NCBI RefSeq assembly: GCF_001194135.2
Contig: NC_068983.1
Location: forward strand, 92,162,129-92,226,128
Source: Octopus bimaculoides
Lineage: Eukaryota
Length of the DNA: 64,000 nucleotides
Direction of reading: 5' to 3'
The notes below the pieces were generated by a model. That model searched no databases. It worked only from the letters and a program-made list of their open reading frames with translations, and was not told the DNA's origin. The position numbers and the translations under genes are program-made. Below, one piece after another: positions 1 through 64,000 of this stretch (positions are counted from its first letter, which is position 1; every line of letters begins with the position of its first letter).

Positions 1-43
<43 letters not shown>

Positions 44-57
44 ATATACATATATGC
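1..57. repeat. (TA)n/(TATG)n microsatellite
   Basis: Directly visible at window start. Confidence 0.95.
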
Positions 58-379
58 TATGGGAATAATAATAATAGAACACCCATCTCTCATGATAACT
101 GGTGTGTGCTGGTTGTTACAAATACTGTGATGTCAAGAAGTTGTAGTCGGTCATAGATAGCCGTTTCTTACTTGTCTAACTAACTATACTGCTATACTGA
201 AGTGGATGTTGTAACTGTCCAACATTGGATTACAACTGTAGTGATGAGGAATTACCAAATTCATGAGGAATTAATAATCTTATGAGTTAACAATGAGTTA
301 ACAATCTCATGATGATTAAACAAACTTACAAGACGTTACGAAATGCACAAAAGTGTTTTGTGTGAATTTTACAGTATGC

Positions 380-655
380 AAAAGTATGAAATTATTGAAG
401 ATTTGTTGGCTGATTTGCTTGAGTTGCAAAAACAGCAACAACAACAACTGAAAGAATAACCTCAACAATTACTATTACAGTAATAGATGCTGCAATCTAT
501 GAATAATAGGTCAAAAATGCTGAAAAGATGTTTCCACCAGATTATGTAGCAAACTCAGTAACAGATTCTAAGTATGAACCAGGCAAAAGAGTTACCTTCG
601 AGGCATACTACAGGATATACAAACACTTCTTAAATAAAGCTTAAATATAGATTGT
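380..655 (+). mobile_element. Degraded Mag-like Ty3/Gypsy gag N-terminal fragment
   Basis: Manual translation gives Q-rich leader then ...PDYVANSVTDSKYEPGKRVTFEAYYRIYKH, resembling the F.YDP....TFEAWY.RY gag start of K02A2.6/Mag-like elements. In-frame stops present. Confidence 0.5.
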
Positions 656-659
656 GACA

Positions 660-1010
660 ACAATATGAAAATATGTCCTATCCTAAGAAAACTGGCAGTA
701 GGAGAATATGAACATTACAGTATTATGTTTATAAAGATCTTTATCAACTGCGTATAAGTTTAGGAAGATCCCAACCAAGTTCTTTATGTCTCTAATTGTT
801 TCCTTCATATCTCTCTGGAGTTGTTTGTTGAATTTGTGATATTTAAATCTTCTAATAAGCTTGAAAAGGTCTTTTTCAAAAGCTTCTAATTCTGAAATAG
901 GTGGTGGATGTTTAGAAGATTTAAGGCCATATTTGTTTCTGTTAGATTTCTGCTTTGTATCAAGGAAGATGGCTTTCCATCTCATTCTTTGGAGCTCTTA
1001 AATTCCTGCA
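660..1010 (-). mobile_element. Penelope-like element, N-terminal (pre-RT) fragment
   Basis: ORF 683-985 KYGLKSSKHPPPISELEAFEKDLFKLIRRFKY..FNKQLQRDMKE matches the YG(F/L)KS..PP...EL..FE.DL leader I recognise in GIY-YIG Penelope-like elements. Confidence 0.6.
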
Positions 1011-1348
1011 GGCACACTGTGAGGTTTAATATGTCAACCTATAAAATACTGTATGGGTAAAATGTTTTGACTTTCAGAAAATTTTGGCTGTCGCATTTGT
1101 ATTTGACTTTACACCTTATAGTTATTTCAACTTCACTTTTAAGAAAGCCTTTGACTGTTTTACAAATTTAAGCTTAAGTTTAACCAAGGTTTATTTTTAT
1201 TGTTTACTCATGTATTTAATTATGTGACATCAATTTATTGTGCAATTTCATCATTTAAACACTTTAATATTATATATACCAGACAGTTTTTTAAAATGTT
1301 TGCGTATATACGTTATGATATATATATTTATCTTGCCATGAAGATATG

Positions 1349-1360
1349 TCTCTCTCTCTC

Positions 1361-1415
<55 letters not shown>

Positions 1416-1456
1416 CTAATCTAATTTAATCTAATCTAATCTAATCTAATATCTAA
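1349..1456. repeat. Compound microsatellite (CT)n(AT)n(GT)n(CTAAT)n
   Basis: Directly visible; abuts the Helitron 5' end. Confidence 0.9.
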
Positions 1457-4400
1457 TCTAATAAGATATAAAATAGAGATGTATGTGTATTCACTTTTCA
1501 CACGAAAATGGCTTCACCAATTGCTTTCATACTTGTGATGCATGCATAATTTGACCTCAGACAAATAATAGGCTGTTCATTTGATTTTTATATGAAAAAT
1601 TATTAAAAATAAAAAAATATTGCTTATTACATTAACATCTTAGAAAGTTTTTAAAATATCTACTTCCAGTTTTCTAGCATCAGTGACGTAACATCTCTGT
1701 TTATGTATATCTGTCTATCCACCTCTCTCTCTATCTCTCTGTAACATATCTCTCTCTATATATCTCTTGTTTTCACTTGCATTTTTCAGATGCTATTCTT
1801 TTCACTTTCAATTTTCATATGCCATTGTTTAACTTCCATGTTACTGTTTTCACTGTAAGTCTAAGTTTTCGAATCACTATTTACAAACAAACAACAAATT
1901 ACTGACAGAAGTATCTTCATAAATTTCAATTCAGTCCGTATGGTTTTGTGTTTTTCTGTTGTTGATGGTTTCTTTCTGCTTCCTTTGATACTAGCTCTTT
2001 CTTTCACTGAGTGACAAATTTAGGTTCAACCCATACAATACTTTATTTTCCATTAAAATTTATTTATTTTCTGTCCATCATATTAAGAAACATAATTTTC
2101 ATTACCAAGTTATTTTCATTATTTACTTTCATGTACACTCGTATATTTCTGTACACATATACAACCATGCCTAGAAGGAAAGTGTCAAATTTGTCGGCAT
2201 GACTACAGATTTTTGCACCCCCAATTTGAATGATCATACCTTTCAGAAAAATGGATATTTTTTAATAAATTTTTTTACGAATCTATATGTAGATTGTAAA
2301 TATACAAAATTTTTGGAGGGTAAGTGTTTTAGGAGGGGGTGGAGAATTTTTGAAAATTCACTAGGGTCCACTTCAATTTGTCTTAACTTTCAAGGAAATA
2401 GATATTTTTTGATGAAATTCTCAACAAATATACCTATGCAGATTCCGAGGACATAGAAAGTTTGGGGAAAAACAATTTGGGGTTATTTTTGAGAACTGTT
2501 CCCCACTTGGTGGGTGTTTCGGAACAAGTTGTCCATATTTGTTTCATTTGAATTGAAGTGGACTCCGGTGAATTTTCTGAAATACCCCACCCGTTCCTAA
2601 AACACTTTCCCCCAAAATTTTAGTATATTCGGAATCTACGTGATATAACACATATTCATAAAAAGCTTCAGTAAAAAAATATCCATTTTTCTGAAAGTTG
2701 TGATCATCCAAAGTTGTGGGGGTGGGAAAGAAATCTGTAGTTATGCCAATTTATCTACAATATCAATGTTGGCCAAAAGAATGTCTCTGTCCAGGAAAGA
2801 GAGATAGCTGCATAAATGGAAGCATGCCAATAAACGAACAGACTGTGCACTACAAAAGTCAGAGCATCTGAATATAATGAACAGAGGTATGCATGCTGAC
2901 AAGGAATAGGATCTCCACTGCAGAATGAAGAGCAGTTGCAACAGCTCAGAGAAGCAACTTCTATGAAGCAGCTTTGAATTATGATCCAGCAGTTCATTAT
3001 GCAGATGACACTAGAGTTTCTGTTGGTGCAATGACAACTGAGTGCATACATTGTAAAGCAGAGAAGTAGTCTGGAGAGACACCTGCATTGTGCTGTGGTG
3101 GTGGAAAGGTTAAACTCCTTGCAATCCCCCAACCTCCAGAGCCATTAAAGAAACTGTTATCAACTGACCAAGATTCCAAGCACTTCCAAAACAAAATTAG
3201 ACAGTACAATGCTGCACTACAGATGACATCATTTGGAGCCACAAGAAATATAACTGAGCTAGAATTCAAGCAAATTATCAAGGTCCAAGGTCAGATTTAT
3301 CATTGGTTTGGCTCTCTGCTACCACTGTCAAATGAATCATCAAAATTCCTTCAAATATATTTTATGGGTGATTCTCAGCAAGAAGGGCAAAGGAGTTGCA
3401 AGAACATTTCCGGCATCAGGATGAAAATTGTAGTGTCTCTGCAAAAAATGCTACTTAATGACAACAACCTGATCAGAAGCTTCAAGACTGCAGTTGAAAC
3501 AATTCCACCTGACTTCATGGATTACAAGGTAGTTATCAGATCAGATAAAAAAATCATCTGGTCAACATGGAAGGAAGTTTAATGCACCAATAGCAAATGA
3601 AATAGCTGTGCTTCTGGTTGGGTAAGAACATGACAAGCCTGACATTGTCCCCATCTCAGAGACACTGATAGACACAGTCCAGTTACAAATGGAAGCTCCC
3701 AAAAATACTACACTCACAGCATTCTTCAAGCTCTGTGAAGATGATGAATTTGCTACAAGACTTCTATACAATGAAGTTCTACAATTCTATACCTGGTACC
3801 AAAACAAATGGAAAAGATGTGCACTTGGAGCACCCACACATCATTCGGGAGTCAAGAAATCAGACACACTTGGCAGAGTCTGTGTTGTCCATCCCAACTA
3901 CTAAGAGTGCTACTATCTAAGGCTTGTATTACACCATGTCAAAAGACCCACATCATTAACAGCCTTACATATGGTTGATAACACAGTATGTCAAACATAT
4001 CACCAGCTTTGCCATCTCAGAAGTCTTCTGGAAGGTAATGCACACTGGGATGTCACTCTAACAGAGACACAAATGTGCAAGTCTCCTATGCAGCTTAGAA
4101 ATTGCTTCTCCATCATGGCAACATGATGGGTGAGAATGTCTTCATTCCAAGGATGACTCTCATCTAAAATGATCTCCCTTTTCAGTTCAAGAGGCTGCAG
4201 TTTTCTGTCAACCTTAGCTTTGCAATGTCTATCAACAAAGTACAAGGTCAGTCTCTAAAGGTGGTAAGACTTAACCTCCTTCAACCTTGCTTCTCTCATG
4301 GTCAGCTATATGTTGGATGTTCTAGAGTTGGAGATGAAAAGAACCTCTACATTCTCAGTGATAAACATAAAACACAGTATATGAAGAAGCACTTACATGA

Positions 4401-4853
4401 ATAGTAGGTCCATGTCATATACAGAAGTGTAAAACCATTGAGTGTTAAAGTATTACTATTACTATTACACTTTCACTTTTCGACTGACATGCATGAATGT
4501 ATATCTGTGTATAAAAGTGAAACAATGTGATACATTCGCTGTCTGTTTGTGCACGCGTGTGTGTGTGTGTGTGTATGTGTGTGTACTCTACACAAGGCCT
4601 TTCATTGTTTATAATCTGTTTTTTGGTTACAAAATAAGTTAGACAGATGTGTATTTACTTTATATACCTATATGAGTTGAAAACTTTCTTTTCACATTTC
4701 ACTTAACATCTATGTTCTGTGTTGGCATGGGTTGCAGCGTTATGTAGAAAGCTGGTATCTCAACTACTAGCAGTTGAGATCTGTGTCATTTAGACAGCGT
4801 TTTTAAATTTTATTATTTTCTTTAACCCAGGAAACACCAGGTATTTCTGCTAG
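1457..4853 (+). mobile_element. Non-autonomous Helitron (internally deleted RepHel)
   Basis: 5' A|TC at 1456/1457. 3' subterminal hairpin remnant cccaggaaacaccagg, then CTAG|T at 4850-4854. Rep N-terminal motifs CIHCKAEK..ETPALCCGGGKV, FQNKIRQYNAALQMTSFGA, KVQGQIYH, FLQIYF. Post-Rep TTLTAFF..LLYNEV..YTW and GRVCVVHPN. PIF1 C-terminus RLQF..FAMSINKVQGQSL...FSHGQLYVGCSRV. Confidence 0.88.
2196..2747. mobile_element. MITE with long TIRs, GG...CC termini and 8-bp TSD (Merlin-like)
   Basis: Left GGCATGACTACAGATTT..TTCAGAAAAATGGATATTTTTT is the reverse complement of right AAAAAATATCCATTTTTCTGAA..AAATCTGTAGTTATGCC. Flanks aatttgtc (2188-2195) and aatttatc (2748-2755). Confidence 0.85.
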
Positions 4854-6119
4854 TATATACATGTGTGTGTGTGTGTGTGTGGGCATGTGTTTGCCTATAT
4901 ATTAACTTGTATATTTATATGCGTGTCTATATGCATGTGTATTTGTATGTGTGTTTTTATTTATGTAGATATGCATGTCATTCTATATGTGCATTTTTAT
5001 ATGTGTGCATTTCGCAAGCTGAGTGAAGTATCTAACTTTTGTTAGGTACTTATAGGAATGCCAATCATTTTACTCTCTCTATCTCTAATTTTCTGTTTCT
5101 CTTTCTTCTTTTCCCTTTCCCCCCACCACTTGTTATTCTCTGATTTTTTTCTTTTTCTTTCTTTCACCTGTAACAACTGAGTTGTATAAGCATACACCAG
5201 GAGGTTTTACGTGCGCACATGTGTGTACGTATGTGCATAGATATTTATGTTATACTTATATATGTCTGTAGCCATGTACCTACGTCTCTATGTTCAATGT
5301 ATATATGTATATTATAGACTGTTTGGTATGTGTATGTATTGCTAAATGTATGTATATTTCAGCGTGAAATTTCTTTTTATTTTAAACGGATATATCTTTT
5401 AATTTGTTATTATTTTTACCGCTAATGATTTACCCAGGATATTTAGACCTTTTTCCTTCTACATAAGCTATTTTTGATTTAAGGTTTACTACAATTTTTA
5501 TATGATTTTAAACTGCAACTGTTATTTCATGCAGCCGATTATTGTAAAGACTGTTAGTTGAAAGGACCAATGAAACAAAACCATTTTCAAATGTGTATCT
5601 ATCAAAGTAATTGTATTTCTGCATATAACTTTATCTCACTCCATTCTAAACAAAGCTGTCTGTCTGACGAATGGGAACATGAAACACTGAGTAACAGTTT
5701 TTGTGATATTTTTGATGCTTTTTAATAAAGCATATTATTCTACCTCTGCTATTCGAGTACTATTTTTTCCACCTTGTTTCACATTTATGTGCTTATTCTG
5801 GTATATATATATATATATATACATATACATACATACATACATACATACATACACTAGGGTTGGGTCAGGACCTAAAGGACGATTGATACAAACTATGGGA
5901 GTAAAGAAATCCCAGTGTCGGGTATTATTCCAGGTAGGAATATTTTAAGTTTTCAACTAAGCAGGAGTTAAGGGCTAAATAGAATTTTTTTTTTTTTTGC
6001 CAGCAGGCTAGAATTAATCAAATGTTTTATTAAGGAGCTTGGCCAGTCAGTCTAACAACTTGACCAAAAATTCCAAAATCTGTTCCCAATGCAATATATT
6101 AATTTATCTTTCTTGATAT

Positions 6120-8340
6120 TGAAGATAAATACTTGTGTGCCAGGATGCTGCTGTACCCCTCCAAATGCAGGAGTTGTCTCGTCAGGTATTGAAATGGCAC
6201 CGTAGATGTTTTGACACCTTTCACTGCATTACCAGGTCTGCCCAGGGCTACCTACAATGTAGGCACCAAAACTCCCACACAATGACACAATCGTTGTTGA
6301 ACCAAATGTTGTAACTCTGGGCCAGATGTTTCTGCCATCTTCCGTGTTCATTCTTGCTACACCTTTCTCTTGAACTAGATGTAATAGCTTGCATTCTCAG
6401 TGGTTTCTGGTACCAGTTTTTGTCTCCTTTGCAACTCGTCCAAGACTGCTGGGGATCAAGTGAATCCTGGTTCCAACAAATCCTCTAACACCTATCCCTA
6501 CAGGAAGACATATTGCTTCCAATCCAATGTTTTCACAGAGTTCAACCAGCTCATTGTATTTTCAGTTTTTCCTGGAGAATGAGTTTTGATGATCCCTTCC
6601 CAGTGAACTGGCTGCTCTATTGTCTTTACAGCCTTCCTTTCTTTGCACCATATTTCCAACTCTTTAGATTAGCAGAACAAGGAATCATGTCATAGAACAA
6701 ATCAGAAAACTGTTTCTGGCCAGCTCCCTTGATTATGGACAGTTCTTTCCATTCTATTTTTCACCTAACTACAAACTCCTCCCGAGTGGTATGCTGACCC
6801 TATTGGCTACATTGTACAAACTCCATATAGTGACTTTTGCCTCTTCTTTCTTTTTCTGTTTGGTTACTGTAGTTCTTTCCTTCTTCTTGTTCATGGCATG
6901 GTTTGGTTTAAACTCACTGCTTTCAAGTCCTTCCCTATTAGTTTGCATGTGGCCCATTACATCCCCACATTCCTGAGATGCCATAAACTTTTCCATTGAC
7001 TCAGAGGTTATCCACTCTGGTATTTTTTGAATTCTCATCTCCTCACTTCTGTGATCCATGATACAGTCTTCCCAGATTCTTCATCTATTGTTGGTCTTCT
7101 GTATTCTCATACTTCACATTTTTCTGCATGTTACAATGAGTGTTACATTGCATGATTTCTTTGCTTTAATTCTTGCCCAACTTATTAGCTCATCCAATCT
7201 GCATGCAATTCTCATCGTTGATTTTTCATCACTAGCCAACAATGCTACATCATTTCTTAGGGGACTGAATCTTCATTTTGTAGTTGTGGGCCACTTATGC
7301 CTTGTAGGATGACTTCCATTCCAATAATGAACTAAATGACTGAAAATTACACCAAGCTGTAATTCTCACCTCAAATTGTTGTATAATCCATTGTGGTAAA
7401 TCTTGTGTTGAACTTGCCGTTATAATCCATTATCAGTTTGCAAACTTCTGGTGGGATCTGGAAAAGTTCCATGGCATATTCAAGCAGTTTGTGTGGAACT
7501 GTCCCAAAAGCATTTGTCAGATCAAGCCACACAAAAGCCAGGCTGCTCTTCTCCCTTTTTGCTCTCTGTGTGCTACCCCAGATCATAGTCACGTGTTTTG
7601 TGCAACCTGGCCCACCAAGGATTCCAACTGTCTGTACCATACAATCAATGTGTCCATTATCTATCCAGTGTCATAACTCCTTTGGCAACAATACCAAGGA
7701 ATATTTTCCTCTCTACATTTAGTAAATCAGCCTGAATTGGTGAAGAGTTGATGACTCTTTGGCAAGGTAGATACTTTCTCTTGTCCAATGACTCATGATC
7801 ACCTAAACTTTCTAAGCTCTTCAGAGAATGAAGAATAACTTGTTGGTCTGATTGGAGCACCTTTTGTAGACTTTGTAAGGGACACCATCTTGTCCCAAGA
7901 TACTCTTTGATCATGTTTTTTTTTTCATAAACATCTGAGTTTCCTTTATTCAAAAGTCCCCACGATTAAAATTTTCTCCTGGTGGTATTGGTTTTGATAC
8001 ACTCTGCATTGGTGGTATAGGAGTATGTCAAAGACAGTCACTATCTTTTGTAGAAATGTGCCTTGCTAGATATCAGGCTACTATTTCTGCTCTCTTGAAA
8101 TGAACATTTTGCAAACTTGAAAGGACTTTTGATAAACCCTCTCTGGCTCTCCTGCCTGGGCCTTCTTTCCCTCCTCTAAATATGTGTCATCTGGCAGAGG
8201 TGCCTTTTGACATCATTATAGAGCAGCTTCAACAGTGTCCTTTCTTCTTCACTTGCCTAAATCTGCATGTTCAAAGATTTCTCCTCCACTCTGACTTCTG
8301 AAAAATGGCTTCTTCTGCTATTGCCTTCTCATACATTTCA
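6120..8340 (-). mobile_element. RLE-type non-LTR retrotransposon, Hero-like, degraded
   Basis: RT segments LLNVERKIFLGIVAK and GGPGCTKHVTMIWGSTQRAKREKSSLAFVWLDLTNAFGTVPH. RLE segment KYNELVELCENIGLEAICLPVGIGVRGF at about 6480-6570. Stops, frameshifts and internal deletion. Confidence 0.72.
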
Positions 8341-8344
8341 AAAA

Positions 8345-8430
8345 CACAATGTATCACCTGGTCCAGGAACCAAAACCACAATCTTAAGATCATGAGTCCA
8401 ACACCCTAATCACTAAGCCACATGCGTCTA
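8345..8430 (-). mobile_element. tRNA-derived SINE head fragment
   Basis: Reverse complement gtggcttagtgattagggtgttggactcatgatcttaagattgtggttttggttcc resembles degenerate Pol III A/B boxes; no complete cloverleaf. Confidence 0.55.
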
Positions 8431-9005
8431 CTTACTTAAAGGGAGATGTAAATATATAAGCCATATGATTATTTCAAACGAAAATTAGTGGTAGTTATGG
8501 TTTGAAGAAAATAACAGATTAGTGTCATATAAATGATACTGATACCATAGTGAGAATATGTAATTGAATTGAATTTAAAATATATTTCATTAAAGATGAT
8601 CGATAAAGTATATTGTGCAATTTTATCAAGGAATTAATCTTTGTTTGAAAAAAGTAATTGCAGGTAGTTAAACCAAGTTTCAAAACAAATAAAAATACTA
8701 AGGAAGAAAAAGGAGTATACTGTCATTATTAGCATTAAGAAAAATATGTTGAGGTCTACTTTATAATTAATAATGTGATTGTTAAAGCAACTATAGTTGA
8801 ATTTATTAACCTTTCTTACTAACAACATATTTATTGCTAATTATTAATTTTTTATTATATAAAATTATAATTATTGTTTAGTTCTTTTACAGTAAATGTA
8901 TTCCATAAACCATAAGTTATTAAATATAAAACTTAGCAAAAATTTCAGATCAAGTGTTAACATAGTTAATGTTATGAAGATATAATGCTAATTATTCGAT
9001 TTAAA

Positions 9006-9257
9006 TTAATTTAATTTGTCATTGTCATTGATTCTTTCTACTTTGCAACTACCAATATATGGCATAGCATATCTACTAGCAGACCATGAAATTTCATAAT
9101 CAATGTGCAATATTTTTAATTCCCAGATTTTAGCTGCCAATGAAGTTGATTTTGCTTTGCCTTCTCTCATAAAAGTGTGTGAACGATTATATAATCTTGA
9201 TTTGAAGTTGTTGGTCAAAGAGTTGATTTGAAGCCATAACTGTACATTTATAAACAA
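9006..9257 (-). mobile_element. Penelope-like GIY-YIG endonuclease C-terminal fragment
   Basis: NFKSRLYNRSHTF...KSTSLAAKIWELK...IDYEISWS...AMPY resembles the FK.R..NH..SF...T.LS..IW.LK...I.W.I...A.PY tail of Penelope-like elements. Confidence 0.6.
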
Positions 9258-9909
9258 TATTTTCGATTAAACATTTATTATTCAGTGAACATTCAGTTTT
9301 CTCTTATTGCATAATTGCTTATTTATCATTTGTGTATAAATACGAGATGCATTACCAATATTATTATCACAACTGTGGCTATTTTTATTACTTTTACTAT
9401 TTGAATTAGAAATTGTTGTTATTCACCAGATTTCCCCATGTATTTAGATTGTGACGACTGTTATGATCATTGCAAGCATTATAATTACTATTAGTCATGT
9501 GCTTGGACTCATTGTGGTTGCTGGTACCCAAAGATACCTTGATAAGAATAGTTTTTAGCACTCAAGTTGAATTTTGGGTGTTGCACATTATTGATGTTAC
9601 AGTATAAATGGTAATTATCACTGCCACGATCAGTTCCACAGTCATAGTTAGGGTTAGCCAAGGAGCAATTATTCCCGGAGTTAACTACACTGGGAGTCTT
9701 ATGTTATCTACTTAGACATTTGAAACTTGTCTTTAGGAGAAAGGTACAGAGGAAGGAATGGGGATTCTATTGGTGTGTTGATGTACGTTATTCTTATTTC
9801 TGGAACAATTTTCTCATTTTATAATGATTGATAGCAACTATACTATCAACCAAGCTAGGTGTAATTGAGTATGAAACTGAGTGTTTACTGGCAAGTTAAA
9901 TTCTATCAT

Positions 9910-10762
9910 GGATCTTTCTGATTTGGCGGGTGCCACTTGTTTTCTTAACGAAACACTTTCAAACTTGGGACACTGGTAGAATGTATCATATAAAACATCT
10001 TTTACTCTTAGTGTTATTGAGAAAGTTTTATCTTTTTAAAGTTATTTCATGTTAAAATTGTCGTATTTCGGTAATTTCAACCAACCACTGACGTCTATTG
10101 AGGTGAAAACAATTACTCCTGTGGAATGTAAACAAAACGTTCTAGCGGTGTAATGGGATCTTTTCCCTTGAATAAAATTAGTGCCGTTGTTTGTCAACAA
10201 CAACTCTCGGCGGTACTGTTATTTATGACATCGTTCGTGCATTTGTACTGGTTTTAGCTTTAGGATTTTAGGGTAAGGGTTTGGGTTAGGGTTAGGGTTA
10301 TGAGTATTTGGCAAAAATACTCATAACCCTAACCCAAACCCTAACCCTAAAATCCTAAAGCTAAAACCAGTACAAATGCACGAACGATGTCATAAATAAC
10401 AGTACCGCCAATAGTTGTTGTTGACAAACAACGGCACTAATTTTATTCAAGGGAAAAGATCCCATTACATTGCTAGAACGTTTTGTTTACATTCCACAGG
10501 AGTAATTGTTTTCACATCAATAGACGTCAGTGATTGGTTGAAATTACCGAAATACGACAATTTTTAACATGAAATAACTTCAAATATAAAAATTTTTCTC
10601 TGTTCTATAAGACANNNNNNNNNNAATAACTTCAAATATAAAAATTTTTCTCTGTTCTATAAGACAAAATATACAAGTATACGAAGTTTTAAAGTGTTTC
10701 GGTAGAAAACACACTAAATAAAACATGAATAAAAAGTGGTGTCCGCCAAATCAGAAAGATCC
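9910..10762. mobile_element. Foldback (palindromic) DNA element, GG...CC termini, perfect 8-bp TSD (Merlin-like)
   Basis: TIR GGATCTTTCTGATTTGGCGG / CCGCCAAATCAGAAAGATCC. TSD tctatcat at 9902-9909 and 10763-10770. Inner arms about 10040-10309 and 10315-10581 nearly perfectly inverted around a 5-nt loop. Contains a 10-N gap. Confidence 0.9.
10253..10365. repeat. Inverted telomere-like repeats, (TTAGGG)-like facing (CCCTAA)-like
   Basis: tttagggtaagggtttgggttagggttagggtta-tgagtattt-ggcaa-aaatactca-taaccctaacccaaaccctaaccctaaaa. Confidence 0.85.
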
Positions 10763-11019
10763 TCTATCATTGCTATCCTGCTGCTCTCCTATATACCTGT
10801 ATTCACCAATCACTGCATTTCACCATCTCCTCCTCACTCGCTGCTTTGCAGTCTTGTGAAGTCACTGCTCAAGCATCCTGTCCAGTCCTTTGCACCATTT
10901 CTCTTACCTTTAGGCCAAGCCCTGGCACATCACCACCATCTTTTCATTCTCTCTCCAACTTTTGTAACTATATATCTCCTCTATAGCAAGATACCTGTTT
11001 CTGTCCTGCTATCATAGTT

Positions 11020-11300
11020 TGACCTCTTATCACCTGGCACAAAGCCACCACCCTCGATATCACCCCACCCCCCTCAGTTGAAGAGTCTTTGTCTTACTAG
11101 CTGACCTTGCCAGTGCTGATGTCATGTAAAAAGCACTCAGTACAGTCTGTAAAGTGTTTGGTGTTGGGCTGGTTGTTTCGTCAAAGAAACCATGCCAAAA
11201 TTAACTGTAGAACTTGACACTGTCCTCTGGCTTACCAGTCCTTATTGCACCATCCAACCCATGCTAGCCTGGAGAGTGATAATGATGATTATGATGATAT
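11020..11300 (+). mobile_element. SINE body and tail ending in (GAT)n
   Basis: Shares gtaaaaagcac...ccaacccatgctagc..(gat)n with the copies at 19900 and 42825. Confidence 0.5.
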
Positions 11301-11589
11301 GCATATGTGTACAATCCTATCTTTACACATGTAGCCAATCAAATGCTTCCTATTTGCTTTTGCTTGTGTTTTCTGAATATTCCCTTGAATAATTTCCACT
11401 TTCATTGTCCAGATTTTGTTTGACAATCATAGCTGTAAAAGTCTGAGTAAAGAAATTTAGACTTTCAGTTTAAAATATTAAAAAAATTATACTCTGCTTT
11501 CAATATCAAATATTTTCTTTTTTCCTTCTTGTCTACATTAAAGTCCTTGCATTCAAGTATTTACATGTGTTATAGCCTTATGCAAGGCA

Positions 11590-12010
11590 CATCATCATCT
11601 TTTCACATCTTCAGTCTACTGCTGGACAAAGGCCTCAGTATGTTCTCTCCATCAGCCACAGTCTGATATTTCCTCATTCATGTTTGGATGCCAAAGAATT
11701 TAATAAAATTCTTCATTCCAACCTCTGCATGGTCTTAATCCTCTTTATTTTTTCTGGACATGGTATCCACTCAGTTTGCTATTCCATCTATTTTCCTTTC
11801 TTCTAAACACATCCCACAAAAGACTGTTAAGCCTGTTGCTACTCTTATCCTGTTGTTTCTCCACTTATCCATTTTCTTAATCTTCAGCTTTCTCCTTTCC
11901 ATGGCTTTTTATGTTGATATTAATTTATTTTCAATGTTCTGGTTGGTAGTCCATGTTTATGATGTATATGTAATGGTATGCAGCACACAGATAAAGAGTG
12001 TCCATGTGTA
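11590..12010 (-). mobile_element. RTE-clade LINE 3' fragment
   Basis: Minus-strand TWT...IENKLIST*KAMERRKL resembles RTE ETWTL...ENKL..AQRAMER; the 3' end leads into a (CAT)n tail. Confidence 0.55.
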
Positions 12011-12229
12011 GTTTTATGCTGTGTGTGTTTGTGTGTGGTTTTACTCTACCTCTACTACAACGGAAGAGTAAACCATGAACAGGAAAAAAATAAAAAATAA
12101 ATACACAGTGCCTTTGAGTTTTAGATTTTCATCTTTCATGGTAGATCTGTTAAATCAGAACTGACCTATGTGTAAACTTCATCATTATCATTGCCTCCCA
12201 TTATATATATTTATTTACATATTTTTTAA

Positions 12230-12538
<309 letters not shown>

Positions 12539-12879
12539 TAATATCTTATTCCCCCATTTATTGTCTTACTCATTTTATACAAAATCATTCATTCTGTTAA
12601 CTTCTGAAAAGCAAGAAAAATACATTTTTATGTCCATGTTTCTGTATTTGCATTAGTTAGAAGACTATGCTTTTGAGGCTTTATAGCATGATGCCCTTTC
12701 TTGAACTAAAATTACTTGGTTTTCAAGTAAAAGATCTCTTATTCAATGTGGCTTTAAGTTGGGCAGTTATCAAGATGTAAACAACATGCACACACATTTT
12801 ACACCCGTATGTATGTCTGTCAGTCTGTCTGTCTGTTCTTCTTTTTCTCTTTTTAATTTTAGAGTAAATTTTGATTGGT

Positions 12880-13577
12880 CACCTACTTGGTAGCAAGATT
12901 GTGAACAGAAGGAACTTCTTTTAACCATCATTCTTTAAATCTTAAGAAGGTCTTGCAGATTTTTATAGTCCCAGATATTGTGATCATATGTAGCATATGA
13001 ATTAAGGATTTACATTCTCTCCCCAAGATCCCTAGTTCAGGTGGGTTGATATGTTTCCTGTTGCTCCTATAATAATAAGTATGAAACTGAAAGTGTATCT
13101 TGGGTACAGGATTTGCAAAATCCTTATCAATGGTTCATAGATGTGCTCTTTTTCTTGTATTTTTCTAATTACATTCATGTCCAGAGAGCAGCTGATTTCC
13201 ACAACCAAATATATCTTTTCTTTGTGGTCCCACTTAATGATATCTGGCCAGTTGTGTTTTAACTTGTTGATTGTTTTAATTTTTAAGTTCTAGTATTCTT
13301 TTGACCTATCAGTCTCACTATGGTTAACTTCATTTGTAGTATTTTCTTCTTTGTTACCCTGTTCTAGACCATTTCAGCCACTGCATTATGCCTCATGAGA
13401 AGATATCTGGAAGACATTCTCCTCACAGTTGACAATAGTGTGGATGATGTCTTCAGTGATGGTCTTGCAAAGCCTAAGTATGTATGTATGTATGATTTTT
13501 CTTCGAGAAAGTTCAAGCCAGTCACTAACAAATCAACAAGGTGTTTTGAGTTAAGAGAGTTCCCAGTATTTGTAAAT
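12880..13577 (-). mobile_element. R4/Dong-clade RLE LINE 3' fragment
   Basis: RMSSRYLLMRHNAVA and KHNWPDIIKWD...LVVEISCSLDMNV; same family as the copy at 15520. Confidence 0.65.
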
Positions 13578-14832
13578 TTGGGTCATCCCATAAATAATGT
13601 GGTTTTTTTCAATTACATGAACTAAAAGTTGGAGGGGGACAGAATAAACTATCTGCATAAATTTATTATAAAAGCAGGTAGTAATTTTACCTTGTACATA
13701 TTCTTAGTGCAAGTTTTGAAGAGTGCAGTTCAATTTTAAGTTATTTTTTCGAAGCTATAATGGAAGTGACAAAGGAGCATATTTGGCATATTTTATTTTA
13801 TGAGTTCACTAAAAGAAACAGCATAATTGAAGGTGCAAGGAATATATATGGGTATCAGACAATAAGCATAAGCCAGTGTCAATGGTGGTTCCAGAAATTC
13901 TGAGCCAGAAACTACAGTCAAGAAGATGAGCCTCATCCTGGAAGATCAGTAGAGCTTGATGAGGATGTCCTGCAAACCCTGGTGGAACAAAATCCCATCG
14001 TAACTGTTGAGGAACTAGCAGTGAAGCTTGGATTTGGTCATTCAACCATCCAGCGACAGCTGTGTGCCATTAGAAAAGTCAGCAAATTGGGTCAGTTGGT
14101 TCCTCCCAAACTTTCCGAGTCTAACCGCGTGCAGAGAGTGAATGTGTGCTCTTCTTTACTGTCACGTCTCACGAATGAACCTTTTTTTAGACTGACTAGT
14201 GACAGGTGATGAGAAATGGGTTCTCTATGAAAATGTCAAACCGGCACTCCAGGCTAAATAAGGTCTTCATCCACATAAGGTGTTGTTATCTGTTTGGTAG
14301 GATATGAAAGGTTTTAGTCCACTTTGAACTTTTAAACCCAAAGCAAGTGATAACAAAGGAGATCCACTGTGAGCAGCTTAAGTCATTGCTAGGAGAAAAA
14401 TGACCATCTTTGGTTTCAAGACAAAAGGTGTTCTTCCATCAGGATAATGCTCGGCCACATACAGTGAGGATGACATTCCAAAGACTGGAGCAGTTTCAAT
14501 GGGAAACGATGACCCACCCTCTATATTCACCAGACTTTACCCCATCTGAATATCATTTATTCCGCAGTCTTCAAAATCATTTGGATGGAAAAAATATGAA
14601 TTCTGTAGACAAGGTCAGAACAGTACTGGAGGGGAGTATTTTTCATCACAGACAAGTGAATTTTGGAAGAGGGGCCTTGCAAGTCTACCAGATAGATGGA
14701 AGAGCATTGTAGAAAATGAAGGAGAGTATATTTTAAATTGAAAAAGAACCAAATTAAAAAAGAACTTTGTATATCTTAATTTTGAAAAATAAAAGAAGTA
14801 TAAAAAACCGCATTATTTATGGGATGACCCAA
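13578..14832 (+). mobile_element. Near full-length mariner transposon, transposase pseudogenised
   Basis: TIR TTGGGTCATCCCATAAATAAT at both ends; TA at 14833. Translation MEVTKEHIWHIL..., WVP-like LVP, TGDEKW, HQDNARPH, YSPDFTPSEYHLF. Stops and frameshifts. Confidence 0.9.
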
Positions 14833-14969
14833 TATATGTTTGATTTTGTGTGTTGGTTGAACTGTTGATGTATACATCTAAGTGTGTGCATAAATTCACA
14901 TAAGAATCCAAGGTGGAGAATTTTTGGAATGTCTTGCAAATCTCCTCTTTGGCCAGTTCTTCTAGGGGT

Positions 14970-15520
14970 GGGGGAAACGTTTCTGATCCATAGAGGAGAA
15001 TGGAGAGTACCAGTGTATTGTAGATACAGAGCTTCATCTTCTGGGAAATAAAGTAGGGGTGCCAGAGGGGCTTCCATAGGGTGTTCGTGAGCCTAGCGGC
15101 TGGACTATGTCTGCAGTTTGGTGACTATGGAACCCAGGTAGATGAAGCAGCTGACAAACTCTATGACATCGGGTCCAATATGGAGAGGCCATCTCCAACA
15201 TGCATGGTCTTCACCCAACTCACCTGAAGGACAAGCTTTGCTAATTCTCATCATTGCATCCTTGAGCTGGTCGATTGAGTTGCCTAATAGGGTGGTTATT
15301 GTCTGCATACTCCAGGTCAATAAGGACATGATTGGGGAAGATCTCCAGAGGTTCGATGTTACATTGGAGGAAGCAGAGGGGTTGGTAGAGAACTACCAAT
15401 AATAGAGAGTACTGGTGGACCTGGTCAGCTCTAAGCATAATGACACCTCTAGGACCACTAATTTGGAATAACCCCAGCCCCATCAAGCAAGAGTATGATG
15501 CCAACTTGGAAGCCAAGCTT
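14970..15520 (-). mobile_element. Rearranged RTE-like LINE fragments
   Basis: KLCIYNTLVLSILLYGSET and IEFVSCFIYLGSIVT motifs. Confidence 0.5.
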
Positions 15521-18500
15521 TACAAATCTTCACTATACCTCTAATACATTGGATTTGGAGAATCTACATCAGTTTCTTTTTGCTCGTTTTCTGTGAAACC
15601 AACTATTTCTAGATTTTTGTGCAAATCTTTTAGTAAATAACCGAACACTCTTATGATGATAGGCACAAATGTGAATTTATAATCAGGATACAATAGCTGT
15701 ATGTTCCACATTAGTTCGCCATATATGTTCTCTTTTTCCTGGACTTCTGATTGTACATTCACATCTGTTGGGCAACTGATCTCTACTACAGTGTATGACT
15801 TTTATTCTCTGTTCAACTGAACCATATCAGGTCTGTTATGTATATACTGAATTGATGTTTTTTATTGGGGTGTTCCACTAGTATTCCTTGTTTTTAAAGG
15901 TGTGAATACTTGCTGGTTCTGACATGCCTTTGATTTATACATCAGGGCAGTCCTTCCTATGGATAGCATTGTAAATAGTCTTTGTAACTATAGCATGCTT
16001 CAGGGGCAGTTAGTATCTTGTAGACATTTTGAGGCAGCTGCTGATGATGTGGGTGATATCTTCCACCCTGGTATAGTAAAGCTGACATTTTTTATCACAA
16101 CCTAGAGGTTTAGTGGTATCTTTGTCCCTCTTTAGTAGCTATCTCCTGTTCCTGGATAGTGAAAGCATATCCATCTCTTGGAGGATCCATATTTTCTGGA
16201 GTCTACAGAAGTACTATTTTGTTATTCAGCACCAATGTATGCAACGTTCTCGTTGATTCCAAGGCACTTGTAGCTTTCATCATTAACCCTTTCGTTACCA
16301 TATTTCTAACCAAAATACACTCCTTATGTGTTTCAATTAATTTCTAACATAATCATAAATTTAGTCTGGTTTCATTAAACAACTCTAACTTTTTTATTTA
16401 TCAACATATTAATGTGATTTTTGGAAGATAATTTAAGGAAAGGTTCTCAACCAATTCTATACCAAAATTTTTGTCACAAAGTGACTCTAATTACAGGTAA
16501 ATACAGGTAAATTCAACAAAATATAAAATTATTAAAATTTTTGTTCAAACATCGCTATAGAAAATGGGTTATTAGCTAATATTCAATTGGGTATACAACA
16601 AAATATTATTATAGAAGAGTTGTGCACATTACTGGATTCATTACTGTCTCTTTTGCCAATATAAAATTCANNNNNNNNNNCACAAATCTTCCAAACTTTG
16701 ATCCCCCATTTTGTGGGCTTTCCTGGCATATACTGTCGAAAACGCACTCGGCCTTTATAGCCCACCATATCCTCATCAATTGATAAATGTCTCCCTGGTC
16801 TATAAACTGTTTTATATGTGTTTTGAACACAGTCAATGAGGGGTCTTATTTTAAATAAGGGATCAAAGTCTGGTTCTCTACGTACTGGTGTACTGTTCGT
16901 GTCTCTTACATGTAGATATTGAGTCAATTTTAAAAACCGTGTCCTCGTCATTATACTTGAGACATATTCGTCTCCAAAGGGTTCATCACTACTCCAGTAA
17001 TTTGTTATTCTCGGTAACTTTCTAATGCCCATAACAATATTTATGGCAAAATATGCTTTAATTTCATTCAAGTTTGTAGGAAACCACAAACTATCCTTTT
17101 TTACGCTTTGTTTACATTCAGCGTAATGGTTTGTTTCCGCCGTAATCAATTCAAATAGGTACATCGGAAAAAGCAAAAAGAAATAGTCTAAAGCTTTACT
17201 CTCCTGGGTAAGACTGTGACTTGGTCCAGTTTCTTCAGAAAAATCACTGATAGAGTTTTTAAATTTTCACTCCATTCAGGTACTAATTCATTCTCTTTAT
17301 CGCTATCATCGGAGCTCTCGGATTCACTGCTTTCATTTCGGAAAATGAAACATCAGATTCATTATCAAATACCACATGCTTTTTTTTTTTTGGTTACAGA
17401 GTTAGTTTTATCAAGGTCTTCAATGAAAAATTCTTCAAATTCTGACTCGCTGCTTGACAGAATAAAATTTGTATCCATTTTTTTGTCAGAATTACAAATT
17501 AAAAAAACACGTCGATCGTCGTACAAAACTATAGCTGAACTGTTTACACAAATAATCACGTGTTTTCACGAATGTACTAACGAGATTTGCTCAGATATTC
17601 TCATTTAAATATGAATAGGTGATTACGGGCGTTTTTGGGCGGCTTGGTAACGAAAGGGTTAAGGATAAGAGAGATAGACAAGCCATTGATGTACATGTTG
17701 TCTGCCTGGTCAACAATCTTTCCTCAGTTGACTACCATGTATGAGCATTTACCTTGCCCAAACTCCATTCCTATATTTCATGAGAATGTGACTAGTTCTA
17801 ATTGTCTCTTGATGCTAGTCATATTACCAGAATACAACAGGTCATCAACAAGAAATGTGTGGGTGGCATTATTCTTTTCTGCATATCCCAGCATGTAGCC
17901 TTGGCATTTTATTAACAGGGCTGACAAGGGGTTAACTGCCAGTGCAAACAGCATTATTATCACCCTGGAATATGCCTGTTGATAGCTTACGTCTATTTGT
18001 AACAACAGGTATTGCTTTTGTAGTTGTCAGTGATAATTGTGTGGACCATAGCATTCACTATAGCAGCTGGTATTTTGGCAAAGTGTAGTGATTCTATCAT
18101 CCATGAGTAAGGTACAGAGTTTAATGCCTTCTTGTAGTCTAGCCATATTGTTAAAAGACTGCAGTGATGTTGCTTGGCTTTCTTAAGGACAGCTTTGCTG
18201 ATGGGGAGCTATTCAGCACTACCCCAGACTCCTTTCTTTCCTCCTAACTGTTCATCAGTTATCACATCATCTGTTTCTTGGAGAAATATATTCAGACAAC
18301 CTGTGTACAGTTTGTACATAGCAGTCAAGCATGCTATGGGCCTATAGTTTTTTGGCCACATGCTCCTGGGGAATAAGAGTGGTCTGTGCAGCCATCAGCC
18401 AATCTGGTGTATGTAGCTCAGCATCCATTGTTTTTTTATAAATAGGTTCATGAGAATTTCTCTGTAGAACATGAGCTTTTGGTACCAGTAGCCTACTATC

Positions 18501-19140
18501 ATGTCTCTTCCGGGTGATTTTCCATTTGACAGTTTCATTATAACCATCAGGATTGTTCCAGTGGTGATGTTATATGTTTTGGGAAAGGCATTTACACAGT
18601 ATTTACTTTGTAAGTCGTTTAACCATGCTGTGTGACAGTTGTGTTCTTTGTTTACATTTCAGATTCCCTGCCAGAATGACTCTAGGTCTTCTTGAGGAGG
18701 AGCATTTATTACCTTGATGGTATTGCTTTTCATACTGTGATATACAGCTTGTGGGTTCTGGGCAAACTTTCAGTTCATTTTCCATTCATCTAATTTTTTA
18801 CAATAATGAAGCTTTTCACTTACCACTCGTAGATTGTGTTAAAAGGTGATAACTTTTCATGTGAGTGTTTCCCAGCGGCAGTTCTCATACAATTTGAAGA
18901 ACCTACCATGCAGTTGTAACTGGTGATTCATGAACTCATTTTTAGCCTTGCAATTGATGATAGTATCCAACTGTCTTATGTTTTTCTTGAGTCCATTGAT
19001 GCTATTTTGGAGAGAGGTAATCCATTTAGGTTGGCTATTATCCTGGATCAGTGTCTCTTACTTTTATTTGTTGCTGCACAGTTACTGCAGCACAACATAG
19101 CAGGATTTTTTATTGTCCATAATTTGGGAGTTTGGATTTG
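15520..19140 (-). mobile_element. R4/Dong-clade LINE (RT + CCHC + RLE), interrupted by piggyBac
   Basis: GKSPGRDMIVGYW, PDWL...TTLIP, HTFLVDDL, EDITHIISSC, HNRPD, EISCPTDVNV..KENIYG..LYPDYKFTFVPIII. The frame rejoins across the TTAA insertion as ...GLSISLILNDESYKCLGINEN. Confidence 0.8.
16287..17658 (-). mobile_element. Non-autonomous piggyBac (PGBD4-like), internal deletion derivative
   Basis: TTAA TSD at 16283-16286 and 17659-17662. Perfect 14-bp TIR CCCTTTCGTTACCA. Transposase fragment ...SIDEDMVGYKGRVRFRQYMPGKPTKWGIKVW, truncated after the first catalytic Asp. Confidence 0.93.
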
Positions 19141-19278
19141 AGCTACTTGTTCTCTTACAATTTTGTCAATCATGGATAACTTCAGGTCATTGGGTTTTAT
19201 CCCATCTCATGTTGGTATTGTTGTCTTATGCAGTGCCTTATGTATGTATGCATATATATATATATATATATATATATA

Positions 19279-19899
19279 NNNNNNNNNNNNNNNNNNNNNN
19301 NNNNNNNNNNNNNNNNNNNNNNNNNNNNNNNNNNNNNNNNNNNNNNNNNNNNNNNNNNNNNNNNNNNNNNNNNNNNNNNNNNNNNNNNNNNNNNNNNNNN
19401 NNNNNNNNNNNNNNNNNNNNNNNNNNNNNNNNNNNNNNNNNNNNNNNNNNNNNNNNNNNNNNNNNNNNNNNNNNNNNNNNNNNNNNNNNNNNNNNNNNNN
19501 NNNNNNNNNNNNNNNNNNNNNNNNNNNNNNNNNNNNNNNNNNNNNNNNNNNNNNNNNNNNNNNNNNNNNNNNNNNNNNNNNNNNNNNNNNNNNNNNNNNN
19601 NNNNNNNNNNNNNNNNNNNNNNNNNNNNNNNNNNNNNNNNNNNNNNNNNNNNNNNNNNNNNNNNNNNNNNNNNNNNNNNNNNNNNNNNNNNNNNNNNNNN
19701 NNNNNNNNNNNNNNNNNNNNNNNNNNNNNNNNNNNNNNNNNNNNNNNNNNNNNNNNNNNNNNNNNNNNNNNNNNNNNNNNNNNNNNNNNNNNNNNNNNNN
19801 NNNNNNNNNNNNNNNNNNNNNNNNNNNNNNNNNNNNNNNNNNNNNNNNNNNNNNNNNNNNNNNNNNNNNNNNNNNNNNNNNNNNNNNNNNNNNNNNNNN
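19279..19899. other. Assembly gap (others at 10615-10624, 16671-16680, 27955-28482, 31604-32082, 35886-35965)
   Basis: Runs of N. Confidence 1.
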
Positions 19900-20257
19900 A
19901 AGACCGTTACCAACGTCGCCTTCCTGGCACTTGTGCCAGTGGCACGTGAAAAAACATTCGAGCGAGTTCATTGCCAGTACCGCTGGACTGGCTCCTGTGC
20001 AGGTGGCACGTAAAATATACCATTTCGAGCATGGCCGTTGCCAGTACCTCCTGACTGGCCTTCATGCCGGTGGCATGTAAAAGCACCCACGACACTCTCG
20101 GAGTGGTTGGCGTTAGGAAGGACATCCAGCTGTAGAAACTCTGCCAAATCAGATTGGAGCCTGGTGTAGCCATCTGGTTCACCAGTCCTCAGTCAAATCG
20201 TCCAACCCATACTAGCATGGAAAGCAGACGTTAAACGATGATGATGATGATGATGAT
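19900..20257 (+). mobile_element. SINE with internal ggcacgtaaaa-type repeats and (GAT)n tail
   Basis: Repeated ccggtggcacgtaaaa units, gtggttggcgttaggaagg..catccagctgtagaaac and ccaaccca..ctagcatggaaagc.gacgttaaacgatgatgat; homologous copy at 42825 on the opposite strand. Confidence 0.72.
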
Positions 20258-20289
20258 GCATACATACATAAGGCACTGCATGAGACAAC

Positions 20290-21430
20290 AATACCAACTT
20301 TCACCTTACTGGCAGCATCCCTGTACATAGCATGACAGCTCTCACTAAACACTCATCTAGCCCTAGCTTCCACATTACTACCAGAAAGATGAAAGTTGGC
20401 AACAAATATAGCAATGAATTCAGTGTATGGGTAGGAGTTCATCTAAGATCAATTCTCAGTCCCCACTTGTTTATTTTAGTCTTCCATGCCTTAACAGAGG
20501 AATTAAAGACTGGCTGCCCCTGAGAGCTCTTCTAGCCTGATGTCTTTGTTCTTATAGCTGAATCACTACCTGACCTAGAGAAATTTCAGGTGTGGAAGCA
20601 AGGCCTGAAATCTAAGGGCCTTAGAGTTAATTTAACTAAAACCAAAGTCCTAGTAAGTAGGAAAACAGACAAATCAGAAACCCCTTCAGGGAAATGGCCC
20701 TGCTTGATATGTAAGAAGGGTGTTGGAAGAAACTCCATATGTTGTACCCAGTGCAAGCTTTAGCCAAATAAGAAGTGTAGCAGTATTACAGGAAGGTTAA
20801 CAAAGAAAATAGTTTTGGTGTGTGGCAAATTTGCAGGTACAATAAGCACTAAAAATGTCAGATGTTCGAGGAGATCATTAGATCATTAGAAATAGTAGAT
20901 AGCTTCTGTTACTTGTTAGCAGTAGAGGAGGAAGTTCTGAAAGAGTAGTTGTTAGAATAAACATGGGCTGAACAAATTTCAGAGAGTTTCTACCTTTATT
21001 AGTAACTAAGAGCCTTTCCCTCAAAGTAAAAGGCAGATTGAATGATACCTGTGTATGTACAGCTATGTCACATGGCAGTGAAACATGGGCTTTGACAACA
21101 GAAGTATTATGATGGCTTGAAAGAAATGAAACAACATGCTCCTCTAGATGTATAATGTCAGTGTACACGTATCACAGAGTAAGTGATTTTAGAGGAAAGC
21201 TGGGTATAAGAGACATCAGATGTTGTGTGCAAGGGAAAAGACTGTTCTAGTTTGGTCATGTGATGCATATGGATGAGGGCATCTGCATAAAGAAGTGCTG
21301 AACTCTAATTGTGGAAGGAAGCTATGGAAGGGGTAGACCCAACAAGATGTGGGCTAGAGTGGTGAGAAAGGATCTTCAGACAGTGGGCCTCACTGAAGAA
21401 ATGTCAAGGAATCAGGAGTTGTGTCAGTTT
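20290..21430 (+). mobile_element. RTE-clade LINE 3' half with PHD-like insert in RT
   Basis: GVHLRSILSPHLF, KSKGLRVNLTKTKVL, WPCLICKKGVGRNSICCTQC, KGRLNDTCVCTAMSHGSETW, GRGRPNKMW. Confidence 0.8.
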
Positions 21431-21739
21431 GTTGTACTTGAGAAGACTCTCCAAGCTAAATAAAATTGCTGTCATCTATAAATACAAGCTAGTCCTTTAC
21501 AGGTGCCAGTGTCACAAAATGCACTCGTGCCAGATCTGCATAAATGCACACTTTGTAAAGTGGTTGGCATTAGGAAGGGTATCCATCTGTAGAAACCATA
21601 TCGCAACAAACAGCTGGAGTCTGAAGGACTCCCCAGCTGGCCGGCTCCTGTCAAACTATTCAACCCATGCCAGCATGGACATTAAATGATGATAATGATA
21701 AACATACACACACACACATGCATGCGTGCGTGTGTGTGT

Positions 21740-22870
21740 GTGATGAGGAACCTGGTGGGACATCCAAGACACCCCAGAATTCACCATAGACCTTTTCCAC
21801 TCAGTGTCAAATACCCTAGCATTGTTAACAAAGGTGATGTGAAGTTTCCTGCCTCACTGTCTGCACCCCCTGCCACATTGGTGGAACCCCATCTTCCCTG
21901 AAGCCACAGCAAGACCCTGGGAGGTTCTGGCAAGAACTTTGTCTACAATGGAGAGTAAGGCTGTGGCTGGAGCAGTTAGACTTCTCTTCCTTGTTCTTAT
22001 ATAGGGTGATTATGACAGCATTGTAGAAATGCTGTATCTTGCCTTGCTCCCAACTGCAGACAAAATGCTTGTGGAGTTTTGAGTGCAGTGTTCTGTCACC
22101 ACCCCTCCGTGTCTTAGGCAGGATTCCACCAACTCCTGCTGCCTATCCACTTTTCAGTTGCTCTTTGGCTTTGATTGTCTCTGGGGAGGGAATTTCATCC
22201 AGCTCTGACTGAAAAGGCTGCTGTGGGATATGAAGCATTGCCATATCTTGGACTGAGTGGTTAGCCCTGAAGAGAGTTTGAAAGTGCTCTGACTACTGGT
22301 GCAAGTTGGAGGCCTTGTCTGTGAAAACATCTTTCTTTTTGCGCAATGAACTCTGGACCTGGTGTGTTGGACCATACACAGCTTTTTGGGCTTCATAAAA
22401 CATCTTGTGGTTGCCAGTGTCTGTGCTGAACTGAGTTCTTTTGACAAGTTTTATCCATCTCTCATTTTTAATCTCTTGGAGTTTGCACTCACATTACTGA
22501 AAGGCTGCTTTCTTCTCAGGGTAGCATGGGTTTGCAAGGTGAGCACAGTGGGCAGATCTTTTCTTTGCTTGTAGTTTTTGGATTTCTTAGTTATTTTCAT
22601 TTAACTTGTCCTTGTTCATTTTTGTGGAGAAGCCCAGTATTTCTTCAGAGGTTTTTCAGGATGGCTGTTTTTAGGTGTTCCAAAAGCACTTCAGGGAAGG
22701 GGTCTGTGGGATCTTTAACTGGAGGTTTGCCTGAAAGTTATCTTTCGCTTCAGCTGATAGCAGGATGCTCACCTGGAACCTTTTCCTTTGAGCTCCACCT
22801 CTCTTGGCCTTTGGTTTGAAGTAGAGACTGAGTTTGCAGGGACAAAACTATGGTCTGAGTGGCATATATC
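21740..22870 (-). mobile_element. RTE/BovB-like LINE fragment (EN-RT linker and RT start)
   Basis: MFYEAQKAVYGPTHQVQSSLR...DKASNLHQ*SEHFQTLFRAN..VQD...IPQQP..SELDEIPS.ETIKAKEQLKSG*AAG and AVIITLYKNKG. Confidence 0.7.
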
Positions 22871-22929
22871 ACTATACATCACTCTAGTGTGAAGAATTTC
22901 ACTCTGGTCTCTTTTCTGTACTAGAATGT

Positions 22930-24060
22930 AATTTATGCTCGAGGATCAGCAGGCTGGGTTGGGTGCAGCAGTGGCCTTACTGAACCCTTTCCCATTAGCA
23001 ATGGTGCTAGGTTGAGCTGCATCTTTACACTGACCTTTTCCATCATCTTCTCCAGTGTGGTGCTCCAGTGGGCCACTGGGGGCTCTGGTGATGGGAATGA
23101 TTGTGGCACATCACTTCTTACTTTGTGGAGGTTGCTCAGCACTATGGGGCCCAATGTTCGAAGGTCATTCTTCACCTCATCTCATGTCTTCCTGGGTCTA
23201 CCTTTTCTACAGGTTCCTTCCACAGTTAGGGTGTGGCACTTCCTCACACAGGTGTCCTCATCCATATGTAACACATGACCATACCAGTGCAGTCGTCTCT
23301 CTTGCACACCAGATTTGATGCTTCTTATGTCCAACTTTTCTCTCAGGGCGCTCACATTCTGTTGTGTATACACACTGACATTACACATTCAGCGGATCAT
23401 ACTAACTTCATTTCTTTTAAGCCTACGCATGTCTTCAGCAGTCATGACCCATGTTTCACTGCCATGTAGCATGGCAGTTCGCACGCATGCATCATACAGT
23501 CTACCTTTCATCCTGAGTGAGAGGCTCTTAGTTGCCTGCAGAGATAGAAGCTCCTTGAACTTTATCCAGGCTATTCTTATTCTAGCCACTACACTCTCAG
23601 AGCAACTACCCCCACTACAGACTTGGTCACCTAGGTAGCTATCAAATTGATGGAGTTACAATGTATATCCAGGAACATGTCTCACCTGTAATCATGCTGT
23701 CATCACGTTCGGATAGTGCTTTTTACGTGTCATTGGCATGGGAGCCAGTCGGGGTACTGGCATCAGCCATGTTTGGATGGTGCTTTTTATATGCTGTCAG
23801 CTACTAGTTTTTCTCCCTGGCATGTGATGGAATCTGTTTTCTGTACATCTTCAGGGTTTAAACCCTGTGCATCTGCCACACACAAAAAATGTCTTCCTGG
23901 TTAAATTTCCTTTGATATTGCTGCACCTTTTATCTGTCCATAGCTTATACCGGGTACATTGTATGGAGTTTCTACCCATGCCTTTTGTACAGATCGAGCA
24001 AGGCCATCTACCTGAAGGGGTTTGTGATTTGTCAGCCTTCCTACTTACATATATACTACA
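22930..24060 (-). mobile_element. RTE-clade LINE 3' half with PHD-like insert, inverted relative to the 20290 copy
   Basis: ORFs 23851-24063 (WPCSICTKGMGRNSIQC..KRC...VCGRC), 23389-23589 (KGRLYDACVRTAMLHGSETW) and 23182-23388 (RRLHWYGHVLHM..KGRPRKT). Confidence 0.8.
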
Positions 24061-24081
24061 CATATTATGTATATATTTATA

Positions 24082-24116
<35 letters not shown>

Positions 24117-27100
24117 GTATATGTGTATGTGTATGTGTGTGTGTGGTAACTTTTTGAAACCTGCATAATTTGTTAATAAAATTTTCTACATATATGTCTC
24201 AGGTGGTATAGATTACAATTATATTAGAATTTGTCATGTAAAGCATTTTTCTCTCTCTTTTAAATACACTCAAAGGCAGCCAGTCCTCAACGTGGTTGTT
24301 TAGTATGCTAGAAATAGTAGTTATTAAGCATAAAAAAACAGCCACTATTCTGCTCTCCTAATATGCCGCAAAGGGGAAAAAAATGCATTGCAGTGTACTA
24401 GGAGCTGGGATTACTTGATAGCACTGGAAAAAATATGAGAAAGTGTATTAGGAGATGAGATCAGTAGATAACACAAGGAAAAAATAAAACGAAGAAAAAC
24501 CATTATTTCTCACTGAAATCGAGTTGAGTGTTGTTAAACTATAAATTTAAACTATATCTAAACTACGCCTTTTAAAAATATTCTGGCAAAAATCAGAAAG
24601 AAATTTTACAAGATCCCAAAGAAACTTTTATTTGTTGCATGTTGTTATGCTAAAAGAGATATACATAAAATGCAAATTAATAATAATTATTAATTAGAAT
24701 TTTTTGGAAGCTGGTTATAAACTTACTGATTATTTTTTTGTAGAAGCTCTGTTGTAAGACACAGTACTGTCTGTGTGGCAAGAACTTTGTTTCTTAGTTA
24801 TATGTTTCTGGATTTAGCACCAGTGTGTGACACCAAATGTCTTGCCCTATAGCCCCGTGTGCGCGTGTGTAGCTGTTTGTTCAAAACCTGAATGGGTGCT
24901 ATTTCAAAGAGATTTCCTCTTTTAAACAAGAGAAAAGAAATTTTATCTCATCTGCCCCATCTTTCTCACTCCCACTATACATATACACATGCTTGCATGT
25001 GTCTGAGTATACAATTCCCCACAAAATAAAAATACATATGCATAGAATCATACACATAAATACAAAGACCTCAACCAAACCACTATCAAAAATAATTGAA
25101 CTTTCAACCTTTAACCATTGTAGCCAAAATACTGAGTACTGAATTCTTTTACACATTCACACTCCTTTAGCATTTTACTTTTTTTAATACATACATACAG
25201 ACAGACAGAATTCACTTTATTGAAGTAATAAAGTTTCCCCCAAATTAAAGATACACACACACACACATATATATATAAAATACACTTTATTGAAATAAAA
25301 TGTTTCCCCCAAATTAAACATATTTATAGAAACTAACATACACAAACATATGCACACATATATACATACAATTCACTCATACATACTCTCACAGACACAC
25401 AAATATTTTACCCAAACATCCCCATAAACACTCCAAAACATTCACGTACAAACATACATATTGTCCTTTACACTAAAAATACACTTAATTTTTTCAAATT
25501 CAGCAGCTGACAGAAGCAATTTTGAATGAATGGGCTTGTGTTGCTAAAGTGTAGAAAGTATGTTTTTTTCTTTTTTTTGAAAAACCATGTAGAATTTTTT
25601 AAAAGATTTCAGGGAGACCACCTTTATGAAATGTCACAGTATAGAATGTGGCCCTCTTGAACATGGGGGCCTAGTTGGGTGCAATCGGTCCAGTTGGCTT
25701 AAGGCTGGCCCCGACAGTACTTTTCAGTCTGTTTAAATGTATCCTCATTAGTAGAAAACCTCAAAATATAGAGTGAGATATATGTAATAATAAAATTAAT
25801 TATATTTTTAGGATGATTAGAATTTTTACTTTGGTATCTTGAGGATTTATTTGGTTTATAGTATGATATATCCCTGTGCTCCTTGGTGAGGGCTCCTTTG
25901 ACTGCTACAGCTTGGTTTCAGCATTTTAAGAATTCATGTAATCATTATCCCAATTTTCCAACTATGCTAAATCTCTACAGCTTGTGACATATCCTCTGAT
26001 TAACCTTGTCAAAAGCCTTTGTAAAATCAAGACATATTTCATTTATATTTGAATTATTCATTAGTTGTTTCAGTCATAATGCTGCAGAATCTGTGTGAGA
26101 CAGCTTCTCTTTGGGAAGAAGCCATGCAAGGCAGGGCTGGATTTATGGGTAGGGGGGCAATTGCCCCAGGCATCTAGATATTGGTGGAGGGCCACTACTA
26201 GGAAGGATATGTAGCACTCGATATAGGAAGGCCCTCTCCATCTCCCAGCAATTAGGCATGAAGAGGTTCTCTTTCAATACACAAAGGTGTCTTGACTTCT
26301 TAAAAAAAGTAATGGATTCTCTTTTATGATAGCCACTTTAGAGACATCAAATAATTCAGTTAAAAAACAGTTTATAGTCCCAAAGCACTTATAATTCTGA
26401 AGGAAATTTGTAGCTGCTTTTGGGATAGAAAAGGGAAACAGCAGAGTACTCCTGAAAATGTATGTATGTATGCACCTGTGAATCTGTGTGTGTGTGTGTA
26501 AGTATATATAAATTTATATAAAGATAAAGAGATTGATAGAAAAATGTTATTGTCTCTTGGCCCAAATTCTTTCAATGTATGACTGGGCTTGACCTTGGCT
26601 TGCCCAATAGTGGTTAAAGGAACAGACACACACACACACATTTCTAATTCTGAACTTATTTCAGTGAGACTTTGAAAGCAAGTAAGTAAAGAAAACTTTT
26701 GAGTTTAGTTTTAATTATAAAATCACATCTTTCAACAGCTAAAAGCATTCTTTTTCAGGTTTAGAATTATTGCATATATATTCAAATGTTTCTTAAAATT
26801 GAACCTTTTCCTTATTTTTTATATATTTTTTGTCATTCTGTCAAACACTTGCAATTAGTATATGGAAGTGGGGCAAAATTGGTAACTGGGTTGAAATCAA
26901 TATTTTCTGATTTCTTGTTATTTTCTCTTATTTTGTACCATTGCATCATCTTTGGGAGTAAAATTTTGTCAGTACAGGTTACATAGTTGAGAGTAAAAAT
27001 TGGTCAGTATAGTATTGTTATTGCAGTTGAAAGTTTGAAACATAGGTGACAGGTACTATTTTCAAGAAACTTTTTCTCAAATTTGACCCAATTGTAATTA

Positions 27101-27633
27101 AGATAACTAATAAAATATCTGGATAATTTTTGGTGAAGAAGCTATAAAAATATCTTATGTTGAATTTTTAGATTTAGTTGAGTTTCACTAATTTAATATT
27201 GAGTGATTTTTTCATAATCCTCTTTCATTTGACCACGATATTTTAAATTTTGTTACATTTCCGATGTCTAAGGATGGATGTTTATGTGTCTGACTTTTTT
27301 TTTTTTTTTTTCAATTTAATTTTGAAGAACTGAAACCTTGTCATGTCTTACCCATTTTGTCCCAATAAATTTGACTTTTATATGCTCAAAGAGAACAAAG
27401 ATAATTTTCTGAAATCATGTTCTGAATATGTTATAGATTTTACTGTATTTAGAGAAGGTCTTTACTTTGCTGATATAGTTTTGGCAAGGTGGTGAGCATT
27501 TTAAAAAACATGTATTCTCTTCAAAGTCAAAAATGTAGTAAATATTACTCATTGTGCCCCGCCTACTCTTACTTGAAACTGGAAAAGCAGACTTTCGCAA
27601 ATAGCTGTTTGAATTCCCTGTTTTTGTTGGGAT

Positions 27634-27944
27634 TGTGGTGTTATGGGCTGTGATGAGCTATGATGAGCTAGCTATGTGGTGTTGGTGGAGAGGATTGTAG
27701 ATGAGGCAAACGGAAGTGAAAACTGCAGGGGCTGGTGGAAGAGGGACAGGCAGGCATGACACCGAGTATATGTGTGCAGTTCGAGCAGAGATGGTGCGTG
27801 TTAAAGGTCGTGTTTTGATCTGGTCAGTGATCACTCATCTCGCTACGGGCGACAGGTAAGGTCGCTGTATTCCTTTCTCCCTTTTGCTTCTTGTTCTGTT
27901 GTCTTTTTCCTCCATCACGCTACAAGCTATTTCAGCCCATAACA
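27634..27944 (+). repeat. 5' LTR with 12-bp inverted ends TGTTATGGGCTG...CAGCCCATAACA
   Basis: First about 85 bp shared with 31520-31603; inverted 12-mer at 27639-27650 and 27933-27944. Confidence 0.7.
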
Positions 27945-30900
27945 AAAAGATCGGNNNNNNNNNNNNNNNNNNNNNNNNNNNNNNNNNNNNNNNNNNNNNN
28001 NNNNNNNNNNNNNNNNNNNNNNNNNNNNNNNNNNNNNNNNNNNNNNNNNNNNNNNNNNNNNNNNNNNNNNNNNNNNNNNNNNNNNNNNNNNNNNNNNNNN
28101 NNNNNNNNNNNNNNNNNNNNNNNNNNNNNNNNNNNNNNNNNNNNNNNNNNNNNNNNNNNNNNNNNNNNNNNNNNNNNNNNNNNNNNNNNNNNNNNNNNNN
28201 NNNNNNNNNNNNNNNNNNNNNNNNNNNNNNNNNNNNNNNNNNNNNNNNNNNNNNNNNNNNNNNNNNNNNNNNNNNNNNNNNNNNNNNNNNNNNNNNNNNN
28301 NNNNNNNNNNNNNNNNNNNNNNNNNNNNNNNNNNNNNNNNNNNNNNNNNNNNNNNNNNNNNNNNNNNNNNNNNNNNNNNNNNNNNNNNNNNNNNNNNNNN
28401 NNNNNNNNNNNNNNNNNNNNNNNNNNNNNNNNNNNNNNNNNNNNNNNNNNNNNNNNNNNNNNNNNNNNNNNNNNNNNNNNNNAAGTTGCAAAAGCTGCCG
28501 AACATCAACTCAATGGCGATGGCAGATATTATAACTTGGGCTCGCGTGCTAGTTTTGTGTTGCAGGACGCCGCCAGTAGCATCAACTGCAACAACGAAAA
28601 GTGGCTGAGCAAGGAGTAGTGGAGAGGGGTCAAACAAGGAACGTGTGTGACCATTCAAAGGACAGTGTTTCCGGTGTCAGGGCTGTACGACAACCCTGAT
28701 GATTCCAGGAGAGACATGGAGTGGAGAAAGCAGTGTGAGGGCAGTCGACGGAAGAGAGGTACACTGTGAAGGCATTACAGATGTGCAGATTGTGGAACAA
28801 AGCTGACGCTGCAAGCAATTGTACTTGGCCACTTGGTGGACGAAATTGATGTGGTGATGGGGATGGATGCAATCACCCATTTAGGAGGTGTCACTGTCAA
28901 CGAGGCCTGTGTAACATCCGGGGTTGCGGGGAAACCATGTATGGCGAGACCGTGCATTGGTGAGAACCGTGAAGAAAACTATGCTGCGCACACCATTGAA
29001 GACCAGGACTTTCTTGCTGTCTTCGATGGCCAGAGGTGGACAGTGGAGTGGCACTGGAAGGGAGAGCTCCCGACGTTAAAAAATAAAGTGGGCTGCTATC
29101 AGCATACTTTGAAAGGAGTTGCCAGAAGCGAGTTCGAGGGGGAGGTGGAGCGGTGGATTAAGGAGGGCATATTGATCCCTTGGGAAGAAGAAGTAGAGAG
29201 CGGAGTCCTGCTGCTGATGGCGGTGGTACAGCCCACAAAGGATAATGTCAGACCAGTGCTTGACTTCTGAGAGCTGAATGACCACATATCATGTCATACG
29301 GGCGGTGAAGCCACAGATGTCTGCAGGGACACCTTGCGAGAGTGGAGGCAGATGACAGGGGCCTCCACGATCATTGATTTGAAGTTGGCATACCTGCAGG
29401 TGCATGTGGCTGAGGGACTGTGGAAGCATCAGCTTGTCAGGTATAAGGGCTGGACATATCTGTCTGACCAGGCTGGGTTTTGGGCTAAATTCAGCACCAA
29501 AGATTATGGCAACAATTCTCAAGGCCATCCTGGGAAAGGTGGACAGAGTAAAAAGGGCCACCAATTCGTACATCGTTGACATCCTTGTGGATGAAGCCAT
29601 AATGCCAGCAATGGAGGTCATAGGCCACCTGAAGAGTTTTGGACTGATTGCCAAGCTGCCAGAGGCCATAGAGGGAGGCGCTGAAATGGGCCTCAAGCTA
29701 TGGAGAGACAAGGCCTGCGCATTGGTGTTTCGGCGAGGGAATGAGATCCCCGAACTGGGCAACAACATGAGTAGACGGGAACTGTTCTCGGTGAGTAGGA
29801 AGCTGGTGGGACACTACTCGGTTGCAGGATGGCTCTGGACAGCATGTAGCTTTATCAAGAGATGAGCTGAAAGAGCAAAGTGGAATGATAAAATGGGGGA
29901 GAAGACGACCGACATGATGCAGGAAGTCTTGGTCAGAGTGAGAGCAGAGGATCCAGTGAGGGGCAGTTGGTATGTTCCCAAATCAAAGAGTGGGATCGTA
30001 TGGTGTGACGCCAGTAGCATCGCAATAGGGATTGTCTTAGAAATGGGAGGCGTCATGGTGGAAGAAGCAGCCTGGCTCAGGAAGACGGATGAATGCAGCC
30101 TTATCAATGTGGCAGAGTTGGATGCCGTGTTGAAGGGGGTGAACCTGGCCTTGAAGTGGGGGCTGTGCACCATAGAAATTAGGACCAATTCGGCCACTGC
30201 GCTTGGTTGGGTGATGGCAGTCATCACCAGTGAGCAGAGGGTGCGAATCAAAGGGGCTACAGAGATGTTGGTAAAGCATCGATTGGGGATACTGCATGAA
30301 CTAACCGCAGAGTTCGATCTGAAGCTGAGCGTGATCTTTGTGCCTTCCAAAAAGAACAGGGCAGACGTCCTGACCAGGGTAAAGCAAAGTCTGGTTGCAG
30401 GTGCAAGAGGATGCGGAGAAGGCTGTGGCTGCAGTATGCTGTCTGAGTGACTCGGAGCTGAAGAGACTGCATACCATGCATCACATGGGAGTGGACAGGA
30501 CATTGTTCCTAGCCAGGAAAGTCGACTCTGATGTAACAAGACGGAGTGTGCAGAGAGTGGTTAGCAGCTGCGACAGGTGCCAGTCTATCGACCCTGCTTT
30601 GGGCGTACATGAGGCAGGAAGTATTCCAGTGCACCACAACTGGAAACGACTGGCAGTGGACATAACATACTACCGGCAGGGGTCGTACCTCTCAATAGTT
30701 GACTGCGGACCGGGGCGGTTGGCCATATGGAGGGAGATGAAGACGGGGACTGCAGAGGAAATTGCAAGAGTATTAAATGAGATATTCCTGAAACGAGGCC
30801 CCGTGGATGAGCTGCTTCTGGATAATGGCATTGTATTTCGCTCGGAGGTGCTGAAAGAAATGCTTGATGAATGGTAGGTCGGCTGCTTCTTCAGAGCGGC

Positions 30901-31603
30901 ATACCGACCAAGTGGAAATGGAGTGGTGGAAAGGCATCATCGTACCATCAAGACCGTGGTAGAGAGGGGCCACATTTCACCAATCGAGGCCGTATTTTGG
31001 TACAATATGTCGCCCAGGTCAGGACAGGCTGAGGAGTCGGTGTCACATAGGGCAATATTCAGGTACGAGTGGAGGCATCCGTGTACTGCATCAATGCGAC
31101 CCAGGGGAGAGGAATAGCACACCTTTGTGCAGGTCGGGGAAGAAGTTTGGGTAAAAACCCCAAATGCATGGTATACATCACAATGGGGAAAAGGAACAAT
31201 AACCTCCATCAATTCGAAGAACAACGTGTCTGTCTATGGTATGTCACACCATGTTTTGGATGTGTGAAAGATTGTCATTGCCTCAGAGTATGAAACCAGC
31301 AGCAGTGGGCAAGAAGATGAAGACAGCAGCAGTAGGCAAGATGATGAAGCCAGCAGCAGTGTACCAGGAACTCAGGCCAGTCCCGGGGTTGCACAGTGAC
31401 CACAGAGGGAGCGGCGCCCTCTTCCCTGGTTGACTAATTATGAAACCAATTAAGGTGTGAGTTCGGGAGCAAGGATAGAGTGGGAAAGCCGGTTGAGTGA
31501 TCTGTAGATCAGTGGGGCGTGTGGTGTTATGGGCTGTGATGAGCTATGTGGTGTTGGTGGAGAGAATTGCAGATAGGCAAATGGAAGTGAAAACTGCAGG
31601 GGC
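27634..31603 (+). mobile_element. LTR retrotransposon (PR-RT-RH-IN order), compact pol, degraded; 3' LTR runs into a gap
   Basis: Matching LTR starts at 27634 and 31520; purine tract agtggggcg before the 3' LTR. RT VRPVLDF, DLKLAYLQ, RLGFGLNSAP, SYIVDIL. RH CDAS..INVAEL..NRADVLTR. IN H.MHHMGVDRT..CDRC, LAVDIT, LLLDNG, GVVERHHRTIK. Confidence 0.87.
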
Positions 31604-34600
31604 NNNNNNNNNNNNNNNNNNNNNNNNNNNNNNNNNNNNNNNNNNNNNNNNNNNNNNNNNNNNNNNNNNNNNNNNNNNNNNNNNNNNNNNNNNNNNNNNN
31701 NNNNNNNNNNNNNNNNNNNNNNNNNNNNNNNNNNNNNNNNNNNNNNNNNNNNNNNNNNNNNNNNNNNNNNNNNNNNNNNNNNNNNNNNNNNNNNNNNNNN
31801 NNNNNNNNNNNNNNNNNNNNNNNNNNNNNNNNNNNNNNNNNNNNNNNNNNNNNNNNNNNNNNNNNNNNNNNNNNNNNNNNNNNNNNNNNNNNNNNNNNNN
31901 NNNNNNNNNNNNNNNNNNNNNNNNNNNNNNNNNNNNNNNNNNNNNNNNNNNNNNNNNNNNNNNNNNNNNNNNNNNNNNNNNNNNNNNNNNNNNNNNNNNN
32001 NNNNNNNNNNNNNNNNNNNNNNNNNNNNNNNNNNNNNNNNNNNNNNNNNNNNNNNNNNNNNNNNNNNNNNNNNNNNNNNNNNGGACAGCAATAATCACAA
32101 AAAATGATTTTCTATTTTGTAATTTTCTGTCATTTTATCTTATTCTACATTCTGATACATGTAACTCACATTAAAAGAAAAAAAAATCTTACCCCACTCT
32201 TCCCTCTTTCATTGTGCTTTTCACAATGAAGAAAAAAATCAAACACTGCAAGTGGATGTGTGAAAAATGAAACTTGAATTCTTTGATAAAGTGTATCTAT
32301 AAAGCAACACTTTTAGTCATTTATTTAAACTTTCTCTGCTAACTCATCAAATTCAATTATTTGAAATAGATGGGTTTTGAGATTTAAATTTGATAATTTT
32401 CTAAGATTTTAATTCTTGTGTATAAGGGGCCCACTGAACTTGAAGTGCTCTGGGCCCCCCATGGTTTAAATCCGGTCCTGATGCAAGGTGTCGAAGTAAG
32501 TCATTATCTTCCAGGAAGATGACCAGCTTCCGCTTGACAATTCGTTCAATGACTTTGCTGACCTGTGAAGTTAGAGAAACAGGCCTATAAGTCTTAACAT
32601 CTGCTCTGCTTCCACCTTTATGGATAGGTCATATGCCCTCGTTTAACTTTTTGAGATGTCTACCACTTACAAGGAGTCTTTGGAAGAGGATCTATGGGGT
32701 CTAGTGAAGGCCCCTTTGCATTTTTTGGGTAGATTGCCAGGAACTCGTCAGGGCCAGTGGTGAGTTTAATCTTATTTCATCAATGGCTGATATTACATTA
32801 GTTTCCTTTATATCAATTTAATCGATTATTGCCATCCCTTTATGTAAAGCTGTAGTGTCAAAGAACTCATCACGTATATATATTTGCAAGTGTCTCAAGG
32901 GAGATCTGAAAACACTTTTGTATTGCACACTGTATTTCACTTTGTATTTCACTTATCCTCACAAGATATGCAGAATATACAGTCAGTAAGCCATTTTCTT
33001 CGAATAATGGCTTTATATTGTACCATACTGAGGCATACTTTTTCAAATTTGTTGAAGGCTTTAGGGTTCATTTTTACAGCCCAGACATGTTTTCTGCTCT
33101 CCCCTTTACAAGGGAATGTTTGAGTTTGTTTTCAATCTCAAATACTGCTTGTTTCACAAAGGACCCCTCACTATTCTTTAGAGGCCCATTTAGATAATGC
33201 AAGATTTTTATTAGTCATCTCATTTGAATTTTCCTATCCTTTGGAATTGTGTTTTTCTGTTGGCCTGATAGTCTCTCTAGAATAAACTTATTGCAAATGT
33301 TGCATGATTGTGATAATGTGTTGTAGTTTTATGTCAATATCCTACATAGAGGGACGAGTAGACCAGTTTTAGATCCCTTTCTGAATACTTTTCCAGTTGA
33401 CTTTATGAAAGTTCAGGTGGAAAGGAGTTGGGTGCTTCATGTTCGCAGTTTTCCTCAGACTATACATTGTTAGTTCTACTAAGTTATGATCTGAAAAAAT
33501 TGTTAATGTCACTTTAACATGAATGAGTGATGCATTATTTGTGAAGCAGAGATCCAGGATTTTTACTCTTTGTTGGATGGAACACTATTTGCTTCATGAA
33601 TAGCATGTTTGTAAGGTCAAGTAGAGACTGTTTACCTCTGCTCATGCTGTGACATACCTGAGAGGAAACTACCCTCGGACCATTGAACATTACAGAGGTT
33701 AAAGTCTCCTAACAGTACGTGAAGGCTGTCATCTAAGTTGGTTAATGCTTCTTCCATCCTTTTGAAGTTCTCTCCGAATGAGTCCCCATGATTTGGAGCA
33801 TCTATTGGGTGATATGTATTGCCATTTTGATCTGTTTCGTAAGTATGACAGCATGATTACAGGTGAGACATGTTCCTGGATACACATCCTAACTCCATCA
33901 TGAATTCTTCCCCTTCTCTCAATTTGAAATACAACATAGTTCTGTATGTGTATTTTGGTATCAGTTAGGTGTATTTCTGCTAGTGCCATGCATGTAACTA
34001 AGTCTCTCAGATATGAGGTTTTGTGCTGGTGGGATGTTATGAAGCCTCTGGCATTCAACAACAATGGTGTGGTGTTTGGGGTGTCCAGAGTGGCTATTGG
34101 TTTGACTTATGTGGAAGTGTCAGGAGTGGTCATCCATGAGCTTTCATTGTTTGCAGTGGCCTTGCATGCTAGAAATTGTTTTTTTGATTCTGTGTTTCTT
34201 CTAGCCAGGTAAGCTTCCTTACAATCTTCTGTGCCATGTCCGAAGAAGACTGCTGTTCAGTGCTGCTGTACATGCTGTATCTATATATTTTTCTTTGAAA
34301 CAGTATAAATCTCATCTGCATATTTTAAAGGTGGAGACACTGTTTGTTGTGACCTGATCTTTGGATGTTCAAAGCAGCAGCCTATCCTCAGCTCTACCTT
34401 GCAGGTAGAATTTACTTACTAGGTGTCTGTGTGTGTTGTCTATTTTTTGTGGGGTTTTCATTGACACCTTTTAATATAGGCAACCTAAGTGGTTTCTTTC
34501 CATGATTGTTCTTTCTGAGAGCTGTTTGTTTTGGTTTTTCTTCTCTTTTATTTGTGTTTTCTTTTCTATGTATATGTATGCATATATAAATGAATGTGTG

Positions 34601-34799
34601 TGTATGTGTACGTATGTATTACCTAGCAGAAGCAGGAAAGAAGTGGTTTGCCAAAGTTATACAGCAAGAAGATCAGAGATGAGAGGTATTCCAGATAGCT
34701 TGACAGTATACCTGAGGGAATCAAGATATTGTGAGTGAGAAGTGTGCATGAATGGATAATGGTATGCTTGCACTTAGTTACTCTTATAAGAAAGAGGCA

Positions 34800-35520
34800 T
34801 GGATATGCTACAATGAAAAGTTATTAAATGTGGAGAATGCATGAGAGAAAAAAGGATCTTTCCAATGAATGATAGGCAATCAAGGATATGAAGACAGAGA
34901 AAGCCTCTGGTGTATCAAGAATAACTGCTGAGATGCTTAAAATATCTTGTGGGGTATTATACAGTCTAATAACCTGTGTAGTTAATCAGGAACGTATCAT
35001 CCCCAATGACAGATGTACCTGCATTATAGCCAAGGGTTACAAGTGTAATGGAAATACTTTAGAAAGAAGTCACTACAAAGGTATGAAAGTTAGAGAGAGC
35101 ATTATAACTAAATTAGAAACAGAATTAGAGAAGATGAACTGCAGTTTGGTTTTGTGCTGGTTAGAAGTACTAGTGATGCTATCTTCCTAGTGAGATAACT
35201 GCAGCAGAAGTATTTAGCTAAATGTAAAATATTACACTTGGCATTTGTTGATCTGGAGAAAGCATTCGAAAGAGTCCTTCACTTTGATATGGTGGTCTCT
35301 GAGGTAGCCAGAGCTAGATGAATGGCTTGATGGAGGTGCTAGCAGTAAGGTGGAAGTTAACCATGAGTACAAAGAGGAATTTAGTCTGCCAGTAGGCATG
35401 CATTAGGTTCAGTTCTCACTCCCCTCATATTCATCTTAGTCTTTCAGGAATTTAAGTCCAGCTACTCCTGCAAATTACTATATGCTAATGAACTCATTCT
35501 GATAGCAAAATCTGTAACAG
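34800..35520 (+). mobile_element. RTE LINE RT fragment
   Basis: MKTEKASGVSRITAEMLK, LAFVDLEKAFE, GMH*VQFSLP..F. Confidence 0.6.
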
Positions 35521-35529
35521 AATTAGAAA

Positions 35530-35870
35530 TAAGAATTCCAATGGTTTTAGGATATCATTTTTGCTAGGGTATTGCCTAGCAAATTGTAATTGGTTTCTAT
35601 TACATACTCACTTCTTGGTTTTCTCTCCAAGATTTCTCTGATGTAGTAGTAAGAAAGAGCTGTTCTTCTTTGTGGATTCATCAAGTACCTCAGATAGAAA
35701 TTTGTTCAAATATTCTCTTAAAACATCCCCATCTACATCTTGCAGGTCTGTGATATAGTTTGGCAGAGTGTGGAAAAGTTGTGGATCCTTGAAACATAAG
35801 TTGTTACAGTACTGGGTCCTTACCCTGGATAAAGAGATCAGGACCTTTGGTACTATGTAATGGCATCCAG
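35530..35870 (-). mobile_element. CR1-like LINE 3' end fragment
   Basis: NNLCFKDPQLFHTLPNYITDLQDVDGDVLREYLNKFLSEVLDE resembles the CR1 C-terminal GP.LFN.LP..IR......F...LDKFL..VPD. Confidence 0.5.
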
Positions 35871-35973
35871 TTCATATATATATATNNNNNNNNNNNNNNN
35901 NNNNNNNNNNNNNNNNNNNNNNNNNNNNNNNNNNNNNNNNNNNNNNNNNNNNNNNNNNNNNNNNNTATATATA

Positions 35974-36320
35974 TGAGGGGTACCCGAAAGTAACTGGAAA
36001 CATTCTCTGTGGGACAAGCCCGTTGTAGTTCAGGCTTCTACTGCTAGAAGCCTCTTGATACAACCCTCAAGCATCAGTCTACTCACTGGTGTCATTGATT
36101 GGTATTGCACTGCCATGTGGTGCGTCTTTGTTTTGCTTCGCCCCTGTTCGTCAATTCTGTCTGTTGACCTCTGAACGAATGTAAACATCATGAAAATTCA
36201 TGAGCTGATCTTGAAGGACTGTCATCGAATGATTGCCAAACTTTTTGATATAACTGTTGTGTTCTAGAGCTCTTGCCAACGAATTTTGAGCGAGGAATTA
36301 TGAATGGAAAGCAGTTTTTT
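35974..36320 (+). mobile_element. Tc1/mariner 5' fragment
   Basis: ta-tgaggggtacccgaaagtaac terminus; HTH remnant KIHELILKDCHRMIA..SCQRILSEEL. Confidence 0.5.
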
Positions 36321-36574
36321 AGTTTTTGTGTTAAGTTTCTGTTTGTCGCTTTTGGTCCAATCAACAATTCTTTTCACTATCTGTTTTTGGTAATTTCTGG
36401 TGGGGAGGCTTTGGTCTCGTGCTGCAATTAAAAATCCTTTAGTCTCTGTTTTTATCCCTGAGCTTCTCAGACATTGTTGGGATTTTACTTTGTCTGTTTC
36501 TTTTCTGTTTAGTTTAATCCAGTATTTGCCATGAAGGGGCTTTTCTTGCTATTGTTTTATCATGATCCATTACT

Positions 36575-39560
36575 ATTCTAGTATATGGCAGTTTGCACAT
36601 ATACATCATACAATTTACCTTTCACTCTGAGCAAGAGGCCCTTTGTCACCAGTAGGGGTAGAAGCTTTCTGAACTTCGCCCAGGCTATTCTTATTCTAGT
36701 GGTAACACTCTCTGACTATCCACCCCCACTACAAACTTGGTCACCTAGTTACCAGAAGCTATCAACTACTTCTAGTTACTCCCCCTGGCATGTGATGGAA
36801 TCTGTTTTCTGAGCATCTGTGGTGTTTATTGCTCCTGTGCATCTGCTGCACACGAAAGCTATCTTCCCATTTAATCTTCCTTTGACATTGCTGCATTTCT
36901 TATGTGTCCATAGCTTACACTGGGTACATCTTATGAAGTTTCTACCTATGCCTTTTCTACAGATTGAGCTGGGCCATCTACATGAAAGGGTGTGTGATGT
37001 GTTCACCTTCCTACATACTAGAACTTTGGGCTTTGCAACATTGACTCTAAGGCTCTTCGATTCTAAACCTTGCTTCCACACTTGAAATTTCTTCTCTAGT
37101 TCTGGTAGTGATTCTGCTATGAGGGCCAGGTCATCAGCATAGAGAAGCTCCCAGGGGCAACCTGTCTTGAATTCCTCTGTTATTTCCTGGACCCCTACTT
37201 CTACCTGGAATTCTTCACTATAAACATTGCCAATCCTAACCCTACTAATGGCATCTCTGTATAAGGCCTATACAGCTCTTATTAACCATTCATTAATCCC
37301 CAGTTTCCGCATTGCCCACCAGATAAGGGATTGGGGGACTCTGTCAAAGGCTTTCTCCAAATCCACAAATGCCAAATATAGGGGTTTATCTTTGGCTAGG
37401 TACTTCTCCTGCAGTTTCCATACCAGGAATCATTAAAAGCAAGTGCACCATCATTCATGCGGACACATTTCTCTCCTGTGACATCACAATTTTCTCTCAC
37501 ACACTGTCTTGCAATCCAAAATACTTCAGTTCTTTGGTCCTCATGTTGCTGGCTATGTATACCTGTCTATGTATACCTGTCGCCCTGGCTATGTATACCT
37601 GTCGCCCTGGCTATGTATACCTGTCGCCCAGCCTCCCTTTTAGCTATCTGGTACAGTTCCCTGCTACCCCCACCCTTCCAGGCCTGTTTCTTTGCTCTGA
37701 TGGCTTTGTCTACCGTATTATTCCACCACCATATTACTCTAACCTGAAAGGGACTTTGCACCACCCGCAGACTTGGTCTGTGGCACTCAGTAAGCTGTCC
37801 CGTAGGAATTTGCAGCTACCTTCTATGTCTGAGGACTGTCACTCCTCCTCCCTCTCATCAAATTTCTTGACGAGGATGTCCCTAAATCTCTGACCATGTG
37901 AAGGGTTCTTTAGCTTCCAAATCCTTCTCTTCTGGATTGGTCTGCTTCCTGGCATCCTTCTGGTCTCTAGTCAAAAGTCACTAATGACTAGTCTATGTGG
38001 GGTGCATCCCTCACCTGAGAGGATCTTTGCATTTTAGAGCAACCCTGCGTCCCACTGTCTGGTGAGGATGAAATCAATCTGGCTAGTTGAGTCACCTGAT
38101 TGATAGGTTATCAAGTGGCCGTCTGGCTTCCTGAACATTGTGTTGCAGATTAAAAGGTTACATGCATCACATAACTGCAGTAGCCTAGATCCCTCATTGT
38201 TCTGGGAACCAATACCATGGCCCCCATATATACCAGTGAAGATATGGGATTTCTGCCGAACTTGCCCATTAAAATCTCCAGCCAAAAAGATGGTCATTGC
38301 CATTCATCTTTGAGGTAGTCTGTAGAAGGGTATCTTAAAAATAGTCCTTCTGATCATTTGGTAGTCCCACTTGTGGGGTGTAGGCAGAGATAATTGTAGC
38401 TGTACTGTTCTGTAGAACTAACCTGAGCTTGAGCACTCTATCACATATCCTGACAACCTCTATGACCTCATCCACCCATTTCTCCACAAGGAGTATGCCT
38501 ACACCCCATACTCCATCGATGTTACCTTGCCAGAAGATTTTATACCTATGTGCCTTGCCTGTGAGGACCCTAACTGAAGCTCCTCTCCATCTTACCTTTT
38601 GTATGCAGCATACATCGACCCGTCTCCTTTCAAGCATCTCTACAATCTCACTAGACCTACCTTTCAGTGTGCCTATATTGACAGTGCCAAGTCTGAAAAC
38701 TGGGAAAGGATGTGGGGTGAGGCTTGGGGAGGAGAGATGTTATTCAGCGCCTGAAGAGGGAGGTTGTCGTGTTCATTTTTTAGGCATGCTTCACCTGTTC
38801 TCACTTCCGACCTGACATCATTCAAACATTCAAGCGTGTTGAGATTGTTATCCCTACTGGCGGTAGGAGCAGGTGTTAGCAGCATTGTAAGTATAAGCAT
38901 TATGGTCATCGTAATAATGTAAATTTAAGTGGTGTTGCAAATATGGATATTCCAATGTTAGATTAGGTAGAGAGTCAGCTAAGCTGTTTGTGTTTGTCCA
39001 GGAGAGGGGATTGCAGGTATGATGGTGGGTACCACCAGCAGGGGCGGGGTTCAGACAGAGAGAGAGGAAACTAGCTCATCCCTACAAACACATAAGCTTG
39101 CACGTGCACCTACACACAGGAACAAGCATACATGGATAGCCCATTAGCTTTCTCCTTCACTTGATATGTCCAAGGAAAATTCCTGGGTAGTTGTTGGCAT
39201 GTTTCTAGATGGAACAAAACAAAAGATAGCCAGTTAGGTAGGTGGGCAGCTAACCTAGTTGCATTTGTCCCAGTAGAGAGAGAGAGAGGGTGCAGGTAAT
39301 ATAGAAAATAGCACCAGTAAGGAGAGGGGAATTGAGAGGAGAGACATCTGGTAATGGGGGTGACAAATTTCTAGACAGAACGAAACAAAAGAGTTGGTTA
39401 AGTAGGTGGGCAGCTGAGCTAGTTGCATTTGTTCCAGGAGAAAGAGAAAGAGTGCAGGTAATATATAGAGAACAGACCAGTAAGGAGGAGGGGCTGAAAG
39501 AAGAGACATCGAGTAATGGTGGTAGGAGGAGAGAGAGATATCCAGTGTAGATGGTGGGAA
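36575..39560 (-). mobile_element. RTE-clade LINE with APE, RT, PHD-like insert and tandem 5' repeats; 3' truncated, internally deleted
   Basis: APE IGTVNIGRLKGRSSEIVEMLERRRVDVCCIQKVRW, IISAYTPQVG, LAGDFNG, SQIDFIL. RT LAFVDLEKAFDRVP, CPWELLYADDLAL. PHD-like segment at 36776-37081. Confidence 0.85.
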
Positions 39561-39949
39561 GATAGAGATATCCAGTATTGGTGGTGGGGGTGGGAGAGGG
39601 CAAGCACACTGCAAACAACAAAATTTAGTTTGGGGAGATGGTATGAGGAACGAAAATAATGGTGATAATAATATACATTCAGAGTGTTCATGGCAAATGA
39701 GAGACTAATCCAAAGAAACAAGAAATTAAACAAACCAAGAAACAAGTAATTATCTTAACAAAATTATATGAGATAAAGTTATATTTTGAGGGGTCAGTTT
39801 AAATGGTTAGCTCATGAAAACTAGCTGTTAGTAGCAATACATTTAAAGTGTTAATGGCAAATGAATGTATGAAAGATAAAAAAATAAAAAAACGAGAGAA
39901 TCTTAACTTAGCAATGCATCATCATTTGGCAAAGGAATGGAATGAAAAC

Positions 39950-41540
39950 ACATGAGACAAGAATTTTTGAATTCTTTTTTTTTTTGTATTTGTCAGCTTC
40001 CGTAACAACTGAAAACAGTTTTTTGTTTTGTTTGTGTTTTGTGGCTGTATGTATTAGTTTTCCTTGCTTCTGAAGTAGGTATTTCTGCAGTCCTATGGTG
40101 GTTATTTTGTAATAATTTTCTACCACCTTCCATACCTTGTATATATAATCTTTGTATGTCCGATTTTGGGTGATGCATCCTAAATTCTGTCACTATTTTT
40201 CTTGTTTTCCTGTCTATTTTGATTAGCTCATTTAGAGTCCAGTTAAAAATATTGTAGCTGTAACTTATAACTAGGATGGCTCAAATGTTGATACCTATTG
40301 TTTTGTTTTTTGCATTGAGCTCTGTTTTCAATATCAGTCTAAGTCGTCTATAATATTCTTGCCTTATCTTATCTTTCATTTTGTGTGTTGTATCATATCT
40401 AGTTTATTGATTCCTAAGTATTTGTATGTCTGGCTTTGGTCTAATTCTCTTATTTCATTTGCTTTATCTAGTGTGATGTTACAACTCTTAACTAATTTTC
40501 CTCTTTTCAAGGTTGCTTTGGCACATTTTTCTAAGCCAAATCTCATGTTTATTTCTTTGGTAAATCCATGTACTATCTGTAGTAATGTTTCCAGCTGTTT
40601 ATCATTTGTAACGTTCAGTTTTAGATCATCCATATATAAGAGGTGGCTGATTGTTTTGCCGTAACAGTTCTATTTAGCATGTCAGATAAAGGTGTCAGTG
40701 CCAAGCAGAAAAGGAGTGGAGAGAGTGTGTCTCTCTGGAATATTCCACTTCTAATGGAGATGGCTTTGGTTTTTATGAGTCCCTCTTTTATCTGGAGCTG
40801 TAGCACTGTCTGCTATTTATTCATGGAATGTTTTATATATTTCATGATTATTGGTGCTACTTTGTTCATGGCTAGTGTTTCTAGGGTCCATGTGTGGAGA
40901 ATAGTATCAAAAGCCTTTCAGTAATCGATCCAGGCCATACTTAGACCCTTCTTCTTTCTGCGGCTGTCTTCAGTTATGGCTTTATTGATCAGTAGCTGAT
41001 CTTTACAGCCAATATGAGTCCTTGCAGCATCCCTCCTGCTCTTCTGGAAACAGGTTGTTTTCTTCCAGATGTTTGCTCATTCTCTGCAATATTATAGCAG
41101 TAAAGGCTTTGTAAATTGTAGGGAGACAAGATATCGATCTGTAATTTTGTGGGTTTGCTGTTTCAGTGGATTTGAGAATTAGGATACTTTTCCCTTCTGT
41201 GAGCCACTCAGGCATTGTCTCTGGCTCTGCTAGTATTTCATTAAATTTCTCAGCCAGCTTTTTACGTGAGAAGCTGGAGATCTTGTCACACCCAGGTGCC
41301 TTCCCGTTGTTTAGTTTTTGCAGTGCCTGGTTGACCTCTTCAGTTGTTATAGGGTCCAGAATTGTTCAGGTGCTGTGTTTGTTGTTTTGATAGAACTTTT
41401 CTGAGGTTGTTCCTTTGCCGACCATATTTCTCTCCAAAATTCTTCCACTTTTGTTGTTGGTGCTGCATTTTTGCCAAGTTCTGGTAAAATCTTTTGGGAT
41501 TGAAGTTGAACTGTTTGTTTTGTTCAAAGAAACATTGGCG
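39950..41540 (-). mobile_element. R4/Dong-clade LINE RT region
   Basis: PEWLTEGKSILILK..NPQNYRSISCLPTIYK, AWIDY*KAFD, GIFQRDTLSPLLFC, YMDDLKL, FGLEKCA. Confidence 0.82.
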
Positions 41541-41549
41541 TTTCTCATG

Positions 41550-44190
41550 ATTATCATTATTATTATTATTTCTCATACACACATCAGATTAAACTGTTGG
41601 AAAAAATTCCTACCATCATGCTACAGCAAGTAAGCTTTGATGCTAAGAGCCTTTCTAAGTATCCTAGCAGTCTCTGATAATACTGTTTTCTAGATCTGCA
41701 CTAAACTAGGTTTTATGCCGACTTCTTCTACCCATTTGTTCAAATGTTTAAGAATAGCCCCTGATGCACCTACAGGGATTCATTTTACCCACACTTTCCA
41801 TAGCCTCGATAACTCATTGGCTTGGTTCAGATAATTTGTTACTTTCTCTATACCTCTAATATTGACTTTTTCATCACTAAAGTCAATTACCTGGCACTTT
41901 CTATTCTCTTTGTCTACTACTACTACTAAATGAAGCCTTTTAGTGTCAGTCTGAATGTTAACATTGCACAATATCTTATATTTCTTACTTTCTAGTACTT
42001 TATTATGTTCATGTTCATACCGCTTATCAGTGTAGTCAAATCCTAGCTTTACACAGTGGATTATTCTCCCTAGATTGTCATGTGTTTTCTTGTATTCTTT
42101 TTGTGCTAACGTGCAACATTCACTTGCTATATAATTAACATTTTCCTCTTTTGATTTACATAACCTACAATGTGAATTTACCTGGTTTTTGTCTATTTGG
42201 CTGTTATCCTGTTAGTTCTCAATGCTTGATTTGTGCTGCTACTAACAAACTTTCTGTTTATTTTCTGCTTTCATTTCTGCAACCATAACCATGTCTCACT
42301 ATTACTATTTCCTGTAATTATCTTTGGGAATCTACCATGCAAAATTTTCTCTTGCCAGTCAGATAATTTTGGTTCTTTTTTTTAGTTTTTAACTTCATTT
42401 GGTATTTTGGTTTCCCTATTTCTTACTGTTGCTCTGGCTGATCTTAATAAAATTTCCTCATTATTACCTATGTAGGAAGCTATATCTACTCTAACTAACT
42501 CCATCCAGCCTTCTACTGATAATACTCCTCTACCACCTTCCTTTCTAGGTAAGTATAATCTTGCTCCTCCTGCTCTTGAGTGAAATCCTCCATTCATATT
42601 GAATTCCTTCCTAGTTCTATCCAGATTTGCTAATTCAGATTTTGTCTAATATACAAGAGCTGTTGAATATATAAGTAACGATACTGCCCAAGTATAAAAA
42701 ACATTCACTAGATTTGGACAATTTAGCTTTGACTTCATTAGCTTCCTCACCCTTTTGATGTACTCCTCAATTTTTGTTTTCATTTTTATAGTTAGTACTT
42801 TTGTCATATTCTAATGTCCATCATCAATCATCATCATTGTTAACGTCCATTTTCCATGCTTGTATGGGTTGGATGGTTCAACTGGGGTCTGGGAAGCTAG
42901 GAGACTGCTCCAGACTCCAATCTGATCTGGCAGTGTTTCTACAGCTGGATGCCCTTCCTAACGCCAACCATTCCATGAGTGTAGGGGGTGCTTTTTACGT
43001 GCCACCGGCACAGGGGCTGGAGAAGGCTGGCAACAGCCACGATTGGTTGGTGCTTTTTACGTGCCACCAGCACGGAAGCCAGTCAAGGTGGTGCTGGCAT
43101 CGGCCATGTCTGGATGGTGCTCTTTACTTGCCACCGGCACGGGTATCACAACTACAATTTCCATTTTATTTTCATTTTGATGTTGATGTATTTGACTCAG
43201 TAGATTTCCTCAAGCACAGCAGGTCGCCCTACGATCCAAGGTACTTTTGATTTGGCTGGGGCTGGTTATGCAAAACTGGGGTAGGATACAGCCGTGAACT
43301 CACTTTATTTGCCAGGTCTTCGCAGTCCCAGCATATCTCCAGAGGTCTGGGTCTTTTGTCATTGCCTCTGTGAGGCCCAACGTTCGAAGGTCATGCTTCA
43401 CTACCTCATCCCATGTCTTCCTGGATCTATCTCTACCCCAGATTCCTTCAACTGTTGGAGAGTGGCACTTCTTCACACAGCTCTCCTCATCCATTTGTAG
43501 TACATGACCATACCAGCGCAAACGTCTCTCTTGCACTCCACTCTCCATTTTTCAGTGATTCTAATGTCTGGTTATCTGGTAATTGGATGCCTTCATTGCT
43601 GACTACCTGTGCTTTTTTAATGACAAATGTTGTGCACTTATCTATACCCAATTCCATACCTATATCTTTGCTGAGGAGTCTTACAGTTTGTATTAAGGAT
43701 TTTATCTCTTTTTTTATTCTTACTAAAATACTTTAGATCATCCATGTAGAGCAAATGGTTAATTTTTTCCTTTACTATTTCTAAACTGATACCCTGCTTT
43801 TGCCTTTCTTAAAACTAAACTGAGTGGAATTAAGCATAACACAAATATTAAGGGGTATAATGAATTTTGGGTATAGTTTAGCAGTGTAGAATGCATATAA
43901 TACTTCAGTGTAGTCATCATCTGTCCATCGCTCTTTTTTTATTTTGTTTTTCATTTGGGCAGCGATATTAAGAGATGGGTTTGTATGTTCAGTGTTAACT
44001 TTTTGACAGAACACCATCTTTGGTCATGTGTTAAGGCTTCTTTCATATTTTGATTGCCTGAGACATGCAGATCAGAATTCATCTCTATTCTCATAGTTTT
44101 ATTATCAGGCATATCTGCTTTCTTCTCTCTGTTTATTTCATATCCTTGCATTTGGATATATGAGTTAATGAAGCGAAGTAAAACAATTTA
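41550..44190 (-). mobile_element. Second R4/Dong-like LINE: N-terminus, thumb and RLE, with (TAA)n tail; internally deleted and split by a SINE/RTE insertion
   Basis: RWTDDDYTEVLYAFY (43781-44017), RLYLPRKEGGRGV (42382-42597), VVVDKENRKCQVIDF..IEKVTNY..ELSRLWKV (41780-41971), ataataata tail near 41555. Confidence 0.62.
42825..43550 (-). mobile_element. SINE plus RTE 3' tail
   Basis: Reverse complement of the 19900 SINE family; ORF 43300-43548 RRLRWYGHVLQM..GRSRKTWDEVVKHDL. Confidence 0.68.
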
Positions 44191-44752
44191 TTTACATAAT
44201 GTACTTCAACTACTGCTACACAAGGCTCCAAATGCTCTCTGTCGTCTCAATAATAATGTTTCTCTTTACAAGAGCTTGATGAGTTCATCTTTTTATCACA
44301 CAGGTGTGTTAATATCTATCACCACAACTTCTCCCCTTTTGAGATTGACTTCCGCTGGAAGTGAATAATCTTTTTCTTTCTTTTTTCACATCACATCTCC
44401 CTTCTTGAGATTTACTTCACTCAAAGCTTGATTTTTTTTTTCCGTTTTGGAACTACCACCAACAATTTTATATGTTTTCTTTTTTTTTTTTTGTACTAGT
44501 ACTCTTTGGTCTGACAATTTTTTGCAGAGTCATTATATCAAAAATATCATAGGGAACTTTCATGGGTACTTCTTTCCTTGTCACCCTTTCTTCAGTAAAC
44601 CTTTTCAGCTGATTTATGTGTCTTTTATGTTCCTATTTCAAATCTTTCACCATGTTTGTCATTTTACCAATCCATTTTATTATTTTGCTATCTTTCCAAC
44701 CTTATTTTCCATTTCTGTACACTCTGAAAAACACCTTATCACCAGTTTTTAA

Positions 44753-47319
44753 CCCTTTTTGTTACTATATTTCTGACCAAAATACACCCCTCATGAGTTT
44801 CAATTAAATTCTAAAATAATCATGAATTTAGACTAGTTTCATTAAACAGCTGTAACTTTTTTACTTATCAGCATATTAATGTGATATTTGGAACATAATT
44901 AAAGAAAGGGTTCTTAATCAATTCTATTGCATAATTTTTGTCGCAAAGTGACTCTATTTGCAGGTAAATCCAGGTAAACTGAGCAAAATGTAAAAATATT
45001 AAAATTTTGTTTAGACATTACCGTAGAAAATGAGTCCTCAGCTAATATTTAATTGAGATATGCAACAAAATTTTGATATAGAAGAATTGTGCACATCACT
45101 AGATTATCTGTTGAATTTAATGCACAGAAGAACAGGTGTACCATAAAAGTAAAACAAACTGAAATACTGGGATTTGTTTTTGATGAAAACTAGAAAATTA
45201 AATACAACTGAATGAAATATACTCACACACATACATGAATACACAAGAACATAAAGATTTACAATAGAAATTAAAGCAAAACTTGTCACTAACCTTACAG
45301 GCAAATTAAAATTAGAGGTAAATTAAAGTAAAAAGTTAAACTAAATATTTATACAATATTTATACAATCTAATTATACATTTATACAAACAATATTCACA
45401 CAATATTTCTATCATGGAAAGTCGTAAAACATCCCACTCTACATACTGCAACCTTGCAGAATGCATATTGAGAAGACGTTTCAACTGGCTGTCCACTGGG
45501 AGTTTTTCTTCATTGAGGTAGACATTCACAGCTCTGCCTTTTGTGACCCCCGATTTTTTTCTAATTTGTATAGATCAGCTAAACCCAGAGGAATATCCTC
45601 TGGCAGGCTTTGCTTTTCCTTCCTGCAGTTATTTTTTTAGAGGAATAACCTGCCCTCAACTGCGTTGCTACATCTGCTCGGAACTGCAGATGGTTGCACT
45701 GCTTGTGAACCCCTCCTGATTTGGTATATAATATAAATGCATTTACAATGCTCATGTTTACTGTATACCAAACCATGTATCGCCACCATTTATTACCCGG
45801 TCTACCAACTGGATAACTCATCATCTGGTTCAGCTGATCCACACCGCCCATGTACCTGTTATAATCAAGGTTTACAAACGGGGTTCCATTTTTATCTACA
45901 CATGGCTGTGCACTGGTAGATAGAAAATTTATCTGCCTCTTATCTTCGTTTGCGGTCGCTAGCAGATTTCCTTTCTGCCGTTGGATTATTTCACCTCTTT
46001 TTTTTAAATTTCTATTTTTATATATCCAATAGCAGCCCTTTTCTCTAGCAATTACTGTAGCACACACATTGCCACAGCTCCGAAATCCACTGCAAGTTTA
46101 ACCGAACTAAAAAATCATTCAAAAAATAATATACGGCCCTGGTTATGGTATGGAAGTGATAAATTCCAGACCACATCATACCCTAGGGCATGCTGACTAA
46201 CATTATTGTCTGTTTTCCCTGTATAGAAGCTAAATCTACAGCAGTACCCAGTATTTGCTTCACATATTTTCCTAACTTTGATCCCCCAGTTTGTGGGCTT
46301 TCCTGGCATATACTGTCAGAAGCATACCCTTCCTTTTTACCCCACCATGCCCTCATTGATGGATAAGTATCTCCCAGGGTTGTAAAATGTTTTATATGCA
46401 TTTTGAATGCAGTCGATGAGGTTTCTTATTTTAAATAAGGGATCAAAGTTTGGTTCTCCATGTACTGCTAGTGTCTCTCACATGTAAATATTGGTTTAGT
46501 TTAACAAATCGTATTTGGGTCGTAATACTGGAAACATGCTGATTACCAAAAGGTTCCTGATTGCTCCAGTAATTTATAATTCTGGGTAACTGTCTTATAC
46601 CCATAATATTTATGGTAAAAAATGCCCATATTTCATCTATGGTTGTAGGAAACCATAAGCTATCTTTTTTTCCAGCTTGTTTACATTCTGTGTAACAGTT
46701 TGTTTCCGCAGTGATTGCTTCAAACAAGCATGCTGGAAAAAATAAAAAGAAAAAAATCTAATGGTTTTGCTTCTTGAGAAAGACTGTGGGTAGACCTTGT
46801 CTCCTCAGAAAAATTGTTAATAAAAACATTTTAAAACTTTTTACTCCATTCTGGTGTAAAATCATCCTCGCTGTCTATGTCACTTCTTTCACTTTCTTCT
46901 ATGTCACTGCTTTCGGTTTCAGATACAGAAATATCCGATTCATTTTCGTCTACCACATGCTTTTGCACCTCATTTATTCTTTTCCTTGATATCTCCATAT
47001 CTTCTATTGAAAAGCCTTCAAATTCGGAATCACTTCTTGATAGCATGAAACTCCTCTCCATTTACAAAGTTGAAAAAAATTAATGCCGAGAAAATGTAGA
47101 AAAATATCTTCCAAAATTCACTGTGTTCAAATATCACACCAAACAATGTCGGATACAATAACTCAACTGTTTGCAAAGTGAAATCACATGTTTTAACAAA
47201 TGTACCAATGAGATTTGGGTTCAAATTTACATTTAAATGACAATGAGTACTGTCAGCTGGCTACAGCCGGTTGGTCTTATGAATCAAAAAATTTTTCAGC
47301 TGGGTTAGTAATGAAAGGG
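44753..47319 (-). mobile_element. piggyBac, near full length, transposase pseudogene; same family as 16287
   Basis: TTAA at 44749-44752 and 47320-47323; CCCTTT..TTACTA TIRs. Acidic N-terminus, SIDEGM, MPGKPT.WGIK, YNRYMGGVD, Cys-rich C-terminus. Confidence 0.92.
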
Positions 47320-47809
47320 TTAAATACTTCACCATATTTTTAGTGTTTTCCCAGTTTTTATTTTTCTTTCAGCTAATAACTTGTCAAAAGTGACCTAATT
47401 TTTCTTGCAAACATCAGTTCAGCAGGTGACGTGCCTGAAAGGGATTTTGGGTTTGGTATTACACAGTAAACTCTCAGGAACTGTGTCAATGCTACATCAT
47501 CCATTAACTCATTCCTCGATTTCCTTCATGCCCTTTTAAACGTGTTCACAAAGCATTCAACTTGTCCATCTGATCTTGGGTGACATGGAGGAGTAGTGAT
47601 ATGTTCAGTTGAGATCATCTTGCAAAAATTCTTAAATTCATTCACCATAAATTGTGTACAGCTGTTGGAGACTATGCTGTCCAGGACACCATACCTTGCA
47701 AAAGGTTTGTGGAGAAAATCAATTGTTACCATGGAGGTTGGTTGTCTACATTTACACATTTCTGGCTGTTTTGTAAAGCTACCACTATTAGATAATATGA
47801 TCTGTTTAA

Positions 47810-50397
47810 CCCTTTAGTGTTCAGATTAATTGGCAAATGTAATGCTTATCTTTTCACATTAATTTTGATTTATTCAGGTTCAAGTGGGATGTCCACAATA
47901 TTTGCTTGTAACTTTGTTAATTTTCTACATACAGATTTGAAACTTTGTAAATGGATGCTTATATACCAGTGGTTTATAATTACGTAATTTTAGCTGGTCT
48001 TTCTGACAAAATTTGACTTTCATGGGCAGGTAAATTTAATTAGCAGGTGTAAAAATAATAGCATTATGAATAAACACTAAAATTCATATTCTTAATACAT
48101 CTTACCTGTTTGGTTTACTGCTAAAATTATCCCAGATGTCAACCGCCAACAATTTTACATTTTTCAAGATGAGGTACATTAATTTGAATGAATTAAAATA
48201 CAGGTGTAATCGGTAGAAGATTTTACTCTTTTTCTATATTTCATTCAAACGTTATCATTGAAAATAAAGTACAAAATTCTTTTACTAGTCAATATACCAT
48301 TGGCTATGCACTCTTATACAATTTAACAAATTCATTTACGTAACAGAATGCATCTAATAAAAACATCTCATTAACAGGTGAGACAAAGGTGAATAGAGGT
48401 GTGTAACATACTGAAAATTAATATGTAGTTCTCACTTTCACATATTATATAATAAAATCAAAAGGAATATACAAAATTATACACTTATGCCATATTTCTG
48501 TCGTGAAACTGTCCAAAGCACCCTTTACACAAGGACACTTTGCAAAATGAACACATATATGAGGTCTCGACCTGATATCTTTTTGCAGTGAACAGTCTGT
48601 AAACTTTTTTCCTTCCATTTATCTCTTTGACTTGATGAAAGTCAATATTTTCTCTGTTGACATCCACCTCAGTTAATTTTGCTTTTCTCCCAGTTCTGTG
48701 CTTTCTAGAAGAAAAGCCCTCACGTAACTGAGATGCGATGTCAACCCAAAATTTCAAGTGGTTGTAGTCTTTTGGTGGTGGAGATACTTTGTGGCTTTTT
48801 ACATATACAATATATGAATTTACTATAGTTAAATTAACTAAAAACCACAAAATGTACCTCCACTATTTCTTCCCAGGTTGATCAACTGGGTAATATGCCC
48901 GATATTGGTCAGATTTATCAACCCCACCCATATATTTGTTATAACAAATATTCACAAGGGGTTTCCCCTCAGCACCAACACCAGGTTGTTCATTAGAAGA
49001 CGGAAATAAAATCTGTCTTTTGTCTTTAACAGTAGTAACCAATAAATTTTCTTTTTGCATTTGTAAAATGTCCCCTCTTCTTTTTAATTTTGTTTTCATT
49101 TCATAGGGCAAACCTTTACGGTTTCCCATAACAGTACTGCACATGTAAGTACTTACACAGGCAAGATTTTCCGCCAAAGCCACTGAAGAAAAAATGGTCG
49201 AAATAGAGGTGTCGGTGCTGATGGTGAAACGGTTGTGTAAGAGACCATACAAAATCATGCCCCAATCCATGTGGTCTTTTCCCATTATATTTTTTACCTG
49301 TGTAAACATCGAAGTTTACACAATATTCCGTTTCCGATTCACAAACTTCCCATACCTTGATTCCCCCATTTAGTAGGTTTGGCAGGCATGTACTGCCGAA
49401 AATGTACTCTGCTCTTATAGCCTATCATGGCTTCATCTACACTGAGATTTTTCCCAGGTAGATACACAGTTTTATAATTATTAACAAGTAAATCGATGAC
49501 AGGATGTACTATGTACAGGAGATCGTAGTTTGGGTCGTTTTTGTTGGGGGCATTAGCAGAATCAGTTAAATGCAAATATTGAGATATTTTCGAATACCTC
49601 GTCTTTGACATTATACTCAAAATATATAGATTGCCATACCTTACATCCTGATGTAAGGTATAGTTCCACAGTCGAGGAAGCTGTTTAACACCAAACATAA
49701 TATTAATTGTAAAAAACGCTCTCATTTCTGCAGTATTAGTTGGTTGCCATAGTGGATCGTTTCATCCACGAACAGAAATTAAATGTTGCGCATATCTGTT
49801 TGTTTCCTTCGCAACATTTTCAAAAAAACTTTCTGGTAAAAATAAATACAAGTAGTCTAATGGTTGAGCATCAGGAGGTAAATTGTGTTGTGGACCAGTG
49901 TTTTCTGGAAAATCAGAAATAGTGTTTGGTGTTGTAATTTTTGACCATGTTGCCATGTTTACGATATCATTTTCATTACTTTCATTTTCATCACTTTCGT
50001 CATCAAAATCTTCCTCGTCTGATGAATAATCACTGATATCGATATCAGATTCATCTGAAGACAAAATACTTTCGTTTTTATTTATATTTTCTATATCATC
50101 AATTGTAAATCCTTCAAAGTCGGAATCGCTACTTGCTGATGCCATTTCTTTCACAACCAAGGTAAACCCTTCTCTTCAAACGTTGAAAAAACCATGTGGT
50201 CTAGACAATTTCACAGTTTTTATACTTGAATAAAGGCGGGAAAGGCTTCGTCTCGCATTATCTCAAAGCTACGAGAATTCAATAATGTGATTTGTTTATT
50301 TTTTTAGCGATTTCATAGAGCTTTTGGATACAGTCGACTGGAACAAATAAAAGGGAATTAATTTTGACCGGTTACGGGCGGTTTGAACACTAAAGAG
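47810..50397 (-). mobile_element. piggyBac, second family, near full length, transposase pseudogene
   Basis: TTAA (47806-47809) and CTAA (50398-50401). TIR CCCTTTAGTGTTCA / TGAACACTAAAGAG. ORFs 49762-50160, 49339-49725 (SVDEAMI..YMPAKPTKWG), 48863-49309 (YNKYMGGVDKSDQ), 48485-48850 (CSFCKVSLCKGCF). Confidence 0.9.
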
Positions 50398-53175
50398 CTA
50401 ATAGTCCTACAAATTTTGTGTAGCTTGGTCTATAGAATATCGGTCTTGGGCCAAGGTTGGAATTTTATAGGTGGTGATTTTGCTGCAAAGCTACAGCCTC
50501 TGCAGGATTTTACCAATTTCTCAATATCTAGATACATTTTCGACCAGTAAGGATAACTCCTCAGAAGCGACTTCATCCTAGAAATTCCTGAATATCCAGT
50601 GTGGAATTCCTTTAACATTTGATTTTGTAGTGAAACAGACATTACAACCCTCTGTGCATACATAAGCACATTATCACATATCACATCCAAGTTCAAAACT
50701 GTGTTTCATCCAACCACACATTTCTTTTATTTGTTTCTTCTGATCTCACTGTTTTGTTTCATTTCTATGATAAGTTCATCCGTTTCTGCCTTAATTTTCA
50801 TTTCCTCCAATGTGACAGGCACTTCATGCACAACATTGCACAATATATTTTTAATTTCATTTTTGGCTCTTAATGCCACTATCACTGTATCTTCTAGTGG
50901 TTCACTGTATTTTGGTATTTACCTTGACAAACCATCTGCATGTCCCAATTTTTTGAAGTCATAATTTAGTTGGATTGTTCCCCAGCACTAATCTATTGAC
51001 TGTATGTATGGGTATACCCTTTTTTGATCCATAGATCAACAATAATGGGTGTTGGTCTGTCTGCAAACAATGTATAAATTTATGGAATATTCTAACCACA
51101 AATATGATGACTAATGCTTCCTTCTCCATCTGACTAACTTTTCTCAGCTGGCAATAAGGAACGCAAAGCATGAGCTACAGCCTTTCAGGCTACCATCTTT
51201 AAATTTGTGTAAAATCACAGCTCCAATACTACTTTCATTAGTGTCTGATGCCATTACTATTTCTAAATCCAGGTCAAAATGTGGTCACAACAATTCCAAT
51301 GTTAAGATGTTTTTAATTTCCTCAAAAGCTTTTGGCACCTGTCCGACCAGTGCCACTTTTTTCAACAAGTTATTCAGGGGTACTTTTAAATCATACATAT
51401 TCAGTATGTATATCTGGTAGTAATTTGCAAGCCCCCAAAATGCTTGTAATGTAATGTTTGTCAGAGGAGGCATATTTTTTATTGCCCCTCACCTTTGACT
51501 GATCTGGTGTGCATCCATTTTCATCAATAATCTGCCCTTTTATTCTTGGCATTTACACTTTTCCTCATTGAGCTTAAAACCATAATCTTTTATTATTTTT
51601 TTTGAAGACCTTTTTAACATGCTCATCATGCTGACCACGAGATTCACTTTTTTATGAGTATGTTGTCAAGGTAAGCTATAGTGAAATCCGAACCTGTGAG
51701 CATAGTGTTTATAACATGAAAAAAATTTTCCTCCATTCAACTTCATGAAAATTTCTTCCAGACTTGGTAACGGGTAATTATATGGCATCCAACAATCATT
51801 TAACCTTGCTGAAAAATCAGGACATACACGGATTTTTTTTTTTTTTCTTGATATAAACTGTTGGGGATGCCCACTTAGCATAATCAATTTTTGCAATAAC
51901 CCCAAGCTTTTCAAGTCTATCCAATTCTTTGTTGACTTGTTTTAATGCTGTGAAAGGTACAATTGTTTTTGGTTTAAATACTGGTATAGCATTTTCTTTT
52001 ACTTGAACTTCACCTTCGTTTGGGTGCAAAGACTTAATTCATTGGAAAAAACTTCAGGAAAAGTCATTTTTAATTCATTTGATACCTTATTTGTACTGGT
52101 GGAAGAACCATTCACATTTTTACAAAAAAAAACTTATGGGGATGTCCCATAAATTAAATAATTCCGTCCAGTCTGTTTCAAATAAACTTATCATATTATT
52201 CAGCACAAAAACTTTGGCTTTCAAGGTTTTTCCATGAAATGTAACGTCACTTATCATTTTACCCTTAAAATATAATTTTTTTCCTGAAACACCATGTGCA
52301 ATTTTTGAAATTTCTTTCAATCTAGGTTTCCTGGTTTTTCTCTATGTATCTGCATTAATTATCGTGATATCACTGCCCATATCCAATTGTAACTCGATAT
52401 TCACATTATTCATTTTTATGGACTCAAATTTTCTTTTCTGGGCCTCGCTTAGAATTTTTGTTGACAGTACTTTCTTACCAGAATTTTGTTCATTTGACCT
52501 TTCTTTTGTTTTGTTCTACAATGTGAGCTTTTATGTCCAATTTTCCCACACTCAAAGCATTTTAAATTTTTGAAAGGACAGTTACCTTTAAAATGTAAGC
52601 CTCCACACCCATAGCATGGATTGGGTCTTGACATTTGTTTTTCTTGTTTTTTGTCCATTACAAGTCAACATGCATAAATATGAGAGCAGTCTTTTTCTTC
52701 AGATTTATCCATGTCATGTCTTAAATTTATCCACGTCATGTCTTAAATTTATCATCCTCTGGCATTCTTCTGCTACTGCCTGTAGAGTTAATTTTTGGTC
52801 CAGTTCAAATTTTGTGAATATCCAGAAACATATATCTGCATCTTTGCTTGTAATTAGCCCCTCAACAAAAATTCAGCATATAAACATGTCTGATGTTAGT
52901 TCATTCACCGTAACAACCCATGTAATTTGCACACCTGTATAATTCATGCAGGTGATTTTCAGGATAAAAATTGTTTAAAAAAAGCTTCTACTTGTGTAAA
53001 ATTTGCACCCAAAAGGTTTCAGAATTGCCAATATGGCCAGGGGAAAAAGGTTTTCAGTTTAGCTGTATTTAGCATAATTTCACTTATGATTAGATTTAAT
53101 TAAATTTTCATTAAATAAAAATGATTTCTGTTTAGCAGGTATTACATTGAAAGCTATTAAATTACGAAGTGTTTG

Positions 53176-53212
<37 letters not shown>

Positions 53213-54599
53213 TTAACGTCTGTTTGTTTATAATAAACTTTATTTTACATTTCTTGCCCACAAGAGATTATGTCTGATCTTTAGCATACTTCTGTATGTC
53301 TTCTCAAATCACGATCACAGGAATAGTTGTTAATTCTTATCAACAAAAACAAAGCTGATAAATACACACAAGTATTTAAATGAATTGGTAATTAAATAAG
53401 TTTAATTACCAATAAACATCAGCTTGGATGACACGTTACTCAACTGACAGAAGAAGGTGACCAATCAAGCTGATTATGTAAACAGAATTCTGATTGGTCG
53501 AAAGTGTCTTCTTGTCTCAAGCTCTGATTTTCCACCTATTCTTGTCAGAACCTTTGATACGGGGTTTCAAAATTTTAATCCCTTTCACACTTATAAAATG
53601 TCAAGCAAACTTTAGAATTGTCATTACCGTTTTAGCCAGGAGACCAAACTGATAGTTTGGTAACCTGCTAAAACAAACATTAAAAATTGAAAGGAGAAAA
53701 TAAACAGCTTTGCAAGTTTAACTCGGTGTTTGTTGAACAAAAGAGATGCGAAATTTAAGAAGAAACCTGTTAGAATATACACGTTTGTGAGGAGACATAA
53801 ACAAGAATAACTAAAATCTACTATATCAAAAGAACTGGTAATTCATACATTACAGGTGTTCTATGAAGAGAGCATAAGATTGCTGCATAATTCAACATGA
53901 ATGTGAAATGACATTAAACATCATATAAGGTAAATGAAGGTTTCTGTAGGAACGCTAAGTAATATTCACTTAGTGAGTTTGCATGCGCAAGGATGAATTA
54001 TGATGTTGTCATCAGCATTAGATGCATAAGAGCTGGTAGCAGTGATGTTGGCAGTGATGAATTTTATTGTCCTAATGTGGAGAAAGCGAGCAGTAGCTTT
54101 CTGGAGGCAAACACAAGCTAGACTTCTTAAACAGAGAAAGATTGATCTATTTAAGGAAATTGCTGGGCTCTATTGCGATAGGTAGAAACTCTAAGCAATG
54201 TAAAATATGGCCTGAACTGTGATTATCAGCATGAGCATCAAACTTCAAAAATTAGTTAACCATTTAATGGTTTTAGTAAATTTATACAGAAAATGTAAGC
54301 ATTATACTGGCCAGCATAAATAAAAGTCAACTTCAGCGTATTTTTTCTGTAAAAAATCTATTCTGACATTAAATGAGTCCAGTTCTAGTACGAATGTTTA
54401 CATTTGTATGTCATTTTTCAACAAAAAACACAGGTCACTTTGCTTGCAGCAGGCTGCTTTGGCAAAAGATTTGCCCTTTAAATTGGCATGTCAGAGAAAA
54501 CATTGACGCCTAAGTGCACTGAAAAAAGAATGGCAGAATAGCATTTTTAAACATTCCAGAGGAAATAGATGAAGATACTAAAAAAGATTATTATATATG

Positions 54600-56130
54600 A
54601 ATGTATTTCAACAAAAACCAGAAGACTGGAATGAGTGATGCAGGCCCAGATCAAACAGTGCCAAAGATCAGTGTGGGGAATAAGCACTTATGTCACTCAT
54701 GGGAGATGCTTTGGCACAGTTGAGGTGAGATTCCCAACTGAAGAAATGGCCAAAAAAAAGTGTAACAGCAACCCTCAAAAGTGAAAAATTGTGGCTAATT
54801 CTGAAATACCTCTGTCAAAGGGTTGTTAAAATAAAGGTAGAAGAGGTTCCACTAGAAGCATACACATCTCTTTACTGTTGGCAAGCTGTATTATACAGCA
54901 TACAGAGCAAAACAATAAGTCCCTAAATGCACAAAATGTGAAAGGAAAATTTGTCTAGCACAGGAATGGAATTATGGACACATGTTGATTAGAACAGTAT
55001 CAAAGCAATTCCTGACCTGATCAATCTCCCTAATGGTACACAGTTATTCATAACATTTGACGGCAGAAAACTGAAATGCTACATTTGTGGCAAGACAAAG
55101 GCTTTCTGCCTCATTTAAAAAAAAAAGGATCCCTCCACCTGCTGAAGACACATCTAACACAACAACAACATCAAAAGCAACAGTAGCAGCACCACCAACA
55201 ATAGCACCAACTGCATCAGTGCCAAGAGCAGTAGCATCCCAAACAACAATAGCATGAACAGAAAGAGCAGCTGGAGAAATCTACTCAATAACATCAGCAG
55301 CAAATACCGGTACCACACCGAAGAAAAACAACATCACCTGCATCATTGCAAGTGAGTGAGGCCTCACCAGTCAACCAGATCACCAGCTTAGATATGAGTG
55401 ACTGTGCAGACATGCCTCTCCATCTGCCATAGATTTCTCTGGCTATGAAAACTCATCTAATGAGGAAAACAGTTTGGGAAAACTACCAGAATGAATCCTG
55501 ATGAAAGAGAAGAGAAAAAATTTTTTTATAGAAAACATAGTACAATACTGAAAACGAAGAGGTTAGAGGAGATACAGAAACCAACAAACCATCACACACT
55601 CTACACCATCACAATTACAAACATCTCTAACACTACAAGCACCATCACCATTACAAACACCCCCGACAAACATAGCAATCAAGACTAACAACGTGAACAG
55701 CTCTCTCAAGGCATCATCAATTACATGACCATCAACACAACAACAAGGACTTATTAAAAATACATTAAAAAATGTACAGACATTACTCTAAATTAATGCA
55801 TTATACCCCTGCATAACATACCTATTCAGATAAAAATTATAAAAACAATACAACAAATTCAGAACAAACTAAGTAAATGGGCAGTTTGAAAGACGATGTG
55901 GGGAGGGCACTTGCCCTAATGGTCAAAGTGACTATAGTTTTGTGGGATCTCTTTGAGCTGCCCTAGAAAGTCACTTTTGGGGAATTTTTCATAGTTAAAA
56001 TTTATTTTAACATTTTTACTGTTTAACCACTTCATTTTATGTAAGCTCACATTGTATCATCCTGTACCATCCCCAGTATTTTATGTGAGCCCTTAGTGGT
56101 GAATAAAGAAAGCATCATTATTATTATTAT
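54600..56130 (+). mobile_element. Possible L1/Tx1-like LINE relic (ORF1 knuckle and 3' end)
   Basis: IKAIPDLINLPNGTQLFITFDGRKLKCYICGK resembles a Tx1-type ORF1; AATAAA plus (ATT)n tail near 56100. Very degraded. Confidence 0.35.
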
Positions 56131-56170
56131 TACTACCATTAGCACCATCGTTGTATTCATTCATCTATAT

Positions 56171-57480
56171 CACTGGTTAACAAGTTTTCTGGCACAAGGT
56201 TTATCAATGGCTTTTGGCTAATTTTAGGGTGCTGAATCCAAATCTGGGATCAGATTTTGTCTATTACATCAGATTTTTGAGATATAAATTCTTTTACTTT
56301 TGCTAGAAACAGCTATTTAATGCTCATAAAGGAAAAATTAGATATACATAGATGCAATTTTTAATGGACATATGTCTTTTTTTTAAACCTAATGAATCAA
56401 AACTCAAAGTTGTGGGAGTAAATGCACATTAGCATGTAAGAATTAAGCTTGGTGATAACAAAGTGAATTCTAAATCTCTGTTCATTGTGGTTATTCATTC
56501 TGATCATCTTATTACTGCAAAGATTCCTCTTTTTTGATGATCTCTTGTGCACAGCTTCTGGAATGTCTTTCATCAAGCTCCAACAGTAGTCTGTCATGTT
56601 TTGAGTCCCATTGGCTTCGGTAGCATTCTTGCATTACTTTTACATCTTGATGAAAGTGTTCACCTTGTTCTTCACTAACATCACCCAGTTCTTTGGAAAC
56701 TCACTCAAGTGACTGTGTAAGTAGTGCAATTTAATGCTCATTCTACAGCGAAGTGCTTGCAAACTCAAGAGCAGCTCCTCCACAATCTTTTGATAGTTGT
56801 TAGCTTTCCTGTTCCCAAGGAAATTCCACACCACATCAGAGAAGGCATTCCGAGTTCTAGCCTCCACTGCATCATTGTTGTAACAAAATGCTGATCCTTG
56901 AGGAGTGTTCTGCCTTCTTCTTCTTGTCACTGAGATTTGGAAAGGTTGTACATATATATCTGGAGCAATCTCCATTGTGATCAAGAGCTTTGATGAATTG
57001 CTTCATCACAGCAAGTTTTATGTGCAGTGGGGGGGAAAACAATGTTTTTCCTATCAACTAGAGTGTCATTAATGACATCTTTATCACCTAGTATCAGACT
57101 GTTTCTTGGGTGGGTGGGGGTGTTATTCTTTTTTCACCCAGTGATCCTTTGTAGCCCTATTGCAGTAGCACAGAAAACAAGAGTGCTTAATGTAACCTAC
57201 TTGCTGGCCCACTAGAAGGTTTACCACTTTCAAACTGACACAAATTACCCATCTATGAACATTATATTGCAACCTTTCCAGAACAATATTGATGTTGGCA
57301 TACTCCTCTTTCATTTCTATAGAGTGTCCTATTGGGATTGAGCCATACAAATTCCTATTGTGAAGTAAAACACACTTCAAGCTGCTTTTAGAGCTGTCAA
57401 TAAAATGTGAATTATATGCCAGCAGTCTCATATTGAGAAGAAGCTCTTCAATATCATTACAATAAACAGGTGATGTTGGG
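56171..57480 (-). mobile_element. CMC-superfamily (Chapaev3-like) DNA transposon, 5' truncated
   Basis: CACTG terminus at 56171. Transposase FIDSSKSSLKCVLLHN..SIPIGHS, GQQVGYIKHSCFLC, PPLHIKL..MKQFIKAL, FLGNRKANNY..MSIKLHYLHSHL, MTDYCWSL. Confidence 0.7.
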
Positions 57481-57489
57481 GGAACAAAC

Positions 57490-57494
57490 ACAGA

Positions 57495-57536
<42 letters not shown>

Positions 57537-57710
57537 CACACATATATACAACAGGCTTCTTTCAGTTTCCGTCTACCAAATCCACTCACAATGCTTTGGT
57601 CAGCCCGAGGCTATAGTAGAAGACACTTGCCCAAGGTGCCACGCAGTGGGACTGAACCCGGAACCATGTGGTTGATAAGCAAGCTACTTACAACACAGCC
57701 ACTCCTGCGT
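57490..57710 (-). mobile_element. (CA)n microsatellite plus tRNA-derived SINE
   Basis: Reverse complement gcaggagtggctgtgttgtaagtagcttgc..ggttccgggttcagtcccactgcgtggcaccttgggcaagtgtcttc with A/B-box-like head. Confidence 0.72.
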
Positions 57711-58982
57711 ATATATTCTCTATATCATTTTGTGTATATTAATAGTATATAATGTAAAGTAATTATGATAAAATATTGCATAATAAGTTATATGCAATTA
57801 TATATTGATCTTGCAGTTTCAATAGAATTAAATACTAACAAATGATATGTCTATTAAGTATTATATAGATTGTTGTATATTTTTCTGTCATTTATTGAGC
57901 AGCCAACAATAAGATTTATATGCAATAAAAATGCAAAACGTCCTTTCTATCTTAAATAACTCTTAATTTTTTTCATTCCATGGAATTTCCATGGGTCCTG
58001 CTAGTACTTGATATTAGAAATGCCTCAATATTATCAGCATTTAAAATTAACTTAGGATTTGCTTTCAACAATCAGTATCGTAATCATTTTAAAATTAACT
58101 TAATTCATTGATTTAAATCTTATAATCTGAGAAATCTAATGGTGTAAATAAATATATCAGTATTCATAAGAAAATTCTCATTTTGGTTTGAAGATTTCAT
58201 AGATTGGAAAAATTTAATTCCAATTATTACACAGTCTGAGAGAATTCCTATTTGCTACTTTTTTCTATTTCTATTATATTCTTATGTGATCAAGTAATTT
58301 GTTTAAATTTACTAAATTTAAATCTTTTACAAGGAGAGCATTCCTATTTTACATGTAAATTTCATCAATATTTAGCTAATGTAATAACTTTGAAAATCTA
58401 TCATTATCTTAAACTATTTTAATTTCTTAATTCTATCAAATGATAGTGTGGTGCTACAATGTCATCTTAAAGTAAAAGATGGATTAGATCCATCATTGAA
58501 TTTAACATGTAGTCATCAACAACATTCTTTTGTTTTTCCTAAGCACAAAGGAGGTAAAAAAGTCTGAAATGTTGATTTTTTTCATGAAATGCCTTTCTCA
58601 ATTACATCAGAAGTATCATTTAATCAAAAGTTTACCACCTTCATTACAACACTCACATTAATAACAACATCAACATTATGATATGAACTTGTTTCTCTCC
58701 ATTTGTTCCGTAATAATTTTTAACTTAAATGCTTTGAGAAAGTTGCAAGCTGAACCAATACTGCCCAAACTAATATGGCATTCAGTGGTGTTTTACCAAT
58801 AAAACAATAGATTTACATATTTAATGATGAACATTGTGATATGTACAAGCCTTCATGGATTTTCTGAGAATGCTTCAAATTGAATGAGCCATAAATGTAA
58901 ATAATGTTGTGAAAAGTGTTGGATTCAATCTCTTTAAGGACAGAAATATTCTCTTTACTATTTTTTTGTTTTGTTTATTTAG

Positions 58983-59110
58983 AAAATCTTCTCCGTGGAA
59001 GCATTGCAACAGATCAGGACAGTCGATCCAGTTGGCCTGAGCGTAGCCGTGGTAGTGTGGTACATTTTCCAGATAGTGAATGTTCTGATGATGAAGATAG
59101 TCCTTCTGAG
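58983..59110 (+). CDS. scrib: Scribble exon (post-LAPSD linker)
   Basis: Acceptor ttgtttatttag, donor GTTAGT. (E)NLLRGSIATDQDSRSSWPERSRGSVVHFPDSECSDDEDSPSE. Phase 1 in, 0 out. Confidence 0.82.
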
Positions 59111-60552
59111 GTTAGTTTTTCTTATTTCGCTTAACAAAATTCTTGTATGGTTGACAAATTATACTTCCTTAATTAGCTCTATCTACTATACTCTAATCAC
59201 TCTTCTATCAATTACATCCCCTAACTATCTTATGTCCTTCAACTAACTTTCTAAACTAGTTGTTTTCAACAGAGTATTACAATATTATGTCATTTTGTGT
59301 TGCTAAAATTTTTCACTTATTTAAATATTATAAGATAATGATGATGATGATTCATCAAAGTAAACTGGTTGGCTTAAGATACAGTTAAAATTCAGTTTTA
59401 AACTGATATGTTTATGATCATCCAACCATGATTAGCATGATTTTTTTTCTACCTTTGGGTAAGTAGTGGGAGGGTATGACTTGTCTGTGATGTTTGAAGA
59501 GCAAGTCCAGTATATGAGTAATTAGTTAATCACATAACAATCACTGTCTAGATTTGCTAATTGCTAGATAAATACTTTTTTAAGAGCAAGAGAAACACTA
59601 AGGTTCATTCATGTTGAGCCAAAAGTTTCATTAAATAGTAATTGTGAATATACATGACAAAGATAGGTAGAAGTAGTCATGAATTTTGAGCTCATCTTAT
59701 TGCAAGCATTTCATTGTCATTTGGCAAGGTACTTGTTTATATTTGTTTTTGTTTGACTAATTAAAGAATAATTGTAGAGCCTTCTGTGAAATTTCTCTGC
59801 AATACTTATTTCTTAACAGAGATTGTATTTACTTATGAGCTGTTTTAGATTATGGAAGCATTAACTATCATTCTATGATGCTGCAGAATTTGCTGATCTT
59901 TGTACATAGCCATAGTTGTCCAAGCCTATAAGGTACTGGGCTAAGCAAAATGGTCAGTAGTTTATATTCTTGATGCTTACTCAGCTGTAGGTAGGTAATA
60001 TTGGCTGGTTGCATTTATTTATTCCTCTCAGTAAAAGTAGCTCTGCAAAATCACCAAGTACTTCTTGGCTTATGGTGCTTAGTTCAACTTTTATAGATGT
60101 CAACAAATGGCTTGGGTCCCACTGATTTCATCCTATATGCTCAAATCTGCTATATTTGTAGTTTTGATCTTTAATTCACTGTCCTGAAGATGGACAAGGT
60201 TTTTGTTTATACAACTGTACCCCAACCTATTTCCAACCATGAAACCTGTTGCTCTACAAAATAAACTGCATAATTGAAACTTATCTCTCCCAAATTGCAT
60301 CCCTCAGAAACTTCTTTCTCTCGTGTACATATATATATATATATATACATAATTAAAAAGGAATGTAAAAATACATCATGAAGGATATATCATAAACAAT
60401 TCGTAATTATTTATGAATATATCAATGGCCAAATATGTAATCATAAATCTCATAAAGGAAGTGTGTATAATTATGACTGCTATTTCTAGACATGAAAGGG
60501 TTTTTGCAACCCTCTCCATTATAATTGTGATTTATTCATAATTATACACACT

Positions 60553-60589
<37 letters not shown>

Positions 60590-60798
60590 AGCTGGTAAAA
60601 AAGCTTAACTCCCAAAACTCTTTTTAAAATAGATTATCAACTGATTTCTCTATCTTCATCTCATAATGCTCTCCTTCCACAAGATATGGTTACTTCAGCT
60701 GTGAAGAAACCCATTCTCTTTTAGTTCAGAAACCAATTTCTTTATTTTATTTTAATATTCTTAATTCTTAACACTTCACTATTACTATATCTCCATAG

Positions 60799-60912
60799 GG
60801 TCACCTAAGGCGACATGGCACACCTCATCCCCGCGAACTGAAGAATAGACATGCTAAGCTGCTGAAAAAAGAAATTGATGGTCATGTTATACCACATGAA
60901 AAGGACAAAAAG
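60799..60912 (+). CDS. scrib: Scribble exon containing the conserved TPHP motif
   Basis: Acceptor ctccatag, donor GTAACA. GHLRRHGTPHPRELKNRHAKLLKKEIDGHVIPHEKDKK matches the Scribble R..TPHP.(E/D)LK motif. Phase 0/0. Confidence 0.88.
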
Positions 60913-61369
60913 GTAACATGGGTTCTAATAGCATTTCTTCTGGTTTTAGAGAATTTAGAATCTGGATTGATTATCTTCATAATACAGAAGTCATCAAAAT
61001 TACAAACAATACTGATCATATGTACTTGGATTCACGATTAATGTATTTGTTGGGATGTGTATGCTACATCTAGAATGATACTTAAAGTTATCCTTTATTG
61101 TGAGCTTCTATTCATTCTACTCAAATATTAGTTCCTGGACTCCATTGCAAAAATGTCTTGAGGCAGAACATTAATGCCTTCATAATTAATTGAATGAGTG
61201 ATAGCTGCAAATGCAAAATGATAATTCTGGAAACTGAAAATTATTTGTGGAGAATTTTCTGAAAATGTAGCTTTTTTTTAATATGAGATTATATATTGAA
61301 GACTGACAAATACATGGCTATTAGACTCCAAATAGTAGAAAAGAAAGGATGGGATAGTCCACCACCACA

Positions 61370-61378
61370 ATGATGATG

Positions 61379-61430
<52 letters not shown>

Positions 61431-61440
61431 CAACAACAAC
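61370..61440. repeat. (GAT)n(AAT)n(AAC)n microsatellite
   Basis: Directly visible; abuts the 5' junction of an R4/Dong copy. Confidence 0.95.
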
Positions 61441-61449
61441 GATGATGAC

Positions 61450-62135
61450 CAAGTGGCTGAGAAGTCCAGGACTGAAAGCAGAGACTGAAGGTTTCATATT
61501 CTCGGCACACTATCAAAGTTGCTTACTAGAAACTACCTGACTAACATTCTTCAAAATGGTTCTGACCTTAAATGCAGATTCTATGACAAATTTGATGAAA
61601 CAATAAACCATCTCATTTTGGGATGTCCTGTGCCGACACCAAACAAATACAAAAATCACCACAATAGGGTAGGACAGTATTTACATTGGAAAACATGTAA
61701 ACACTACAAAATTGGCACTCCTGCTTACTGGTATGAACATCATCCTGAGTCAGTCATTGAAAGTAAAAATGTCATTATCCTCTGGGATTTTCCAGTCAAC
61801 ATCGATAGAACAATCCCGGCTTATCAGCCAGACATAATTATTAAAGACAGGGAAGAAAATACTTGTAGACTAATAGATGTAAGTGTTCCCACTGACAAAA
61901 ATATATCTGTGAAGGATTTTGACAAATTAAGTAAATATGAGGACCTGGAAATTGAAATACAAAAGATGTGGCATCTTAAAGCAAGAACTGTTCCTGTTAT
62001 TGTAGGTGCCCTAGTTATGATAAAAAAAGGGATGTCAGAAACATCTAGACAGCATCCCAAGAGAACCATGTCTCAGAGAAGTCCAAAAGACTGCTGACAG
62101 GTACTGCCCACATCCTTAGAAAACCCTATCAATTT
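61450..62135 (+). mobile_element. 5'-truncated R4/Dong LINE (CCHC + RLE)
   Basis: KWLRSPGLKAETEGF, ETINHLILGC..YKNHHNRVGQYLHW, LWDFPV..D....QPDIII..CRLIDVSVP..DKLSKYEDLEIEIQKMW..VPVIVGAL. Confidence 0.87.
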
Positions 62136-62407
62136 AAATGTCTGTGTTGTATTACATGAAGATATTTTGCTACTGCCCCTGCCACTTTCCTCCTCAGACT
62201 TTCAGTCATACTATAACATCTCTTATCCTTCACTCACCCTAGGAAGCTGGCTGTGTCTCAGCAAGTGAGACATGCACTCACTCACACATGCATACTCATT
62301 CTCTCTCTCCTCCCTCTTTCTCTCCCTCTCTCTGCTTCCATCCATGCATAAGAGAAATCATTTTTATGTTTTTTGTTTTGTTTTTCTCTTTTTCTTTTTT
62401 GTAACAG

Positions 62408-62519
62408 GACCAATCCTTCATGCCACAAAGGGATCCACGCTGGCTAGAAGCTTCTGATGATTCTGGTTATTTAGAGAAAAAGAGTTTACCTCAACCTACT
62501 TATACCATACCTCCAAAAG
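62408..62519 (+). CDS. scrib: Scribble exon (linker)
   Basis: Polypyrimidine tract plus acag acceptor, donor GTAAGT. DQSFMPQRDPRWLEASDDSGYLEKKSLPQPTYTIPPK. Phase 0 in, 1 out. Confidence 0.78.
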
Positions 62520-63077
62520 GTAAGTCACAACTTAAGGATAATATCTAGGATACAAATATTAATGTTGTTTTGTCAATTTTTCATTATGGTATTGTCATTC
62601 TAACCAAAAAATCAAACAATGCTCACTTAAATGTCTGAAAATGTAAATGTCTATGGCAAAGATTAAGGGCGCAGTTCACTGAGCTGTAAATTGTTATCTT
62701 GGGAAAATAGTTTATTAATTCAACCAATATCATAGGCCCTGCATAATTTATGTTTTAATATGCTGCATTACTTTCCTGAAATCCTATGGGCATGTCACGT
62801 GACTGTTTAATAGTATAAATAAGGTAATTTAGTCTAATGGCAGTATTGTTGAGTGTTATAAAGTTGTGAAAGTAGTTTGTAGTCTATGACTAATTCAAAT
62901 TGTCTACATGATATATTTCATCACTTCAGAAGTCAAATTAAATCCATGACTAAGGTAAGAAATTCATAGGTACCTCATTATATGAACAATGAATATTGTT
63001 GAAAAGTATAAACTGAAGTTCATTTCCTCTACCTTCAACTATCAGCTGATCAAAAATTCTTTATTCCAATTATCTAG

Positions 63078-63418
63078 AAAACAATATATCTAAGCAAGTT
63101 GGGGAACAAAGTTATGTCTCTGTGCCATATATGTCTACAAAGCCTGAAGAACCAGAAGAATTAATCAAACTTGAGCCAGAAGAAGTTGAAGATACTATAC
63201 CGAAGGAATGTCAACCTCTTTTGCTTTCTGAAACTTTAGTTTATCCAGAGGCCATTAGAAAACCTCCACAGATGCTAACACCAGGTGACTCTGATGACAT
63301 AGATTCCTCTTCGGTTGAAAGACCAGCTACTAATTTAGAATCTGATGGAGGTTTTGCTGAAAATGAACAAGAAAATGGTGATATTGGAAATTCAGAAAAT
63401 GATTATGCTGATGATGAG
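63078..63418 (+). CDS. scrib: Scribble exon (acidic linker expected just before PDZ1)
   Basis: Acceptor tatctag, donor GTATGG. (E)NNISKQVGEQSYVSVPYMSTKPEEPEE...ENDYADDE is open for 113 codons and phase-compatible with the previous exon. Confidence 0.8.
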
Positions 63419-63848
63419 GTATGGCATCTGTTTCTTCATTAAAACATTTTCAATTAACTTTTTAATTAAGAAAACAAATTCACATTCCCTTTTTGAGTAG
63501 ATGCTATGGTGTGATTAAACTATATGAATATATTCAGTGGGCACTAGTAAAAAAAAATTGCAAATTTATTGAGATTATGAACTTCTTCTATTCTACTTGT
63601 AAAACTCGTAAGTTAAAATAAAGTTTATTTAGTTCAATTCCACATAAATGTACTTGTAAAATATGCCTCTTGAACATGTTTAAATTACAACTGTAGGTGA
63701 AGTATAATGACTGCCTAGACTATTTGTGTATGTTTTTGTATGGGTTCAAATTTTTCAAAGGCCATAGTATTGTACTTCAAAGCTAGATGTAAAGCTCTGC
63801 TTGTTTTAGTTTGTCTGGTTAACAATAAGTTCCACTTCTATTTCACAG

Positions 63849-63860
63849 ATGAATGATTAG
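63849..63860 (+). CDS. scrib: Candidate alternative terminal exon (M-N-D-stop)
   Basis: Strong acceptor ttccacttctatttcacag; in-phase ATG AAT GAT TAG; all three frames close immediately; AATAAA 38 nt downstream. No transcript evidence available. Confidence 0.45.
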   Translation: MND

Positions 63861-63897
63861 CAATAGTAAAGGATCCAGTTACAAAAGAATTGCTCCA

Positions 63898-63903
63898 AAT
63901 AAA
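63898..63903 (+). promoter_or_regulatory. Putative polyadenylation signal AATAAA
   Basis: Lies just after the candidate stop; AATAAA is common by chance in AT-rich DNA. Confidence 0.3.
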
Positions 63904-64000
63904 ACCATCTCACCCATGCTAACATGAAACAATGTAAAACTGAAAGAGAGGGGATATACAATGCAAATAACAGCGTAGATCATAAGCTAGTTACTGTTTA

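What the first reader, a model, noticed from the sequence alone, without database searches (positions are those of the whole stretch)
20690..37081. RTE retrotransposon family with a C4HC3 PHD finger inserted inside the reverse transcriptase
Seen in three independent copies (about 20696-20835 +, 23851-24063 -, 36776-37081 -): between the KTKVL motif that follows YADD and the later D/E.F.YLG motif lies WPC.IC.KG.GRNSI.CTQCKLWTHK(K/R)CS..KG.L..K..FVC.RC, i.e. C-x2-C-x9-C-x2-C-x2-W-x-H-x2-C-x14-C-x2-C. Established: this is canonical PHD spacing including the W-x-H; PHDs often read histone H3 tails; PHDs are known in ORF1 of some CR1/L2 LINEs, whereas typical RTE RTs have only a short linker here. 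Inference: an RT-embedded chromatin-reader module could steer insertion or RNP localisation. I am not aware of a functional description but could not search.
Basis: partly seen in the sequence, partly recalled or inferred. Interest (0 to 1): 0.72.

Follow-up and report, generated by a model that had tools for sequence, protein, structure and literature searches.

The report
PHD zinc finger inside LINE polymerase
Dead octopus copies of an ancient, widespread jumping-gene family (RTE-type LINE) carry a conserved PHD zinc finger spliced into the middle of their reverse transcriptase, at a spot where related enzymes touch the DNA they insert into; no description of this was found in the papers searched.

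Summary
Three decayed, independent copies (PHD at 20701-20832 +, 23869-24000 -, 36839-36970 -) carry a Cys-rich module between RT motif 6 (KTKVL) and motif 7 (F.YLG). None touches an assembly gap, and none keeps all eight ligands. Relatives do. Pfam PHD scores above its threshold. Predicted structures match PHD fingers, Pygopus best. Intact single ORFs of about 1000 aa (APE + RT + PHD) exist, and named hits come from molluscs, cnidarians and amphioxus. Real BovB proteins align collinearly except for one 68-residue insertion, which supports RTE-group membership. The function is not shown. The finger keeps two likely methyl-lysine cage aromatics but is strongly basic (mean net +6; window copies +9 to +11), unlike its acidic H3K4me-reader neighbours. 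It occupies the position of R2 "motif 6a", which contacts target DNA. My best reading is a target DNA or nucleosome engagement module used during target-primed reverse transcription. Nine literature searches (a tenth failed) found no description. I rate it a new variant of a known kind.

The parts
20323..21700 (+). Copy 1: 5'-truncated, decayed element covering RT from about motif 3, the PHD, thumb/C-terminal domain, a 3' UTR of about 230 nt and an (ATG/GAT)-type tail
   Evidence: tblastn to P0001 aa 65-444; stop and tail read; tail module match
20524..20568 (+). Copy 1 RT motif 5, decayed (ELF*PDVFVLIAESL in place of LLYADDL...)
20635..20655 (+). Copy 1 RT motif 6 (TKTKVLV)
20701..20832 (+). 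Copy 1 PHD finger, C1 to C8 position: CLICKKGVGRNSICCTQCKL*PNKKCSSITGRLTKKIVLVCGKF. The Trp, the His and C8 are lost
23149..24054 (-). Copy 2: strongly 5'-truncated element (from motif 6 onward), bounded at its 5' side by a microsatellite
   Evidence: tblastn to P0001 aa 166-420
23869..24000 (-). Copy 2 PHD finger: CSICTKGMGRNSIQCTRYKLWTDKRCSNIKGNLTRKTFFVCGRC. C4 is replaced by Tyr and the His by Asp
   Evidence: PF00628 at 15.5 bits, below threshold
36584..38700 (-). Copy 3: the most complete copy, with APE from about 38700, RT, PHD and the start of the thumb. It has frameshifts, stops, an internal deletion after motif 4 and a 22-bp x3 tandem repeat. Family homology ends at 36584
38034..38700 (-). 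Copy 3 apurinic-type endonuclease domain
   Evidence: Hits are PF03372 proteins named 'craniofacial development protein 2-like' in Octopus bimaculoides and O. sinensis
37130..37141 (-). Copy 3 RT catalytic YADD (motif 5)
37016..37036 (-). Copy 3 RT motif 6 (AKPKVLV)
36839..36970 (-). Copy 3 PHD finger: SSICRKGIGRNFIRCTQCKLWTHKKCSNVKGRLNGKIAFVCSRC. C1 is replaced by Ser; the other seven ligands and the Trp are kept
   Evidence: PF00628 at 25.9 bits against cut-off 24
36740..36769 (-). Copy 3 RT motif 7 / primer grip (VVDSFW*LGD)
42820..43536 (-). Copy 4 (not in the finding): 3' fragment only, with the C-terminal 78 codons, a 3' UTR with hairpin repeats and an (ATG)n tail. It has no PHD region
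19900..20257 (+). A further 3'-UTR end of the same family ending in a (GAT)n run. It abuts gap 19279-19899, so its upstream extent is unknown

Best explanation
Shown: the window holds dead copies of a single-ORF, APE-type non-LTR retrotransposon of the RTE group. Its reverse transcriptase carries a canonical C4HC3 PHD zinc finger as an insertion of about 68 residues between RT motif 6 (GLRVN..KTKV) and motif 7 (F.YLGD, the primer grip). The module is an old, selected part of the enzyme. It is present and ligand-complete in most coding relatives from molluscs, cnidarians and amphioxus, and it is as conserved as the neighbouring catalytic motifs, while the two linkers that flank it are not.

Inferred: during target-primed reverse transcription the finger acts as a built-in target-engagement module. 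It sits where R2 elements have 'motif 6a', a loop that wedges into upstream target DNA. Its conserved Lys/Arg surface most likely clamps the target DNA, or nucleosomal DNA, next to the priming site. The two retained cage-type aromatics (Y/F/W two residues before C1 and the invariant Trp before the His) leave room for a second contact with a methylated lysine such as H3K4me. RTE elements lack the C-terminal Cys-His domain that other LINEs have, so this finger may supply an equivalent zinc module.

The confidence given (0.45) is for the inferred mechanism. The shown part (what the module is and where it sits) I hold at about 0.95.
For: Identity of the module:
- Pfam PHD scores above its gathering score in copy 3 and in 5 of 5 intact members tested.
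- 100 of the 120 best homologs have all eight ligands, in nearly all of them 57 residues after YADD.
- The eight ligands, P203 and W224 are invariant in 60 sequences.
- AF2 of RT+PHD gives pLDDT 88.8 and pTM 0.84, with the PHD and both linkers at pLDDT 91-96. That suggests a rigidly docked domain rather than a floppy one.
- The PHD-only model hits only PHD fingers in the PDB top 50. Pygopus is best, at TM 0.63 and rmsd 2.4-3.8. The sequence search gives the same neighbours.

Placement in the RT:
- The strand and helix order of the model puts the PHD between the motif-6 strand (residues 180-189) and the motif-7 hairpin (269-284).
- BLASTP, MAFFT and phmmer against real BovB proteins show one clean insertion. 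HSP 1 ends at KTKIMVSG and HSP 2 restarts at LDVVDSFCYLG.

Selection:
- Column conservation is 0.67 for the PHD, against 0.65 (motif 6), 0.71 (motif 7), 0.59 (thumb plus C-terminal domain) and 0.39 (both linkers).
- 216 representatives of 50%-identity clusters match at E<=1e-30 and 2230 at E<=1e-10.
- Intact ORFs of 1004-1042 aa exist with APE+RT. PHD is above cut-off in one, just below in another and not matched in the third, which has a longer His-Cys spacing.

Mechanism:
- Net charge averages +6.1 (range +1 to +12; window copies +9 to +11).
- Conserved basic positions are K201, K227, K/R228 (98%) and R246. Acidic residues occur only at 239 and 241.
- R2 motif 6a contacts or wedges into upstream target DNA in cryo-EM structures (PMC11204384; PMC11601368; PMC12247875).
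- Pfam finds no other zinc module in the C-terminal part.
Against: - No binding partner has been measured. The mechanism is inference from position, charge and analogy.
- R2 uses a restriction-like endonuclease and N-terminal DNA-binding domains, so the geometry of target DNA around an APE-type RT may differ.
- I had no access to model coordinates. Neither the orientation of the finger relative to the nucleic-acid cleft nor the equivalence to motif 6a was checked by superposition. The equivalence rests on motif order and on the naming convention.
- The DNA-binding PHD fingers listed in the 2018 review are atypical C3HC2H variants with an extra beta-sheet, unlike this canonical C4HC3 finger (PMC6222470).
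- The closest solved relatives are all histone H3K4me readers.
- PHD-less RTEs such as BovB are highly successful, so the module is not essential for the RTE mechanism.
Confidence: 0.45

Rival explanations
1. Pure chromatin reader. The finger binds the histone H3 tail, most likely H3K4me2/3, and steers integration or RNP retention to marked nucleosomes. This would parallel the way chromodomains steer chromoviral integrases.
For: - The nearest solved PHDs by sequence and by fold are Pygopus, JARID1A/KDM5B PHD3, CFP1, PHF23, BPTF, TAF3, DIDO and ING, which are H3K4me2/3 readers.
- The Trp in C-x2-W-x-H is invariant, and an aromatic sits two residues before C1 in 81 of 100 members (Y 48, F 18, W 15). 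From my own knowledge, not tested here, these correspond to Pygo2 Y328 and W353, which wall the methyl-lysine pocket.
- The beta-1 segment G-V-G-x-N-S-I, which pairs with the H3 backbone in reader PHDs, is nearly invariant.
Against: - The finger is net +6 on average and +9 to +11 in the octopus copies, with no acidic residues in the C1-C6 half. The H3 tail is itself strongly basic, and the pieces of Pygo2, fly Pygo and JARID1A PHD3 printed are net -4 to -7.
- The acidic loop residues that Pygo has between C2 and C3 are replaced by a loop two residues shorter (alignment).
- There are no insertion-site data.
Confidence: 0.25
2. Internal structural or template-handling zinc module. The finger only stabilises the palm-thumb junction or grips the RNA template or cDNA, and has no role in choosing or holding the target. 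It would functionally replace the C-terminal Cys-His domain that RTE elements lack.
For: - pLDDT is high through both linkers, which suggests a domain packed onto the RT body.
- The surface is basic.
- No other zinc motif is found in the ORF.
- The insertion lies directly upstream of the primer-grip hairpin.
Against: - BovB and other PHD-less RTEs work without it, so no structural gap needs filling.
- Retention of reader-type surface residues (the Trp, the aromatic before C1 and the GVGxNSI strand) is more than a pure scaffold would need.
Confidence: 0.2
3. Protein-protein adaptor. The finger recruits a host factor, as the Pygopus PHD binds BCL9/Legless HD1 on the face opposite its histone pocket, or it mediates element multimerisation.
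For: Pygopus PHD, the best structural and sequence neighbour, is a dual binder of H3K4me2 and the BCL9 HD1 domain, according to the PDB entry titles listed.
Against: - No partner is known.
- Similarity to Pygo is modest (25-32% identity, TM about 0.6).
- The conserved basic patch is not explained by this reading.
Confidence: 0.08
4. Not a real feature: a chance Cys/His pattern, another zinc fold (RING, C1, B-box), or a host exon captured only by the local octopus copies.
For: - Weak sub-threshold Pfam hits to C1_1, C1_2, zf-RING_16 and a B-box model overlap the segment.
- None of the three window copies is ligand-complete.
Against: - PHD is the only model above its curated threshold.
- The His is the fifth ligand, as in C4HC3 (PHD), not the fourth as in C3HC4 (RING).
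- All top-50 fold matches are PHD fingers.
- The module is present at the same position in relatives from other phyla and in hundreds of clusters.
Confidence: 0.01

Closest known systems
RTE-group non-LTR retrotransposons, represented by BovB (real Bos proteins P0140, P0129 and P0122 fetched)
   Same: - N-terminal APE and a single ORF of about 1000 aa.
- No ORF1, RNase H or C-terminal CCHC found.
- 3' end made of a trinucleotide repeat.
- RT core 33-35% identical.
- The whole C-terminal domain is collinear, including RLRW.GH..R, G.R.RGR...W and DR..WR.
   Different: BovB has 11 residues between KTKIMASG and VETVSDFxFLG. This family has 79, including the 44-residue PHD core. The octopus subfamily also has a longer 3' UTR (about 550 nt in L001) with tandem hairpin repeats.
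PHD fingers in ORF1 (or at the ORF2 N-terminus) of CR1 and L2 LINEs (Kapitonov and Jurka 2003, from my own knowledge; Metcalfe and Casane 2014, PMC4120745)
   Same: A PHD finger carried by a LINE. Their HHpred best templates are also Pygopus PHD entries (3zpv, 2vpb), as here.
   Different: Those fingers are separate N-terminal modules of ORF1 in the Jockey superfamily. Here the finger is spliced into the catalytic RT domain of an RTE-group element that has no ORF1. Homology between the two sets of fingers was not tested.
R2 retrotransposon RT 'motif 6a'
   Same: An extra element between RT motifs 6 and 7. In R2Bm, R2Tg and R2Pm cryo-EM structures it contacts or wedges into upstream target DNA.
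   Different: In R2 it is a short loop and not a zinc domain. R2 uses a restriction-like endonuclease plus ZnF/Myb domains for site-specific targeting, whereas this family uses an APE. The positional equivalence is inferred from motif order, not from superposition.
Pygopus, BPTF, TAF3 and JARID1A-PHD3 type H3K4me2/3-reading PHD fingers
   Same: - C4HC3 spacing and the C-x2-W-x-H-x2-C-[STV]-G core.
- An aromatic two residues before C1 and an aromatic two residues before C7.
- The same fold in the model.
   Different: This finger is net basic, not acidic. Its C2-C3 loop is two residues shorter than in Pygopus and lacks Pygopus's acidic residues. Its ligand is unknown.
Chromodomain of chromoviral (Ty3/gypsy) integrases (own knowledge)
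   Same: A chromatin-reader fold fused to a retroelement's integration machinery. It is the precedent for mark-guided insertion.
   Different: It is a different fold, sits in a different enzyme (the integrase C-terminus) and belongs to a different element class. The comparison is conceptual only.
RTE-2_OV / RTE-2_OB, the brain-expressed octopus RTE LINE (PMC9115989)
   Same: An octopus RTE-clade LINE with a single ORF of 1109 aa and a microsatellite at the 3' end.
   Different: That paper reports EN, RT and a 'C2H2' zinc finger, and its domain description mentions no PHD. Its sequence was not in the held part of the supplements, so I could not test whether it belongs to the PHD-bearing family.

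Membership tests
RTE group of non-LTR retrotransposons | Apurinic/apyrimidinic-type endonuclease N-terminal to the RT | tested here: met
   The copy 3 APE (38700-38034) hits PF03372 proteins named craniofacial development protein 2-like. Full-length relatives P0326, P0369 and P0296 have Exo_endo_phos plus RVT_1.
RTE group of non-LTR retrotransposons | RT groups with RTE/BovB rather than with other LINE clades | tested here: inconclusive
   On one phmmer scale, P0001 scores 150-154 bits against real BovB in two collinear domains. It scores 61.8 bits against R2 and 51.9 bits against L1 ORF2p, over the RT core only. The whole C-terminal domain is collinear with BovB. No phylogeny was built with reference RTE, RTEX, Proto2, CR1 or I sequences, so the subclade is undetermined.
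RTE group of non-LTR retrotransposons | Single long ORF, without a gag-like ORF1, RNase H or C-terminal CCHC domain; compact element of about 3.2 kb | tested here: met
   L004 is a 3248-nt contig with a 141-nt leader, one ORF of 1004 aa and at least 92 nt of 3' UTR. Pfam finds only Exo_endo_phos, RVT_1 and PHD. The octopus lineage has a longer 3' UTR.
RTE group of non-LTR retrotransposons | 3' end formed by short tandem repeats instead of poly(A) | tested here: met
   (GAT)n or (ATG)n runs end L001 and the window copies at 20257, about 21700 and 42820. PMC9115989 states that microsatellites are common in RTE elements.
PHD finger (Pfam PF00628) | C4HC3 ligand pattern with PHD spacing | tested here: met
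   C-x2-C-x10/11-C-x2-C-x4-H-x2-C-x13-15-C-x2-C in 100 of 120 homologs. The pattern is invariant in A1. The window copies have each lost one to three of the ligand or Trp positions.
PHD finger (Pfam PF00628) | Profile score above Pfam's gathering threshold | tested here: met
   Copy 3 scores 25.9 bits and P0001, P0016, P0008, P0005 and P0027 score 24.7-32.6 bits, against a cut-off of 24. Copies 1 and 2 and some full-length relatives fall below it.
PHD finger (Pfam PF00628) | Cross-braced two-zinc fold | tested here: inconclusive
   The predicted model matches only PHD fingers in the PDB top 50 (TM 0.55-0.64, prob 0.9-1.0), but the stand-alone model has pLDDT 70 and Foldseek E-values are 5e-3 or weaker. 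In the RT context the domain has pLDDT 93-96. Zinc binding itself cannot be tested here.
H3K4me-reading PHD subfamily | Aromatic cage for methyl-lysine and binding of the H3 N-terminus | not testable with these tools
   The sequence keeps the Trp (100%) and an aromatic before C1 (81%), but lacks acidic contacts and is net basic. There were no coordinates, no complex model and no binding data.
CR1/L2-type LINE PHD (ORF1 type III) | PHD located in ORF1 or at the N-terminus, upstream of the APE, in a Jockey-superfamily element | tested here: not met
   Here the PHD lies inside the RT, about 57 residues after YADD, in a single-ORF RTE-group element.

The most novel reading that the evidence does not exclude
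The polymerase itself carries a working methyl-lysine reader. Through the Y/F/W-P-C and W-x-H half-cage it would recognise H3K4-methylated nucleosomes, while its basic face lies on nucleosomal DNA. Target-primed reverse transcription would then be licensed only on marked chromatin. That would make this the first LINE lineage with histone-mark-guided integration built into the RT palm. It would date to before the cnidarian-bilaterian split, and the finger may share an origin with the ORF1 PHDs of CR1/L2 elements.
Probability: 0.25. Interest if true: 0.85.

Novelty: new variant of a known kind. Interest (0 to 1): 0.62.

Why it matters
LINE reverse transcriptases are viewed as tightly constrained, with accessory domains placed N- or C-terminal to the RT or in ORF1. 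Here a complete reader-type zinc finger is spliced into the catalytic domain itself. It sits at the loop that in R2 touches the target DNA, and it has been kept across hundreds of sequence clusters in several animal phyla.

If it engages target DNA or nucleosomes, it offers a natural example of how an RT can be given a built-in targeting or anchoring module. That is relevant to understanding LINE insertion-site choice in invertebrate genomes and to current efforts to engineer R2 and L1 enzymes for gene insertion.

It also gives a simple experimental handle. A 50-residue domain can be expressed alone and tested on peptides, DNA and nucleosomes. In addition, it raises the question of whether LINEs exchanged PHD modules between ORF1 and ORF2.

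Tried and rejected
- A strict C4HC3 regular expression on the six-frame translation of the window found nothing, because every local copy has lost a ligand. tblastn was used instead.
- Nine literature searches gave no paper describing a PHD inside an RTE RT. A tenth call failed on a term that was too short. Most 'PHD' hits were acknowledgements or concerned ORF1 PHDs.
- I could not test whether RTE-2_OV of the octopus-brain paper is this family. Its transcript (comp36575) is not in the held part of the supplements.
- A second RTE-like RT at 34683-35684 (+) might have served as a local PHD-less comparison. It is truncated right after its YANE motif at 35528 and says nothing.
- Copy 4 (43536-42820) is not the missing 3' part of copy 3. 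It lies upstream of copy 3's 5' end on the same strand.
- SINE partner: the 190-nt 3' module occurs only three times in the window, each time at the end of a LINE copy or fragment, so there is no excess that would indicate a SINE here.
- The RING, C1 and B-box readings of the Cys pattern were rejected. They give only sub-threshold hits and the ligand order is wrong.
- No full-length APE+RT+PHD protein appeared among the word-indexed hits. They were found only in the exhaustive representative search.

Full report
**1. What is in the window**

The window is AT-rich eukaryotic DNA (37% G+C) with six N gaps. The named best protein hits are from Octopus vulgaris, O. bimaculoides and O. sinensis, so the source is a cephalopod.

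tblastn with that peptide recovers all three copies. The C1-to-C8 stretches are 20701-20832 (+), 23869-24000 (-) and 36839-36970 (-).

Each copy is a pseudogene:
- Copy 3 has Ser at the first ligand and in-frame stops downstream.
- Copy 1 has a stop in place of the Trp, Asn for the His and Phe for the last Cys.
- Copy 2 has Tyr for the fourth Cys and Asp for the His.

The copies are 70-80% identical at DNA level, so they are separate old insertions.

**2. The gaps**

- None of the PHD stretches is within about 800 nt of an N run.
- No member of the family spans 27955-28482 or 31604-32082.
- Copy 3 loses family homology at 36584, 619 nt before gap 35886-35965, so that break is a truncation or insertion and not a gap effect.
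- A 3'-UTR fragment at 19900-20257 abuts gap 19279-19899, and its upstream extent cannot be known.

**3. Anatomy of the element**

Copy 3 (38700-36584, - strand) runs from an apurinic-type endonuclease through the RT, the PHD and the first thumb helices. Its APE hits PF03372 proteins that NCBI names "craniofacial development protein 2-like" in octopuses.

Copies 1 and 2 are 5'-truncated, as is usual for LINEs. A fourth copy, a 3' fragment only, lies at 43536-42820.

The closest relative with flanks (L001) has about 550 nt of 3' UTR with tandem GTGCCGGTGGCACGTAAAA hairpin units and ends in (GAT)7. The window copies end in the same kind of trinucleotide run at 20257, about 21700 and 42820.

Intact full-length relatives exist. 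P0326 (1004 aa), P0369 (1031 aa) and P0296 (1042 aa) all have Exo_endo_phos and RVT_1 in one ORF. PHD scores above its cut-off in P0369, just below in P0326, and is not matched in P0296, where the His-Cys spacing is longer. The contig carrying P0326 is 3248 nt, with a 141-nt leader, one ORF and no ORF1.

**4. Is it RTE?**

I used a BovB sequence recalled from memory only as bait. The search returned real Bos, Ovis and Capra BovB proteins 86-97% identical to it, and all comparisons below use those real proteins.

- BLASTP of P0018 against P0140 gives 35% identity over the RT core (E 9e-28). The first HSP ends at KTKIMVSG/KTKIMASG and the second restarts at LDVVDSFCYLG/VETVSDFVFLG. That leaves 79 residues between them in this family against 11 in BovB.
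- A MAFFT alignment is collinear through the thumb and the whole C-terminal domain (RLRW.GH..R, G.R.RGR...W, DR..WR), with a single clean 68-column insertion.
- On one phmmer scale, P0001 scores 150-154 bits against BovB, in two domains that skip residues 170-244. It scores 61.8 bits against R2 and 51.9 bits against L1 ORF2p, over the core only.

Together with the APE, the single ORF, the compact size and the microsatellite tail, this supports RTE-group membership. I built no tree with reference clades, so the subclade (RTE, RTEX or other) is open.

**5. Is it a PHD finger, and is it under selection?**

Pfam PHD (PF00628) passes its gathering score in copy 3 and in five of five intact relatives. 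RING, C1 and B-box models stay below theirs.

Among the 120 best homologs, 100 have all eight ligands, in nearly all of them 57 residues after YADD. The other 20 are truncated or show single-site decay. In a 60-sequence alignment with mean column identity of 46%, the eight ligands, the Pro before C1 and the Trp are invariant.

Mean column conservation by region:

| Region | Conservation |
|---|---|
| RT motifs 1-5 | 0.79 |
| Motif 6 | 0.65 |
| PHD | 0.67 |
| Motif 7 | 0.71 |
| Thumb and C-terminal domain | 0.59 |
| The two linkers flanking the finger | 0.39 |

An exhaustive profile search with the YADD-to-YLG segment against 1.84 billion cluster representatives gives 216 hits at E<=1e-30 and 2230 at E<=1e-10. 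Of the best 149, 96 keep all ligands.

Named members come from Mollusca (Octopus), Cnidaria (Hydractinia, Nematostella) and Cephalochordata (Branchiostoma).

**6. Structure**

AF2 on P0018 with the 60-sequence alignment gives pLDDT 88.8 and pTM 0.84. The finger and both linkers have pLDDT 91-96. The order is the motif-5 hairpin (144-155), a helix (158-174), the motif-6 strand (180-189), the PHD (200-250), the motif-7 hairpin (269-284) and then the thumb helices. The whole model matches R2 and L1 ORF2p structures.

A stand-alone model of the finger (pLDDT 70) matches only PHD fingers in the PDB top 50. Pygopus is best (TM 0.63, rmsd 2.4-3.8), followed by DIDO, BPTF, TAF3, MLL3 PHD6 and ING. The sequence search gives the same neighbours: Pygopus at 3.9e-5, then JARID1A/KDM5B PHD3, CFP1, PHF23, BPTF and TAF3.

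**7. What it may do**

Two lines of evidence pull in different directions.

For a histone reader:
- The neighbours are H3K4me2/3 readers.
- The Trp of C-x2-W-x-H is invariant.
- An aromatic sits two residues before C1 in 81 of 100 members.
- The GVGxNSI strand is nearly invariant.
- From my own knowledge, the two aromatics correspond to the pocket walls Y328 and W353 of Pygo2. I did not test this.

For a nucleic-acid contact:
- The finger is strongly basic (mean net +6.1, range +1 to +12; +9 to +11 in the window copies).
- The conserved basic positions are K201, K227, K/R228 (98%) and R246, and acidic residues occur only at 239 and 241.
- The pieces of Pygo2, fly Pygo and JARID1A PHD3 printed are net -4 to -7.

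Position also matters. R2 elements have an extra "motif 6a" in the RT. In cryo-EM structures of R2Bm, R2Tg and R2Pm it contacts or wedges into the upstream target DNA (PMC11204384; PMC11601368; PMC12247875). The PHD occupies the same place in the motif order.

A caveat comes from the 2018 review: the PHD fingers it lists as DNA binders are atypical C3HC2H types, and no finger was then known to bind both DNA and histone (PMC6222470).

I therefore commit to a target-engagement module during target-primed reverse transcription. DNA or nucleosomal DNA is the most likely primary contact, and a methyl-lysine contact is a live possibility. Every step of this mechanism is inferred.

**8. Comparison with what is known, and novelty**

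PHD fingers are known in ORF1, or at the N-terminus, of CR1 and L2 LINEs. Their best templates are also Pygopus PHDs (PMC4120745), which raises a possible common origin that I did not test.

I found no paper describing a PHD inside an RTE RT in nine full-text searches of PMC and bioRxiv. The octopus RTE-2_OV paper reports EN, RT and a "C2H2" finger, and its domain description mentions no PHD.

Automatic annotation has already labelled some members. UniRef, for example, names an O. bimaculoides protein "Zinc finger PHD-type domain-containing protein". Repbase Reports and subscription journals could not be searched. The co-occurrence of the domains is therefore recorded in databases, but apparently not described or studied.

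I rate the finding a new variant of a known kind.

Noticed in passing
window 42990-43140 (-), 19930-20080 (+); L001 1650-1880: The 3' UTR of the octopus subfamily contains tandem units of about 50-60 nt, each with the palindromic core GTGCCGGTGGCAC followed by GTAAAA. The number of units differs between copies; copy 1 has a much shorter UTR. These could be stem-loops recognised by the RT.
   Followed up: partly
L004 1-40 compared with window 20090-20135, 42960-42920 (-) and L001 about 1880-1920: The motif GGTTG(G)CGT(T/C)AGGAAGGGCATCC(A/G)GC(T)GTA(G)AAA lies about 140 nt before the tail in the octopus copies. It also occurs at the extreme 5' end of the unrelated metagenome contig L004, upstream of its ORF. 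It may be a 3' module conserved across distant family members (tandem or circularly assembled copies), or one shared with SINEs.
   Followed up: no
window 34683-35684 (+): A second RTE-like element (about 39% identical to P0001 over RT motifs 1-5, with a YANE motif at about 35480). It loses homology right after motif 5 at 35528, some 360 nt before gap 35886-35965. Whether that family has the PHD cannot be told.
   Followed up: partly
window 40376-41010 (-): Another, more distant LINE RT fragment (LLYMDDLKL; 25-28% identical to the family).
   Followed up: no
window 37562-37629: A 22-bp unit repeated 3.1 times (97% matches) inside the linker/RT N-terminal region of copy 3. This is a post-insertion tandem triplication that disrupts the frame.
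   Followed up: partly
protein hits P0002, P0019; P0123, P0129, P0147: Clearly animal LINE proteins are filed under bacterial or protist names: Herbaspirillum sp. MAG and Candidatus Thiodiazotropha MAG for the PHD family; Mycoplasmopsis arginini, Mycolicibacterium malmesburyense and Babesia ovata for bovine BovB. Host or culture-serum DNA contamination of those assemblies is the likely cause.
   Followed up: no
protein hit P0273; P0398: A plant protein (Bidens hawaiensis LOC143554507) matches the octopus-type APE at E 7e-34, and a filarial nematode entry (Acanthocheilonema viteae VBB35221.1) carries the RT-PHD module. Each is either contamination or horizontal transfer, for which RTE elements are known.
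   Followed up: no
window 24064-24160, 19230-19278, 21700-21750: (TA/CA)-rich microsatellites sit directly at element ends and at gap edges. The 5' truncation point of copy 2 runs into one.
   Followed up: no
alignment A1/A3, residues 250-258 of P0018: In many non-octopus members the linker right after the finger reads (T)ARPIDGRP. It is conserved in that subgroup but absent from the octopus lineage. The start resembles the ART of the H3 N-terminus, but as an internal segment it is probably coincidental.
   Followed up: no
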